Shown here: positions 1 through 64,000 of the stretch, in pieces
Position numbering within the stretch: the first letter of the stretch is position 1
Layout of the letters: the number at the start of each line of letters is the position of its first letter
Made by a program: the position numbers and the translations under genes
Notes under the pieces: generated by a model
Told to the model about the DNA's origin: nothing
Seen by the model: the letters and a program-made list of their open reading frames with translations, nothing else
Databases searched by the model: none
Origin: Cenococcum geophilum
Lineage: Eukaryota
Assembly: GCA_050273025.1 (NCBI GenBank)
Contig: CP158635.1
Coordinates: forward strand, 21,700,001 to 21,764,000
DNA length: 64,000 nt
Reading direction: 5' to 3'

Positions 1-2396
1 ATTAAGAGCTTTAATTAACGGCCTACCTGCTAGCCCTAAAGTCTACTTAGTCTAGAGCTAGAACACCAAATTACCGCCCTAAAGTATCTTATATTTCCTT
101 AGTAGTGCCTACAGGTTAAGAATAAATAGAAGAGGTTAAGCGTTAGCCTGTGGTAGCTGCGGCAGCTATAGCGGGGGTATAGTAGAAGCTTGCGGCAGCT
201 GCTATAGGGGTATAGTAGACGTTATAGTAGACAGCTAAGTAGGCTCTACGGCGGTAGACAGTTAAGGACCCCTTAGTATCTCTATAGGGGTTGGATATAT
301 AGGAAAGGGTTTATCTAAAGACGGAATCTGGCTATTAACGCGTTTAGGAACGGATGCGGGTATAAGTATAGGTACGGGTGTAGGTATAGGTATGGGTGTG
401 GGCATAGGTACGGGTATAGAGCCGTCTAAAGACGGATATATGGACTCCGTAGGCCCTATCTAGATACCTATCTTCCCTTGCTAGATCTATATAGGTGCGA
501 ATAATGCTAATAACCTTTCTATCTCGCTAAGGCGTTCTAAGATCGTCTATACGCGTAATTAAACCCCCTTTATCTCTAAGATTGCGGCCTCGTATTTTAG
601 CTTAGCTACGGCCTTATAGGCGGGCTAGTATTTCCGCATTATTATCTCGTCCGGCGTAACTACGCTAGCTAGCGAGCTTTCTACCTACGTGGTAAACCTC
701 TAGTACTCCTTATAGCCAAAGAGGGGGTCCTTTTATAGAGGGTGGAGCGGGAATTACTTGCGTAGGATTACTAAGTCCTATAATAGGATTACCCTAAGCG
801 CGTGGAGGAGGCGTAGAAATCCTAAGCCCGTAAGGTTAAGCCATACAACCTTATTATCTACCCTCTTTAGATAATAGGTCTCTATACGTTTTAGCTAAAC
901 ATTAGTCTTAGGCTATATCTTTAAACAGAGTACTTTCTCCGGCACCTCCCGTACGCGGGAAAAAAAGTAGCCCTTTCCTTTCTTTAGGAAGCTGGCGATT
1001 AACCACATAAACGCATGGGGTAGATAGCTGAGGTAGGCTCCTATTATCGCGTCCGTATTCCAGCATCCGGCCCGTCTAATTTAGGTCTCCTTAACGCTGC
1101 TAAGCTTAGTATACTAGACGCTCTGCTTACGGGCGCTATAGGTCTTCTCTTTTAAATAAATCCCTACCCCCTAGAATATCTTTTTATTCCATTTAAACTG
1201 CGTATAATAGCTTAACGGCCGTTACGGTACTTTAATACTGCTAGGGAAGATATATAGGCCGTAATAGTCCTCTAGCTGCCAAAAGAATGGGAAGCTCTTA
1301 GCGCCGTCCTTACCCTAGCGGTTAAAGAAGTAGAAGGCTATTATAGAGAGAGGGTAGAGGATAGGGTTAGTATTACGCATATAGCCCATATACTTAACCT
1401 TACCGTGCTAATTCTACTTCCCCTATATTATTAACATAATTATATACGGCGCTAACTTATCTAGTTTTAGCCCTTCGTTCTCTAGTTTAATAAGGATAAG
1501 GTTAGCAAGCTAAACGTCCCGTCTACTTTTACCCTAGGTAACGGTAGTATAGTCTAAGGAACGGGTTAGAAAACGGTAGCTATATGGACTAGATAGGGTA
1601 TATATAAACCTAATAAATGCTTAGCTATAGTTTAAAGGTAAGACTTAATTAAGCCTAGCTTCTTAGAGCCCGTCTCCTAGCACTAAGTAATTGCCTTTTT
1701 AAGCCCTTTAATATCGTAACCACCAGTAATTATAAATAGGCCTCAATTAATAAAGTTAACGCGTCAAATTCGGTCCTTGTTGCGGCGGATGCTGTCTAGT
1801 ACCACCGAGAGCTTTACCCCCCGTAGCGGCTGCGAGGTCTTACCTTCTAACTGCCATACATAGAGCTTAGTAATAGCGGAGATGTAGCTATTTATAACTA
1901 AGTATTGGACTGTCTCGTTAAATAGGGCGTCTAGGGCCTCCTCGTCCCATATCTCTTCCTCCTTTATAGCTTCCTCCCCTATAGCTGCGGCTGCCCCTGC
2001 GGCTGCCTTTCCCCCTAGCGGCCCTCCTGCGGTTATCTTCTGCCTCTTCTTTACCCGCTTGCCATCTTTCCATATCTCTTTCTATTTTAACTTCCGTTTT
2101 TAATAGCCAGCGGCCCGCGATTCTTAATTAATAACTTACTGCTCTAAAAATAAGCAAAGCTTATCTTCCGTTACCCGGGCGCCGTCCGTATTGCCTTCTA
2201 GTCTCGCGTACCAGTCTTCCCACTCTTTCTGCTTTGGCTTGTACGCCCTTATAGTATTCTTCGAGCGCTAGGCCTTATAAATATCCTACAGCCGTGCTAT
2301 CTGGGCCTTAAATTTATTCTGGAGGCTATAGGGGAAGGAGGCTAGGGGGGCTTCCGTAGTAGACCGTAGGGTAAGAAGATTCTTAAGAGACTCTAT
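1..2396 (-). pseudogene. Crypton (CryptonF-like) tyrosine recombinase with Ndc10-II-like core and C-terminal GCR1_C domain, RIP-inactivated; runs off the left edge
   Basis: Minus-strand translation gives RSKNTIRAYKPKQKEWEDW..TDGARVTEDKLCLFLEQ (~2140-2270), GFLRLLHALRVILL*DLVILRK*FPLHPL*KDPLF (~720-830) and VF*L*TK*TLGLAGRPLIKAL (de-RIP: QLWTEWTLGLAGGPSIEAL, GCR1_C-like; 1-75). Stops sit at expected Gln/Trp positions. Confidence 0.8.
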
Positions 2397-3109
2397 ATCC
2401 GCAAGAGGTAAGGGGGCAAACGCGTAAGCGCGGCATGGGTAAATAAAGCTACCGAACGCGTAAATATTAATAAAGAAGGAGAAGAAGAGGGCTCTATATT
2501 ATAGAATTAGAATTATAGCAGGCCTTTCTATATAAAATTAGAAGCCCCGCGCGAGCTAGGAGCCAGCGCGGGCACAAGAACAGCAGAGGGTTAGAAAATG
2601 GGATTGTCGAGGCGACGGTGAGGTCAATGGCGCGCGACGAGGACCTCTATACTAACCCAGTACTAACCTAGGCCTCAAAAACGCGTCCGAAAAGTAGGGG
2701 CCACCACCAAAGGGGGGGGGTGATATTTGAACGATATGTTGAAGACCTTGGGGGGTCGTGCGTAACCCGAGGTTATGCCAAGCTTAACCCGGACCTCCGA
2801 TACCTTTTTTTGGCCAGGTCGACTCCACCAGGTGGGCGCAGCCAGGTTGATACTTTTAAGGCCCACCTGGGCGCAATCTGCAGGGTGTAAGCGCCTCTTC
2901 TAGACGCCAAAGCAGGGGTGCTTTCCACCTGGTAGAAGGCGTTCGTTTAGTAGGCGATTCGCTAGAAAGGAGCGTCGCTAGATAAAAAGGGCGGTGAGGA
3001 GGTTAATAGTTATATAATCCGCCCAGGACGTTAAAAAGGTCCTATGTAGAACGATTAGTTAGAGCCTCATTAATATTAACCAATTCGCAATATCTGCTTA
3101 CTACTTTTA

Positions 3110-4565
3110 ATGGCCGACGACGATACGCCCATAGAGGGCAGCCCTGCCGACACTGCTGACGTCACTGTATTTACCCATACCTCTGCCAGCACCCTTCCCC
3201 TGAATACTATACCTAGTATAACGTCCTTTAAAGTAGCTACTACCTCTACTAAACCCGCACAAGCGCCTATATTAATATCTGTGATAAAGTCTTTAAGGAA
3301 GCGGCTAAGGATGATCATAGTAGCAACAACTCTTACGGCTAGTAAGTAGGATAAGGATTAGGACACTAGCAAGCCGGCTGCTAAAAGGACTTAGAGGAAG
3401 AAGACTATATAGGAAGGTGAAGTTATTAATAGGTAGGCTCAATTTTTATGGCTTCTAGCCTCAAATAAGGCCTTCTTAGACTTCCTAAGGTTATTAATAA
3501 CCTAGGGCAAGGAAACGAATGGGGCTACCTTTAAAGCTACCGACTATACCAATGCTATTAGCTTTATTAGCTTAAAATTAGGCTAGGTTCTTACTATAGA
3601 GCAGCTGATAAATAAGTATAACTACTGGAAGATATACTGGCGTAAATGGGAGGCTTATATTAAGGCGTGTTCTGGCTAGGGGAGGTATAAGGTTACTGGT
3701 CTTCCATATACTAATGAACCTGGAGTGATAGATAGCTATTTTAATCAGTATATTAAAAGGAGGGCTTTTAGGAAGAAGTACCTACCGTATTTTAAATAGC
3801 TGAAGGAGCTTTTTAAGGGTAAGATGGCCAGCGGCAAACACGCTACGTTAATTAATAACGCGCTTAATGAGAATTCGGCTTAAAACAATTAGGAAGACAA
3901 TAATATTAGCTTGTTTAATATAGACGTAGAGCGCGAGAAGGAAAATGAGGATACTAAGTATTTAAATGCTCTACTTTAAATAATTAAATGGAGTCCATCT
4001 GGCACACTAATAGAACGCTGGGGTATTACTCCCTTACCTGCTTCCTTATCTAGGCTTTTAATACCCTTACGTTCCCTATTAGTACTTAGTATAGCGTTGT
4101 CTCCGGTAAGCTAGTTACTATTACTAACTATAGGAAAGAAGCTTTAAAATACCTAGAAAGCAAAGGACCTTAATATGGTACAGTAGTTAACAAAGAACGT
4201 AGCTAAAGCTGCTAATTAAAGCCGTTTATTAAGGATAGTAAAAGGGTTGGAGGCTTTAAGTGAGAGTATTAGTAAAGTAATGGCGGCTTTTAGTGCCTTA
4301 GAGACAACGCTATTAGTATTAAAAAGCTCGCCAATAGAGAGGGCTATATATAGCTTTATTAAGGACTTTAGGCACCTTACTGCCGCTAATTAGTAGCTTA
4401 TTCTAAAAGCGTTTAAAGTGGAAAGTAGGACCTATATCTTTAATTCTTTTAGCGGTAACGCTTAAAATAGGTATATAGATTAACTAATAGCTGATATACG
4501 GCTAAAGCCTATATATATTAAGCAGCTAGTGTTAATTAACGAAGTAGTAGAGGTTAATGGTAGAT
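3110..4565 (+). pseudogene. Harbinger Myb/SANT-like DNA-binding protein, RIP-inactivated
   Basis: ATG 3110; reads through RIP stops to NGATFKATDY..LGxVLTIEQLINKYNNWKIYWRKWEAYIKACSG*G..FRKKYLPYFK*LKELFKGKMASG, typical of the Harbinger Myb-like ORF. End approximate. Confidence 0.75.
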
Positions 4566-4629
4566 AAGAGGCTTAAGGAAATTAGCTTAATTAGATAAGA
4601 AAGCTAGTAATATAATTAAGCTATAATTA

Positions 4630-6030
4630 AATTATCTATTACAACTTTTTTATTAGTGGTGTTGCACGTTATTTTACTGCTTTAGATACTCCGTTTATAG
4701 ATTAATTATTTCTACCGCTTACTAATTTAAAAACTTCTACCTCTATTTTTATTGCTTCTTTATTAAATATTAACACCTCTTATATCTAGAATCTCTAGAT
4801 ACTGCTTCCACATTGCCTTTACTATATCCTCCCGCCGCTAGCTTATTCTCTACTTATCTATTCTATATGGAATTATAAATTTATCAGTATCTAAATCCTC
4901 CTTACTTATATAGCCAGAGTCCTCCTTATTTAGGTCCTAGCCGTTTATATTTATAAAGTTATAAATTGCCGTTAACGCCTATACAATCTTAACCTAAGTC
5001 TTTAAGCTATAGCCCTTGCGGCCCTTATTAAGTATAGGAAAGCAGGCCTTTAAGATACTAAATGCTTGTTTAATTACATTCCTTAAGGAAGTGTAGCGTA
5101 AGTTAAACAGTTCTTTTTTATTCTTTGGCCTCTTACTTACCTTTACCTATTCCTTTAGATAATATTACACCTTCTAATATAGAATAAGCACTATAGGATT
5201 GTTTGTAGCGTAGCTAGCGTCTGCTAAATAATAGCGACCCAGAGGTATATAAAAGCTACTATCCTTTATAAAAGCGAACACGCGGCTGTTATATATAGAG
5301 CCTTTCTATCCAGGTATAATTAATACAAAGTTTATATTAAAATTATATGCCGTAAATACATTCTATAAGATCTAGCCTTTTCTATTACGCTATGCTGGTT
5401 GCTAAGCTTTAGGAATTGATATTGGTATATATAAGCCGTTAAGTGCGCTAATACAATCTATAAAAAAGGGCTATATCTTATTGTTAGATTCTACCCGTTT
5501 AGGCGTTTAATTAGGCGGTAGCTTAATAATATCCTTATGCAGCTTATATAGAGCATTAAGAACCTTATAGAAGGCGCTAATAGAGGTTAGTTATAGCGTC
5601 CTATTACCTATTAAATATTACCTACTAATAGGCTTATTGTAGACGTTGAGTGCTAAAACTCCTACGCTACGAACTTCCTAGTTAACCTACCCCTATATCT
5701 AGCTATAAATATCATCAGCTTCTGCTCTACCAATATACCTTCCTGCGCGTATAATTTGTAGTCGCTGACAAGCCGGTTAAGGAGTAATTTAAATATTCGT
5801 TAATTAAGGCGTGTTACCGTTTTAAGCGCCTACAGAGGACTATATAACAGCTCTACCGTTCTTGCCTCACCGCGCAGAGGGTTAATAAGTTGCTAGCGCC
5901 TGCCATTTAATGCTAGAAGGTTTCTCGCACACTTAATAAGTATATAAAGCAGCGATATCATTGCTAGAACGCCTATAGATACTATAGCCAATATATAAGG
6001 CTTTATGGTTGGATCACGTGATAGTAAGAA
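4630..6030 (-). pseudogene. Harbinger DDE transposase (DDE_Tnp_4-like), RIP-inactivated, probably one intron near 5580-5630
   Basis: Minus strand RPKNKKELFNLRYTSLRNVIKQAFSILKACFPIL (5030-5130), matching the ELFNLRHxSLRNVIERAFGVLK motif; YYLADASY (~5215-5235); DCISALNGLYI (~5430-5460). Ends approximate. Confidence 0.88.
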
Positions 6031-6436
6031 TAGGTCAAAAATATCGTAAAGGAAGGCAGAATCGTTTGACTTGGTCGTGCCGGGGTTTAATAAGTACCCC
6101 CCCTTCAAAACGGTAGGTACTTGTGAAATTCGCCTAGGTAGACTACCTAGGTGGCTTAAATTGCTAATAAAACTCGCTGCTATACTACATTTGGGAGCCC
6201 AGTCGCGGTTAACGCGCACGTCTCCACCTGGCCAGGTCAGACCTCCTTTTTAGTTGCTAAGACGGCCAATTTGCCCAAAATCCACCTGGGGCGTCGAACG
6301 GACAGTATTTACCAGGTGGATATCGATATCGGTGGCCCGTTCGCGACCAGGTGGGCCCAGGTAGACCCAGGTGGATTTTTTAGAGCGCCCACCTGGTGGA
6401 GTTGACCTGGCCAAAAAAAGTTATCGAACGTGCCCT

Positions 6437-7360
6437 TAAGGACATATCGAATTTTGTAGAGCTGAGTCTGTACATCGTGCATCCTGAAGGTCATGGATGG
6501 GGTGAGGAACTTGTTGCCGTTGGTTGGCAGGATATGAGTGAGGATAAGTGAGAGCCCTTACAAGCCTAAGAAGCCTAATAAGTTTCCAGCCAAATCCTCG
6601 AATTAGGCTGTGGCGTCGAAACCCCTGCAGATCCACCTACAGCCGACCTCGTGACCGCGAATTTGGGTGTCTTTGTCAATCGGCGCCTTCTCAGCGTAGT
6701 ACCCTTATTAGATAACTAGATAACTCACAATTCATCACTTGAGAATGTTACCACCTCCCCACGCCTCAGGCCCGCAGCAGAAGCTATTTCTTGACCTTGC
6801 TTCCCCCCACTCCGCGCGCTCCTTCCTTTCCCTAGTAGAAGCTAGGTCATGACCCGCCTTACCTGACCAGACATCAGTCCCAAGCCACTTCTTGACCTCA
6901 CCTGCCAAACGACCACGTGTCACTCGGCGCGCCCGTCCTCTCAAAGTAGACCAAAAGAGGGTGGTCATGGAAGTGTAAATTTACTGCTGTGCCATTTAGA
7001 ATTCGGCCGCATTGATCTTCATGCTCTTCACAAGCAGGTGTCTCTTCCTTGTTCATACTTATGTGATCACATGCAGTAGCTGCTGCACTTTCACGTCTGA
7101 AGCCGGTGCTGCACACGTCTTCGCTGAATATGCCTTGTGTTGAGGTCCTACCTTCTATGGTGCTGGCACACTTTCAGCATCAGACAACCGGGGGGTGAGT
7201 GGGTGGAATCGGCTCGATCGTTTCTCAGCCGGGCTAAGATGCTGTCGGACGGACAAGTCACTCATAAGAACTCTGTCGATTGAAGCTGGCTCTAGAAGCT
7301 CTCTATATATATGAGGTAGGGGCAAAGGACTGACGACGACGCTGACGATGATTTGGTAAC
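6437..7360. other. Un-RIPed, ~50% GC, apparently single-copy island; no recognisable protein
   Basis: CpA/TpG dinucleotides are common here, unlike the flanks. Only short ORFs; a TATA-like run (7304-7312) lies upstream of a minus-strand ATG near 7265. Confidence 0.6.
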
Positions 7361-7485
7361 TGTTACTCAATCGCCACAAGGTCGGTATTGCCACAAGGTC
7401 GGTAATAGGTAATAAATAGGTAATAGAAAATAGATAGTAAGACATAAAATGGCAAGAAATAGGGTATAAGTTATAAGGTGGTACC
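7361..7485. repeat. Possible LTR start fragment with tandem gccacaaggtcggta x2
   Basis: Starts TGTT at the edge of the un-RIPed island; direct repeat at 7373-7387 and 7390-7404; cut by the pogo element at TA 7486-7487. Confidence 0.3.
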
Positions 7486-7487
7486 TA

Positions 7488-10400
7488 ACGTAGTCGGTAA
7501 GCATGTGGCCTATAAAAACACCAATCTTTGCGAAAAATAATTTTTTGAAATAACTCTACAACCACAACCCCTAGCGTTTTAATTTAAGCTGCATTCTTCT
7601 TGCAAGCCCTCTGGCTATCATCTGATATCCAGAGATGGCCGAAAAGAAGGGTCGGTGGCCTGAAGTAGGACGCGTCGACCCAAACCACAACGCGCACAGT
7701 CAAAACATTACGGTTGAAATCGCCAAGATCCTTGAATTTAGTACTCCGCCGCACGAAAAAGCAGACGGGAAGGCTCTTCCGTATAGGGTATACAAGCCCT
7801 TCTTTAATTTGGTGTTAAAGTACATTAAAATAGCTCTTAAACAGCCCACTAGAAAGAAACTGGAAGAGACCCTTATACGTCTTAAACGCTAAATAGAAGC
7901 TATTAAGAATATAGTCGAATATATTAAATATAACTAAGAGATAGCTACCCCCCCTGCCGCACAAAACAGAAGCTTATAATTAGCCGTTTAAAGCTGGGCA
8001 AACGTTGCTATAGCCGCACTACCGCCCCCGTCCGTATAGTTACGCCTCTTTATAAGCGTTGCCCCGACTCTAGCCGCACTAGAGTATAGATGCGTAGTTA
8101 TTAAATTTAGCAAAAAGGCTAATATGGAGGTCCTTTGGAGCCTTAGAGAGCCGCATAAAGTTATCTAAAAGAAGCTAAATAACGCGCTATCTAAATTGGG
8201 TAACACTTTGGTAAATAAGGCATAGATTACCGCATTAAAGATCCTTAGATCTGGAGACGTTCTTGTATTTGCTAAGATGCTAGCGCAGGTAGATAACCTA
8301 CGTAGACACGAAGATAAGTAAAAAAGATACTGGGAAGGAGCTCTTAAGTAATAAAACCTATATACGGAGTAGTAGCATATAGCGTACTAATACGGTCCGT
8401 TACCAACATGGATAAGAAAGCTGTAATTAGAAAGTTTAAGCTAGAGAACTATAGGGCACTTAGTAACTATAGGATTATTAATTAAAGGTAGCTAAAGCCT
8501 CTAAAGGAGAAATAGAGAGACGCATCTCTAGTACTAGAATTTAAAACTATACTAGGCGTGAATACCGTAATCTATACAAAGGTTCTCTACTAGGATAGCA
8601 CCTATAAGAGAACTAAAAAATATAATCGCGCCTACTAGGTAAGGCGATGTTTTAAATGCTACTAGTATAGATATATAGGAACCTAATATCGCGAAATAGA
8701 GATATGCGGATAATGTGCCGCTTAAGATTATAATATAAAAGACTATAAGGCCAAATAGGCTAAGTACTGTCTTTGCTAAGATAAGTATACCGCCTAGTTA
8801 CCAGCCTGCTTTATCTATAGGAAGGAAACAGCATGCGTAGAGGAAGTAAAAGTTAGACTTTATATAAACTTATACTAGCCTAAGAACCTAGTATATATCT
8901 TACTAGGGCCATCTAAAATAGGGAGTAAAAGTAGTAGCTAGCTAAGCTTCCTACCCCTAATATTGCAGATAATAGACAGTATAGTAAATACGTTAAATAA
9001 TCTAAACGCTATAAATATAATAGATATAATGTAAGGATAGAAGAGACCTATAAATAGCCTAGTAAATAGCCTAATTAGTAAAGCAAACTAAGAAAAGGAA
9101 AGCGGATGTAGTATAAACTTAAACCTAATATAAAGGGAAACCTTACTAATATAGGCAACGGAAGAAGAAGTAAGACTTATTCTAAAACCTAAATTAACTA
9201 AAAAAAATAAGAAAGAAAAAGGTAAAGCTAAGGAAGACTCTATACCTAGTATAAGTTAAAGTAAATACGTAGTAAGGAAAGAGAAAAAGAAGGAAAGAAT
9301 TAAAATTATTATAGATTTATAAGTAGGGATTAAAGATGACGGAGGCTCCGACTTAAGTAGGAGCTTATAGTACTCTATAAGGAGTTAAGGAAGGGCAACT
9401 AAACTACTACGGATAAATATATTTAGCCACTCCTAATAACGGAAAACCCGGGTATCTACACTATTAAGGTCCTATAATATAATATAGGAAAAAGCTATAC
9501 GCGAATATAGGAGCTTCTATAAGACGAACGAGCCTAGTAATACAACGTAATTGCTATTTAGAAGGCATAGCGTAGCGAGAGGCCTAAAAGGGACCTCCCT
9601 ATAATAACCAATCTAATTAGTAATAGGTTCTACCTATATTACCTACCCTACTAGAGGACATAGGTATGCCTTTTTATTAACAAAAGTATCCCAATTAAAT
9701 ACCTCTATATAGTAGATTACGGCTATAACCTAGTAGCGGTATTAATTACAAACTAAGAAGAAGAATAGCAGTATACGGTCACTGTCTTTAATATATATAA
9801 CCCAAACCTACTCCCACCGTATAATTGATTAGACGGCCTTTTAAGAGGATGCATACTCCTAAAACTAAATAACGCCCTAAGAAGAGTAAGCGGCCTAAAT
9901 TACAGCACAGTAGTTGTAGGGGATTTTAATCTCTACTACCCTAAATAGGGAGGACCTAAAGCCGGGTATAACTATAGAGCTATAGTAAACTACCTTATAG
10001 AAGTAATGGAGAATAACGACCTTAAACTAGGATTTAAGGAAGGACTAATTATAAGGCTAGCAAAAGGAGTAGGTATAAACCTATCTATAATTAACCTTAG
10101 CCTTATTACCCTAAACGTAGCAGACTATCTAATCTAGTTAGGTATTAATAAGGAACTTAATAAGGGATCCGACTACCTCCTAATCGAAACCGTATTTAGA
10201 TATTAACTAAAAAGGGAAGAGATACTAATATAGCGACTTTTTAAGAAAATAAATAAGGAGATATTCTATAATGTGCTTTAGGAACTCCCAGAAGTACCTC
10301 CCTACCTCTAACTCCTACTCCCATAAACCTAAATTATTAACATCCTTATAAAAGCAGTAGAACTATCTACGCTAATCGCTAAGCTAAGCCCGAGATCTAT

Positions 10401-13400
10401 ACTAGGATAGTTAGAAGAATACTTAAAAGTAATTAAAGCAGAAAGATGTGTACGCAGGCACTTTAATAGACGCCCTATAGAAGAGAACTATACCGTATTA
10501 TAACTAGCAAGATAGGAAAAAGCTAAAGCTATTAAAAAAGCTATAAAGCTAGAATATAGGGAAAGAGTTAGTGAGGTTAAAGATATAAAGGGACTGTGGT
10601 CTCTATACGCCTAGGCTAAAAAACGGAACATTATAAGAATAACATTCACCCTAGACATTAAAGATGTAACGGAAACGCCACAGCGCATAGTAGAAGGAAA
10701 GACGGCAGCCCTAAGGGGATCTTTCTTCCCTATATCCCCAGCTGTAAATTTAAGGGATATACACGAATACTAATACCTTAACCTACTGTGGGTACCGGAA
10801 ATCAACGTATAGGAAGTAAAAGAAGTAATTAGAGTAACTAGCCCTAATAAAGCCCTAGGAGAAGATTAGCTACTAAGCCGAATACTATATAAAGCTATTC
10901 CGGAATTAAAAAAAGCTACTTACCTAACTGTTTAACTACTGCTTAGCAGAAGGGTACTACCTAGCCCACTTTAGACGATTAATTATAGTAGCACTACGAA
11001 AACTAAAGAAAGGAGACTTTAAAGACCCCAAAATGTATAGGCCAATCGCCCTTTTAAATACACTGGGTAAGGTTATAGATAAGATACTTATAAAGCGGGT
11101 GCTATTTATAGTAGACGCCTACGGTATACTGCCACGTATATATATAAGAGGTAGGGCAGCAGCCGGATATAAGTACGCAGTGTACCTTCTTATAGAGAAG
11201 ATATACGCCGTATGGCAAACAAAAGAAGAAGATATAGTAAGTCTGCTTATGCTAGACGTAAGTGGAGCGTTCGATAACGTATTATATAGGAGACTCATTT
11301 ACTACCTCTGAAAACGAAGAATTCTAATATAAATGGTTAACTAGATTAATAGCTTTTTAAGTAGAAAATCTACCTACATTAGATTGCCAGAGGGAATGTT
11401 AGATCGCTTCCTTACCCCAACCGAAATCCTATAAGGCTTGCCTATATTGCTAATACTCTATCTCTTCTATAACGCAGACCTTTTAGATATAGCTATAGAT
11501 AAGGACGGACTAAGACACGGCCTTATTATAGGTTATATTAATGATATAAGCATTATAGTTAACGGGAAAAGTATAGAAGAAACAATAAGTACGTTAGAAA
11601 TGTTATATTAAAAAGCGGAAACATAGGCGCATAGACACGCCTTAGTATTCGTACTATAGAAATATAAACTTATTCACTTTATCTAACCAGGAAAGAAAGT
11701 AACAGAAAAACAACGGAAACGTCCTCTAGTGCTTACACTAAAGGACGGGAGGACTTAAACAATAAAACTAATAACTAAAGCCCGCTACCTTGGAGTTATA
11801 CTAAATAATAAGCTTACAGGAAGAGCCTATCTAGATTATATAGTGGAAAGATTAACGGGATAACTAGTATGCCTCTTAGGCATAGCAGGATCTATATAGG
11901 GCATTATAACAAGATATATACGTCAGCTATATATTACCACTATCCTACCGCGAATGCTATACACAGCCTCCTACTAGTATATACTAAATGGAGGATACGG
12001 GTTCGCTAATAGGGAAAAGAAAGTATATAATACGCTAGCACAGATCTAATATAGAGCGCTCTGTCTTATAATAGGAGTTTATAGAATATTAGCTAAAGCC
12101 GAACTAGAAGTAGAGATGCACATACCACCTATTAAAATATCACTATACCGCGTAGCGGAGTCGTCCCTAAACCGAATTAAGGGCTTACTACTATACTACA
12201 AAATCTAGCAACTAAGGCAACCCGCCCCGACTAAGTTTAAACTATATAGCCTTCTTTAGAAGTTAGAGAATAATGTAGCACTCTACCTTTTAGAAGGGAC
12301 GCCACTAATAAAGGTAATTTAACTAGAGATAGTCTGCCTATAGGTTAAACCACTATAGATCTAAATTACTAAAGGAATAGAGGTAGGAAAATAGGAGTAT
12401 AAACAAATTATAAAGCAAGCTAAAGGAAATTAAAGGCATGTGCTAGTATATATAGATAGTAGCAAAATCAATAGAGAAGTTAGGGTATTAGTATGTATAC
12501 TAGAACTAGGACTTAAAGTAGTAAATTATATAGAAACAAACTAAGTTAGTATAGTCTATATAGGGGAGCTACAAGGGCTCCAAATAGCCCTTAATTTAGC
12601 CCTTAACTATTTACTAAGGATTAAATACCTTACAATCTTTACGGATAACTAAGCAGCAATTTAAGTAGTAGTAAAACTACGTAACTGCTTAGGCTAATAC
12701 CTAATATATAGAGTATAGGAAAGGCTCTAGGCCGCACAGATAATGGGAATTAAAGTAGTAATATACTGGGCCCCTTTATACGTCGGGATTAAAGGAAATA
12801 AATAAGTAGACGTTCTTATAAAGCGGGTAATAGGGTAGAGAAAGAATAGTATAGGGCTAAAGGCCCCTACCTTTAAGTCGCTTTAAAGCCTATTATCTAT
12901 AGTAAAAAGGATAATAAAGGTAAGACTAGAAATAAAATGGAAAACGGAGTAGGAGAAAGAAGGGATAGGGAGAGAGCTATATAGGCTAGCACCTTAAATC
13001 TTAAAACGGAGACTAAGGGTATACAGTAACTTACCTAAGATCCTCTCTACCGCCCTTACGCAAATCCACACAGGCAAAGTAGCCCTTAAAAGCTACCTCT
13101 ATAGGATTAAACGTGCGCCTGACTTAAAATGTATATATGGAGACAAATAAACAGGACGTCACGTCCTAATTAAATGTCCCAATTTTAAAGAACTAAGGAA
13201 AGCAGTCTGGCCGTATAACAGCCAACCTTAGAGCTTTAAAACGATCTTAAACTAAATATAGTTAGTAAAGAAGGCAGCATAATATATAGTACGAATAGGC
13301 CTTCTAAGGCAGTTTCTGGAGGTAAGAAATAGACTTAAAGTAACCAACTAAGTCTCTCTTAGTAGTAAATACATTATATGCGATATTGGCGAAAGACGGA

Positions 13401-14105
13401 CAGTATTAAAGCAAGAACTCCAGGCCTATAAAATAGGCCTAGCTTTAATATACGGTACGGAACGGAGGTAATTTGGGTATTTACTACTTTTTAATTATTT
13501 AATTTCGACTATCTCCTTTGTATAGGAACTTACCCTACGCGTATATATTCTTATAATTTTAATTTTAGGCATTTGCTTCTCTCCTAGGCACTATACACTT
13601 ATAGCACGTGGTAAATAGGCAGATAAGGGCCTTACGGAATCACTGCTATAGGTAAGGCGGGTAATTATCTAGGATTTACCCCTATAAAATAGAAGACCTA
13701 GCATAGCGCCCTTAGGGCAGCTAAAACGGTATATAATTTAAAAAAAAAAGGTTATACAACTATAACCTTAATGGCCACCCCACAATAATAAAACCCCGGT
13801 TTTCAAGAGGGCAGACTTCTTCTATCTATTAATGTATATAAGCAAGGCTAATTTACAAGTTTCCGAAAGGCCACTAGCACGTACAATGTGTCCAGAACGA
13901 CGGCATAGCGACGTGTTAAAGGCATCTAGCTAAAACGCGGTTCTATTGCGTTAAATCGCCGTCTTACACTAGCATAAGAAGAGAGCATTAAATAGTGGAT
14001 TCTATTAATGGATTAACGTGGTATGCCACCAAGAATTGCGATCGTGCGGTAGATAGCTGGTATTTTAGCTGCGTAGCGCGCCGGACCTACCGCTATGCAA
14101 CCTGC
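7488..14105 (+). mobile_element. Fot1/pogo-type DNA transposon, 5' part only, split by a LINE in its 5' UTR
   Basis: TA followed by acgtagtcggtaagc (Fot1/Tan1-like end) at 7488. Transposase N-terminus from ATG 13771: MATPQ..QEGRLLLSINVYKQG*FTSFRKATSTYNVSRTTA*RRVKG..RRLTLA*EESIK*WILLMD*RGMPP (psq and CENP-B HTH). Truncated at ~14105. Confidence 0.8.
7570..13754 (+). mobile_element. Full-length Tad1/I-group LINE (ORF1 gag-like; ORF2 APE-RT-RNase H-CCHC), RIP-inactivated
   Basis: ORF1 from ATG 7635 with CCHC knuckles (~8645-8810). ORF2 ~9436-13370: endonuclease (VVGDFNLYYP), RT (YRPIALLNTLGK, LMLDVSGAFDNV), RNase H (~12440-12830), C-terminal CCHC. Poly(A) 13740-13749. TSD tacaaccacaacc (7557-7569) vs tacaactataacc (13755-13767). 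Confidence 0.95.
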
Positions 14106-14499
14106 GCTTTAAAAGTTAAAGCAGCTCTAGGAGCAATTCCGAGATTTATATCCCCTTTATACTATATTATATAAGAGGCCTTTATAGTACTAGATAAAGG
14201 AAAAAGAGCTAGATAAGTTTAATCTTAAAGAAAGGATTGTTTAACTATAAAGCCTTAATAAGTATAAGGATTACTACTCTAAAGCTCCGTATAAAATATA
14301 GAGCCTAGCTCTTTATTAGTGGACTTAAAAGCTATAAAGAAAATAATAGCTAAAGCTTTTAATAATAGGGTCTATAGGAAGTTACGTGTCCCATAGTATA
14401 TAGCTTAAAGTCTCTATATAAAGAACTTTAAGCGTTAATAATATTATCTAATTGAATTCGAATATGCTAGTTCTCGTTAATTAAAGCTACTATTAATTT

Positions 14500-16500
14500 A
14501 TTTATTCTGATCTTATTTAACCGTTAAATCTCCTCCCTTAAAGCCTTGAATTTAGGCCGTTGCTATTACTCCTCTCCGCTATCCCCTATCTACTCCTTAT
14601 AACAAATTCTTTTAAAGACGCTCCTGCACATAGCACACGCTCTTATTCGCGTGTTCTTAATAGTAAAGGCTCGCAGACGCATCGCCCTTTTATTACTATG
14701 GCCACTACGCCTTCTACTACAGCTATAGCTGCAGCTAAAAAGCGCCTATAGGATATTTATAAATAAGAGCTAAAAGACTATAAGCAGGAGCACGCTTATA
14801 AGGCAGCTTTAAACTAGGCTACCCTTAAAGCACTTACTGCTTCTATAGCCTAGGTAAAGTTGGCTACGGAAGAAATATATTAGGCTTGGCTTGCCGCTAT
14901 TAAGAAGAACCCTACTATAATTAACGCGGTAAAGACTAACTCCGGTAAGTTTTCTCTCCCTCCTACTATAAAGAGCCTAGATTTGCTTCTTTCTAGGATC
15001 CTAATTTCTAAAGTTACTGTAATCTAGAAGGGTATATTTGTTCTAAAGAACCTTATAAAGCTATATAATAACCCATCTAGAATTAACTCTAATTAGATAA
15101 AGTTAACGGTAAATAGAAGAGTTATTACCTCCAGTAAGGGCTTTAGAAAGGACTTCTCCTCTATAGATATTTAGCTTAAGGGCTTTACTAACTATAGTAT
15201 TATCGTCTAAACCCTCTAGGCTATTATAATAGTAAAATTCTACTAAGCTATTATAGGCTTCTCTGCATAGTTATCTGGAATAGTATTCTTAATTTAGCCC
15301 TAGTTGTCTGCTAGAGAGCTATAAGGCTTAGTTAAACTAACCTTACTAACTAGGCTATTCCTATTAAACTATAAGCAGCTAACTATAATTTCGCCACCCT
15401 ACGCCTAGCCCTATTACCCTCCTATAGTAGTTTATTATCTAAACGCCCTTAGGTAGAGATATCTACCTTATCCCTATAGGGCTAGGTATATAGTAATTAG
15501 AATATAGGCTGTCCGTGCTTTAAATTACTATACTTTTATTAATATCTCTATAAAGTATATAGAGGGAATTACATTAAGAAAGACTGTAAGGGGTCTTTAT
15601 AATAATTTATACCCCCTCCGCGCCTAAACTTAATACTAAAATTTAAGGTATTTACCCTAGGGTATCTACTTTATACTTCGCCGTCGCTATTAAACGCGCT
15701 AGCCTAGAGGGATAAGCTACTCCTATACCCTAAAGAGCTCGGCCCTTTAATTAAGGGTATTCTAATATATAGCGCACGGATTAGAGTTACTGCCTTATTG
15801 CTAGCACGTATATGTTTAAATTAACTCCTATCTAATACTAACCTAGGAGTAATTATTATAAAAATTGCTACTAATCTACCTATTAGCTGTATTGCTATTT
15901 ATCCGCCTAAAGCAATCTGCTACTCCTCCTTAGGACTTATACTTAAGCTAGATGGAACCTTCCACCGTATTTATAATCTCTCTTCGCCTAAGCCTCGCCA
16001 AGGTCTTTTTGTTAACGCCGCTATTCTAGAGGCCTACTTTACCCTCACCTATAGTACTATAGATAATATTCTAGTACTTATCCTCACTAGGAAAGAAGCC
16101 GTTATCCTTAAATGTGATTTTAAAGACGCTTTTTAGAATATCCTAGTTGCTATTACTAACTAACGCCTACTAGGTTTTAAGTGGGAAAAGATAGTATATA
16201 CTAAATGCTGCCTCCCCTTTAGTTTAGCTACTACGCCCTTCCTTTTTAACCTTTTTATAGAAGCCCTATATTAGATTCTTAAACGCCGCCTTTATTTAAT
16301 TATTGCTTTCTTTACGCTAGTTTATTATCTAGATAACTTTATATTTATTTTACGCCTAGGCACTAGTTATTTACTAGTAGTTTACGTATATAATCTTATA
16401 ATTATACTACTTAGTTTCCCTCCTATAGCACAGTGTTAGATATACTAGGTTATTAGATTAATACTAATACTTTTATCTTATCCCTTAGCCCTATTAAGTA
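14500..16500 (+). mobile_element. DIRS/Ngaro-type (YR) retrotransposon fragment: gag-like ORF and reverse transcriptase
   Basis: RT reading SSLGLILKLDGTFHRIYNLSSP..VNAAI..LTYSTIDNIL..VILKCDFKDAF*NILV..LLGFKW..CLPFSLATTPFLFNLF..YYLDNFIF (15925-16350) is DIRS/Ngaro-like. ORF1 from ATG 14698 ends in a de-RIPed Cys/His finger (~15490-15590). No RNase H or recombinase seen. Boundaries approximate. Confidence 0.8.
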
Positions 16501-18352
16501 GATAGCATTATAAGATCTAGCAGAGATTTATAAACACTTAATATTAATATTAGGTCCAAACTAATACTAATAAAACTCTTAGGGCGTTAGCTTATAGTTA
16601 ATAAAAATATACTAAAGCCTAGAATAAATAGAGATATTAGCTACCTAGTATAGTTTACTAGTAGAACCACTAAGACCTTACTATAGTAACTATTAGTTAC
16701 CTATCTACTAAGTACCTAAAGGGCAACCTACCTAATAACGTATTATATTATACTCTTTTAAAACTTAACGCGTATATATAAACTCCTTTTTATAGTAGAC
16801 AGCGACCTTCTTTTTATTACCTCTATTTCTTACCCTATCCTTAATATACTAACCTTACTCTTATATTAGGCGTTACTAGCTAGCTTACTAGAAATTATAG
16901 GCGGTATAGATAGCTATAGCATAGTCTTAAATTTAACTAAAACGTTTAATATTAGCGCTAAAATAAGATAAAGCCTGGGCAATATAGTAGTTAAGAATAT
17001 TAGAGAATCGTCGCCACTTAGGCCTAGGCTATTAAAGCTTAAAGTTAGTAATGGAAATCTATTAAGGATAGAAAAGCTTACCTTAACATAACTACCGCTC
17101 TTAGTACGCATGCATTAATTATAAGGACTAAAGGTATTAGATCTAATATAGTGCGTCTTATTATAAGCCTCTAGAATCCTATTATTAGATTTCTAATCTT
17201 TTAAAGACGTATAGGTAAAATTATTTAGGTAGGACTAGCACTAGTTACAGGTTAGCGGAGGTTAGGGTTTTATATATAAAGGTAGGGCTAAAATACGCTA
17301 TAAAATTTACTTAAAAAAGTAGTTAGTAAAGGAATAAAGAGGTATATTAAATTATTAATAGAAAAGAAGAAAATCTTAATAATATATTAAAGATACGTCT
17401 AAAATTAGATAAAGGTTGGCGATAGAAAGTAAGGTATTAAAAAGAAGGATTAAGCTTAATAAGTAAAGTATTTTTATACTTTACCATCTAATACCCTTCT
17501 AGTAAATAGCCGCAACCTTACTAATATAACTCCGTTATAATAGCGCTATTTTAAAAAAAAGAAAACACGCGTATAAGCTATTTAGCTATTACTTCCTTAT
17601 AAAAACTAAGTACGTGGCCAAGGGAAGGCAATTAAAACGTTAATTAAAAACGTATATAGGTTAAATTATACCTAAACAATACTATAGTATTAAAAGATTA
17701 ATATTATAGACGTTTTTAACAATTATATAATAGCTATAATTACTATTATAAAGTGTCCCTATTTGCTGTAGTAAAGCTACGCTAACTATATAGTATAGAA
17801 CTACTAAATTTAAAAGCATATACACTAAATCTTAAGATATAAGTCTCTTTAACTAACTAATTAATACCTTAACTATATTTAATAGCCTAAGAGTAAATAT
17901 AAAAGTAATGCGTTAGTAACGTAGGGGATTATAAGAAAAGGATTATAGACTATATTTTAGCAGTTAAAGATAACGGCAAGCTAAGGCTCTATATGTTAAA
18001 TTCTATACTTAAAGGTTCTATAGAACTATGCTAGAACACTAAATTACCTATAATACTTATAATTAATTATAAACCGGCATAAAGGCTTAGAAGTAGAGTT
18101 GTATAAAAATTCCTATATTAGCCTAGGTAGTTACTAGCATACTTTTAATAGGTCTTTTAGCAATTCTTATATCTTTTCTCTAATTATATATTTTTTCTTT
18201 TTAAGGTTTTTTAGAAGTTTAAAGCAGAGATTAGATAGATAGATAATATACAGCGGTATACCAACGCCTCTTTAATATTTCTTTAAACCCCTTCTAGAAT
18301 AAGCCCTTATAATCTCCCTACTATAAGGTAATAGCGATTAGGGGCTAACTAT

Positions 18353-18485
18353 AAGAAAGGGAGGGGTAATGTAAAAGATATTATTGTAGATACCTTAGGC
18401 TACCCTTAAGATAACCCCTAGACGCCCCTTAAATAGTCGCCGGTTATATACTAAAGGTATATACCTATAGTATATAGTCTTTACA
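18353..18485 (+). repeat. Polypurine tract followed by a short LTR-like unit
   Basis: aagaaagggagggg then TGTAAAAGA (18370) ... TCTTTACA (18485); unusually short at 116 bp. Confidence 0.4.
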
Positions 18486-18749
18486 ATTCTAAAGGCCTTA
18501 CCTTCTTAAGGATTTGTCTCTCTTACTAATCTATTATTAGCGACTTAGTTAATTAAGGCACGAGTATAGTATAAGGGACGCGCAAGCCTATATAATTAGG
18601 TTGTCTATAAATAAGAATCTAAAGCTAGGGAAAGAAAAGGAGAAGAAGAGTAGCGCCACTTAATGTTTTATAAGATCTTTGTGTCTTATAACCGCAATAT
18701 ACGGTAATCTGTAGCAACTTACTAGTGCGAAGTTCTGCTAAGTTCTACT

Positions 18750-19960
18750 AACTAAGTTCTGCCATTTTCTGCTAGTGCCGTAATAGCTAAAAGGATATTA
18801 ATAAGACCTATAGTAGTAAGAGCTTCCTAAAGACGTTCCGAGTTCTATTCTAGTAAATTAGATATACCGTTTAACTAAATAGATAGGACCCTATTAGGAG
18901 AAGTTAGGGCTAATCCTTATAGAAAGGAAAAAATAAAAGCTAAAATGTCCCTTTATAGAGTAAAGGTTAACTTACTAGGATTAGTGAGAGTAATAAGGTT
19001 AAAAGAGACAGTATAAGACTTCTTAGTAGTAGTAAAGCTAAATCTGGCTAAAGGGCTAGAATAGATCCTAGTAGTGCTAAAATAGGGTACCTTAGTCGCA
19101 ATTACCTTGTTAACTCCAGGAAGGTCCTCTTCGGAAGAATTAAGGTTAATTTTAACCCGCTCGCGTTTAGGTGTGGCCTTATAGCGCCGTTTACTGCTAA
19201 ATAAGTGTAGATAGGGCGTAGGAGCAGTAGATAAGGCACTAAAGGCAACAGAGCTAGAAGATGCCTTAGTAACGCCGTGTTTAGCTAAAGCGGCCCTAAT
19301 AGAGTGATTGTAATGCGGAAGTTTCTTACTGGACCCATTAAAGTAATAAGTGCCTATATAGGCCGTGAGATTATTATTTTTAAGAATATAATAGCTATTA
19401 GGGTTAATAGGAAACTAAAAGGACTAGAAGAAATTACTTATATATAAAGCGCCTTTATTAAAACTATATAAGCACCGTCTACGTTACCTTAAAGAGTCTT
19501 AATCTAGTCCGTATCTCCTTAGTTAATAGCTAAGATTAAGTCCTAAGCGAGCTTCTAAAACTTAATAGATTGGTTAAATAAGTGTTTAGGGATCTATAGG
19601 ACCAGTTAGTCTAATAAAAGCAACACTTAACTAAAAAGGTATAATCTAGATTTAATAGGAACCGACTTAGCTATAACAAAGTAAACTACTTCTAAAGTAC
19701 CTATAATAGCGAAAATTGGAAATAAACTAGGCTATATTAAGACTGGCCGCTATAGAGATAAAACAGATTATATTAAACCGTTAGACCTCCTTATTATAGA
19801 ACTGTTTAAGCCACTTTAGGAACTTAGAGAAATAATTATAGCAACCATTAGTCGTCGGGGTCTATTTTAATTTATTATTATAAATTTAGGCATAACTCTC
19901 TCCTATTACTACTATATTGGGCTAAAGGATAATAGACTTAAGTAAGTAGGTCCTAGATAA
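18750..19960 (-). pseudogene. Antisense, multi-intron Cys-rich accessory gene in the 3' region of an LTR retrotransposon
   Basis: Reading TNGCYNYFSKFLKWLKQF..IICFIS..FRYYRYFRSSLLC; putative introns end in actaac..tag and attaac..tag; Ser/Pro-rich C-terminus. Lies directly upstream of the PPT/LTR at 20291-20530. Ends approximate. Confidence 0.55.
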
Positions 19961-20304
19961 AGAAGAAAAAAAAAACTAAAAAAGAAGTAAACTATTGCTA
20001 ATTAAAGTTAGTTAAAATATTTGGGACTACAAGGGTTAGAAGTGTTAGTAAAATTATTAATAAGGGCCAAAAGAGCTTATAAAGAGCTAGAGAGGAGCAA
20101 ATTGGACTAAAAATAGGATAAAATTTAAGAATAAGTTACTAAGATTAATAAAAGAATAACTAAAGAGCTTAAAGATTTAAATTCTAGAACTATCTTATAA
20201 AATAGTGCCAAGCCACTAGTCCCTAGTCTCTTAGCTAAGAAAGCTTAATTTCTAAAGAGCCATATTAAGGATTTTGGGGTCGCAATCTGTAAGAAGGGGG
20301 GCTC

Positions 20305-20530
20305 TATTACAAATAGTAATAATTTAGTAATAATTAGAGCAGAGGAGGACTTACCACCTTATATAAGGCCTAAGTAGACCTAAGTTAGGATAATAAGGTA
20401 TATCTAGTCTAAGCTATAAATAGAATTAGACTAATTGGAGGCTTTACCTTAATCTAGTAAAGTCCTAACTAGACGGCGCTAGATAAAACCACAAGCAGCT
20501 ACTCTAGTAGGGAGATAGCTGTTCGTGATA
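20305..20530 (+). repeat. 3' LTR preceded by a polypurine tract (aagaaggggggctc, 20291-20304)
   Basis: Ends tattacaa...ttcgtgata are consistent with RIPed TGTTAC...GTGACA immediately after a PPT. Confidence 0.7.
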
Positions 20531-21037
20531 TATTAAATACGGATAGTATCCTCTATTAACCAGTCGTGCCGAGTTAAGCCTTTTTCTACTATATTAACCT
20601 TAGGAACTCCTAGTTCCTTATAGGTAAGTTATATTTAGGGGCATAAAATACGTATAGTATTATATGCTCTTTTAGATAATAGTGACTATTAATTCCATTA
20701 AGGTAGACTACGTAGTCTATATACTAATACGCCTCCCCTTAATTAGTTAGTACTTTATAAATAAGTAATTAGTATACCAAACGCGTAATTACGCGTTTGG
20801 TATACTACGTGCTATAATTATATACTGGCGGCACTTAAAAATAGACTTACTTATATATAGCCCCCGTAATTGCTTTAATAGAACCGTAAAACACAAAAGG
20901 AATATATAGGAAATCCCTCCTAAGGTGCCTTTTAGGCTGCCTTCTAAATGGTGCTCTAAGCTGGCTATAAGTCCTATTTACGGTCCGTAAAATAAACTAT
21001 AAGTGCTCCATTAGTCTCGTTCCACCCATTCTATAAC

Positions 21038-24000
21038 TATTCGTACTAACTTAATAGCACGAGTGAGTTAGATCCAGGGGTACGAAATACGTATAGTATT
21101 GTATACTCTTTTGGATAATGGTAACTGTTAATTATATGAAGCAGACTACGTGGTCTATATACTAATGCACCTCCCCCCTAATTAGTTAGTGCTTCATAAG
21201 TGCACCAGACGCGTAAGCGGGTGGTTAGTGCACTGGACGCGTAAACGCGTACCTAGTGTACCGAACGCGTAAGCACGCGGTTGGTATAATAGGTGCTGTA
21301 ATTATACACTAGCGGTACTTAAAAAATGAAACCACCTGTATACAGCCTCTATAATTGTTTTAATAAAACCATAAAATATAAAGGAAAATATATAGGAAAT
21401 AGAACTATAAGATGCAAAGGAAGTATATAGGAAACCCCCTCCCGAGGTGCCTTCTAGGCTACCTTCTAAATGGTGCTCCAAGCTAGTTATAAGTCAGATC
21501 TTAAGGGCCGCCAAGGCGCTAGTACTAAGCGAGCCAATGGCGATTTTCCATCCCGGGGATGGAAAATCGTGATTGGTCAATTTAACTACTATGGCAGAAT
21601 AATAGGCCGTATAAGCCGTACGGCCTTCTAACAGGCCGTAGACGTACCGTAAATGCTCCGTTAGTCTCGTTCCACCCATTCCGTAACTTCTAGGTTAAGC
21701 TTATTCGTATTAATTAGGGTTTTAAGGGCTTAACACGGCTTTGCCTTAGTTATGGCGTCTATTAGGTTATTTCCGCCGCTGATCTATTTAACCTCCGCAA
21801 TTTCACGTCGTTTATAGGCTTAATGTAAGCACATTAGGTCAACTATAAGCCTCTTCTCTTATATCGTACCTAGTTTAACTAGGCAGTCGTAGAGGGACTT
21901 TAAATCGGTGCATAAAACTAGGGGTAACTGCTCTAGTTGTAGAATCTTCTAGACCGTTAATTTAATTGCGGCTACTATATTAAAGCTATAAGCTAATATA
22001 TATAGTTTAGAAGCTAGTACACTGCGGGTTACTTATTTGCACTTAATTAAAGACTAATATAGTATATTTACGTCCTAATTATGGTCCGTAAGTATAATTA
22101 CAAAGCCGATCTATAATAATAGGTCTTTATTATTAGTAAAGGAGGCGTCTATAAATGCCAGTAAGCTAAGGGAACTTAGGTCTAGTGGTACAAAAGTAAG
22201 TCCCCTTACTGCATTGTCAATTTGCTACTAAATACGCTTATTAAGCTGCTTAATATTTTCTTCTTACAGATCTACTACCTAGGCCGTAAAGGATAAATTG
22301 TAGGCAGATTCGGGTTAGCAAACTGTGGCAATATAGGCGCCTCTTACACGCTATACAACGTATTAGTCCTTTATATTTACGGTCTTACGGGTCTCTCTAC
22401 AGGAGCTAGTAAGGTCTATAGGCTTTACTATAACAGGCTTTAGGTTTTAAGCCTAGCGTTCCTAAGTTAGCTTAATTAGGTTGCCCTTTTATATAATTAG
22501 GCCTCTATTAAACTTAATCGGATTCTACTTAGTTAACTACTCTTACGGCTTTGCCAAAAACTTAGCCTTTTATAGTTTAGTTTCTTTAGCGTCTATAAAG
22601 GTCTAGTCTGCTAGGAATAGGGTATTATCTATTTAAAGTCTAACAATACTAAGGCCGTTTAATAGGCTATATAGGAGGTAGGGGTCGTAGGTTAACTGTT
22701 CTATTTTAAGTTTATTAATATAGTACTAGTAGTATATCTTAAACTAATAGTTTCTAGCTTCTAGTACTCCGTATAGAGGTTTTACAACCTATAGTATTGT
22801 TCCTAGTTATAGGTTAAGCTTGGGGGGTGGCCGTATAAAGATGTCCCTACTTAGGTAGGTATTAGACTGCATATAGGCTTATAAGATATCCCGTAAGTAT
22901 AGGGCTACGGGTTTAGTTTACTGTAGTCCTGGCATAAGTGCAAGTATAATCCATTAGCTAACTTATTAAATTATAGGTAATTGCGTAAGGACTAAGTCCT
23001 TTCCTTTATCATTATAAGCTTATATAACAAGCCTTAATTTCTTAAAGGCTTTATCAGTACTAGGGTGCTTAATCTCGTTAATAAAGCATAAGTTAAATAT
23101 ACGGACGCCTTACGGAACGTCTCTCTCTATTATAACCGCAAAGATACCCTTTTTAAGTAGTCTATTAATCTCTTTACGTTATAAGTTCGTAAAAGGGGTT
23201 TCCTATACTAGAACTAATATATCTATAGGCGGAGATTGCCTTACGGATATTCCTACGGAGGTTAGATAATTCTCTATCTTAGGGTTCTTAGTTACGGGGT
23301 GCTTTTAGGGGCGTCCTCGACCACGCTTTACGGTAGGTTTAGTAGGTTTAGTGGGTTTCTAGGGGACTTCTAGGGTAGGTAAGGGTGCTTCCAGTTTATC
23401 TAATTCGGCGGTCGCTTCTAGTTCGTTTAGTTTGGCGTCATGGGTATTTTTGGGCCAAAAGTAGGGTTTTACGGACGTGCTCCTAAAGCTAGTTGGGCCG
23501 CTAGGGAGTTATACACAGCATGTCTTATCTTCTACAGCTAGTAGATGATAAGGTCCGGTTTAGTTGCCGCTCTTACGCTATATAAGGACTTTAGAATTAA
23601 GTAGGAGGTTATAAACTAAGGTTATATTGGGTCCGTTGCGGTAATATAGGGCGCTATTAACAGCTTATTTGGCCCGTAATTTAACTATTTCGGCTATTGC
23701 CTTCTATATTGCAGCTGCTTATTCCGTAATAGATGGGGCAGAAGGGCCTAGGTTGCTTATCCTTAGGTAGGCTCCATAGACTAAAAGGGTAGGTACTAGT
23801 CCGTTAGGGCTAGCGGTGTTATTAACGGCTTTTATGGCCATCTATAGAGCCAGTTCCTTTTAAATGTCCTTATATTCGTTTATAATAATCTAGTAAGCTC
23901 TCCGTAAGGCTAAGTAAGCTCGCTTAATAAGCTTAATAGACTAATACGCCTTAACTAGGACAGCTTTTATTAATATAGCTATAGCCGTAGCATACTACTG

Positions 24001-27000
24001 GAATTCCTTACTAATAAAGTTCTTACTGGCGTCGTGGGTAATATACTTAGGGGGTCTAACGTATATGTCAATCTAGTAGGTCCGTAAAATATCCCAAGTA
24101 TATTTTATAAATATATTTTGCAACTAACGGGCGGCTTAATAGCGGGTTGCCTCGTCAATTATATATAATACTAGACTGCCGTTAATATATATAATGTCTA
24201 CATATATTAAGTAGTTAAAGTTAAGGTCCTTATAAAGGGTAAACTTAAATTAGCCTAGGGAACGTCTGTATTTCTAGCAAAAAGAGCAGTATTTAGTTAG
24301 GTGGTTAATTGCCTTCCTATTGACGTTATTGTATCCAGAGCGTTTAAGGACTCTATATAGCTTTTCGGCTAACAGGTAACCGAAGCAGCGGTATAGGCGG
24401 TAGATCTTAGTACTGGTAAGGTAGCATGGGTTATAGTTAAAAGATTCCTAAATATAGGTTCGTAAAGTCTCTCTCTATATAAGGAACGGGTGTCTAAATC
24501 GTCGTATAATTAGTAGGGTAATATACTTACTTCCTAGGGCAGTTATAGGGCCAATTACGGTGTCTGTAACATTATTATAGTAGACCTATAACCTATCTAT
24601 GTCCGCAAGATAGAGTAGGAAAGGGGTGTCCGCTTTTATTACGTAGAAGTTAACTAGGCCAATTAGAGTCTTAACCGTAACTAATCTAATTAATGTAGTT
24701 AAGCCGATGCCAAATTAGACGTTTACGGCCTTAGTTTACATAACGTTAATGTCCGTATTATTATTTGTAGTGTTCCTATATATAAGGTATTATCTATAAC
24801 CTATAATAGACTTTTTAGAGGCACCTGTGTCGATTATAACACTATAGAATTCCTTAGGGGTATAGCGTTCTGTGGTAATATATGCAAATAGATCCTATTT
24901 ATGGTCCGTAACGTCTATAATAGGGGTACTTATAAATTAGTTTTTGGGCGCAATTAAGTGTATAAATAAGCGGTCGGCTAATACGGTTATAATATTAAAG
25001 GCTTAGCTATCCGTAAAAGGTCCGAAAGTAGTTAGGAACGTCTCTAAGGTCTCCTGTTCCTATATATTTAAGTTAAAGTCAATTATAAGGGCTTCCATTA
25101 ACTTATTAAGGGACTCCTCCGCTTCCTCTCCTTTATAGTCTAAGATAAACTAGTTAATCCGATTGTTAAATCTCTTCTTAGACTTATTACGTTCTTCCTA
25201 GGTATGCCTTATAGACTAACATCCTTCCTTACTGTATATAAAGCACTTCTAACTGGTTCGTTTACGGGGGTATACTTTTATACGGGAGTTGCTATAGGGG
25301 TTGCAAGTAGGACTTGGTCGGTACGGGTACTGCTAGCGGTAGCGGCGGTCCGTAAAGTAGGCATTTAAGTCAGTTTGTGGGTCTTGTAGGTCTGTAATAA
25401 AGGCTTAAATACTGCCTGGCGGGTTTAAGGCTTCGTACATTGTAATGGAGGACCGTAAATCGTTAATAAGGCTAGCTACGGTGTCTGCGGGCTTATAATA
25501 GGCGTATTTACAGGGTTCTATTTCCTAGCAAGCCGTAATAAGTTTATTGTGCAGGAAGTCATCCGTTTAAAGCTTAATATTAAGACCGTGCTATAGGTGG
25601 CGAAGGTCTTTAATAAGGATCTGCAGGCACTCTATGGTCAATTTTTTAGTGTTCTTATCCATTACGGTCCGTAACTTGGTCGCATTCCATTAGGTAAAGA
25701 TATTACGTTTATATTCCGGTCCTTTAAAGTAGTTACGTATAGCTTTATATAGCTTATTAAAGGGAACACTAAGGGGGTTACTCTTAAGGTTAGTGTAGTA
25801 GTGGTTAAGTACTAGGCCATGTAGTATGGTAGAGTAGGCTTAGCTAAACTCCTATTTAGGGATATCGGCCTTCTAACAAAGGTCCGTAAAGATAGTTAGT
25901 TTAAAATTAAAATTATCGTTTTCACTACTATACTTAGATTCGTTAGTATAGAGCTTAGCTAGGTTAGCTAGCTCCTTGCCGTAGGTCTTTACTTAAGTGG
26001 GTTGCGGGTCTATAACTTACAGATCTGTGGCTTACGGATCTGTGGCTTATAGATATATAGTTTACGGATATATGGCTTAAATAACGGAAGGGGTTTAGTC
26101 CGTAATTTGATTTACGGGGGTATTATAGTCCGTAATTTAGGTTATGGGGGTATTGCGGTCCGTAACTTGAGTACTAGGTATACTTTAGCCCGTAAGATTA
26201 ATTTCAAAATCGCTTAGGTTTATAGGACGAATTTAGTTAAGTAGGTTAGGTATAAGGCTAGTAATTATATTAAGTTTGGAAGAAATAAAGAGTTCCTTAG
26301 TTTCTTAGAACTGGTCTAGGATTTCCTCTTTAGTTTATTCCGTTTGGTCCTTCTCGTATATTATGTTGTATAAGGACTATATAACAGTAACTCGTTTATT
26401 CCTTTTAACCTATATACCTTAGTTATATAAAAGGGTTCGTAGTTTACGGATGGTAATAGGGTTATAGGCCTTAAAAATAGCTTCTGTAAAGTCCGTAAAG
26501 TCTTTCTGGTATTGCTCCTATAAGTTATTATATATAAGCTTAAAGTATTTATATTTAAGGATTTTAAAACTAATATAGTCGTTAACGTTGTTTGTAGACG
26601 TAACGTCGACTCCTTATCTCTACTTCTTTTGACCTTCGCTAACTTGCTTACTAATGTCTACCATACTATATAGTACGTGGCGGGTGGAAGAGGTCTTGTA
26701 GTAGTCCGTAAAGGTGGTTAATATCCGTAGCAGTTTGCAGAAGGGTATTATAGCGGTCCGTAGAGGCAATTAATAGGTCCGTAGTGGTTTGTAGAAGGGT
26801 AAGAGGTCTCCGTAAGGGGTCTGAGAGAGGTTAGAGGTATTGGAGGAGGGTAGGGGGTTCCGTATAGGTCTGTATTCGCGTCTATAACTTCCGATAAACC
26901 GTACTAAGACTTAAATAAGTATACAGAGTTGGTGATAGTCTGTAATCCCCGACTTCTAACCTTCTAGTAGGTCGTACTAGGAGTCTAAACAGGTAGTCGC

Positions 27001-27334
27001 TGTTGTATATCGCTTGGTGGGAGGTGTTAAGTAATTACTAATCTGTGCGCGCTTACTGATTAGTGTTCGTACTAACTTAATAGCACGAGTGAGTTAGATC
27101 CAGGGGCACGAAATACGTATAGTATTATATGCTCTTTTGGATAATAGTGACTGTTAATTGTATAAAGCAGACTACGTGGTCTATATACTAATGCACCTCC
27201 CCCCTAATTAGTTAGTGCTTTATAAGTGCACCAGACGCGTAAGCGGGTAGTTAGTGCACTAGACGCGTAAACGCGTACCTAGTGTACCGAACGCGTAAGC
27301 ACGCGGTTGGTATAACAGGTGCTGTAATTATACA
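21038..27334 (-). mobile_element. Inner full-length GalEa-clade Copia element
   Basis: 271-bp LTRs at 21038-21308 and 27064-27334; 5-bp TSD ATAAC (21033-21037, 27335-27339). Gag-pol remnant ~26885..21661 with IDTGAS protease, RLYRCFGY integrase start, RT (LYGVLEARN, *IDNTL) and RNase H, in Copia order PR-IN-RT-RH. Confidence 0.93.
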
Positions 27335-30300
27335 ATAACCTTTAGATTAAGCTTATTTATATTAATTAGGGTTTTAAGAGCTTAGTACGGCTTTACCTTA
27401 GTTATAGCGTCTACTAGGTTATCTTCGCCGCTAATCTATTTAACCTTTATAATTTTACGTCGTTTATAGGCCTAATATAAGCATATTAGGTCAGCTATAA
27501 GCCTCTTCTCTTATATTATACCTAGTTTAACTAAGCAGTTATAGAGGGACTTTAAATTAGTATATAAAACTAGGGGTAACTACTCCAATTATAGAATCTT
27601 CTGGATTGTTAATTTAATTATAGCTACTATATTAAAGCCATAAGCTAGTATATATAGTTTAGAAGCTAGTATACTACGGGTTACTTATTTATATTTAATT
27701 AAAGACTAATATAGTATATTTGCGTCCTAATTATAGTCCGTAAGTATAATTACGAAGCCAATTTATAATAATAGGTCTCTATTATTAGCGAAGGAGGCGT
27801 CTATAAATACTAGTACGCTAAGGGAATTTAGGTCTAGTGGTACAAAAGTAAGTCCTCTTATTATATTATTAATTTACCACTAAATACGCTTATTAAGCTG
27901 CTTAATATTTTCCTCTTACGGATTTATTACCTGGGCCGTAAAGGATAAATTATAGGCAGATTTAGGTTAACAAACTGTAGTAATATAGGCGCCTCTTATA
28001 CGCTATACAATATATTAGTCCTTTATATTTACGGTCTTACGGGTCTCTCTATAGGAACTAGTAAGGTCCGTAGGCTTTACTATAATAAGCCTTAGGTTTT
28101 AAGCTTGGCGTTCCTAAGTTAGCTTAATTAAGTTGCCCTTTTATATAATTAAGCCTCTATTAAACTTAATTAGAGTCTACTTAGTTAACTACTCTTACGG
28201 CTTTACTAGGAACTTAGCCTTTTATAATTTAGTCTCTTTAGCGTCCACAAAAGTCTAGTCCGCTAAAAAGTAGGTATTATCTGTTTAAAGTCTAATAATA
28301 CTAAGGCCGTTTAATGGGGTATATAGGAGGTAGGGGTTATAGGTTAACTGTTATTTTAAGTTTACTAACGTAATGCTAGTAATATATCTTAAACCAGTGG
28401 TTTCTAGCTTTTAGTACTCCGTAAAGGGGTTTTATAACCTATAAAATTGTTCCTAGTTATAAATTAAGCTTAAGAGGTAGTTGTATAAAGATGTCCCTAC
28501 TTAGGTAGGTATTAGACTACACGTAGGCTTATAAAATATCCCATAAGTAAAAAGCTATAGGTTTAGTTTACTATAGTCTAGGCGTAAATGCGAGTATAAT
28601 TTATTAACCAACTCGTTAAATTATAGGCGATTACATAAGAACTAAGTTCTTTCCCTAGTCGTTATAAGCTTATATAACGAGCCTTAATTTTTTAAAGGCT
28701 TTATTAGTACTAGGGTGCTTAATTTTATTAATAAAGCGTAAGTTAAATATACGGACGCCTTGCGGAACAACTCTCTCTATTATAACCGCAAAGACGCCCT
28801 TTTTAAGTAGTTCGTTAATCTCTTTACGTTATAAGTCCGTAAAAGGGGTTTCCTATACTAGAACTAATATATCTACAGGCGGTAGATTTTAGTACTAGTA
28901 AGGTAGTACAGGTTATAGTTAAAAGATTCCTAAATATAGGTCTGTAAAGTCTCTCCCTATATAAGGAACGGGTGTCTAAATCGTTATATAATTAGTAGGG
29001 TAATACACTTACTTCCTAGGGCAGTTGCAGGGCCAATTAAGGTGTCCGTAATATTATTATAGTAAACCTATAACCTATCTATATCCGTAAGACAGAGTAA
29101 AAAAGGGGTGTCCGCTTTTACTATGTAGAAGTTAACTAGGCTAATTAGGGTCTTAACTATAACTAATCTAATTAATGCGGTTAAGCCGATGCCGAATTAG
29201 ACGTTTACGGCCCCAGTTTGCATAGTATTAATATCTATATTATTATTTATAGTGGTCTTATATATAAGGTATTATCCGTAACCTATAGTAGACTTCTTAA
29301 AGGCACCTGTATTAATTATAACGCTATAGAATTCTTTAGGGGTAGAGCGTTCTATAGTAATATATGCAAATAGGTCCTATTTATAGTCTATAACGTCTAT
29401 AACGGGTCTAATAAGTATACTTATAGGTTAGTTTTTGGGTATAATTAAGTGTATAAAGGAGCGGTTGGCTAATACGGTCGTAATATTAAAGGCTTAGCCG
29501 TCCGTAAAAGGTCTAAAAGTAGTTAAAAATGTCTCTAAGATCTCCTATTTCTAAATATCTAAGTTAAGGTTAATTATAAGGGCTTCCATTAACTCGTTAA
29601 GAGACTCCTCTACTTTCTTTCCTTTATAGTTTAAGATAAACTAGTTAATCCGATTATTAAATCTCTTCTTAAACTTATTATATTCTTCCTAGGTATACCT
29701 TATAAACTAATATTCTTTCTTACTATATATAAAGCACTTCTAACTAGTTTGTTTATAGGGGTATGCTTTTATATAGGAGTTACTATAGGGGTTATAGGTA
29801 GGACTTAGTCGGTATAGGTATTACTAGCGGTAGCGGCGGTCTATAAAGTAGGCATCTAAGTTAGTTTATAGGTTTTATAGGTCCGTAATAAAAGCTTAAG
29901 TACTATCTAGTGGGTTTAAAACTTCGTATATTATAATAAAGAACTATAAATCGTTAATAAGGCCAGTTAAGGTGTCTATAGGCTTATAATAGGCGTATTT
30001 ATAGGGTTCTACTTCCTAGTAGGCTATAATAAGTTTATTGTATAGGAAGTCGTCTATTTAAAGCTTAGTATTAAGGCCGTGCTATAGGTGCCGAAGGTCT
30101 TTAATAAGAATTTATAGGCACTCTATAGCCGATTTTTCGGTATTCTTATTAATTATAGTCTATAACTTAATCGCATTCCATTACATAAGGATATTACGCT
30201 TATATTCTAGCCCTTTAAAGTAGTTACGTATAGCTTTATATAGCTTATTAAAGGGAACACCAAGGGGGTTGCTTTTAAGGTTGGTGTAATAGCGGTTAAG

Positions 30301-30441
30301 GGCTAGGCTACGCAGTATAGTAGAGTAGGCTTAGCTAAACTCCTATTTAGGAATATTAGCCTTCTAACAGAGGTCCGTAAAAATAGTTAGTTTAAAGTTA
30401 AAGTTATTATTTTTACTACTATACTTAGATTCGTTGGTATC

Positions 30442-33400
30442 TGTCAGATAGTTCATATAGAGCTATTCATTGATGAAATGGGTTGATTGATTGATTGTTG
30501 ACCTAGGGCCCCTAGGGCTCTATGAAGAGATTTACGATACACGTACCCCATGCACGTGACTCGTGCACGTCCTACGCCACCGAGAATACAGATTATCTGA
30601 CACACCCCCTTAGCTTCAACCTGGTCGAGGACGAAGCTAACCACCTTCTCGTGTCCGTCAATGTGTCAATTAAACCATAATCTTCTCCCTAACTCTCATC
30701 CTGTCCTTGTCATGCTCTACCTTTATAAGCACCCTTTTTATACGTGTACCTACGGCTTTAAATCCCTTAGGCCTTTTGCACTCAACTAGATACCAACAGT
30801 CAGGAAGGGTATGTCCCCTCATATCGCATACCAGGCATTTTTGGGTACTTCGACCTTTTGGAAGACGTCTCTTCAGTCAAATTTGTACCTGCCCTTTTTC
30901 GGCTGCAAGATAAGCTGTTCCTTCTTCCCTTTTGGACTTCAGTAGTAGAGATATCCTCTTCGGACTCTCCTGCGAAGTCTACGTTAAATACACTCCCTCT
31001 GGTAGTTAAGGATGGTACGACTTTTAAGAGGTTTGCGAATGCTTCCCGTAGCTCCATTACTACTTTACGGTATTCTAATGAGTGAGCCTTTTTAGTATCA
31101 TCTGCCTGTTTCGTGTACAGAACAAAATAGGTTTCGCTTATAGGTCGTATTGCATTTGCAAGGTCCATAAGCCAGATCCCATTGGTCATCTGTGAAAGCT
31201 TATACTTCTCTGCCATCTTTATTGCATGTTCCCATCGATCAAGCCACTGGGTAATTTTTGTCTCCCTAAGTCCCTTCAGCGATTCTGTGTATTGTAGCTG
31301 TACCTTCCTTATTATAAAGGTCTTTGATGGCTTAGTGTCTTCTTTTAACCGAATTAGCCATTCCTTGACTGTGAGGGAAGGGTCGAGCAGTAGCTTCTTC
31401 TAAATAAATACTGTGGACGTAATCTAGGTACGGATCTGTTGAAGATGATCTTCCTGTCTTAGGAAATACTTCATGTCCTGGTCGTAGTATCGTCTACTGT
31501 TATCGTACGCCTTCTGCTGATTCGTTGAGAGCTGTGCATATGAGGTTGCATTCTCATTAAAATCTGTGACTTCTGGATAGGTTGGTTCTTGTAGTAGACC
31601 TCGTTAAGGTGCTACATTGTCTAGGTCAACGTGGGCCCAAATTCACTAATCCACGAGGGCTCTGAGTTGCCAAAGCCATTGCTCCCAGTCTTCTAGTTTA
31701 TTAAGGACGATCGTGGTAGACGAACTCAACATCGGTGGAGTCATTTAACTAATAGGCAAATGGGAATTGTAATGGAATTCGTCGTCAGGATCGTCCTTGT
31801 CGTTAGGATCGTCCTGTGACAATTAAGGTAGAATCTCGTGGAATCTCGTGGAATCTAGTGTAATCTTGTGTCAGAATCGTCCTGTGACAATTAAGGTAGG
31901 ATTTCTATCTGAGTCTGCGTCCTAAGACGATGAGGTGTTAGAGTCTGACGATGAGGTAGAATTTCTTCAAATGATTGAGTAATAGCTGAATAGCTTCTTG
32001 TGTCGGCGGACCGGGCTTATAACTGTCAGATAGTTCATATAGAGCTATTCATTGATGAAATGGGTTAATTGATTGATTGTTAACCTAGGGCCCCTAGGGC
32101 TCTATGAAGAGATTTACGATGCACGTACCCCGTCCTACGCCACCGAGAATACAGATTACAGTAAAGCCGCGTTATACCGTTATCTTGGTATACCGTTCCT
32201 CTACGGTATAACAGTCAATAGCCATAAACAGTTAATTTTACTATGAGGTTTATAAGGCTTACGTTTAAATTTAATACGCCATTATATTTAAAGCTCTCTT
32301 ATACAAAAACGGTATAGCGCGAGCTATTATGGTGTTAAAAACTCTATTTTTAGAAGTATTAACCCCTTACTCTTAAGCCTACAAACTAGCACCGCAGCCA
32401 TTAATATTTATTAATTTAATACCCCTCTTGCCCTATATAATGGCGAAGCCTAAGGATAACCCTAAGCGCCTTTACCGCTATGGAGTTTTAGAGTATAAAA
32501 GGCAGTAAATCCGGGTATACTGCTATAAGAACCCTAAAAAACCTTAGAGAGATACTGCTCGCTTTTTTACCAATTAATTTTAACACCCTATCCAATAGTC
32601 TATTATATTAAACTCCTTAAAGCCTAAATATAAATACCTTAATTCACTAGTTCTTTAACGCGGCTAGGAGGGCTTTAAGAGGTATAGAGTTCCTAATAAT
32701 CCTAAGCTTAAAGAAGCACTATTTAAATAGCAACAGCGGATATAGGCCGCTAATATACTTATTACTAGCGACCTTATTTGGGCTATAGTAATAAAGCTTT
32801 AGAATACAATGGCATATTATTAGGGTTAATAATAGCCTAGTTTCTTAAGCGGTTGGGTTAATAACTTTAAGAAGAGGAATTAAATATTAAAACGGAAACT
32901 ATATAGTAAGGCTAGGTTAGTAAATATAGAGGGCGCTAAGGAGCGTATATAGGAGCTTAGGGTTGTTATAGATGTATACCTAAATTAAGACATTTATAAT
33001 ATGGATAAGGCAGGGCTTTTCTATAAGGCTACGCTGGATATAGGACTTATAACTATAGGGCAATTAGGTACTAAAAAGTAGAAGAAGTATATTATAACCG
33101 TCTACTATAGCAATATAGACGGTAGCTATATTATACCCCTATAGATTATTAGAAAAGCAAAGAATCCTTAATATTTTAGTATATAGCGCAGCAACCTTAA
33201 GGGCCTTAACTTTGCCTAGAGGTTTAATAAGAAGGCCTAGATAACGGCGTTAATATTCCTTAATTATATTAAGTGGTTTAACAGCTTAATAGGCGGTAAA
33301 AAGGTCCTTCTACTTATTAATTCCGCTCCTAGCTATACTAGGGGTATGCTTATAATATTAGAGCGCGCCAGCTTACTTAATACTAGGGTTAAATTCCTAC

Positions 33401-34206
33401 CTAAAAATGTTACCTCTCTCTATTAGCCTTTAGATTAGGGTATAATTTAAACCTTTAAAGCCTATTACCGCCGCTACTAGCTATCCTATATAGTAGATTA
33501 GGTAGAACAAAATAGGAACCCCCTTAAGACGATAAACATACTTAGGGCCGTTTAGTGGGCTATCGCAGTATGGTATAAAATTAGCCCTTAAACCGTAATA
33601 AATTGCTTTATATATTTAACAATCTTTAGACCCTATAAGGGCCCCTAAGGTACGCTAAGCGGGTATAGCAAGCCTTAGCTTAAGGCTGAATTAGAGGTAT
33701 ATTTATAGCAGCTTAGCCAAGTAGGGCAAATTAGGCAATTAATTCCTATTAGTAACTTTATTAATATAAATAGGGAGGACGCTTTAATAGAGCCTAAGGC
33801 CTCTATATTATAGGAAGTAATTAAGGCCTTAATTATTGCTTTATATAACGCGTTAGATAATAAAGAAAGCGATAAGGAGGTTAAGCTATAAGTTATTAAG
33901 CTTAATAAGGCTTTAGATGCACTAGAGCGCCTAAAGCTCTATAAGGGGCAGTAAGAGGATAGTAATAAGACTCTAATTACAGCTCTTATAAAGGCAGAGA
34001 GAGTAATTTAAGGCCGTTAAGCTGCGTAGGTAAGACAGACAACTATTATAAGCTTCTTTAAGTAGTTATAGATAGAGACAAGAGTTAATTTAGCCCCTTA
34101 TAGCAATTAATAAGTAAGCTAGCAATATAACGTTTCTATACGGCATAATGTTCAAACCCCCTACTACCGAGCTAAACGGTATAGCGCGGCTTTACTATAT
34201 CTGACA
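30442..34206 (-). mobile_element. Non-autonomous gag-only Copia-type LTR element, lightly RIPed
   Basis: LTRs 30442-30602 and 32024-34206 (second one split by a pogo), TGTCAGA..TCTGACA ends, TSD GTATC (30437-30441, 34207-34211). PBS gttataagccc (32013-32023, minus); PPT gaagctaagggggtg (30603-30617, minus). Gag from ATG 31744 (IVLNKLEDWEQWLWQL..) ends in knuckle CLVCDMRGHTLPDC; no pol. Confidence 0.92.
32159..34197 (+). mobile_element. pogo/Tigger-like DNA transposon, complete but RIP-inactivated
   Basis: 23-bp TIRs cagtaaagccgcgttataccgtt / aacggtatagcgcggctttacta; TA duplication (32157-32158, 34198-34199). Transposase remnant ATG 32440 to ~34065 with SGWVNNFKKR, IYNMDKAGLFY, VLLLINSAPSY and LY*PLD*GII*TFKAYYR (CENP-B HTH and DDE_1). 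Confidence 0.95.
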
Positions 34207-34210
34207 GTAT

Positions 34211-34465
34211 CCCTTGCAACGGCAGGGTCCTACGCATAAATAGCCCGTACGCGAACAACAGTTTTTCCAAACAACGCGTATGTTAATACACCACTAATAT
34301 GCCTTTTAATCGTGCCAAAGTTGATAGTGACCTTGTTCGGAAGACTTAATATAAGGTTCCTCCTAATCGCATTGCTAAAAAAGGCCCCCCGAAGCCCTTA
34401 GTCCTATTAATCCAATTGGCTAGCTCTTATCAATAACGGTAGGGCCCATTTTGCCGTTGCAAGGG
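34211..34465. mobile_element. 255-bp MITE or deletion derivative with CCC...GGG ends
   Basis: TIR cccttgcaacggca / tgccgttgcaaggg; absent at the matching site of the inner copy (~25945). Contains a short ATG-started remnant MPFNRAKVDSDLVRKT. Confidence 0.85.
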
Positions 34466-35702
34466 ATAGAGCTTAGCTAGGTTAGCTAGCTCCTTACTAT
34501 AGGTCTTTACTTAGGTAGTTTATAGATCTATAACTTAAGCGACGAAAGGGTTTTAGTTTGTATTTTAGTTTGCGGGGGTATTACGGTCTATAACTTAAGT
34601 ACTAGGTATACTTTAGCCCATAAGATTAATTCTAAGATCTCTTTAGTCTATAGGACGAATTTAGTTAAATAGGTTATCTATAAGACTAAAGATCCTATTA
34701 AGTTTAAAATAGGTAAAAAGTCTACTAGTTTTAATGTAATCTAGAATCTACTCTTTAGTTTATTCCGTTTAGTTCTCTTTACGTAGTATATTATATAGAG
34801 ACCGTATAATAGTAACTCGTTTATCCTTTTTAACCTATATACCTTAGTAACGTAAGAGGGTTTATAGGTTGTGGGTAGCTATAAGGTTATAAGCCTTAAA
34901 GATAACTTCCATAAAGTCCGTAAAGTCTTCCTTATATTATTCCCATAAATCGTTATTTAAAAGCTTAAAGTGTCTGTATTTAAGGATTTTAAAATTAATA
35001 TAGTCATTAACGCCGTTTATAGACGTAAGGTCGACTCCCTAACTCCACTTCTTTTAACCTTTGTTAATTTGCTTACTTATATCTGCTATATTATATAGCG
35101 TAGTATATTTATATAAGCTGTAACGGGCGGTAATAGCTTATAGTGGGTAGAGGAGGTCTTATAATGGTCCGTAAAATTAATTAACGGGTCTGTAATAGTT
35201 TAAGAGGTCTTATAATAGTCCGTAAAGGCAATTAATAGGTCTATAATAATTTATAGGAGGGTAAGAGGTTCTGTAAAGGTCTATATTTGCATTTATAAAC
35301 TTTTAGTAAACCGTACTAAGGCTTAAATAAGTATATAGAGATGGTAATATAGTCCGTAATCCCTAACTTCTAACATTTTAATAGGTTGTACTAGGATTTA
35401 AACGGGTAGTTACTGTCGTATATCGCTTAGGGGGAGGTATTAAGTAATTGCTAATCTATGCGCGCTTACTAATTAGTGTTTATATTAATTTAATAATATA
35501 GGTAAGTTATATCCAGGGGCACGAAATACGTGTAGTATCGTATACTCTTTTAGATGATGGTAACTGTCGATTCCATTAAGGTAGACTACGTAGTCTATAT
35601 ACTAACGCGCCTCCCCCTAATTAGTCAGCACTTTATAAACAAGTAGTTAGTGCACTAAACGCGTAATTACGCGTTTGGTATGCCACGTGCTGTAATTATA
35701 TA

Positions 35703-37767
35703 TTTATTTACTATTTAGGCTTTTTCTAAGCGCTTAGCATACTACTAGGCTTCCTTATAAGATAGTTTTTTTATATATAGTTTAGGGTCCTTTTAGTCTT
35801 TTCTAGTTAAAGCTAGTATAGGGTAAATAGCCTATTTCTAGTTAAATAGGGGCAAATCTAGTAGAGTTATGGGGTAGAGTTGCCTGGGCATAGTTTATAA
35901 GGGGTAGCAGTTTAGCCTAGTTATCTTAAAAGTAGTTAATAAAGGGCTGGAGCCTCTAATTTAGGTATTAGTTTATAATCTCCGTCTAACCGTTTATTTA
36001 GGGGTAATATACTATAGAAAGCTTTAGCTTAATACCTAAGATCTAAGTAAATTTGTTTTAAAAGGCTAATATAAACTACGGCCTGTAATTAAAAACAATA
36101 GTATTTAGTAGTCTATAAATTTAGTAGACGTAGTAGATATATAGTTAGGCCGCCTCTTTAGTATTAATATTTTTATAATAGGGAATTAAGAACGGGCGCT
36201 TACTAAAGCGGTTAACTAAAATTATAACTATATTGTATCCGTTACGGTCTAAAGGCAGTTTATAAAAATCTATAGAGATATACTACTAAGGGCGTTCTAG
36301 TATTAGAAGGGGTTTTAATAGCTTTAGGGTCTTATCCGATAGAATTATAGACCTATAGTAACCGTTGCAGTTCTATACGTAACGGTTAATATCTATAGCT
36401 ATTCTAGGCTAGTAGTAACGGTCACTAATAATCTTATAGGTCTTATTTTTTCTAGGATAAGCCGTAAAGACCTAGTTATGTACTTCGGCAATAAGTTAAG
36501 TCCATAAATTTTATTCCTTTACTACTACTAGCTATACCTAATACTTAAGCAGTCTATTTTTAAGGGACTATAGGCTAGTAGTGTTCTTTGCCTTTTTGCG
36601 GTACTCCTATAGAGAAGAGGCCGTATGGTTTACCTACAGTAGTTTATTAATAAGGTTAAGTTCCGTAGAGCTTATAGGGCATATTTCGGCTTTTAAAGAT
36701 CCTATACTTAGTTCTACCCATATCTAAGGGTTAAGGTACTGTACCTATAGTAGCGTCTAGCTCTATAATAAGGTCTTTACGGCTACCTATTTATCTAGGT
36801 CTTATTTGCGTCTTATAAGTATATCCGCACAATTAATAGCGCCTAGCCTATATATAATTAGGAAGTTAAACTAAGATAGGGTATCCGCCTAGCGCGTCTA
36901 CCGTACTATAAGGGCCTTTATTATTATAAAATATTTTAAGGCCTTATAATTAGAAACTACCTAAACAGGCTTAGGGGTCCCTTCTAATTATACTCACTAG
37001 TGCTAGAAGCTAGAGATAATAGCTAGCATTTCTTTATTATAAACTAGGTAGTTTAGCTTAGTATATATTATAGTCTTTAAATAGTAAGCAATAGGGTGCT
37101 ATTCTCCGTCTATTTACTTCTGGGAATAAACGCTAGCTATAACGCCGTCTAAGGCGTTAGTTTCTAGCATTAAGGGCCGTTTAGGTTAAAGTGGGTAAGA
37201 AAGCGGAGACTAGTCGTTTCTTAAGCTTGTTAAAAGCCTGCCTATATATAGTATTAAAGTAAAAGGGCTAATCTTTTTGGGTAAGGCAGTTAAAAGGCCT
37301 AGTAATCTTGCTGTAGTCCTTAATAAAGCGTTAGTAGAAGTTATAGAAATCTAGAAATAATTATACCCCCCTTATAATCCGTGGGGGTGCTTACTAAGTA
37401 ATTATAGCCGTTTTTTTAGGTTGGTTTTAATTTTATCCATACTAACAATAAACCTTAGGTACTTTATACGTTTAATACTAAACTCTAACTTCTTAATATT
37501 GGCCTAGAGGCTAGCCTTACGGAGCTATTAGAGGACTTTATAGACATACTCCTTATATTCTAGCTTATTCTTAAAGTAGATTATAATATTATCTAAGTAG
37601 GCCGTATAAAAGTCGTTAAGGTAGTATCTTATATTTATACATTTTGTAATAGGTCTAAAATATAATAAGATCCTTTAAGCTAGGGTTTCTTTTAATTTAG
37701 TAAAAGGCCTAGCGGATATTAAGATTTATAAAGACCTTAGCTCTACTTATTTGGGCTAGTGTCTTAT
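35703..37767 (-). mobile_element. Gypsy pol remnant (RT end, RNase H, integrase), internally deleted
   Basis: YLNDFYTAYLDNIIIY (~37580-37625) and LGIKLKLSIVYYP*ING*TEIIN*YLN*RLQPFINY (~35935-36040). Confidence 0.85.
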
Positions 37768-39015
37768 TGTCAACCTAAATTAGGTTATCTTATTACCGAC
37801 TTAGCAACCTCCCATTGACTTAGTTATTGACTTAATTATTAACTCGGTTATTGACTCGGTTACTTAGCCCTTATTTTTATTGCCACCCCCTTACCCCCTT
37901 CTCGTTCTTATTTCCTATACCTTTCCTATATATATATAGAGGCTCTAAAGCCACCATTTAATAAATAGAGTTATTATTTTTTTCTTATAATCGGTGTATA
38001 GACTTCCGATTAACAGTTATAAGCCCAGGTTGCTTGCCGTATTACCCCTATTTAACTATTTAATTTAATTAACCTATTTAATTTAATTAACCTATTTAAT
38101 TAATATACCCCTTATTAAATTATTACTTATTACTAAATCCTTTAACCTTCCTGCAAGCACCTTTTTAAAATAACTTCTTAACCACCTACCCAAGCTATTA
38201 CTATAACGGTGATATTATTAAGCTAAGCTGATTAGGATAAATAGATTGACCTTATTAGGCTCCGAGCCCGAATAAAAGACGTATAGAAATACGTTAACCC
38301 CTTAACCAAACGGGATAAGTTGCCCTAATTAATTAAACTAGTCTTTTCTAGGTCTTAAGACGTGAAGTTAGAAATAACCTCCTATACAGCTCTCTCTAAG
38401 GACGAGAAGAACAAGCTTTAAATTCTCTATAAGAGGTACAAGATAGTAGAGAAGGAGTATAAGAAGTAGAAGGCGGCCTTGACTTCTCTATAAAGCTATA
38501 CTACTAGGGTAGTAGCTAGATATCTAAACACCTATATACTGGGTATTGACTCGGTATATAATATACTAGTGACTTTTAAGGAGAGGGTTGCCCCTACTAA
38601 TACTATACGTTAGCTCTACCTATTTACTTAATACGCTAAGGTTAAAAAGGGCCTAAAGAATTAAAACTTTAAGACCTGGTTATAGCAGTAGGAGAAGACG
38701 TATAACGACTGTAAAAAGATTAAATTATTAGACGTAGACGGCGACTAAGTAATTAGAGACTTCCTGCTAGTAGTAAAGCCAGTATTACCAAATTAGGCCT
38801 TAACGTAGAGGGTCGAATTTGATAAATACGACTGGGCTAAGGACTACGTAATATCTATATATTAACTGGTTAACATATATTAAAACTATTAATAATTAAA
38901 GACTGCCTAGTAGAAGAATAGAGCTTAGCTTAGTGCTAATATAGTAAGCTTTTAGGACAAGCCAATTAATAAGGCTGCTAAGGACAAGGCTCCTAAGGAT
39001 AAGGCCCCTACTACG
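37768..39015 (+). mobile_element. 5' end of a Copia element: LTR 37768-38015, PBS, truncated gag
   Basis: TGTCAA...TTAACA ends, PBS gttataagccc at 38016-38026, ~12-bp tandem ttattgactcgg units in the LTR, gag TVILLS*AD*DK*IDLIRLRARIKDV*KYVNP. Truncated at ~39015. Confidence 0.85.
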
Positions 39016-39500
39016 TCAGGAAAAAATTTACTAGCATTTAATTTTACTTTTCTACTATTTTAGCATTTTCTAGCATTTCTAGCATTTCCTAGCATTTAGC
39101 TACCAAATGCGGCATTTATAATTAAGTATTAGCATTTAGCTACTAAGTGCTAACTATAAGATTACTAAGCATATATAAAAGTATAATTTTTATAATTTTA
39201 ATATTTTATATACACTTTATTAATATTACTAAGCATATATAAATATATAATTTTCATAATTTTAGTATTTTATATACGCTTTATTAATATTACTAAGCGT
39301 ATAAAAAAGTATAATTTTTATAAATTTAATATTATTAATAAAAATAATATATTTTATATTTTACATATATTTTATTAATATTAGTAAGTATAGGGGGCGG
39401 GGCGGCATTATTAAAATTTTTACTAGTATCTTAAATTAGGTTTATGCTAATTAAGCAATTTTAGCATTTAGCCGCATTTAGTTGCATTTTACGGCTATAT
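39016..39500. repeat. Repeat-rich end-like region: (T)AGCATTT motif array plus ~62-bp tandem repeats
   Basis: About 10 gcattt motifs in 39030-39140 and 39460-39490; 3-4 copies of attactaagc..tataatttt..tttattaat in 39160-39390. Confidence 0.7.
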
Positions 39501-39789
39501 ACTACACCGCTAATAATAATAATATAATTTATGGCTAAACGCTACCTTAATAATAAAAGTGCTATAAGCTATAGCTTAATACTCTCTTAAAAATAATAAT
39601 ACTAAAAATATTTTGGTTAACTAAGTTTACTATATACGCTATACTACTACCTATAAGTTACTAGAAGATATATCCCTTAGCCTATATATACGCCACTATA
39701 TAATTATAATAGGTTTCGCTATATAGCGGCTATATATAGTATTTAAAACTATCTACAGTTCCATTATACTCTTATAATTATTACTAGCA

Positions 39790-42700
39790 TTAAATAGTCT
39801 TAGTGTCTTTCTTTTTACCTTAGCCTACTTTTAAGCTTAAATTAGCCTTCTCCTTATATACTAACTTAGGACCCTTAAACGCGGATTTTGGAGCTCTTGC
39901 TACACCCGGCCTAAAAAGACCAAAACTAACCAAAAGAACCCTGAAAAAACACCCAGAGAATCCCCCTAAAATGCATATATCGCAGGGAAGGCACACATTA
40001 AACGACGGTGGTTCGTACTCGCGCGCGTCTACTAGAACCACGCCTAGCAATGGCCCTCCACAACAAGAACGGGCGAATACCACACTATAAAGTGGAAAGA
40101 CCCCTATTAAGAAGGCATCTAATAAAATATAAAGCCTATTGGACGCGTTTAGTATCCGTAGTTATAGGGGAGCAATCGTTAGCTATAATAAACTAATACA
40201 GCTAGCAGAATAGCTTCGCCAGTCTAGCGAACCTTAGGCGCCCCTTTAGCAAACCCTTAATTAAATCCTCTAACGGCTAAGCAAAATTAAAAACAAATAA
40301 AATCCCTCCTTACCGGCGAACCGCACCTAGGCCGCCGTAGCTGCGCTTTTATAGTATAGGGAACCTACCCCCCTAAAGATAACATCTGGGTATATAATTA
40401 TAATATAACTAAATATAGAAAAAGTAAAGGGGCTTAGGGGATAATTAGAAACAAAAGTCCTTATAGAGATTTATAAAGAGGTCTATAACGCTATCGCAGT
40501 CTAATACCTTAGGAGCGGAGATATTAAAGTTACCCTAAGGGACTAATAGGTAAAGGAATAAGCCGTAAGGGTAAGGGACAGGCTAGGAGAACGTATTAGT
40601 ATAAAGGTGCTCCGCGAAAATTACCTAGTTAAAGTCTTAGTAGTTCCCCTAAGCCTTAGGGTAAAAAAGGGACGCTAGGCGGATAATACAGTAACTATAT
40701 ATAAGATAGTAAAATAAATGGAACGCCTTATACCAGAACTTGAGATTACCCAAATCTAATGGCTATAATAGGAAAATATAAACTAAGTATATAACGAAAA
40801 TAATAAAAGAATATAAAGGTCGCTAAAGACTCGCTAGGGAGACGCCGGTCGAACGCATAGCTCCCTTATTATTAGCACACATATACTAAGAATATAAAAA
40901 CTCCTTATCTAAAAAGGTATTATTATAAATGGCCTTATATACGATACAAGGCTCTATAACTATAGACTCCGCCTAGAATAATACTATCGCTATATATAAT
41001 AGGGACATACCTAATCCACATGCATAGCATAGGTGTGCTGCGGCTACTGTATAGGCCCCTACGATACAAGATATTGCTTAAATTAAGACTAAATAAAATG
41101 CGTAAACTACCACTAAAGCACACACAAGGCATAGGAGAGAGAAGACTGTATTAAATACAGGAGACGGAAGGTAAGGGCTTAATAGCTACGGGAATAACTA
41201 TACGCTAGGTTATATAAATAGAAATAATAAGCAATAAGCTAGGGGGGCGCAGGTGCCTTTTTAGCGTTTCCTACCTTTAATACTAGGGGGCTAGGCTAGC
41301 TATCCCAAACCTTAACGGGCTAGAAGCGATGCCGCGCGATATCACTAGACTATATAGGGATATAAGGGTTACAGGGGACACAAGGGAGAGGACGCCCTAT
41401 AAGAAGACCCTTATAGACAGCTATAGTAAGCTTAAGACTAGAATAATTAAGAATTAGACTTAACACGGCAAATATAATATTTATAGCCGACTCTTAAAGG
41501 GCATATAGCCAACTAGCAAGAATAGGGGAAGAACTGGAGATAATAACAGATTTAGATATAGAAGCGCTAGTAGGAACATAAGATACGGGAATAGAAAGCT
41601 CTATATAAAATAAGTAGTAACCAGAGTGTAGATATAAGAGATAGAAGTTCTAAATATCCTAGAGAAAGTGGAAATAGAAGAAGTGAAGAACAAAAAAGAG
41701 GCGAAGGACCCTTGCCGGGGGTCCGCCACCTATCCATTATATAGTACAACTGCGGTAATACAAACCACCGTCTTGTAAGGCCCTTACTAGATAGCCTAGA
41801 CCTAGAGAAATACTATATCCTTACTATACAAGAGCCGTATTACAATACCTATATATAATTAATATACTGCCCCTAAGGATTCTAGCTCCTATATAAACCA
41901 AAAGCAGCTATACGCGTATGCTTTATAATTAGTAAGGCTATTAGCCTGTCCTTATGGTTATAGTAGGTAGTTAACCCAGATATTATAGTAATAACAATCT
42001 AGATATATAGGGGACTGGTACAGATTATTAATATATATAACCCTAGGGTTAAAGGGGTCCCATAAACAGAGAATATTATATTAGTAATAAGCTTACTAGA
42101 AACTAAAGGCACAGAGTTTATCCTATTAGGAGATATAAACATCTACTACCCGCAGTAGGGGGGTATCTATATTGCTGCTAAACAACAGGTAGAGTGCCTA
42201 CTAAGAGCTATAAACACCTAGGGCCGTAAGCTGGCCACCCCCCTAGGAGCAATTATATAGTAATAAGGCACTGCTAGAAGCATAATTGACCTTATATTTA
42301 TAGATGAAGGCCTATACCAGAGACTTAAAAGGTATAACCCCGAAGAAGAATAGGCACTCGCCTTAGACTATATCCCCATCTAGATATAGCTAGATCTGGA
42401 TATTAAGGCGTAATTAAATAGTAAAAGATATATAATAAGAAAGCTTAAGATAGACAGCTTCCTTAACACAGTTAAATAATAACTTTAAGACCTAGAAGAA
42501 ATCTACCTAATACTAAATGAGCGAGGCTTATTAGCTACCCCTAAGGAAATTAACTGAAGACTAGAAAGGATCTAGGCAGTAATTAAAAATGGGCTAAAAG
42601 AATACTGCCCGGTCTTAAAACCGGGCCCCTACGCGCGATACGCATGGTCCGTATAATGTGCAATTCTTATTGCCAGCCAATGACGAGCAAGAAGAAAATA

Positions 42701-45460
42701 CATAAGCAGCTATAATTCTAAAGACGAGAGATAATATAAAGACACAAGAAACTAGCTAAAGAATACCCTAAAAAAAGAAGTAAGGAATAGCTGGAGACGG
42801 TTTATAAATAAGCATATTATTAACCTAAGCCTCCCCTATAATAAAGGTCTTTGGAGGATAGCAAAATAGGTAAAAAAAAAAAAAAAGGCGGGACGTTTAG
42901 TAGAAGACCCACACCTTTCGCCCCTGTGAAGATTAGGTGAATTACTAGCCATAAGCGACAATAATAAGAAGGCAAAGATCCTTATAGAAAGATTTTTCCC
43001 TTAACTAGCTTTAGTAGACCTTAGCAATATTACGGGTAAAGCACTAGTGACTTACCTAAGGGTCGACAGCGATATAACAACTAAAGAAATGGCTAGAACC
43101 ATTAGCCGCCTTTTAAATAATATAGTACTAGAACTAAATAGGATCCCAAATAAAGCCCTAAAGACCTGCGGACCACTAATAGCACCTTAGCTTGCGGATA
43201 TAGCTAGAGTATACTTTATAATAGGCTACTACCTAAGACTTAAAAGAGCTATAATAACGTTTATCCTATATAAAGAGGGCAAAGTAGACTACTTACTCCT
43301 AGGGAGCTACCGCCCTATTGCCTTAGAGAATACCCTTAGCAAGATCTTAGAAAGGGTAATAGCGGACTATATAGTAGATACGGCTAAGAAACACGCCCTA
43401 CTACTATAGAGCTAAATGGGGGCAAGAAAGAACCGCTTAACACTATTAGCACTTACGCTACTCGCTACTACTATTAAATCTGCATGGGCGATGCGAAGGG
43501 ACTTTATAGTATTAATGCTTAGCCTAGATATTAGTGGCGCCTATAATAATATACCCCACGAGCGTCTCCTATACATCCTTAGGGTAAAAGGCTTCCTAGA
43601 ATAGATTATATAATTTATTTAAGGGTTTATAAGTTAAAAAGAAATATTACTGGTCTTTAGCGGATATTAAAGCCCCCCTATTATAGTTACAACAGGAATA
43701 CTATAAAAATTACCCCTCTTGCCTATACTCTTCCTTTTCTTTATAAGTAACCTACTTAACTCCTTTAAGGAAGGGGCGACCTAGGGGATAGGCTTTATTA
43801 ATAATATAAACCTAATTATATACGGACTAATAGCCGCAGAGAATTGTAGAATACTAAAGAAAGTATATAATACCTATATAGAATAGGTAAGACGATATAG
43901 AATTCAATTCTTACTAAAGAAATACTAGCTAATCTATTTTATAAGAAAACGCAACCAATCTATAGATCTTTAGTATATAATTCGCATCTAAGGCTTTAGG
44001 GGTTAACTAGTTTAGGGCCTAAGAGTATTAGGAGTATAGGTAGATAGTAAGCTCTAGTGGAGCGTATATGCGGCGCAAGCGGCCTATAAGGGCTAAGTAT
44101 AGTATATCGCACTATCTAGGATCGTTAAATCTATATGGGGTCCATGCTTTTAGAGGTCACGCCTACTATATATAGCAGTTATCCGGCTAACTATAACATA
44201 TAGGTCTAGTATCTAGGACATTAGAGAATCTAAGAAAGGCCCCCCTAAATTACTCCTTAAACTACTCCAAAAGGTCTAAATAGCCTGCCTCTAGAGTATA
44301 ATAGGCGGATATAAGTAAACGGCCACAGCTCTGCTTAAGAAGGAAGCTAATATTCCCCCCCTATAACTATATATTAAAGCCGCTGCAATATAAAGGGTGT
44401 AAAAGAAACGTAACTCTAATATTATAAAGTATATTAAGATACGCCTAAATAAACTATAGAGGGACCCTAGGGCGCCTTATAGGAGAACAAACTAATAACC
44501 CTAAAGTAGGGAAGATATATTAGAGAAACAGGTAAAGAAAGTAAAAGAAGAATAGTACTGCTTTAGGGACCAGGCCTATATAAAGGAGAAAGGGAGACGC
44601 GTAAAAGGCCAGTAAGGATAATAGTAAGAGAGAGAAAAAAGCTAAAATAGAGTATAAAAGAACGCTGGGAAAATATCTACCGTAATATAATACTGGCTAG
44701 ACTAACGCTGGAGAGGCGTATGGGAGTTAAAGGTAGTATAGAGGCTAACTAAGGTAAGAGGAACCTAAGCCGTAGCATGGTTAACGCTATAGGGGGTAAA
44801 CACCTTAGGGCTCTAAGAAGGCCTAATAAAGGTAGAAAATATAATAGTAATACTCTTAAGAACAGGAATAATAGGACTAAAAGACTAGCTCTACTGGGTA
44901 GGTGTCCTAGTAGGTAGCCTAAGATATAAATATAGCTGGCCAAGACAGACACCAAAACATGTAATACTGTTATGCCCCCTACGCACTAACTAAGAAGTAA
45001 TACTCTTAGTAGCTAGCACAGAGAACTATAAGACACTGCTCTTAATATAAAAAGGCCTTAAGGCGGTTACCTAGTAGCTTATTAGCTAAAATGTACTAAA
45101 CTAGTTCTAGGTTGTAAAGGAAATGGCAATAAATAGCGGGGGGGCGAGTAATAGGCGCCCCCTGATAACTCTATAGTAGTAGAGTAAAGTATATAATACT
45201 AGCGCGTCCGTAGGCTTATTACGGCAGCAGTGGTTCTTAAGGAGGTTAAAAAGTAAGGTAGTAGGAGCACTATAGGTGACTCGCAGGCGCCTTGTAGGCG
45301 CCTTATAGGCGAGTCCTAAAAGGCAGGGAGATAGATCACGGGGTTTTCTCAAGTTGAGTCTTTCTTAAGTTGAGTTTTCTCCCTATATGTAAATAAGGAG
45401 TAGTCCGCGTGGGCCTAATAGGGATCCGAATCGGACGTTAAGCAATGAATTATTATTATA
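39790..45460 (+). mobile_element. Near full-length Tad1-like LINE without a recognisable RNase H, RIP-inactivated
   Basis: ORF1 with CCHC knuckles (~40980-41130). ORF2 from ~41730: LSII*YNCG (APE), ILLGDINIYYP*, RT YRPIALENTLSK, MLSLDISGAYNNI, GFINN, then C-terminal RQTPKHVILLCP. 3' tail (TAT)n at ~45450. Start approximate; no TSD found. Confidence 0.9.
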
Positions 45461-46029
45461 TACTAACTTATACAGTAATAACGTAAATTTAGTTAACTTT
45501 AATATCCTTTACTTAATACTTAACTTCTAATTAGCTATAATAGTACTATAGTAAACGGGCTTAGTCTGTTCTTATTAATCTATCTAAGTAAATAGTTACT
45601 TTACCTCCAAGAGCTTATAGCTTAGCTTAACTATAATAGTATAATTTATACGCTATAGGTTAATAAACAGCCTAATTAATATAAAGGTACAAAGTAGGAT
45701 CTACTTAGAGTTATTAGTATTAAAGGTTTACCTAGCCTTAGCCTTTTTAATATTAGATATACCGGCTATATAGCAGAGCACCTTATCTTTACTATATTCT
45801 TTATATAGCCTATTAAACTAATAAGCTAGTATAAAAGGTAAGTAAGTAGTAATAATAATCTTACATACTAAACCATCTATTTGTTTTTTGACATAAATAT
45901 AATTATAAATTTTTTTAGCTTAAAAGAACTTTATATTTTATTAAAAATAGCGGTTAAGCATATTAGTGAACTCCTTACTAAGTAGGTTAGTAGTCTACTT
46001 AATAATAATTAGGTCCTTAAGTATATAAC

Positions 46030-49000
46030 TTTAAGTTTTTAAGCGTTTATTATTAGACTTATTAGACTTATTAAACTTAATTATAATAGGGGTATACTAG
46101 TCCTAGTATTAGACAATATAGGCTATACTTACTACTATTTTCGCGTTAGTATATAACTCGGCTTAGGTGAGTTTTAGTATCTTAGATTTAGTATTTAGAT
46201 CGCTGCTATCTTCCTCCTATATAGCTAGAAGTTCCTTATATTAGCGCCTATACTCTATTCTTACTTAGTCCTCTATAGCTATAATTATAGCCGCCTTAGT
46301 ATTATTAGGGTCGGCCTATAATATAACTAATTTAAGATAGCTATTCTTTAGGATAAGCTTTTACTGGTTAAACTAGAGTATTAACTCCCCTCTATGTATT
46401 TAAAATATTAGAATAACTATATAGAAAAATATAGCTAGTTTACTAAATTTCCTATCTACTATTACTCTAACTAGGTTAGTCTTCGCATCCTTATAAAAAT
46501 AGTTAAATTCCTTCTTCTTTAGCTAGATATTTTCTTCTTTAAGCTTAAGTAGTACTTTAAACTCCGTTCCCTTTAGCTTATTAACTTCTTCCCACTCTAG
46601 CCTCTTTAATCCTACTATAATAAACCACATTAGTTATATTAGGTTTCTATTATTAAGCGTACTAGATATACCCTATATAGTAGGGCTACAATTATATATA
46701 ATATAGTACTCCTTAACTATATCCTTAATAAACGACATTAAAACTCTACTAGTTGCGTTTAAGTAGTATTTATCCTAGAGAATACACCTAACCTATATTA
46801 CACTCTTTAATTTCTAATACGTTCTAGGGGATTAGCTATTTAAGTATTTTTATATATTAGTTTATATAGTAATAAACCCGCATATTAGTTATATAGTAAT
46901 ACAATTTCGCGTAGTAATTAAAAGGAATTAGGTTAAGTGTCTTAGCGCTAATAGTTCTATTATATTAGGGGCAAAACTATAATTATTCTTAAACCTAGCT
47001 TTACCCTATAGGTATAATAGAAGAGCCTTACTAATTAGATATATATTATTATTATTCTCCTATTATTCCTTATTAATCTACTTAAAAGCCTTATAGATTT
47101 ACGGCTATTTATCCTTTTTTAGTTTACTAAATATCTTAACTTTATTATAACTAGGGGCGAGAATTATAATCTAGGGCGAGTTAGGGCGCTTTATAATCGC
47201 GCCGTCTTATAATATTATACTCGCGTCCTTTAGGAATCCTAGTAGGCCTAAAATTAGCATAAGGACGACTAAGTAGCCTCGCTATAGGTCTATAGGGTAT
47301 AGCTTCTTAAAGTTATCTTTGTAGTAGTATATAATTGGCTGCTTTACTACCTATAGGCATTTTAAATCTAGTGGATATATCTTAGGTAGGTAATGGGTTA
47401 TATTCCTAGCAGCTTAGACCTCTTAAATATCTATTATATTCTAATAATAAAAGTAGTTTATTAGCTATTAAGTAATTATTTATACAGTCTTACCTGCGCT
47501 AGGTTTATCTATATAAATACTACCTCCTTTAATCGTCCTCTTTTACTTAAATACCTAAGCTATATATACTACTTAATATAGGCTAAATTTAAAGCCTAAT
47601 ATAAGGCCCCAATTAGGGAGTTTAATTAGGGCGGTCTTAAAGAGTGCTTTTAATAAGATAAATAGGAAATACTCTAGAGTAAGTAAAAGATCCGCCTCTA
47701 TTATATACGCTAGTATACTATTTAGGTTATCCTTCCTAGCCTTATAGAGCTAGGCTAAGAAAGTTTACTAGTTAAGTTCTTCCTTTATATTTACGTCTTA
47801 GTCGTTATTATTAACTAAATCCTTATCTTTATCTCCACTCTCTATATTCTTAGAGTTAGTGTAATATAGGAACTAATTATTATATCCACCAGCACGTTAC
47901 GGCAATTTACTATCCTCTATGGTAATATCTTAAGGGATATTAACGGTTAGTAATATAGTAGTAGGGTTGTTTATTATATCGTTAGGCTAGTATATACCTT
48001 TAGATTTAGTAATAAATTGCGGCGATTTGCTATTATTTATAGCAATTTCTCTAATACCACTATTACTCGCTAATATAGGCTTATAGGCAGATAGGTTACA
48101 TCTTCCCTTTACTAATTACCTTCTACGTATAACCGGCTTATTATTGCTGTTTTTTATAAGGGTGCCTACCGCTAATTCTACTTAAGAGCGTTTCCTACTT
48201 CTATTTAGGTTAGCCTTGCGATTATTTAACTTCCTAGGCGCAGCCGGCTTGCTTTTATTATTTTTTACTAGGGCACTTATTACTAATCTTAGTTAAGGCC
48301 ACTTATTATATCTACCTAATTTAGTCTTACTATTATCTAATTTCTTATATCTAATAGGCTCGCCCTTACTATTTTTATTAGAGCTATATACTGCTAATCC
48401 TAAATAACTCTACTTCTTACCTTTTCCTAGTTTACTCTTGCCGCTAGCCTTACGCGGCATTAGGACTTACTAGCTATCTTTTACGCTACGTCTATTACGT
48501 CTAGGTATCTTAAATTTAATAGCTAGCGGTGTATTATTAGTAGTAGCGACTTAGAAGTTTAAGCTAAGAGGTAAGAGTAATACTATAAGCATAGCCTCCT
48601 TTATACTATTTCTTACTATTTCACTAAAAGCTATAATAAGTATACCCTCTAACCGTATTATAAGGTTTTTATATCTCTATAGCGATATATAGATTTTTTT
48701 TTAGGCGGACTGTTAATATTAAGCTCTATATAGGCTTGCAGTTCCTCTTATAGCTTACCTAGAGCTATATATAGGTTTCTGCTTATTAGATATAAGACTT
48801 AAATTACCCTAACTATTAACCTACCCATTAAGCCTATAGATTAAATTTCAATCTTAATATCTTCTATATTAATTATATTGCTTACTACTAAAGTTGCTGG
48901 TTAAGGCAAAGGGATACTATATAGTAGGGTTATAGTAACGTCTATAGGCTATATCGCATATAGTAGCTAAAGTGGCGTTATCTTATCTTATACTTTAGTC

Positions 49001-49500
49001 TTTAGGGGTAATATATATTTATATAGAGTATACCTACTCTTAGAGGTACTTAGTACCCTCCTTATATAATTAGAATAAGTACTTCTTATAATTTTTAAAA
49101 TTACCTATAGTTTCTAATCCGGTAGAGTATTAGCAAATTATAAAAGTTACTTATAAAACTCCTTAATATACCCTTTTTTTATTATTATAAAGTTACCGCA
49201 ATATATTACGTGCTTAGGCTTAACTTTAATTATAATATCTTTAACACTCTCTTTTAGTCTATTATAGTTTTTAATACTTATTCTAAAGCCTTAAGCAATA
49301 TCTATATCTTTAGTTAGCTTTAGGTTCGCCTTATACTATATATCTAGCTTTACCTATAGTTACATTATTATTAAGTCGCTTATTTAGTTAGGTATATATA
49401 ATATTACAGCATATATTAAGTAGAAGGTAACTATTAAAGTAAAAAGGCTTTATATAGTAACTGGCTAGTGCTATACTAGTATAACTCTAGTATTAAATAT
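46030..49500 (-). pseudogene. Large unidentified intron-containing gene, heavily RIPed; basic ~37-aa repeats near the N-terminus, coiled-coil/acidic C-terminus
   Basis: A long frame broken mainly by TAA/TAG; ~111-bp period at 48133/48244/48355; intron-like segments near 46830-46900, 46615-46680 and 46395-46445. No TE motif recognised. Ends approximate. Confidence 0.45.
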
Positions 49501-49842
49501 AGTTAGAGGTTAGTTATAGAAGAAATAAAAGGTAGAATAAGTAAAGTTAATTAAAAAAAGGTAAAGAGGTAAATTTTATAATTGCCCACACGTGCCCGTA
49601 TAGAGGTAAAATTAGCTATAGTTTACTGCTACTAGTTAGGGTAAATATAGCTAGACTTAGTACTATACAGTTAAATAAGGGCATAATTATATAACTTATA
49701 GGGACTACCCTACCCAGCCTATTTAGGGCTAGGTAGCGGTCTAATACTACTAAACTCTTATAGTTTTTAATATAAGTAATTTATTAAGTGCCTATAAAGG
49801 GGTAACTAGTTATTATGGTATAGTAAAATATAGGAGGTTATA

Positions 49843-50165
49843 GGCGTTACTATATTTCTTATTATTATATAGAGTTGGTATATATACGCGCCGCCAGAGT
49901 TAGAGGGCTAGCCTATATTTATATATATAGGCTCCATTACTATAAAGTATTTACTATATAACAGGTAGTATTTTTAGTAAATAGTAACGTATTATACTTA
50001 TTATAGGCATTACTATATTTCTTATTATTATATAAAGTTAGTAGATATATACGCTACTAGAGTTAAAGGGCTAGCCTATATCTATATATATGGACTCTAT
50101 TACTATAAAGTACTTAATATATAATAGGTAGTACTTCTAGTAGACGGCAATATATTATACTCACT
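49843..50165. repeat. Tandem duplication of ~160 bp
   Basis: taggc(g/a)ttactatatttcttattattatata..agagtta(g/a)agggctagcctatat..attatact occurs at 49843-50000 and 50004-50165. Confidence 0.85.
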
Positions 50166-52953
50166 TTATAATCGCTAGTATTATTATTACACTATATAGT
50201 ACTTAAAGGCCTACTAGATAAGTCTATTTAGAATAATAATTATCTAGTATATAGGATTTATGTCTATATATAAATATCTAGTGCTTATTTAAACGTATAT
50301 CTACTATAAAAGGTAGTAGGAGGTTTTATATCTTATATTATAAGTTTATATAATTAATAGTATTTTATAGCATTTTATAGCATTTTAGGGCATTTTAAGA
50401 CAGTAAATATGTTGTATATACTAGCATTTAGCCGCTTAGCAATATTAACTTATCTTATTATTTATCTATTTAGTATTATATAAGAGGTTAATATTCTACT
50501 ATAGTATTTATTATATTAGAGTCTCTTAAATTTAATATCTTTATTTTAGATCTGTTTAAAACTATATATAGTTTTATAATATCCCGCTCCCCACCTAGTA
50601 CTCTAGTAAGAAATTGTTTAGTTAATAATACCTTTTCTCTTACTAATTAAGGGAGGAAAAGACTTATACTTTCTAGTAGTAGTAAGCTATACTTATTAGT
50701 AATATTTTTAATAGATTATAATATTTAAGTTTCTGTTTACCTATAATATAATTAGCCTACCTATAGTAAAGTACTTTTACTTTACTACTTACTTCTCTTT
50801 TCCCTTACCCTTTTATATATCTATATACTTACATTATAAACTATAAAAGCTTAATAGTACTAGACCATTACCTAGCCTATATTAAGAGATAGGCTAGGTA
50901 AAGTAGTCCCTATAACTTACACTATACCGCGTCTTCCTCTATAGGTTAGTCTTATTACTATAGATTTACCTTTATACGTATTTAACCTATAAAGTATATA
51001 ATTATATACTTTACTACCAAGGCCTTACTTATATAATTTTATTAGGGCGCGCTTTATTTCCTTACCTTTACTAGTTAACCTAACTCTATTAACTACCTAC
51101 CCTTACTTCTACCCTACTAGCATCTACCTCTATAACTAGTGCCTCTATAAATCTATTTAAGCTATAGAGCCTTAAAACGTAGTAAGTTAGCTACCTTATC
51201 TTTGGCCTTAGCTATATAATAGAGAATCTATATTTACTAATATATTTATATAGACTACTACTTAATATAGCCTGCTACTAAAATGGATCTACCTACTAAT
51301 TATTTTATAACTTATAACGTTAACTATATCTATAACCACAAAAAGTTTGCTAAGGATATTATAGTTTTTAAGATTACCTTAACTATAGCAGCTATAGGCT
51401 CCGGTATCTTATAAGGTAATAGTAAGGGCCCTATATTTAATAAGCTTCTTTTTTTAAAGCTTAGTAGTTTATACCTTTTAGCTAACAACGCTTTAAAATG
51501 CTATCTCTATCTACCCACCGGCTATATACACGCTAATTATCCTCTTAAGAAAGTTTCTTAACTTTATTATAGCTATAGTAAAGCTAGTTATTTTAAAGCT
51601 AACTACCTTAACCCTATATATAATAATTATAGGGAAGCCGGTTATTTTAAGAGTAACTATTTTAGTATAACGTGTAACTAATATAGTACTATAGGCTATA
51701 GAAAGCGAGACTATCCCTAGCTATTAGGTAAGAAGAAGTAGACTTACCTAAACTATAGCTCCCTAAACTATTAAACTATCTTCTATAGTTAGGTATATAA
51801 GAACTATAAAGTTATAGGGCATAATATTAATAATTATATAAGTAAACCTACTTTAATTTGGGCGATAGACGTTGTAACCGCTCTAGGCAAGGTAAATATA
51901 CTAGGTACTACCGCTTTAAGTATAGCTGCTACCTCTCTATTACCTAAACCTCTTAATATAGCTAGCTTTTATCTGGTAGCGGATAGCCTAATAAATAATC
52001 TAGATACCTATATAAAGGATAGCAATTTTATAATAGCTAAACCTTTAAATATACTCTAGCTTCCAAACAATAACTACCTTATAGTTTAGTTTATTATATA
52101 AATTATTAAAGAGTATATTATAGTATATAGTATTACATTCTAGGTGTCTTATAAAACCAGTAAAATGCCTACTTATTATTTATATAAGATGGCGTTTATC
52201 TAATTTATAAATACTAACATTACTAGCGACGTTAAGGTTAATACTGCTAATACTACTTCTTTAGTTACTTAATAACTATTACATCTAACCACGCTTAAGC
52301 ATCTTATTTATATTCTCCCGTAAGATGCTATAACCCTATAACTTTACTATATTAGGTTTATTATCGCCTCTAATAAACTTATACTAGGTACGCGTACGTT
52401 ACTTAGTAAGTACTTCTTTATTAATAGGGACTTCAGCCTATTTATACCGTAAATCTATAAAGCTTGGGATATACTATTAAATAGTCCTATAGTTATTATC
52501 TACTTCTTTACGCTAGGCACTAAATAGCTTAATAGTTATATCGCGAGCCTATAATAGTAAAGCGTTAACAATTCTTTAGGTCGCTAGTAGAAGAACTATA
52601 ATATAAATATTTAGCTTAGTATATAGCTCTTAATAAAGGACTAACTATTATATAAAATCCCTATAAGGTATTAGTTTAATAGCGTCCTTAAGTATTTTAT
52701 GGTTTAGTTCTATACCGTAGTTATAAGCCTTAAGGCCGTTAATTAGAACCCCTAGGTACCTACTATTATTTATTTTATTACCTTTTTAAGTAGCGTAGAC
52801 TAAGTCTACTATACTGCTATCTAAATAGTTAATAGTCTTACCCTTTATACTAACTCTATTATTAATATCTTATTCCTAGGTAAAGATGCAAATAGCTAGG
52901 CTAGCTAAAAAGGAGTTATTATTAATACTACTCCCTTTAGCTCCGGCTATAAT

Positions 52954-55900
52954 TGTTACGGACGCTTTAAGTACGATGTTATGACTACTTAGAGAGGAGT
53001 CGGAAGAAGCTAGTTAGTTAATTTAGGCACAGTCTAGGATGGAGCCGATAGAACTATGTGACGAGGAATGGTAACTAAGGTCACGTGGAGTGATCTATAT
53101 AATCTATACGATCTATGGGATCTGTAATAGAGTAGATAGAGCACATATATATTACATACAAGAAGGATTTTATAGGAGTACGGTTGTGTATTTAAGGACC
53201 CTTAGTCCCTACCTAGATAGTTCCTTCCTTGTAGTAATTTTTAGAATATAATTAGAGTTAATTTATTAGGCAACCACTCCACCAGTTGTTATTACGTTGT
53301 TAACTTTTATACTTATATTTCCTACATACCTAGCCCAATAACGAGCCTATCGTAGTTCCTGCTATAAGGTTCCGTTATATAATTACTACCTAGTTATAGT
53401 ATTAATATAAGAAGTCAAACAACATGCCACTAAAAGCAGCCACTACAACGCTATTAACGGTAGCAACTACTTTAAGATCAGGTAACGACACCAGCATGGC
53501 AGATACTAACTCTTAGCAACCAGTAACGGTCGGATAATTACAAGAGATAGTTAACTAGTTAATAACTAACAATATAGTGTTAGAAGAAAGACTTAACGGG
53601 ATAGGAGCGGCAAAAATTAAGCTACTATTAATTAAGAGATTTATAGGGGAAAGATTAAAGCTTAAAGGATTTCTTACGCAGATATATTTTAAGGTCTCGC
53701 AGAAAGGAGTAAAGTTACCAATACCTGTAAATCGGATAGCCTATATAGGACTATTCTTATTAGGAAAAGCACTTAAGTGGTTTAAACCTTATCTTACGGA
53801 GATATAGGCAAATAGAATAACGACCACTAACTAAGACGTGCGATTTATATTCTTAAGTTAGAAAGGATTCGCAGAGCGACTTATACAGATATTTGGAGAC
53901 CTGGAAGAAATAACTATAGCAGAAAGAAAACTCCAGAACCTCATATAATAAACTTTAGTAATTAAGTATATAACATAGTTCTAGACACTAGTAATATAAG
54001 TAGAGTGGAATAATAAGGCGCTTATGGCACAGTATAAGTAAGGACTTAAGGCTAAAGTCTAGGACGTAATTATTCTAATAGAAGATACGGACACCCTAAG
54101 GGAACTATTAAATTAGTTAATTAAGATTAACAATTAGATCTACCAAAGGGAATAGGCTAAGAGAGGTTAGGATAGAGTTTTATAGTTATATAAGGCGCAG
54201 AGTACGCAATAACAAAAGCTAAGTTAGAAACTATAGTATAGCGTAAAGCTAATAGACCTAAGTAGTACTAGAGAAGCCTATAAAAATTAGAGTAAGAAAC
54301 TATAGAAACCTAGAGGATAAGGATTAAGTAATTAAAGGTCTAAGGAGCAGAGGCCGAATTAGGGATCTTAACAGTAGAAGACATTTAGGCGGACTCTATA
54401 GCAAGAAAAATAGTTTAAAAAGGGAGCTTATATAAATTACGGAAAATAGGGTTATTACGTTAGAGACTATAGAAGTAGGTAGAGTTACTATATAGTAAAA
54501 GGCATAAGACTAGCAGACGATATACATATATAGAGGGACGATAATATACTGCGAGGAACAAAAGAATATTTAATTAGAAGTTTTACGTTTTATTATAATA
54601 ACGCATGCCGAATTTATAAGGACGCTAAGTATAGCGTAAGCTATTAGCTATAGGAGCCAGCACCTATAGGATATAGAGGAACTAATAAACCAGCTCGCAG
54701 ATTAAATATTAAGGATGATGATTTTAATATAGGCGAAGCATTCCGTAATAATAAGGCAATAAAAGCGGTCTACTGGGGACACGCAGCCATCGGAGATGTT
54801 ATACTAGAGGTAGAGGATAATTCCACTACAGAATAGGGAACATTAGTGGGGATTAAGACACCACTAGATATAATGTCTATCGCTTTATAAGACGCAAGAG
54901 AAGTAGGATAGCGAACCACTTTAGCACTCAATAAAGGCAAAAGGCTAAAGGCTTAAGATTTTTACAGCGAGATAAGAGATAACTAAGATTCTTAAGATGA
55001 GATAAGGTAAGCTTAAGGACCTATAATAGACAATAACTGATAGAGCAGAGCAATAGCTTAGTTTAGTAATATATAAATAAGCTTAGGACGAAGTTTCCTA
55101 AAGGTATAAAACTCTTAAGATGAGATAAGTGAGATTTAAGACTCTTAAGATAAAATAAGAATACTAAGTAAGCCTAGTTGGACTAAGGCTAGAGCAAAGC
55201 TTAAGTTAGAAGCAAGCTCAGGATTAAAGAATCTAAAGGGTCAAGAATTTGGAGTATAAATTAGGACACCCATAAGTAAGAGGTAAGGAGCTTCTTTATA
55301 GATTAGAGAATCTATAGCGTAAACAGTAATTAAACTAAGAGACGAATATATAGACCTAAAAGACTTACTAGTAAAATATATTATTCGGACTAAAGATCAA
55401 AGAGTTAATACTAAGATTAAGAAGTAAGAGAACTTTGAGAATCTAAGCGCAAGACGCAAACTAAAAGAAACTATAGAAGAGTTTAGACAAAGAATCATCG
55501 CATAGTAAGAACAGAAACTAGATAAGAGATCTAGTATATTAGGACGTATAAAGGACAGAGCACTAGTATAAAGAATTACTAATAGGCCTAGGGTAGGTAT
55601 ACTAAGAGCTAAGTGGCTTACTAAATTAGAAGATAAAGAGGATCTAGGAATCCTAACTAGGTTTAAAAAACAATATATAAAAGGCTGTTATAATATAGTA
55701 ATAAGAAGATACTTCCTTACGGACAAGCCGTATATACTCTAGTAGCTATACTAAAAGTAGTATAGGCAAAGGCATAATAATAAGTGGGAAGATTTCTATA
55801 TATGGTTAGATAAGAAAGTTATCTAGGACCACCTAATTATAAAAAAGGCCATAAATTATATTAAAGGAGCCTTAATTATAACGTTAAAGGATCTAGAGGA

Positions 55901-58900
55901 ACGTTTAGAGGACTAGAGAAGTAAGAGACGCATCTTAATACCTATAAATAAAGTTATAACGTTTAGATTAGCATAATAGAGGTTTAAACTTAAAGATAAA
56001 GACGAGCCAAGAGTTAACCTAAAGCACCTAGTACACTACACGTTATCATAGATTGCGTATATAGACGACATATATAAGATGTATAAGAATCTAAAAGAAA
56101 AGAATCGGAAATACCCTATAAGGATATACTGGATGACAGACAAGCGATAGTATAGGAATGCCAAATATATATATAGATGGCATCCAGCAGAGGTCCAAGA
56201 GGAAGGAAGTTTAGTACTTTAACTAGGAAGATTCCTTATAGAAGAATGCTTAGATAGACAATAGTGGTGGGAATGCCTAGAAAACATGTATCTATAGTAT
56301 ATTAAAGATAAAAAGTGAACTAGGCATTAGCTAAAGAATGAGCTAAGTGTAATAGGATTAAGCAGCTAATAGTTAGGAAAAGTAGAGGCCTATAGGACTA
56401 GAGGGAGCTAGTGGTAGAGCCTTAGACCCTTAAAGGAATTTAAGGACAACACCTAAATTTATAAGTTAAATAGTAAGATTAGCAGTTCAAAGCGCTAATA
56501 GATAGTGGAGTAATAAGGAACTATATCTTACTAGTAGTAGTTAAGAGAATAGAATTACCTTATAGACAAAAGGAGGAACCTTACCTATTAGTAACAATTT
56601 TAGGAGATCCGATAGCCTATGGAGGAGGTATTATTAATCTTAAAATAGGACCTATTTAGATAACTATTAAAGGGAGATAAATTAAGATATCTTTCGATAT
56701 CCTACTATTAGGAAGGGATAAGGCAGTATTAGGGATGCCTTAGTTATAGGAATACAATCTAAGGATCGATTAGATTACAGGTTAAGTTAATATTAGAGAT
56801 ACTTAACGCTATAAAATGTAATAATAAGCCAAGTTAGTATAGTACTAAGTAGGAGCAACTTATAAAGAAATAAAAAAAGGACTAAGTTATATACTAAAGA
56901 GATACTATAAGTATGGCAAGAAACTATAGTTACTAGAAAGTAAAAAGCTGTTAAAGTATATAGTATAGGACTATAAGATAGAATTGGAACTAGGAATAAG
57001 TCTAAAGTTCTTTCTAATCTATAAGCTTACTAAAGAAGAAGGTAGAGTACTAAAAGAGTTTGTTTAGGAGAACTTATAAAAGGGATATATTAGACCATTA
57101 TAGTTATTAGTAGATTATCCAGTACTGTTCGTACTAAAGAAAAATAGCAAACTAAGGCTGTGTATTAACTATAGACAGTTAAACAGCATTACTAGAAAGG
57201 ATAGGTATCTTTTACCCTTAATTAGCGAGATTTAAGATAGAATAGGTAATGCGTAAATCTTTACGAAGATAGATCTGAGATCGGCGTACTATTAGATTAG
57301 AATTAAGGAAGGCAACGAATAGAAGGCAGCCTTTAGGTTAAAGAAAGGACTATATAAGCCATTAGTTATACAATTTAGGCTTATAAACGCACTAGTAATA
57401 TTCTAAAAGCATATTAACAATATATTAGGAGAGCACTTGGATGAATTTATTATGGTATACCTTAACGATATTATTATCTACTTAATAACTAAGGAAGAAC
57501 ACAGAGAACACGTTAAATAGGTCTTAAAGAGACTATAAGAAGAATAGATGCTAGTAGTAATTAAGAAATGCGAGTTCTTTACTAGGAAGACCGATTTTAT
57601 TAGATTTATTATTAAACTAGGCTAACTTAGCATAGATTTAAAGAAGATTAAGGCCATAGTGAATTGGTAAGAACTAGAGAACGTTACGTAGTTAAGATTG
57701 TTTTTAGGGTTTTGTAATTACTGCAGAAGGTTTATAGCATAATAGTTAAAGAATATTAAGCCGTTTACGCGATTAATAAAGAAAGAAGAACCATGGGTAT
57801 GGGGAGAGGAATAAAGAAAACTCTTTAAGAAAGTTAAAGAGTTGTTTACCTAGGAGCCAGTTCTTAAAATCTATTAACTAGGACTAGAGACGGTTATAGA
57901 GATAGATATATTAGACTATATACTAGGGGCATACTTTATATAAAGATATTAAGATAGATAGCACCTAGTAGCATATTACAGTTAGAAGATAACACCACTA
58001 GAGTTAAACTATGACATTTATAATAAGGAGTTATTAGGTATAGTTACAGCATTAAAGAAATAGAGAGCATTCTTGCAAGGCACAGAGAAACTATTTATAG
58101 TTAAGACGGATTATAAGAATCTAATAGGATTCCTAACAATAAAGGAACTTAATTAAAGATAGGTTAGATAGGCAGAGATGCTTGCGGAATACTATTTTAA
58201 GATTTAGTATACTAAGGGTATAGATAATATAAGGGCAGATACTCTAAGTCGTAAAGCTAAACTATAGAACAATAAGAAGCCATTAGGGGCTTTACTATAA
58301 AAAGACATAGATGGATTAATTAGGTATAATTATCCGAAAATTATAGCAACTTAGGAAGAGTTAGAAAAAGTCTATAAGATATTAGAAAGCTTTTAGGTAT
58401 AAAGGATTCTAAAAGCATAACTAGAAGATTTATAAATAGATATATACAAAAATCAAGAAGCGAAGTACATCCTAAAAAGTATAGCAGAGCAGTTTATAGA
58501 AGACTTTTATAAGGGACTAACTTAAGGACATAATAAAGCTACGGGCTTAGTGTTAAGACTTTAGGAGGAGTATATTATTAATAGGATCTAGAGGATAGCC
58601 AGAAAGGTTACTAAAAAGTATTTAGATTACTAAAGAAATAAACTAATAAGGTATAAGCTATATAGAGGGCTATAACCTATTAAAACACCAGAGAGACTAT
58701 AGGAGGTTATATTATAGGACTTTATTATTAAGTTACTAAAATTAAGAGATCCTATTACCAGATAAGATTATAACGCGATCTTAGTAATAGTAGATAAGCT
58801 TACAAAGTAGGGATACTTTATAGCATATATAAAAGAAATCTTAGCGGAAGATGTCGCTAGAATCTATATTAAAGAAGTATTTATAAAATATAGAGCACTA

Positions 58901-60924
58901 AGTAAGATTATATCGGATAGAGATCTAAGATTCGTAGCAGTATTCTAGGAGGTATTCTTAGCAGAGCAAGGAGTTTAAGCAGTAACTTCTACCGCATATT
59001 ATCCGCAGACAGACGGTTAAATGGAAAAATTAAATTAGATACTAGAACAGTATCTAAGGCATTATATTAATTATATATAGAATAATTAGGTATCGCTATT
59101 ACTAGTTATATAGTTTGCATATAATGCAACACCTTAAGAAGGAATAGGTATATTACTATTTAAGGCGAATTATGGATATAAGCTAAGGACATTATTATTA
59201 CTACGGTAAGTAAAGAAAATAAGTAGTATAGCTAAAGAGAGAATAAAGACGTTAATAAATCTTTATGCAGACCTTATAGAATTAGCAAAGAAAGTATAAG
59301 AGAGAATAAAAAAGTACTATAATGCTAAGAGATCTAAGGGACCAGATCTTAAGGAGGGAGATAAAGTATAGCTACTATATAAAAATTTTAAAAGTTAACG
59401 ACTAAGCAAGAAGTTAAACTATGTTAGACTAGGACCTTTCGAAATTATATAGAGGATTTTACTAGTTACGTTTAAGTTAAACCTACCAGCCAAAATAAAG
59501 ATCTACCCTATATAGTATATTGCAATGCTAGAGCTAGTACACAGGAATATTAAGCTACTAGTTTACGAAGCAGACACGTATAGAGGATAGGAAGAAGATA
59601 AATAGCAAGTTTTGAAGATCGTTAGTTATAAGGACATTGACGATAAAACATAGTATAAGGTTAAGTGGATAGGTTATAACGAGACTACCTAAGAGCTACT
59701 AGAAAATTTAAAAAATGCTATAGGAAAGGTACAGGAGTATTGGAAGAGATTAGGTTAGGCAGCATTAACAAAAAAGGATCGCCAAAGAATAAGTTACCTA
59801 AGGGGGACCTAAGAAGAGCAGTTGCCGAGCTATTTAGATCTATTTCCTTCTCTATTAGAAGAGAATCCGTTCTTTTATTACTAAGTTTCTATAAACCTTA
59901 TTTTATAAGTTTCCACTCCTTAGAACGAACCTTCTTACGCACCTTCTTAAGACGGATTAATTAAGCGGATGCCGCAAGACGAGATTCTAGAGCCCGTTAT
60001 TAAGCATCGGCAGCTTCTTATTCAGCATTATAAGAGCGGCGCAGTTCCGCCAGAGTAATAGACAGTTTATTATCTAGCCGCGCAGCAGCAGATTAAACAT
60101 AAGACCCTAAAATAAATTAATTAGGGAACCAGACGACTATTAAAAGCAATAGGTCGCGTATATTTAGCATTAGAGATAGAGTAAACATTATAGGACGAAT
60201 GAATATTCGCTTTAGTGCACTCTAAATAAAAGGACGGTTATTATAAAGATAGGTTCGCTAACGCAATATAAACTAACCCCTTTTTCGAACAGCAAGAATA
60301 TAGAGATGGTATAATCTCACTAAGAGACAATATCGCAGTAATAGTGCGAGCACGACGAGTAGTTAAGGAAGAAGAAATTGCTTTAGGTATAATAAGCAAT
60401 AATATTAACTAAATTAATTAGACGGACATTATACCCCTAGTAAACAACTTAGAGATATTTTAAATCTTTAAGAATAAAGATAAAGAGGAGGGAGATAGTG
60501 TTATAGACGCTTTAAGTACAATATTATAACTACTTAGAGAGGAGTTAAAAGAAGCTAGTTAGTTAATTTAGGTACGGTCTAGGATGGAGCCGATAGAGCT
60601 ATATAACGAGGAATGGTAACCAAAGTCATATGGGGTAATCTGTATAATCTATATAATCTATAGGATCTATAACAGAGTAGATAGAGTACACGTATATTAC
60701 GTATAAGAAGGATTTTATAGGAGTACGGTTGTGTATTTAAGGACCCTTAGTCCCTACCTAGATAGTTTCTTTCTTGTAGTGATTCTCAGAATATAATTAG
60801 AGTTAATCTGTTAGGCAACCACTCCACCAGTTATTATTACGTTGTTGACTTTTGTACTTGCATTTCCTACACATCTAGCCTAATAATGAGCCTATCGTAG
60901 TTCCTGCTACAAGGTTCCGTTACA
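52954..60924 (+). mobile_element. Full-length chromoviral Ty3/Gypsy element, RIP-inactivated
   Basis: 426-bp LTRs at 52954-53379 and 60499-60924; TSD ATAAT (52949-52953, 60925-60929); PPT 60477-60498. Gag from ATG 53424 with knuckle ~54430; protease (LGMP*L); RT ([18 protein letters not shown]); RNase H; integrase (YYPQTDG*ME); chromodomain ~59590-59745. Confidence 0.96.
59720..60390 (-). pseudogene. Antisense two-exon accessory gene of the Gypsy: Zn(II)2Cys6-like cluster + coiled coil
   Basis: Exon 1 60390-60162, 55-nt intron 60161-60107, exon 2 from 60106 in frame. De-RIPed spacing CX2CX6CX13CX2CX8C, then ARLDNKLSITLAELRRSY..ALESRLAASA*LIRLKKVRKKVRSKE. Confidence 0.7.
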
Positions 60925-62164
60925 ATAATTACTATACTTTTATTTTTTTAACTATAGGTGGGTTATAAGTTTATACTAAACCCTATATTTACTTTGGAGC
61001 ATATCCTAAATAGTAATAACTTTATAATAGTTAGTAACCTAAGTAAGGCCCTAATTACGGCATAGGGCATTAAATATCTTATAACTAAGCGTGTCCCTAA
61101 GGTTAAAATCTCCCGAAAAATTAATACTCTACATTACCTATAGTAAGGAGGTAATAGTTTCTATATTAAGCGCTAAATTGCGCTATTTAATAACTTTATA
61201 GATCTCCCGCGTATTAATTACTTTAACTATAATATTGCTAAGTATAGGAAGAACTTAGTTAATAATACCCTTAAGGCCGTTTTACTGCTACTTAATAAAG
61301 AGTAAATAGGTGCCTATACTGCGCTTAAATATATAATAGGCGGTATTTTGCTAATATAAGGCCCTAGTAGTGTTGGGAAATTAACCTTTCTAACTATTTT
61401 AGTACGATACTAGTATTAACTTAGGTTGCCTTAGTAGGATCCTACTAGAATCTAGGTCTTATTACTACTTAATTACTAACTAAATATACTAGCTAAGGTA
61501 ATTAATAATGCGCTTATAGAGGACTATAAGGTACTAATTACGTAAGGCCGTCCCACTAAATTTCCTATCGTTCTTTACTGCTATATATGCTTAATGGAAA
61601 CTAAGGTCTATAAGTAGGATACTATTATATAGTAAATAGCGGCAGGCATTAATACTTGTCTTAAGTATTTTAAGGAATAGGATAACTATGCTATAATTAA
61701 TAAAGACGCGTCTATGCTAAATATAGCATTCCTGCTCTACTATACGTTTAAGGCTAGTAATACTACTAGCTTTAATAAGCGGTTATAGGTTATAGATTTA
61801 TCTAAAGGTTAATAGTTATTACGTCTTATAGGTATCCTAAATAGTAATGGAAACCTATATTCTATTACGGACCCTAATATAACTAAATATACTAAATTCC
61901 GCCAATACTTATACTAATTTACGTTTGGTAATAATATAACGCAAAATAATAAGATAGGATTAACACTTGCGGCTAATATAGTCATCGCAGACCTAGCTAG
62001 AAAGGCTAATATTATTCTTATAATACCCAATATAGTCTCGCAGACTTATATATATTCTATTAGCGCTATATGCGTAGTTTTCTATAATAAGGCTAAGAAG
62101 GCGTCTAAGCTAAGTAGTCTTGCTAGGTTTGCCTAGAGTAGACTATATTTAATCTAGGGAGGTC

Positions 62165-64000
62165 TTTTTTATTTTTATTTTTATATCCGTTGTATTATAC
62201 TACGTATAATACTACGCATGCAGCCTCTAAGCTATGGCGCTATAGTTTTATATATATGAATCCTTTCTAGGCAGCTTAATATATACTAGTAACTATGTCC
62301 TAGTAGTTTATAAATCCCTAACTAGGGATTTACAGCTTCCTAGTAAATACTAGGTTGCTAGCAACTATTAGGTAGTGAGAAAACGGTAGGAAAATACTAG
62401 AAAAAATTGAAATAAAAGTAATCCTAACGCCTGTTCCTGTCCTATTTGTAGTTTATTTCTATTCTTTTGCTTTCTATAGTCTATCTACTAGGACTCTAGT
62501 AGGAGTTACCTCCTTTTAGAGATCCTACTGCTCTTAGCCACTTTCTAATAGCTATTTTTGTCCTACTTAGAAATAGAAAAAGCGCCCCTCTTCCTTTTTT
62601 TGTGCAAAAGAGCTTCTTTAGGGAGAGAGAAGAGCCTATTTGTCTTTGTATTTCCTTTCTATCTTCCCAATATAGTCTGCATTCTAGTAATAGATGCGTA
62701 GGGGTTTGTACCGCGGTACAGTCCCTAAAGCATCTACCTTCTTTATCCTTCCCTATTGTTTTAGAAAAGGATTTAAAGAAGCCTTTTCCTACTTTTAGTT
62801 GAAAGAGAGCCGATTGTAGCCTTTTAGGATATTTATCCTTAGGGGCTTTAAAAGAAAAGGGGTAGTTTCCTTTACAGATTCTAGTATAGTGTTTTCCTTT
62901 ACTTTTATTCTGTTGCCAATTGTCTTTCTACTATTCTAGTATCTTTTCTCTTGCTTGTCTCCCTAAGTAGGCTAGAGAAGTATAAGAAGATTATAGTTTT
63001 CTTTTAGAGAGGCCCTTTTTAGCTAGCTTATCTGCTATTTCGTTTCTATAGATTCCTAAATAGCTAGGAACCCAATAAAAGTTAATAGAGATACCCTTAC
63101 TAGCTAAGTAAGAACAGCTTTACGTAATTTTAAAGACTAGCTCTTGTCCCCCTGTAAGAGAATTAAGCTATAATCTCTTAATAGCCGCTTGGCTATCTAT
63201 AAAGATATAGACTTATTTCTCTTCTAGTCTTTATTATTTTAGGTGTTCTAGGGCCCTATAGACTGCATAAAGCTCTGCGTTTATAATTTCCATATAGGGT
63301 CCTAGATTCCAGTTTGTTGCATATTTAATCCTATTTCTCTCCCCTATTTTACATACAGCAGCTGCATTTAATTTACTATCTTTAGAGCCATCTATATAGT
63401 ATATATCTACTAGGTCCCACTCTAGGGATTCTTATAAATTTTCTACTGGTCTTAGATGTTCTTATACAGCTTCTACTTTACTATTCTTCGAGATAGAGGA
63501 AGATGCAGATATAGGAGGAGACCATGGTTTTTGCCACTCTAGAGAGATTTTCTCTATTTTCCAGTTCTGAACTAGCTGCTAAACCCTAGATACTAGGGAT
63601 AGTAGCTGTGTTTTTGGCTGTAGTAAGTGCCTTATAGTAGAGTTTTTAAAACTAGAATCAGAGCTAGTTGTTAGTTCATCCTTGTCTTTATTATTCTCTT
63701 CTATATAGGCCTTCTTAATTACATGGTTTTCCTTAAATTTTAGGATTCTTAATGCGTAGCTATTACAAAGCTTTTCGAATCTAATTCTAGGAGGAGGGAT
63801 AGAGGCTTCAATCTCTATAGCTTGGCTAGGAGATCCTCTAAACGCTCCTAAAACTAGTTTTAGGGCCTTATTTTATAGAGACTGGTACCTAGCCAGTAGG
63901 TAGTCTCTAGATTTGCTTTTCCACCAGCATTATATTCTATAGTCTGCTATAGTAGTAACACAGGCTATATAGAGCTGCTGTAGGGCTTATAGAGATAGAC
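62165..64000 (-). mobile_element. 3' part of a Tad1-like LINE with RNase H; continues past the right edge
   Basis: T-rich tail 62165-62182. Minus strand YYIDGSK..AAAV, AELYAVYRAL, IFIDSQAAI, FYWVPSYLGIYRNEIADKLAKKG, and C-terminal CFRDCTAVQTPTHLLLEC. Confidence 0.93.

Follow-up and report, generated by a model that had tools for sequence, protein, structure and literature searches.

Evidence for a multi-exon antisense gene with a six-cysteine cluster between pol and the 3′ LTR of a Ty3/Gypsy chromovirus family in Cenococcum geophilum

The window analysed here is a 64,000-nt stretch of Cenococcum geophilum DNA (GCA_050273025.1, contig CP158635.1, positions 21,700,001 to 21,764,000 of the forward strand), of which positions 18782-20622 are the dead, 5′-truncated, RIP-mutated 3′ end of an 8.08 kb Ty3/Gypsy chromovirus. 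Comparison of the copies of this element results in a four-exon gene of ~400 codons on the minus strand, located between pol and the 3′ LTR, in which a six-Cys exon is followed by a helical exon, a Ser/Pro-rich exon and a coiled coil. We consider it very likely that this antisense gene is real. Furthermore, we favour the reading, with a probability of roughly 0.55, that active ancestors of the family carried it as a functional extra gene, the product of which was an accessory regulator of the element. LTR elements of fungi are commonly portrayed as having gag and pol only.

The reference for the family is a full-length copy (L031:349-8428, 8.08 kb) containing a pair of LTRs, and 5-bp target-site duplications flank both this copy and the other full-length copy, L104. 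The pol of L031 matches Pfam RT, RNase H, integrase Zn and SH3 domains in the order RT-RNase H-integrase. At the integrase C-terminus, the last 32 residues of the less mutated copy P0010 match the chromodomain PF00385 (E=3.7e-5), with a score of 24 bits that lies just under the cut-off of 25.1. The assignment to the Ty3/Gypsy chromoviruses follows from the pol domains, the chromodomain match and the two LTRs with their target-site duplication. In the window, the polypurine tract (PPT) can be read directly from the plus strand at 20291-20301. The 3′ LTR spans 318 bp at 20305-20622 (plus strand), where it aligns with both L031 LTRs, its ends being taken from the target-site duplications of L031 and L104. 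The original prediction had read PPT and LTR together as 20291-20530; the PPT stands, whereas the LTR limits do not, as the LTR is longer. Its claim that this LTR is unlike the one at 52954 holds, the best match between the two being 27 nt long (E=0.005). The element had also been thought to start at 18750, but its actual start is 18782, and the DNA further left is another repeat. Here, at 18532-18781 on the minus strand and outside the element, lies an LTR-like piece of a different Ty3 family, matching the LTRs of L166, L167 and L169 at 72-86% in pieces. This piece, from the intact family on contig C7 described below, abuts the truncation point, which itself falls inside intron 3 of the antisense gene. 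As a result of the truncation at 18782, the window copy is devoid of exon 4, pol, gag and the 5′ LTR; the distance from pol to the PPT is ~2.3 kb in the family, and the window retains the final 1.5 kb of it.

A genome search with the region between pol and the PPT, in which all 28 of 28 candidates were scored, gave 33 matches that were grouped by position into 17 copies. Relative to the reference copy, these 17 carry 4238 transitions and 411 transversions, with C-to-T changes concentrated before A, and the window copy has a TpA/ApT ratio of 1.88. The transition excess, the preference for C-to-T before A and the TpA/ApT ratio are the signature of fungal RIP. Contig C7 carries one lightly mutated copy (GC 49%), which consists of rearranged pieces and is possibly a mix of more than one insertion. 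A metagenome scan added the full-length, RIP-mutated L104 and the partial L105, the two confirmed among 584 pattern matches. As had been proposed, the segment is linked to both the element and its LTR: pol 3′ end and Cys exon occur together in the examined DNA of 13 of the 17 genome copies (the others being truncated, or their examined DNA incomplete), and 16 of the 17 continue into the LTR. In a two-LTR copy, L032:567, ~1.5 kb are missing, which takes away most of gag together with the end of the 5′ LTR, whereas pol and the antisense gene are retained.

All parts of the gene model lie on the minus strand and are described here in the direction of its reading. A probable 5′ untranslated region occupies 19916-20290, with a possible intron ending near 19998; it contains 11 inherited transversions (defined below) and, in 6 copies, a 1-nt insertion. 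We infer a start codon at 19915, which is ATG in 2 of 18 copies and ATA elsewhere. The ATG at 20263 was dismissed as an alternative start, being probably RIP-made (it is GTA in L105). Exon 1 (19667-19915, 83 codons) encodes the cluster CX2C-X22-C-X18-CX2C-X6-C(C) and is stop-free in the lightly mutated copy. It is followed by intron 1 (19594-19666, 73 nt, phase 0), with the signals GT...ACTGAC/ACTAAC...TAG and 3 inherited transversions, the junction type of which is also found in two other families. Exon 2 (19442-19593, 50 codons plus 2 nt) starts with Ile-Pro, is helical-looking and contains zero inherited transversions; two stop columns common to all copies covering them lie within a part of it that is absent from the lightly mutated copy. 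Intron 2 (19395-19441, 47 nt, phase 2) has agreeing donor and acceptor phases, its donor being GTAAGT in 2 of 15 copies and ATAAGT in all the others, including the window copy. Exon 3 (18812-19394, ~194 codons) is rich in Ser, Pro and Ala, contains a basic KRR cluster and ends in a helix-like stretch; in the window it has a 153-aa open frame. Two natural stop-free metagenome ORFs, P0008 and P0011, extend over exon 3, and their mutual divergence begins inside the predicted intron 3. Of this last intron, the window has the first 30 nt before the truncation (18782-18811); elsewhere it is 54-55 nt long and in phase 0, with a 1-nt indel common to several copies. Exon 4 (~75 codons), seen in other copies only, has a coiled-coil-like stretch. 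Its stop codon position is uncertain, with an alternative possible ~57 codons further on.

The earlier reading of at least three intron-like segments agrees in number with this model, which supports introns at 19666-19594, at 19441-19395 and from 18811 onwards. The three branch-point/AG segments from a scan of the window fit it in part: one is intron 1 and one is the possible 5′ untranslated region intron, whereas the AG of the third looks RIP-made, with TGTGG at this site in 3 of 18 copies. The restored frame had been expected to be open, and this is what we find: the 352 model codons covered by the lightly mutated copy are free of stops, a count that leaves out its 10-nt and 1-nt deletions, and exons 1, 3 and 4 have no stop common to all copies. 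Counts of invariant stops over the heavily mutated copies are uninformative until exon boundaries are set.

The predicted Cys pattern CX2C-X22-C-X18-CX2C-X6-C is present on the minus strand at 19843-19676, and the window copy has TGC/TGT at three Cys positions and TAT/TAC at the other three, exactly as read before. Sixteen copies cover the cluster. Their codons are TGC (11), TAC (4) and CGC (1) at C1; TGT (5) and TAT (11) at C2; TGT (8) and TAT (8) at C3; TGT (2), TAT (13) and TAG (1) at C4; TGC (5) and TAC (11) at C5; and TGT (2) and TAT (14) at C6. TGY or its RIP product TAY is thereby found in 94 of 96 codon cells, and none of the six is Cys in fewer than two copies. In the lightly mutated copy, a seventh Cys directly follows C6. 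When the segment was resampled 300 times with a Markov model, a relaxed motif allowing [CY] arose once; it also has 5 further, noise-like matches within the 64 kb window (~0.1 per 1.5 kb). Because of these other sites, the window copy alone is weak evidence for the cluster, and it is the comparison of copies that carries the case.

Constraint on the exons was assessed by counting transversions, since RIP hides transitions, in 19 sequences (the 17 genome copies, L104 and L105). Transversions common to at least two copies were probably inherited from active lineages. Such inherited transversions are found at 3 of 1209 nt in the exons and at 18 of 1083 nt in non-coding sequence (p=0.0006), and the difference is also seen with introns only (3 of 174 nt, p=0.029). 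The exon rate is similar to that of pol (11 of 3099 nt, p=0.77). As an internal control, singleton transversions show no contrast (62 of 1209 nt in exons, 55 of 1083 nt in non-coding sequence). The upstream region holds 11 of the 18 non-coding inherited sites, and omitting it gives p=0.045. Frameshifting indels common to copies are restricted to the upstream region, intron 3 and the spacer that follows pol, with none in the exons. Within the upstream region, a 6-copy subfamily differs at 14 sites and by a 1-nt insertion, all confined to the stretch corresponding to window 19990-20195, which suggests that the antisense 5′ region has undergone template switching or recombination, or changes fast.

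At the RNA level, 4 of 24 listed runs (X9, X10, X11 and X21) were compared with the exon-1 region, where the exact matches are two pieces from unstranded contigs (284 and 252 nt). The 284-nt contig, identical in X9 and X10 (which may be one data set), crosses the possible 5′ untranslated region intron unspliced. The four runs contain no splice joint at the exon-1 region and no piece covering intron 1, and splicing is therefore described here as predicted. The one of these runs that consisted of raw reads gave zero reads on the element part within the 12% of reads examined.

Searches for relatives of the protein returned element copies as the only matches to the gene in the host genome. The Cys exon has no homologues among longer proteins (47 candidates), near-length proteins or the ESM Atlas, no Pfam family at E up to 5, including Zn_clus, and no PDB match. 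Pfam DUF3716 matches neither exon 1 nor the L175 and L177 clusters introduced below, in a comparison whose sensitivity is reduced by RIP damage. A lone match among 1.84 billion representatives, the 558-aa repeat protein P0007 (E 2e-5), is limited to 29 residues around the first CX2C and was dismissed as chance. IMG/VR yielded relatives of neither exon 3 nor the integrase end, every look-alike of P0011 among the Atlas structures has a TM of at most 0.24, and a single-sequence AlphaFold2 model was unusable (pLDDT 34).

A genome search with RT, in which 110 of 9818 candidates were scored, resulted in 12 stretches that were sorted into further families. Two of these, L174/L175 and L176/L177, are Ty3 families with antisense six-Cys clusters (RT 50-53% identical). 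Antisense to pol, six-Cys genes with clear introns lie at L175:5800-7085 and L177:5950-8020, and the splice signals of the L175 family are textbook (20 of 40 listed copies compared). In both families, the cluster ends in C-x2-C-x6-C-x2, followed by a phase-0 intron and then by Val-Pro or Ile-Pro. In the present gene, three residues separate the sixth Cys from a phase-0 intron (two, if counted from the seventh), and Ile-Pro stands on the far side of the intron; we had noted this intron-1 junction before the two families were found. The acidic tail of the L175 family has 5 of 6 inherited changes at third codon positions and a common indel that is in frame. Compared with the present gene, the L174-L177 genes have shorter spacers, are shorter, and end in acidic or low-complexity tails. 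Their similarity to it is marginal, being reached by 8 of 300 and 23 of 300 shuffles for the two families, while none of 300 shuffles reaches the score of the two families against each other. Hhalign among four families gave scores within the shuffled range, with the present family's exon 1/exon 2 boundary placed off by one base.

The family at 52954-60798 of the window was originally paired with the present element as an unrelated one with the same antisense gene layout. The elements are unrelated in their LTRs but not overall, as both are Ty3/Gypsy. Their RTs are only 38-40% identical, and the 52954-60798 family is on a long separate branch of the RT tree (read without row F2_MG1, a different match in that locus). 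Its gene has the pattern CX2C-X6-C-X13-CX2C-X8-C (20 of 40 listed copies compared). A system shared between the present gene and that at 59720-60390 finds no support in the different Cys spacing, a BLASTP E of 0.15 and hhalign scores within those of shuffled sequences, although both sides are RIP-damaged and may still be remote homologues. The proposal of a recurring accessory system thus survives through the two further families that share the exon junction, and not through the family at 52954. This junction, conserved across three families, provides a search signature.

In an intact Ty3 family of the same genome, pol and the LTR are only ~225-480 bp apart (in the 3 of 4 copies whose LTRs are resolved), which leaves no room for the gene. 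The gene is therefore dispensable for some Ty3 elements here, and this gene-less family is a natural comparison. Its copies L166-L169 (G000:C7, about 0.40-0.80 Mb), with open pol frames of 626-1404 aa and LTR pairs that are 98.7-99.6% identical, lie towards an end of contig C7. The lightly mutated copy of the present family is nearby, and the region seems to escape much RIP. A different arrangement is found at L171:5880-6880, where ~970 bp behind pol include a tandem repeat of ~125 bp in a sister of the L175 family in the RT tree. This one copy has no Cys motif; gene loss or replacement is possible. The antisense layout thus recurs across families, in at least two subtypes, and is optional.

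The layout as such is already published. Boty-like (BcGypsy1) Ty3/Gypsy elements of Botrytis cinerea and Sclerotinia carry an antisense gene, brtn (Zhao et al. 2011, PMID 21802103), as described in passages of papers citing that work (PMC8365987, PMC7264820, PMC4227169); extra ORFs of BcGypsy families are depicted in Figure S1 of PMC8365987. From these descriptions, both brtn and the present gene are extra antisense genes between pol and the 3′ LTR of a chromodomain-bearing fungal Gypsy element, and in the present family this ORF is kept in most copies. The present gene has four coding exons and ~400 codons, and this large six-Cys gene would be a larger variant of the published layout. Among plants, antisense aORF-3R genes such as maize Grande gene23 and those of rice RIRE2, Silene Retand and PvRetro13 share the position, the orientation, the retention in most family copies and a proposed accessory role in the account given in parts of PMC7264820. 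They differ in their plant hosts, and a six-Cys cluster is not mentioned in those parts (PMC7264820). The same source treats the role of antisense extra ORFs as an open question for fungi and plants alike. Neither 'antisense' nor 'zinc' appears in the main text of a fungal survey (PMC3248453), and we found no description of a six-Cys antisense protein in the literature searched, which lay largely outside subscription journals.

Several properties of the predicted protein point to what such a gene might do. The Zn(II)2Cys6 (Gal4 type) motif is CX2CX6CX5-12CX2CX6-8C. The present protein resembles this class in its near-N-terminal CX2C...C...CX2C-X6-C followed by a basic cluster and a coiled coil, but its spacers are 22 and 18 residues long, where the motif has 6 and 5-12, and it has no Pfam match. 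As the spacers differ from the canonical motif, DNA binding is not implied. In the proposed mechanism, a promoter in or beside the 3′ LTR would drive an antisense transcript of the gene, which would then be spliced. In the sense genomic RNA, the introns of an antisense gene stay in place, so that reverse transcription copies them at each transposition and they would survive it. The Cys cluster would bind zinc, the basic KRR cluster would direct nuclear entry, and the C-terminal coiled coil would oligomerise the protein, which would then tune LTR transcription or the chromatin silencing of the element's copies. The 3′ LTR probably holds or adjoins the antisense promoter; antisense promoters in or beside the 3′ LTR have been reported for other retroelements, as cited in PMC7264820. 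For an accessory regulatory role acting specifically on the element's own transcription or silencing, as predicted from sequence features, we would put the odds at about even. More tentatively, and with clearly lower confidence, these genes may represent an old and hitherto undescribed family of spliced antisense zinc-cluster accessory proteins in fungal Ty3/Gypsy chromoviruses. One subtype (last Cys, phase-0 intron, [IV]P) would have been inherited along one RT branch and a differently spaced one gained separately on a distant branch, both acting as nuclear regulators or anti-silencing factors. If true, the family would be a fungal counterpart of the antisense regulatory genes of complex retroviruses.

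Other explanations have to be weighed against the accessory regulator. A gene that is real and under selection could encode a protein acting elsewhere, in RNA export, particle assembly, nuclear import or the blocking of host RNA silencing. We give this a minor but appreciable share of the probability, about one chance in a few. The evidence for a real gene from Cys codons, indels and transversions applies to it equally, the non-canonical Cys spacing and the absent Zn_clus match would suit it, and roles of this kind are given for retroviral accessory proteins in parts of PMC7264820. Against it, the product of a plant antisense ORF is nuclear, as stated in the same source (PMC7264820). Gal4-type regulators, moreover, have an order of parts similar to that of our model, in which an N-terminal Cys6 precedes a linker carrying a basic cluster and then a coiled coil. 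It is rather unlikely that the segment travels as a passenger, a fragment captured from a host gene, and that the antisense RNA, acting through double-stranded RNA control, matters instead of a protein. In its favour, the introns point to a cellular origin, PMC7264820 discusses a role at the RNA level, and one Ty3 family thrives without the gene. Yet the constraint tracks exon boundaries and reading frame, the host genome matches are element copies only, and in the L175 family the acidic-tail changes fall at third positions (5 of 6) and the common indel is in frame.

Least probable of all, and unlikely in our view, is a coding strand that is the plus strand, with a sense third ORF of which the Cys pattern would be an antisense shadow, or a chance reading of Tyr as Cys in RIP-mutated DNA. 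In the lightly mutated copy, the plus-strand mirror frame does run open over 109 codons; it also looks coiled-coil-like near the PPT, and the relaxed motif matches 5 other sites in the window. However, in the same lightly mutated copy this frame has 3 stops, one of them a TGA, against 0 in the minus-strand model, and it has 1, 3 and 2 stop columns common to all copies in exons 1, 2 and 3. The coiled-coil-like reading is broken by a 1-nt insertion common to several copies, and phase-matched splice signals lie on the minus strand. The accessory regulator encoded on the minus strand remains the reading that we prefer.

Beyond the element, the window contains several nested repeats after the LTR, at 20619-35702, including the pairs 21033/27059, 21684/27336 and 20619/35497. 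Further left, a 47-nt inverted repeat pair at 2793-2839 and 6385-6431, 91% complementary and 3545 nt apart, possibly marks the ends of a DNA transposon.

Follow-up and report, generated by a model that had tools for sequence, protein, structure and literature searches.

Giant transposons of the Plavaka type that carry accessory genes are already known, and counter-silencing genes of their own are known from few DNA transposons of eukaryotes. In the accessible text of Kojima (2025; PMC12730594), PlavakaA elements end in TGT..ACA and have a 2-bp target-site duplication (TSD), PlavakaB elements end in CATCA..TGATG with a TSD of 2-3 bp, and fungal Plavaka of the CMCT clade carry TET/JBP accessory genes that are proposed to counter silencing. 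The available part of a preprint on the red alga Bostrychia (10.1101/2025.02.11.637652) describes a giant Plavaka of 17.4-19.1 kb that has a transposase and three accessory genes and has undergone a large expansion; it is proposed that the products of the accessory genes target the chromatin of the element itself, and VANDAL is a further precedent there for accessory genes proposed to act against silencing. Two other systems come close in single respects. SF1 helicases of viral origin occur in insect LINE and LTR retrotransposons and have weak silencing-suppressor activity (PMC6338049, accessible text), and X3X3R8 of the ascomycete Parastagonospora nodorum is a RIPed multi-copy unit with SNF2/Rad5-like helicase genes (PMC3017866, accessible text).

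The window (the whole 64,000-nt stretch of DNA analysed) contains the left end and much of the interior of a dead copy of a related element (Table 1). We consider this carrier almost certainly to be an autonomous 19.8-kb Plavaka-type (CMC/CACTA-related) cut-and-paste transposon with the anatomy given below. It shares with PlavakaA and PlavakaB the PF18759 transposase, short terminal inverted repeats (TIRs), a 2-bp duplication and the presence of an accessory gene, and it has the Plavaka transposase, the TIRs (26-28 bp in the carrier) and the TSD (2-3 bp in the group, 2 bp in the carrier) that characterize the group. Its termini, CGTCA..TGACG, fit neither the PlavakaA nor the PlavakaB rule as given in the accessible text of PMC12730594; the PlavakaB terminus CATCAG is one base from the carrier's CGTCAG. 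The carrier is also larger (∼20 kb, versus 9.9 kb for one consensus in that text), its cargo is two ATPase motors rather than TET/JBP, and its host is, by inference from the presence of RIP, an ascomycete, whereas the families described there come from Agaricomycotina. The Bostrychia element resembles the carrier in size, in combining a transposase with accessory genes and in its large expansion, but as accessory genes it has those for a methylase/SET protein, a 2OG-oxygenase and one more protein, and the word helicase is absent from the main text of the preprint. The insect helicases are, like the one studied here, accessory and transcribed, with intact motifs and a proposed role as silencing suppressors; they are viral domains fused into polyproteins, whereas here a stand-alone Upf1-like gene lies in a DNA transposon. 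X3X3R8, compared by its description only, is presented as a cluster of endogenous genes, one of them for a ubiquitin-conjugating enzyme, and the accessible text describes no transposase, TIR or SF1 helicase for it.

What appears to be new is the cargo of one giant Plavaka, a Upf1-like helicase gene and a SNF2 gene; both are complete motor genes and belong to families on which hosts rely for silencing and decay. In the literature outside Repbase and most subscription journals, no Upf1-like or SNF2 cargo came to light in any Plavaka or CACTA element; the accessible text of a giant-transposon review (PMC6431247) does not mention Plavaka or SNF2, and that of a study reporting DNA2-NAM7 helicases in Pyrenophora (10.1101/2025.11.13.688278) does not describe this arrangement. 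With the carrier, Plavaka gains a further variant of the termini and, probably, a branch in ascomycetes, and a family of fungal helicases known as hypothetical proteins is placed in a mobile context.

Table 1. Features of the element copy in and beyond the window (window positions unless stated), and genes of the deRIP reference (element positions).
Feature	Position	Strand	Basis or remark
Left TSD, TA	39012..39013	+	matching TA after the right end at 77,585-77,586 (window-extended coordinates)
Left TIR, 26 bp, starts CGTCAGG	39014..39039	+	end comparison
Element positions ∼1-1002: subterminal short repeats and last SNF2-gene codons	39014..39867	+	
Later 5.6-kb insertion, foreign to the element	39868..45455	.	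∼15-bp duplication on each side
RIP-dead gene of predicted SNF2-type ATPase, head-to-head with helicase	45456..49368	-	tblastn 54-57%; intact form P0090
Intergenic region between divergent SNF2 and helicase genes	49369..51282	.	
Inverted repeat in SNF2/helicase intergenic region	49692-49722 / 50889-50919		
163-bp tandem duplication in SNF2/helicase intergenic region	49838-50163		
Helicase gene, 5' part, aa 1-561: predicted split PH-like fold, six knuckles, acidic linker, stalk, start of 1B barrel	51283..52953	+	
Six CX2CX4HX4C zinc knuckles	51499..51837	+	mapped from P0003; most Cys/His codons RIPed to Tyr
Ty3/Gypsy retrotransposon inside helicase gene	52954..60924	+	LTR pair (52954-∼53380 and 60499-60924); ATAAT duplicated (52949-52953 and 60925-60929); Pfam (RT, RNase H, Ty3 capsid)
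Helicase gene, 3' part, aa ∼562-973	60930..62165	+	Q motif 61303; Walker A 61360-61383; motif Ia 61456-61473; Walker B 62086-62091
5'-truncated LINE, 3' part (RT, RNase H), at deletion	62166..64000	-	
Element resumes past LINE: Plavaka transposase and DUF6532-like gene	67,340 (beyond window)		
Right TIR	13.6 kb past window end, G000:C1:21777559-21777584		end comparison
Predicted SNF2-type ATPase	element ∼4960-960	-	deRIP reference
Helicase	element 6877-10960	+	deRIP reference
Middle gene	element ∼11.7-13.1 kb		deRIP reference
Plavaka transposase, two frames	element ∼13.4-16.6 kb	+	deRIP reference
DUF6532-like gene	element ∼17.4-18.4 kb		deRIP reference

The helicase gene of the window copy

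The window is AT-rich and carries the RIP signature almost throughout. A first-pass annotation, made from the window's letters alone, had read the sequence on both sides of the Gypsy as one split gene for a zinc-knuckle, Upf1-like SF1 helicase. Joining 52953 to 60930 indeed preserves the reading frame, and the two halves are contiguous in other copies. The intact protein P0003 (1355 aa; E 1e-291), which was found by comparing a profile of 10 RIPed copies with public assemblies, aligns to 51283-52953 through its residues 1-561 (52% identity, E 2e-149) and to 60958-62166 through residues 571-973 (60% identity, E 7e-127). The two window halves are a dead form of this 1355-aa zinc-knuckle, Upf1-like SF1B helicase. 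With the Gypsy removed, the Q motif, Walker A, motif Ia and Walker B of the Upf1 family are present as had been proposed; the tandem CCHC knuckles are present too, but mapping of P0003 gives six of them rather than four. The suggestion that motifs III-VI would be read beyond the LINE failed: P0003 finds nothing further in the window or in the 28 kb that follow it, since this copy has lost element positions 9794-12123, a 2.3-kb deletion that includes motifs III-VI.

The search for zf-CCHC, AAA_11 and AAA_12 that the annotation had proposed was only partly successful. Neither of the two RIPed window halves (translated with X at stops) has a Pfam match, so the motif calls needed outside support; intact P0003 matches zf-CCHC (E 2e-21, six CX2CX4HX4C knuckles) and AAA_12 above the Pfam cut-off, and AAA_11 below it (22.1 vs 27 bits). 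Three RIPed pieces from other copies, covering helicase and knuckles, likewise had no Pfam match, and a PDB search using the alignment of RIPed helicases gave no matches.

The helicase had also been judged to be as RIPed as the transposable elements beside it. It is RIPed, but more strongly than either: TpA/ApT and (CpA+TpG)/(ApC+GpT) are 1.71-1.85 and 0.23-0.34 for the helicase halves, 1.56 and 0.53 for the Gypsy, and 1.70 and 0.70 for the LINE. This difference fits an older age of the helicase. The Gypsy, the LINE and the deletion hit the window copy after RIP had killed the family.

The carrier element and its genes

The 1.27-kb 3' half of the helicase gene has 185 first-look candidates in the 178-Mb genome, and the 40 that were scored comprise the window copy itself (100%) and ∼39 other copies at 88-91% identity; protein searches of the genome gave 128-133 helicase candidates. 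The gene is multi-copy, as the first-pass annotation had expected. When the flanks of 17 copies, taken from the best matches, are compared, common sequence reaches ∼8.5 kb from the junction on the upstream side and 11.3 kb on the downstream side, and none is found beyond. The ends of the common sequence are inverted repeats of 26-28 bp, CGTCA..TGACG. This TIR pattern has 230 exact matches in the genome (111 forward, 119 reverse; none for the reversed control), which include short derivatives with other inner sequence, so that ∼100 copies is an order of magnitude rather than a count. End pairs were matched by adjacency, with interiors fetched for part of them, and the flanking dinucleotide is identical in 17 of 20 pairs (12 TA, and CT, CG, AA, AA and TT) and unlike in three; since TA occurs at 38 of 60 ends, agreement on TA is partly expected, and the case for a 2-bp duplication depends on the five non-TA pairs. 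Copies free of interruptions are 19.8-20.4 kb long. The helicase gene is whole and intronless and has a fixed place in the element; since it is both multi-copy and fixed in place within a 19.8-kb TIR element, its amplification was that of a larger element to which it belongs. This bears out what the first-pass annotation had proposed, although the carrier had not been identified there as a Plavaka transposon.

The gene content was read from a deRIP reference built from 54 aligned segments. Over 500,016 positions, the copies differ from this reference by 85,163 C>T/G>A changes, whose direction follows from the way in which the reference is built, and by 731 transversions. Plavaka (PF18759) exceeds the Pfam cut-off in all four transposase pieces from single RIPed copies (E 8e-19 to 7e-07), and the deRIP reading of the transposase, which is reconstructed from RIPed copies, shows a CxxC and strings that resemble Plavaka. 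The DUF6532 match, from a single RIPed copy, is slightly below the cut-off (E 5e-5), and the middle gene gave no Pfam match in the one frame tried. The element is not a Helitron, as it has TIRs, a TSD and a DDE-family transposase, and P0003 matches neither a Rep nor a PIF1 family; in the frames scanned (part of the six), neither a tyrosine-recombinase captain (Starship) nor PolB or capsid genes (Polinton/virus-like) were seen.

The gene that diverges from the helicase is, as judged from its sequence, that of a divergent SNF2-type ATPase. Its intact form, P0090 (1328 aa), has SNF2-rel_dom and Helicase_C barely over the Pfam cut-off, and its matches include, weakly, RAD54-like and HELLS. Among 18 fetched segments of at least 20 kb, all chosen via helicase matches, SNF2 sequence is present in 18 and the transposase in 17. 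A RIPed copy on a soil metagenome contig has the same gene order from the helicase to the DUF6532-like gene.

Candidates scored with two query proteins (35 of 133 with P0019, a distant relative; 34 of 128 with P0003) included only dead copies of the carrier's family in this genome, with no intact copy and no second helicase family; all 34 scored with P0003 bear many TAG/TAA stops. Plavaka families besides this one occur in the genome as well (123 matches scored, of 266 candidates).

The helicase clade and its intact copies

Motifs Q, I, Ia, II, III, IV, V and VI follow one another in order in P0003 and in the family alignment, and P0003 ends in a short acidic tail. Across an alignment of 10 members with 25-41% identity, Walker A, Walker B and residues of motifs III-VI vary hardly or not at all. 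In a model of the C-terminal 838 aa (pLDDT 76), Upf1 is the best solved fold (Foldseek E 2e-23, top 13 rows; TM 0.47-0.53 by query and 17% identity over 739 columns), followed by SETX/Sen1, Dna2, ZNFX1 and IGHMBP2. Upf1 comes first by sequence as well (E 7e-13), and Air2 is among the sequence matches. The protein is, by sequence and model, a helicase of the Upf1-like SF1B type, and as such it might unwind RNA in the 5'-to-3' direction. It shares motifs Q-VI, AAA_12 and the overall fold with UPF1/NAM7 and with SEN1/SETX, IGHMBP2, DNA2, ZNFX1 and Aquarius. It differs from the UPF1/NAM7 type in its low structural identity (the 17% above) and in its N-terminus, where six gag-type knuckles would be set in a split PH-like fold. 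Pfam detects on P0003 neither the NF-X1-type zinc fingers of ZNFX1/Hrr1 nor an N-terminal CH domain; it is not a UPF1 orthologue, as it lacks the CH domain and its clade is separate from the host locus (L139) that we take, from its motifs, to be UPF1.

In the N-terminal model (pLDDT 66), residues ∼16-62 pair with ∼265-432, and the knuckles are looped out. A wide search matched this fold to many PH-superfamily domains, all tied at Z 6.5-8.1 with RDR2 in the top row; such values are common by chance, and the PH-like fold is a lead only. Foldseek gave no match for the non-knuckle part of the N-terminus, a BFVD fold search gave nothing past knuckle proteins and weak helicase rows, and six pattern matches on viral contigs included no relatives.

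Word-index searches returned only the element's own helicase and SNF2 clusters, and the distant helicase family was reached via an unindexed profile search only, which gave 70 proteins at E < 0.001. Among 15 long relatives that were scanned, zf-CCHC is present in eight and AAA_12 in 13. Identity to P0003 is 30-40% for the closest, along the greater part of its length, and one that is named is a hypothetical protein of Kalmusia sp. on a 661-kb contig. The host genome has 23 AAA_12 matches, of which 18 stretches were fetched (best identity to P0003, 28%). In a midpoint-rooted tree with several long branches, from which eight host stretches with introns or partial matches were omitted, 12 of 14 relatives form a clade apart from 10 host domains (support 100/98), while the two weakest relatives group near one host locus (L146). 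The helicase belongs to a clade that is uncharacterised and separate from the SF1B helicases of the host. The distant relatives, KAJ4286924.1 among them, may be an ordinary fungal gene family elsewhere.

Intact copies are found outside this genome. The P0003 cluster has 13 members and the P0090 cluster 12, and both list contigs of 20,005, 19,995, 12,438 and 11,654 bp. Element-sized contigs are what a collapsed multi-copy repeat yields, and the matching sizes suggest that the intact helicase and SNF2 proteins sit on whole intact elements. The catalytic motifs are kept in all four full-length intact helicases, which are 93-97% identical (one member has seven of the eight strings tested).

An un-RIPed 2-kb piece of the element (L159; GC 0.49) has half or more of its words in 10 of 24 listed sequencing runs, and four runs were compared against one 10-kb RIPed copy. 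One RNA run (X9) yields separate contigs: over the helicase, 4396 nt at depth 52; over the transposase, 3454 nt at depth 378; and over the middle gene, at depth 743. Relative to the RIPed copy these show 548 A>G and 571 T>C changes, and only 25 C>T and 29 G>A. The transposase contig leaves out 177 bases, with 122 between them, and so is 55 nt short at a 55-nt GT..AG stretch whose removal joins the two transposase frames, and a contig of a DNA run (X1) is continuous across this stretch; the two together point to spliced mRNA from an undamaged element. No assembled contig in the four runs spans both the helicase and the transposase. A raw-read RNA run (X24) has no real coverage (58 reads, 97% of them running on into unlike sequence) and gives no support for expression. 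The contigs of the one RNA library, which carry neither strand nor true level, point to transcription of undamaged element copies elsewhere.

Possible roles of the helicase and SNF2 genes

As a whole, we lean towards the explanation that the helicase is an accessory gene of the Plavaka transposon which supports its expression against host silencing. That the gene has a maintained function for the element is probable; that this is a putative anti-silencing role at the RNA level is our best guess, and a tentative one. Enzymes of the SF1B type move 5' to 3' along single strands and remodel RNPs; arrays of CCHC knuckles bind single-stranded RNA (tandem knuckles mostly RNA), and SNF2 ATPases move or strip proteins on DNA. 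From such features of the families, the transposase alone would excise and insert the element, while the helicase would use ATP to translocate 5' to 3' along single-stranded nucleic acid and would grip RNA with its six knuckles. We are least sure of the next steps, in which the helicase might act on the element's own RNA, where it would either remove complexes of silencing or decay from the transcripts or resolve RNA:DNA hybrids, and the divergent SNF2 ATPase might act on the element's chromatin. The pair would in this way keep a large element expressed against host silencing. The family multiplied about a hundredfold and was then killed by RIP in this genome; that the helicase/SNF2 cargo failed to save it from RIP here counts against the explanation. 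A broader version, which we find doubtful, is that the undescribed zinc-knuckle, PH-fold, Upf1-like clade would be a dedicated counter-defence; with the co-transcribed SNF2 it would form a two-motor module (RNA and chromatin) that frees giant ascomycete DDE transposons from RNAi or heterochromatin, and that is passed between unrelated mobile elements like the TET/JBP genes of basidiomycetes.

It is unlikely, in our judgement, that the element captured host helicase and SNF2 genes, ordinary elsewhere, and carries them without benefit. Such passive cargo is consistent with the intact copies being just 3-7% apart in protein, which may be too young to have decayed, with the relative that is a hypothetical gene on a long Kalmusia sp. 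contig, and with the reading of RIPed multi-copy SNF2-like repeats in another fungus as endogenous clusters (PMC3017866, accessible text). It is at odds with the tree, in which 12 of the 14 relatives stand apart from the host helicases, with the lack of a parent among the 18 fetched host AAA_12 loci, and with a gene that is whole, intronless, fixed in place and transcribed. If both genes are inert passengers, the present work is a good annotation result and no more; since intact, transcribed copies exist, the bench can ask why a cut-and-paste element keeps a Upf1-like helicase and a SNF2 ATPase.

We regard as quite improbable a role of the two proteins at the DNA level in transposition, whereby they would open chromatin at ends or targets, clear R-loops, or help to repair a 20-kb gap so that copy number rises. 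The Upf1-like IGHMBP2, SEN1 and DNA2 act on DNA too, and the folds of SEN1/SETX, DNA2 and IGHMBP2 match nearly as well as Upf1; both genes code for motors that work on nucleic acids, their DDE element is very large, and RAD54-like and HELLS are among the weak SNF2 matches. The RNA preference of tandem CCHC knuckles and the match to Air2 argue against it, as does the multiplication of the red-algal giant Plavaka, of 17-19 kb, with no helicase mentioned in the main text (10.1101/2025.02.11.637652).

A benefit to the host, for instance against mycoviruses, for which the element would be partly kept, is very improbable. The Upf1-like ZNFX1 and MOV10 of animals offer a family resemblance, and the idea has been proposed for the insect retrotransposon helicases (PMC6338049, accessible text), but all 34 scored copies are dead in this genome (of 128 candidates) and no domesticated copy is found among those scored. 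Leakage of RIP into a single-copy host gene and a Helitron PIF1 helicase, which the first-pass annotation had named as the ways in which its reading could fall, are refuted by the ∼40 scored copies at 88-91% identity, by the TIRs, TSD and DDE-family transposase, and by P0003, on which Pfam finds no PIF1 or Rep family.

The transposon helicase and its host relative

Among the host AAA_12 loci fetched, the nearest relative of the transposon helicase is L146 (28%), an intact, divergent SF1 helicase that branches near the base of the transposon-helicase clade in the tree. L146 is possibly a sister family or an old domestication. In P0003, the intact 1355-aa transposon helicase, residues 16-62 and 265-432 are predicted to make up a PH-like fold that is split by insertion of the knuckle array; the top structural row for this fold is plant RDR2, tied with generic PH domains.

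Middle gene and deletions of the 19.8-kb element

The middle gene gave no Pfam match in the one frame tried. Its contig is the deepest of three in RNA run X9 (depth 743), and contains several skips, which may be introns. A 355-bp deletion (element 11250-11605), possibly a subfamily mark, is common to two copies, the RIPed metagenomic copy L158 and G000:C1:19848371-19861190. The 2.3-kb deletion of the window copy stops at one of two CATCAG + T-run ends, which are separated by tandem repeats and resemble the PlavakaB terminus; this may be an adjacent deletion at a PlavakaB-like end.

Related and unrelated repeats

Many other Plavaka transposase copies occur across the genome (123 scored of 266 candidates), with the domain broken in some and unbroken in others, and one has only five stops. 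The interiors of two MITE-like elements, L118 and L119, are unlike that of the 19.8-kb element, and we read them as partners of its transposase or of a sister family's. Within the window, the 3.6-kb stretch inside a 47-bp inverted repeat is less RIPed in part, and is probably another TIR transposon. The 5.6-kb insertion looks LINE-like from its ~15-bp duplication, and the nested direct repeats are probably stacked retrotransposons.

Locations of the features discussed (G000, C. geophilum genome; C1, contig of the window)
Feature	Location	Remarks
Host helicase L146	G000:C6:14489185-14489775	
Middle gene	element ~11.7-13.1 kb = L160:3341-4819	partly deleted in window copy
Two CATCAG ends	L061:3100-5340 = G000:C1:21765100-21767340	just past window, between LINE and resumed element
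Best other Plavaka transposase copy	G000:C7:7211547-7212527	
L118, 478 bp	G000:C1:12832308-12832785	26-bp TIR identical to 19.8-kb element's; 2-bp duplication
L119, 496 bp	G000:C1:27432708-27433203	as L118
47-bp inverted repeat	window 2793-2839, 6385-6431	91%; flanks 3.6-kb stretch
5.6-kb insertion	window 39868-45455	near SNF2 gene end
Nested direct repeats	window 20600-35700	spacings 4.5, 5.7 and 8.4 kb

Follow-up and report, generated by a model that had tools for sequence, protein, structure and literature searches.

The minus strand at 60390-59718 of the window (the whole analysed stretch of DNA, 64,000 nucleotides) carries an antisense two-exon gene, placed between the pol chromodomain and the polypurine tract and 3' LTR of a Ty3/Gypsy retrotransposon. 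We consider it very probable that this is a RIP-killed copy of an accessory gene belonging to an ascomycete Ty3/Gypsy chromovirus lineage, a judgement that covers the explanation as a whole, with the function proposed for the intact gene included. The features of the element and of the antisense gene are the following.

52954..53388, plus strand: 5' LTR of a RIP-mutated Ty3/Gypsy chromovirus (self-BLAST and alignment)
56558..59755, plus strand: readable pol, with RT, RNase H, integrase with SH3, and a chromodomain remnant; many RIP stops
59756..59758, plus strand: TAG in the pol frame directly after the chromodomain; a Gln codon in intact relatives
59718..60106, minus strand: exon 2 of the antisense gene; TAG stop at 59720-59718, seven internal TAA/TAG stops
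60107..60161, minus strand: intron of 55 nt, AT(<GT)ACGC...TTTTAG; G>A change in the donor
60162..60390, minus strand: exon 1; first codon ATA (ATG in relatives), two internal TAA stops
60190..60300, minus strand: six-cysteine motif CX2CX6CX13CX2CX8C, read Y-C-Y-Y-C-Y (two Cys and four TAT)
60482..60495, plus strand: polypurine tract AAAGAGGAGGGAGA, as read in the sequence, shortly before the 3' LTR
60499..60934, plus strand: 3' LTR (self-BLAST and alignment)

Self-BLAST pairs the two LTRs over 453 bp (52954-53405 with 60499-60951) at 87.4% identity, and in the alignment their shared part is bounded by TGTTA and ATTACTA. The pol translation of the window contains 77 stops in 1067 codons and matches the Pfam families RVT_1, RT_RNaseH_2, RT_RNaseH, and SH3_Tf2-1. 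An intact relative, the genomic copy L003, has protease, RT, RNase H, integrase, and Chromo domains in pol, the Pfam Chromo match falling at the place that corresponds to the chromodomain remnant of the window; the pol frame of intact relatives continues past the site of the window TAG. No further copies of the element or the gene were found in the 64-kb window by self-BLAST, which yields the LTR pair only, or by tblastn, which yields one locus.

The antisense start codon lies 108 nt from the inner edge of the 3' LTR, with the LTR upstream, and the last ~38 nt of exon 2 overlap the opposite-strand end of the conserved pol sequence. Splicing in the window joins T and GG into a TGG codon and recovers the reading frame. 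The motif codons are TAT (60300), TGT (60291), TAT (60270), TAT (60228), TGC (60219), and TAT (60192); exon 2 encodes a long helix with a conserved KVRKKVRSKEWKL block, then a C-terminal tail ending with TPVPFL. These and the other sequence features listed in the first-pass annotation were all found in place. The window CDS has nine in-frame stops, all of them TAA or TAG (two in the 76 codons of exon 1, seven in the 128 codons of exon 2). With ATG changed to ATA, GT to AT, four Cys to Tyr, and nine stops acquired, the window copy is dead and without function.

The element shows the excess of C:G to T:A transitions and the skewed dinucleotide indices of RIP-mutated DNA. The TA/AT index is 1.37 in the spacer between the chromodomain and the polypurine tract (59740-60470) and 1.56 in the whole element; for (CA+TG)/(AC+GT) the two values are 0.71 and 0.53. 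G>A plus C>T changes make up 106 of the 193 mismatches with the genomic copy L002 and 113 of the 175 with L003, and the reverse changes number 25 and 20. Transitions between the window and the intact copies are spread flat over codon positions, while transversions fall at positions 1/2/3 as 4/3/11 in exon 1 and 6/6/21 in exon 2. The four TAT codons had been read as RIP products of Cys codons, and intact relatives indeed have Cys at these places. The window copy is a clean example of reading a gene through RIP damage.

Relatives of the gene, the natural ones coming from metagenomes, were recovered by several searches. When natural database proteins are searched against the window by tblastn, only the place of the antisense gene is matched, in both predicted frames, with E values from 1e-24 to 1e-29. 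Exhaustive phmmer with exon 2 finds 34 proteins at E<=1e-3, nine of them at E<=1e-10 (best E 6e-24); the N-terminal search matches 19 proteins among 74 candidates; a profile search for the protein of the antisense gene yields 39 proteins. Related genomic loci were gathered with a six-sequence alignment. In the relatives, 89 of 91 gene 3' ends lie between -36 and +20 nt from the end of the pol chromodomain on the opposite strand.

The first-pass annotation had named three findings that would speak against it, Tyr or stops in place of Cys, failure to recover a GT donor, and a lack of purifying selection on the antisense frame; the natural relatives show none of them. Two database proteins (P0042, P0060) and two genomic copies (L002, L003) retain all six Cys in the spacing CX2CX6CX13CX2CX8C, and in 75 genomic copies the six Cys columns contain only TGT/TGC or TAT/TAC. 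This set derives from 91 exon-1 ends after exclusion of 16 that had no BLAST-paired exon-2 start. A 55-nt insert at the same place, causing a +1 frame shift, is present in 72 of the 75; copies with introns of 64 or 127 nt, three in all, do not enter the donor and acceptor counts. Among the 72, 21 have a GT donor and 51 an AT donor, the intron ends with TAG in 68, and the split codon is TGG in 69. With its GT...AG borders, conserved position, and removal restoring the frame, the insert has the sequence hallmarks of a spliceosomal intron. It is kept in the genomic copies and absent from spliced-looking database forms: in P0042, P0008, P0013, P0060, P0061, and P0065 (contigs of 921-1423 bp), AEW-S runs unbroken across the junction, as it would in a spliced RNA. 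Being antisense to the genomic RNA, the intron would survive retrotransposition. Among the sequencing runs listed for L003:1-1200 none is of RNA; in one run (0.05 of sampled words), contigs lie at 1-240 and 841-1160 only, with no joint, and the gene is uncovered. The proposal of a real, intron-containing antisense accessory gene is upheld by the homologues and by the shared insert.

The cysteine domain gives no match to any Pfam family at its curated cut-off in the relatives scanned, and the X-masked exons of the window match no Pfam family. The best-scoring family for the cysteine module is DUF3716 (PF12511), which outscores Zn_clus (PF00172) and is covered over the whole profile: L003 scores 20.1 bits (profile positions 3-59 of 59), L002 18.6 bits (4-59), and L001 13.3 bits (8-59), all below the gathering cut-off of 22 bits. 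E values for this family are 6e-4 and 1.7e-3; P0042 and P0060 have no DUF3716 match in the Pfam scan. In Atlas look-ups, a DUF3716-bearing cluster is the first listed with a Pfam family (score 0.77-0.78, 28% of members). A distant relation of the cysteine module to DUF3716 is likely, judging by these profile matches. Proteins of this family are the best-scoring match here but occur in other kinds of element or in host genes, and DUF3716 has been linked to a different transposon, a mobile element in Zymoseptoria (PMC8232023).

In the AlphaFold2 model, residues 77-151 form a helix with block pLDDT of 96-99. Confidence is low in the Cys region, whose block pLDDT is 47-63 when the whole protein is modelled; the model of the domain alone has a mean of 52.7, too poor for a comparison of its fold. 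Foldseek with the whole-protein model finds no PDB matches at E<=10. The long helix stands from the earlier description of a heptad-like helix; for the heptads, a fixed-register test of LIVMF occupancy over five helices is not significant, 16-39% of shuffles reaching the observed value. The helix holds an invariant basic block, KVREKVRSKE. The homodimer model scores 0.51, compared with 0.00 for the best of three controls, and passes a mark that is reached by 21 of 30 proteins solved as one-chain pairs and by none of 23 single chains, counts that apply only roughly here because zinc was included in the model. For eukaryotes, the mark is reached by 17 of 29 pairs, but by only one of the seven among them without an older solved relative, and by none of 30 single chains. 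Contact agreement between dimer runs is at least 89%, and partner pLDDT at least 78. The predicted dimer is antiparallel, with contacts 3-4 residues apart; hence, of the earlier suggestion of a dimerisation coil as in Gal4, pairing of the helices agrees with the model, while the parallel arrangement does not.

The intact gene would encode a protein of ~200 residues with three parts: an N-terminal six-cysteine module, presumably zinc-binding, DUF3716-like, and with a spacing resembling Zn2Cys6; a helix of ~75 residues with the invariant basic block and predicted dimer pairing; and a conserved C-terminal tail that ends the protein. Such a protein may bind zinc and nucleic acid and could serve its own element as a regulator or targeting factor, with transcription probably driven by a promoter in or near the 3' LTR.

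Some chance, clearly the smaller one, must be given to the protein being real but not a DNA-binding regulator, acting instead through protein or RNA contacts as a zinc-binding adaptor, an RNA-binding factor, or a host-silencing factor. Membership of a DNA-binding family is not demonstrable in the Pfam and PDB searches, and the antiparallel dimer model would set the cysteine modules at opposite ends, unlike in Gal4-type proteins; moreover, section 5 of PMC7264820 states that the function of the antisense ORFs that plant elements have between pol and 3' LTR is unknown. Against this stand the invariant basic block in the helix and the fact that DUF3716, the nearest Pfam family, has a single functional lead, which is DNA-related. 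We prefer the regulator or targeting factor, in the conditional terms given above.

It is improbable that we have here a genuine Gal4-type Zn(II)2Cys6 transcription factor, captured or derived, whose dimerisation coil is parallel. Gal4-type clusters have the spacing CX2CX6CX5-12CX2CX6-8C. Like these proteins, e.g., PPR1 (PDB 1pyi), the intact relatives have six Cys in two CX2CX6-8C halves, then a long helix predicted to pair; short helices begin at both CX2C pairs, in a low-confidence part of the model; Zn_clus gives weak matches (best 17.0 bits, E 0.0063), with any match at E<=1 in four of the 20 members scanned; and PPR1 (E 0.56) was, with CD8 beta (E 0.36), the best of the PDB sequence and profile searches, in which nothing was significant. 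However, Zn_clus stays below its cut-off of 21 bits in every member, and its best match sets profile positions 18-37 on the first Cys triplet; in L002 and L003 this triplet is the only one aligned, to the second half of the profile, and the PPR1 alignment likewise puts the first Cys triplet on the second half of the motif. The middle spacer is 13 in P0042, L002, L003, and the window, one residue beyond the range of 5-12. No Zn_clus-bearing cluster is among the Atlas matches listed, DUF3716 scores higher over its whole profile, and the dimer model that passes the controls is antiparallel. The Gal4-type membership proposed in the first-pass annotation, which had itself quoted the range of 5-12, is therefore not borne out, and the module is better described as DUF3716-like.

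Comparison of the two intact genomic copies speaks for the antisense frame as the coding one. Between L002 and L003, which are the only two such copies, dN/dS is 0.062 in exon 1 and 0.227 in exon 2, and the antisense frame is under purifying selection, as had been anticipated for a functional gene. It is very improbable that the real CDS is instead on the plus strand, as a long tail at the C-terminus of pol, with the antisense ORF as its by-product. In both intact relatives the pol frame is open for ~281 codons beyond the chromodomain, spanning the whole antisense gene, and when synonymous codons of the antisense exons are shuffled 2000 times, this frame stays open in only 3 and 27 cases with exon 2 and in 127 and 232 with exon 1, which favours a coding tail. 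Yet 39 of the 68 differences in exon 2 are at pol-frame position 2, which is position 3 of the gene frame, and the intron (5/4/2) and the upstream part (5/5/7) have no pol-frame pattern. No Pfam domain is found in the tail, stops interrupt all three pol-strand frames in the L001 subfamily, and a pol tail leaves unexplained the 55-nt GT..AG insert, the frame shift, and the contiguous spliced-looking forms. The codon-position pattern, in our reading of the sequences, largely refutes the pol tail. A chance motif or ORF in AT-rich RIP-mutated DNA, for which one could cite the 16-28 stops per 243 codons in each of the six spacer frames and the commonness of TAT in such DNA, has next to no probability given homologues at E down to 6e-24, the match to the window at 1e-29, the existence of intact copies, and the clustering of transversions at third codon positions.

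The antisense gene is laid out like a brtn-type gene, with the 3' end of pol on one side and the 3' LTR on the other, in a Ty3/Gypsy element that has a chromodomain. The paper on brtn of Boty-like elements is reportedly Zhao 2011 (Virology 417:248). The first-pass annotation overrated the novelty of the arrangement, as an antisense gene at the same position is already in print for these elements. In papers that cite it, brtn is placed at this position in Boty-like elements (PMC8365987, PMC7264820), and the arrangement is said to have been first described in 2011 in the grey-mould element Boty (PMC8365987, PMC7264820, PMC4227169, PMC5987419). A Monilinia transcript similar both to a truncated Pol and to BRTN, mentioned in PMC5987419, fits a convergent abutting arrangement like that of the window. 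The passages of the literature found by our searches state the existence of brtn and give neither fold nor role, and no paper on an antisense zinc-cluster or Zn2Cys6 gene in a fungal Gypsy retrotransposon was found in the literature searched. Brtn is likened to the window gene by layout alone, and none of the homologues found is named BRTN.

HTLV-1 has a minus-strand gene close to its 3' LTR, HBZ, one form of which is spliced; its product is a nuclear bZIP factor that carries a dimerising helix. HBZ comes from an animal retrovirus and an unrelated protein family; the analogy is one of layout only, with no homology implied. Plant LTR retrotransposons (Grande, RIRE2, Retand, and PvRetro13) have antisense extra ORFs between pol and the 3' LTR, which are conserved within families according to section 5 of PMC7264820. 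These share position and orientation with the window gene but have plant hosts, and that section mentions no cysteine module; no sequence relation is expected.

The gene family is real and selected, appears to be spliced, and is tied to one place in chromoviruses; it links a DUF3716-like domain, from a Pfam family of unknown function, to mobile elements. Tentatively, and with a modest chance of being right, one may suppose that the lineage makes its own antisense, spliced, dimeric zinc- and DNA-binding factor of the DUF3716 kind, which would act on the LTR or on chromatin as an analogue of retroviral antisense proteins; in some members the gene sits wholly opposite a pol tail with a frame that is itself kept open, so that ~650 nt would code on both strands. 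If true, this would give DUF3716 a function and show that fungal retrotransposons carry their own regulators; DNA binding by the protein would mean that fungal Gypsy elements have a regulator or targeting factor of their own.

The window is AT-rich and almost without open frames (four stop-to-stop frames of at least 120 aa in 64 kb), with a GC content of 26–47% in 2-kb windows across positions 1–64000; no tRNA gene was found in the 64-kb window. It is a repeat compartment mutated by repeat-induced point mutation (RIP). The antisense gene sits near the 3' end of one plus-strand LTR retrotransposon, and the relevant features are as follows.

52954–53388 and 60499–60934, plus-strand element: LTRs (self-BLAST, 453 bp aligned, 87.4% identity)
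about 56558 to 59755, plus strand: readable pol frame, 77 stops in 1067 codons
60482–60495, plus-strand element: polypurine tract AAAGAGGAGGGAGA, read from the sequence
60390–60162, minus strand: exon 1 of the antisense gene, first codon ATA
60161–60107, minus strand: intron of 55 nt, from ATACGC to TTTTAG
60106–59718, minus strand: exon 2, terminal TAG
about 35863–37623, minus strand: pol remnant, 29–31% identical to the pol of the element with the antisense gene
10928–11308: RVT_1 fragment, a degraded retroelement pol remnant

The minus-strand features described in the first-pass annotation (exons, 55-nt intron, restored TGG codon, motif codons) are all present at the locus. Splicing of the window copy restores the frame through the split Trp codon T/GG; the motif has TAT, TGT, TAT, TAT, TGC, and TAT at its six codons, spaced by X2, X6, X13, X2, and X8; and the reading frame is broken by nine stops, each of them TAA or TAG. 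A Pfam scan of the X-masked exons of the window gave no match. The window pol retains the Pfam domains RVT_1, RT_RNaseH_2, RT_RNaseH, and SH3_Tf2-1. The dinucleotide index TA/AT is 1.56 in the element and 1.37 in the spacer from the chromodomain to the polypurine tract (59740–60470), and (CA+TG)/(AC+GT) is 0.53 and 0.71, respectively; by the usual thresholds, the skew is consistent with RIP.

The window holds at least two more degraded retroelement pol remnants, whose relation to the element with the antisense gene is distant or absent. The stretch of about 3 kb that separates the 5' LTR from the readable pol (53408–56500) is not readable as a single gag frame; translated in the pol frame, it contains short repeated peptide-like units, e.g., KGLRFLQRDK / LRFLRXDK, a hint that the gag region holds a tandem repeat or an insertion.

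A word-index search with exon 2 yielded one protein fragment (61% identity over 76 aligned columns), while an exhaustive phmmer search of 1.84 billion representatives yielded 34 proteins at E ≤ 1e-3, nine of them at E ≤ 1e-10. Among these, the database protein P0021 also has the cysteine part, and a search with it returned 19 proteins; a profile search for relatives returned 39. These relatives come from metagenome collections, where they are listed as unnamed or "hypothetical" ORFs, one of them bearing an automatic name that is evidently unrelated. Searched back against the window, the relatives match only at the antisense locus, in the two predicted frames (E 1e-24 to 1e-29). The least-mutated ones keep the motif: P0042 reads ...MPSCSRCAKEGLVCVAIAAPAGRQPSSCAECTRANMRSFCDVRSVSDAEWSRVQSAAAKLD..., exactly CX2CX6CX13CX2CX8C, and P0060 (239 aa) contains the whole protein within one frame.

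Genomic copies were collected by scanning metagenome contigs, where 511 stretches fit the pattern and 90 encode a relative; the best 80 of the 90 were retained as loci L001–L080. These contain 91 exon-1 ends; an exon-2 start could be assigned to 75 of them, and the remaining 16 are excluded from the counts made on the 75. In 89 of the 91, the 3' end of the gene lies within −36 to +20 nt of the chromodomain end of the opposite-strand pol, most commonly with a 34-nt overlap. Two of the 75 copies are intact, L002 (80 + 1 + 128 residues) and L003 (80 + 1 + 116 residues); the pol ORF of L003 encodes protease, RVT_1, RNase H, integrase, and Chromo domains.

From the last Glu/Lys codon of exon 1 to the first Ser codon of exon 2 there are 58 nt (T + 55 nt + GG, a +1 frame shift) in 72 of the 75 copies, with 67 nt in one exception and 130 nt in two. 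At the same position as the usual 55-nt intron, those of L060:4958 and L068:280 are 127 nt long and that of L001:1171 is 64 nt, hence length differs between subfamilies while phase is kept. A GT donor, the state before RIP that the first-pass annotation inferred, was recovered in 21 of the 72 copies, the other 51 having AT and none any other dinucleotide; the intron ends in TAG (68) or TAA (4), and the split codon is TGG in 69. The introns closest to that of the window copy are in L016, L045, L069, L071, and L075.

Six database proteins (P0042, P0008, P0013, P0060, P0061, and P0065, from contigs of 921–1423 bp) read AEW-S uninterrupted over the junction; on sequence grounds, the simplest reading is that these are putative spliced transcripts. 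Many others end shortly after AEC or AKY, as expected where translation runs into the intron. P0021 reads ...SVSDAECTFHVRSAAARLD... at the junction (AECTFHVR), in frame and one residue longer than the spliced AEW-SRVQ, and conforms neither to splicing nor to intron retention. Use of a different splice site, or a deletion of most of the intron in that copy, may account for this.

The six cysteine columns of the 75 copies contain only TGT/TGC or TAT/TAC, and nine copies keep all six Cys, so the proposal that TAT represents damaged Cys codons is borne out. RIP prefers the CpA dinucleotide, and since TGY pairs with CpA on the other strand, Cys-to-Tyr is the expected damage.

Comparison of the intact copies L002 and L003 reveals purifying selection on the antisense frame, as the dN/dS check suggested earlier was meant to assess. 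For exon 1, dN is 0.047 and dS 0.749 (ratio 0.062), with 8/3/27 differences at codon positions 1/2/3; for exon 2, dN is 0.127 and dS 0.561 (ratio 0.227), with 14/14/38 differences. The intron shifts the phase between the strands, hence the gene and pol frames can be distinguished: the variable position of exon 2 is position 3 in the gene frame and position 2 in the pol frame (39 of 68 differences). No pol-frame pattern is seen between L002 and L003 in the intron and the 150 nt upstream.

Identity of the window copy to L002 and L003 is 71–72%. Its transversions, a class of change that RIP does not produce, fall at codon positions 1/2/3 as 4/3/11 (exon 1 vs. L003) and 6/6/21 (exon 2 vs. L002), while its transitions are flat (21/17/20 in exon 1; 30/19/18 in exon 2). 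G>A plus C>T account for 106 of 193 mismatches with L002 and 113 of 175 with L003, the reverse changes for 25 and 20. The third-position bias of divergence and transversions, together with the G>A and C>T excess, thus indicates that the lineage evolved as a coding gene and that RIP subsequently destroyed the window copy. Among the changes are ATG to ATA, GT to AT, four Cys to Tyr, and nine stops, as well as Pro to Leu before the first Cys and Arg to Cys within the motif.

In L002 (3787–4718) and L003 (32–906), the pol ORF runs about 281 codons beyond the chromodomain without a stop, across the antisense gene in its entirety, its intron, and the polypurine tract, and reaches the LTR. The matching stretch of the window is 59756–60498, in which TAG follows KRLG at a site where the relatives have a Gln codon. 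Shuffling of synonymous codons in the antisense exons rarely left the pol frame free of stops: 3 and 27 of 2000 trials did so for exon 2, and 127 and 232 for exon 1. The codon-position pattern gives no sign of selection on pol-frame amino acids opposite the gene, and the open frame is absent from the L001 subfamily. L002 and L003 may be dual-coding on opposite strands.

The best Pfam match of the exon-1 translations of L003, L002, and L001 is DUF3716 (PF12511), with E-values of 6e-4, 1.7e-3, and 0.084 and 20.1, 18.6, and 13.3 bits, all below the cut-off of 22, covering profile positions 3–59, 4–59, and 8–59 of 59. Zn_clus is weaker (17.0, 14.9, and 13.1 bits, all below the cut-off of 21), and in L002 and L003 its positions 18–37 align to the first Cys triplet. 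Thus, with at most 17.0 bits and the first triplet on half of the profile, the Gal4-type Zn(II)2Cys6 assignment initially proposed is not upheld. P0042 and P0060 show weak Zn_clus matches only, without DUF3716; of 20 members scanned, four match Zn_clus and three DUF3716 at E ≤ 1. A sequence search of PDB gave PPR1 as the best hit (E 0.56), where the first triplet is aligned to the latter half of the PPR1 cluster, and a profile search of PDB gave nothing meaningful. ESM Atlas offers, as leads only, unnamed Ascomycota clusters (0.91 and 0.83) and a cluster with 28% DUF3716 members (0.77–0.78). Judged by these matches, DUF3716 would be the nearer relative, although this is unproven; the module has six cysteines, is DUF3716-like and probably zinc-binding, and resembles Zn2Cys6 in spacing only. 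Downstream of it come a helix predicted to pair, which contains the invariant basic block VREKVRSKE, and the conserved tail SPL..FF..LSMLP.L.S.DTPVPF.

AlphaFold2 modeling of P0042 (18 aligned sequences; mean pLDDT 79.2) yields one helix at residues 77–151, with block pLDDT of 96–99; the Cys region has pLDDT 47–63, with short helices at 35–40 and 58–63, and the cysteine domain alone 52.7. A Foldseek search with the model gave no matches. The homodimer model, with four zinc ions included, scores 0.51 vs. 0.00 for the best of three controls. The dimer mark is reached by 21 of 30 proteins with a solved structure of two identical chains and 0 of 23 solved as one chain, counts that are approximate here, with zinc included. 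Among eukaryotic proteins, 17 of 29 pairs and 0 of 30 single chains reach it; of the seven pairs that lack an older solved relative, only one does. Across runs, at least 89% of contacts are shared (partner pLDDT at least 78); the contacts recur every 3–4 residues, residue i pairing with about 230−i (133/97, 143/87, 115/115). The modeled dimer is an antiparallel helical pair, for P0042 without its last ~50 residues, and the full protein may differ; the Gal4 coil, in contrast, is parallel. Of the coiled coil proposed earlier, the long helix is predicted with confidence and would pair as in the dimer model; LIVMF residues are not enriched in a fixed heptad register, and the modeled pair is antiparallel.

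The layout of the gene is already known from brtn, an additional antisense gene in the interval from pol to the 3' LTR of Boty-like elements of Botrytis cinerea (Zhao et al., 2011, as cited in passages of PMC8365987 and PMC7264820). According to those passages, the additional ORF of BcGypsy1 is brtn, missing from the current B05.10 annotation (PMC8365987), and Boty is among the elements with antisense ORFs from pol to the 3' LTR, of unknown function (PMC7264820). Passages elsewhere mention "brtn-106" (PMC4227169) and a Monilinia transcript resembling both truncated Pol and BRTN (PMC5987419). The passages of these four papers contain no description of the BRTN protein, and no literature tying an antisense retrotransposon gene of the brtn type to a zinc cluster was found. 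DUF3716 is reported for REP9-1 and REP9-2 within a class II transposon of Zymoseptoria (PMC8232023).

The window copy is confirmed as a member, inactivated by RIP, of a real family of antisense accessory genes in ascomycete chromoviruses, one that is spliced and under selection. Our best inference for the role of the protein, a prediction and not a result, is that it would be a dimeric nucleic-acid-binding factor serving its element.
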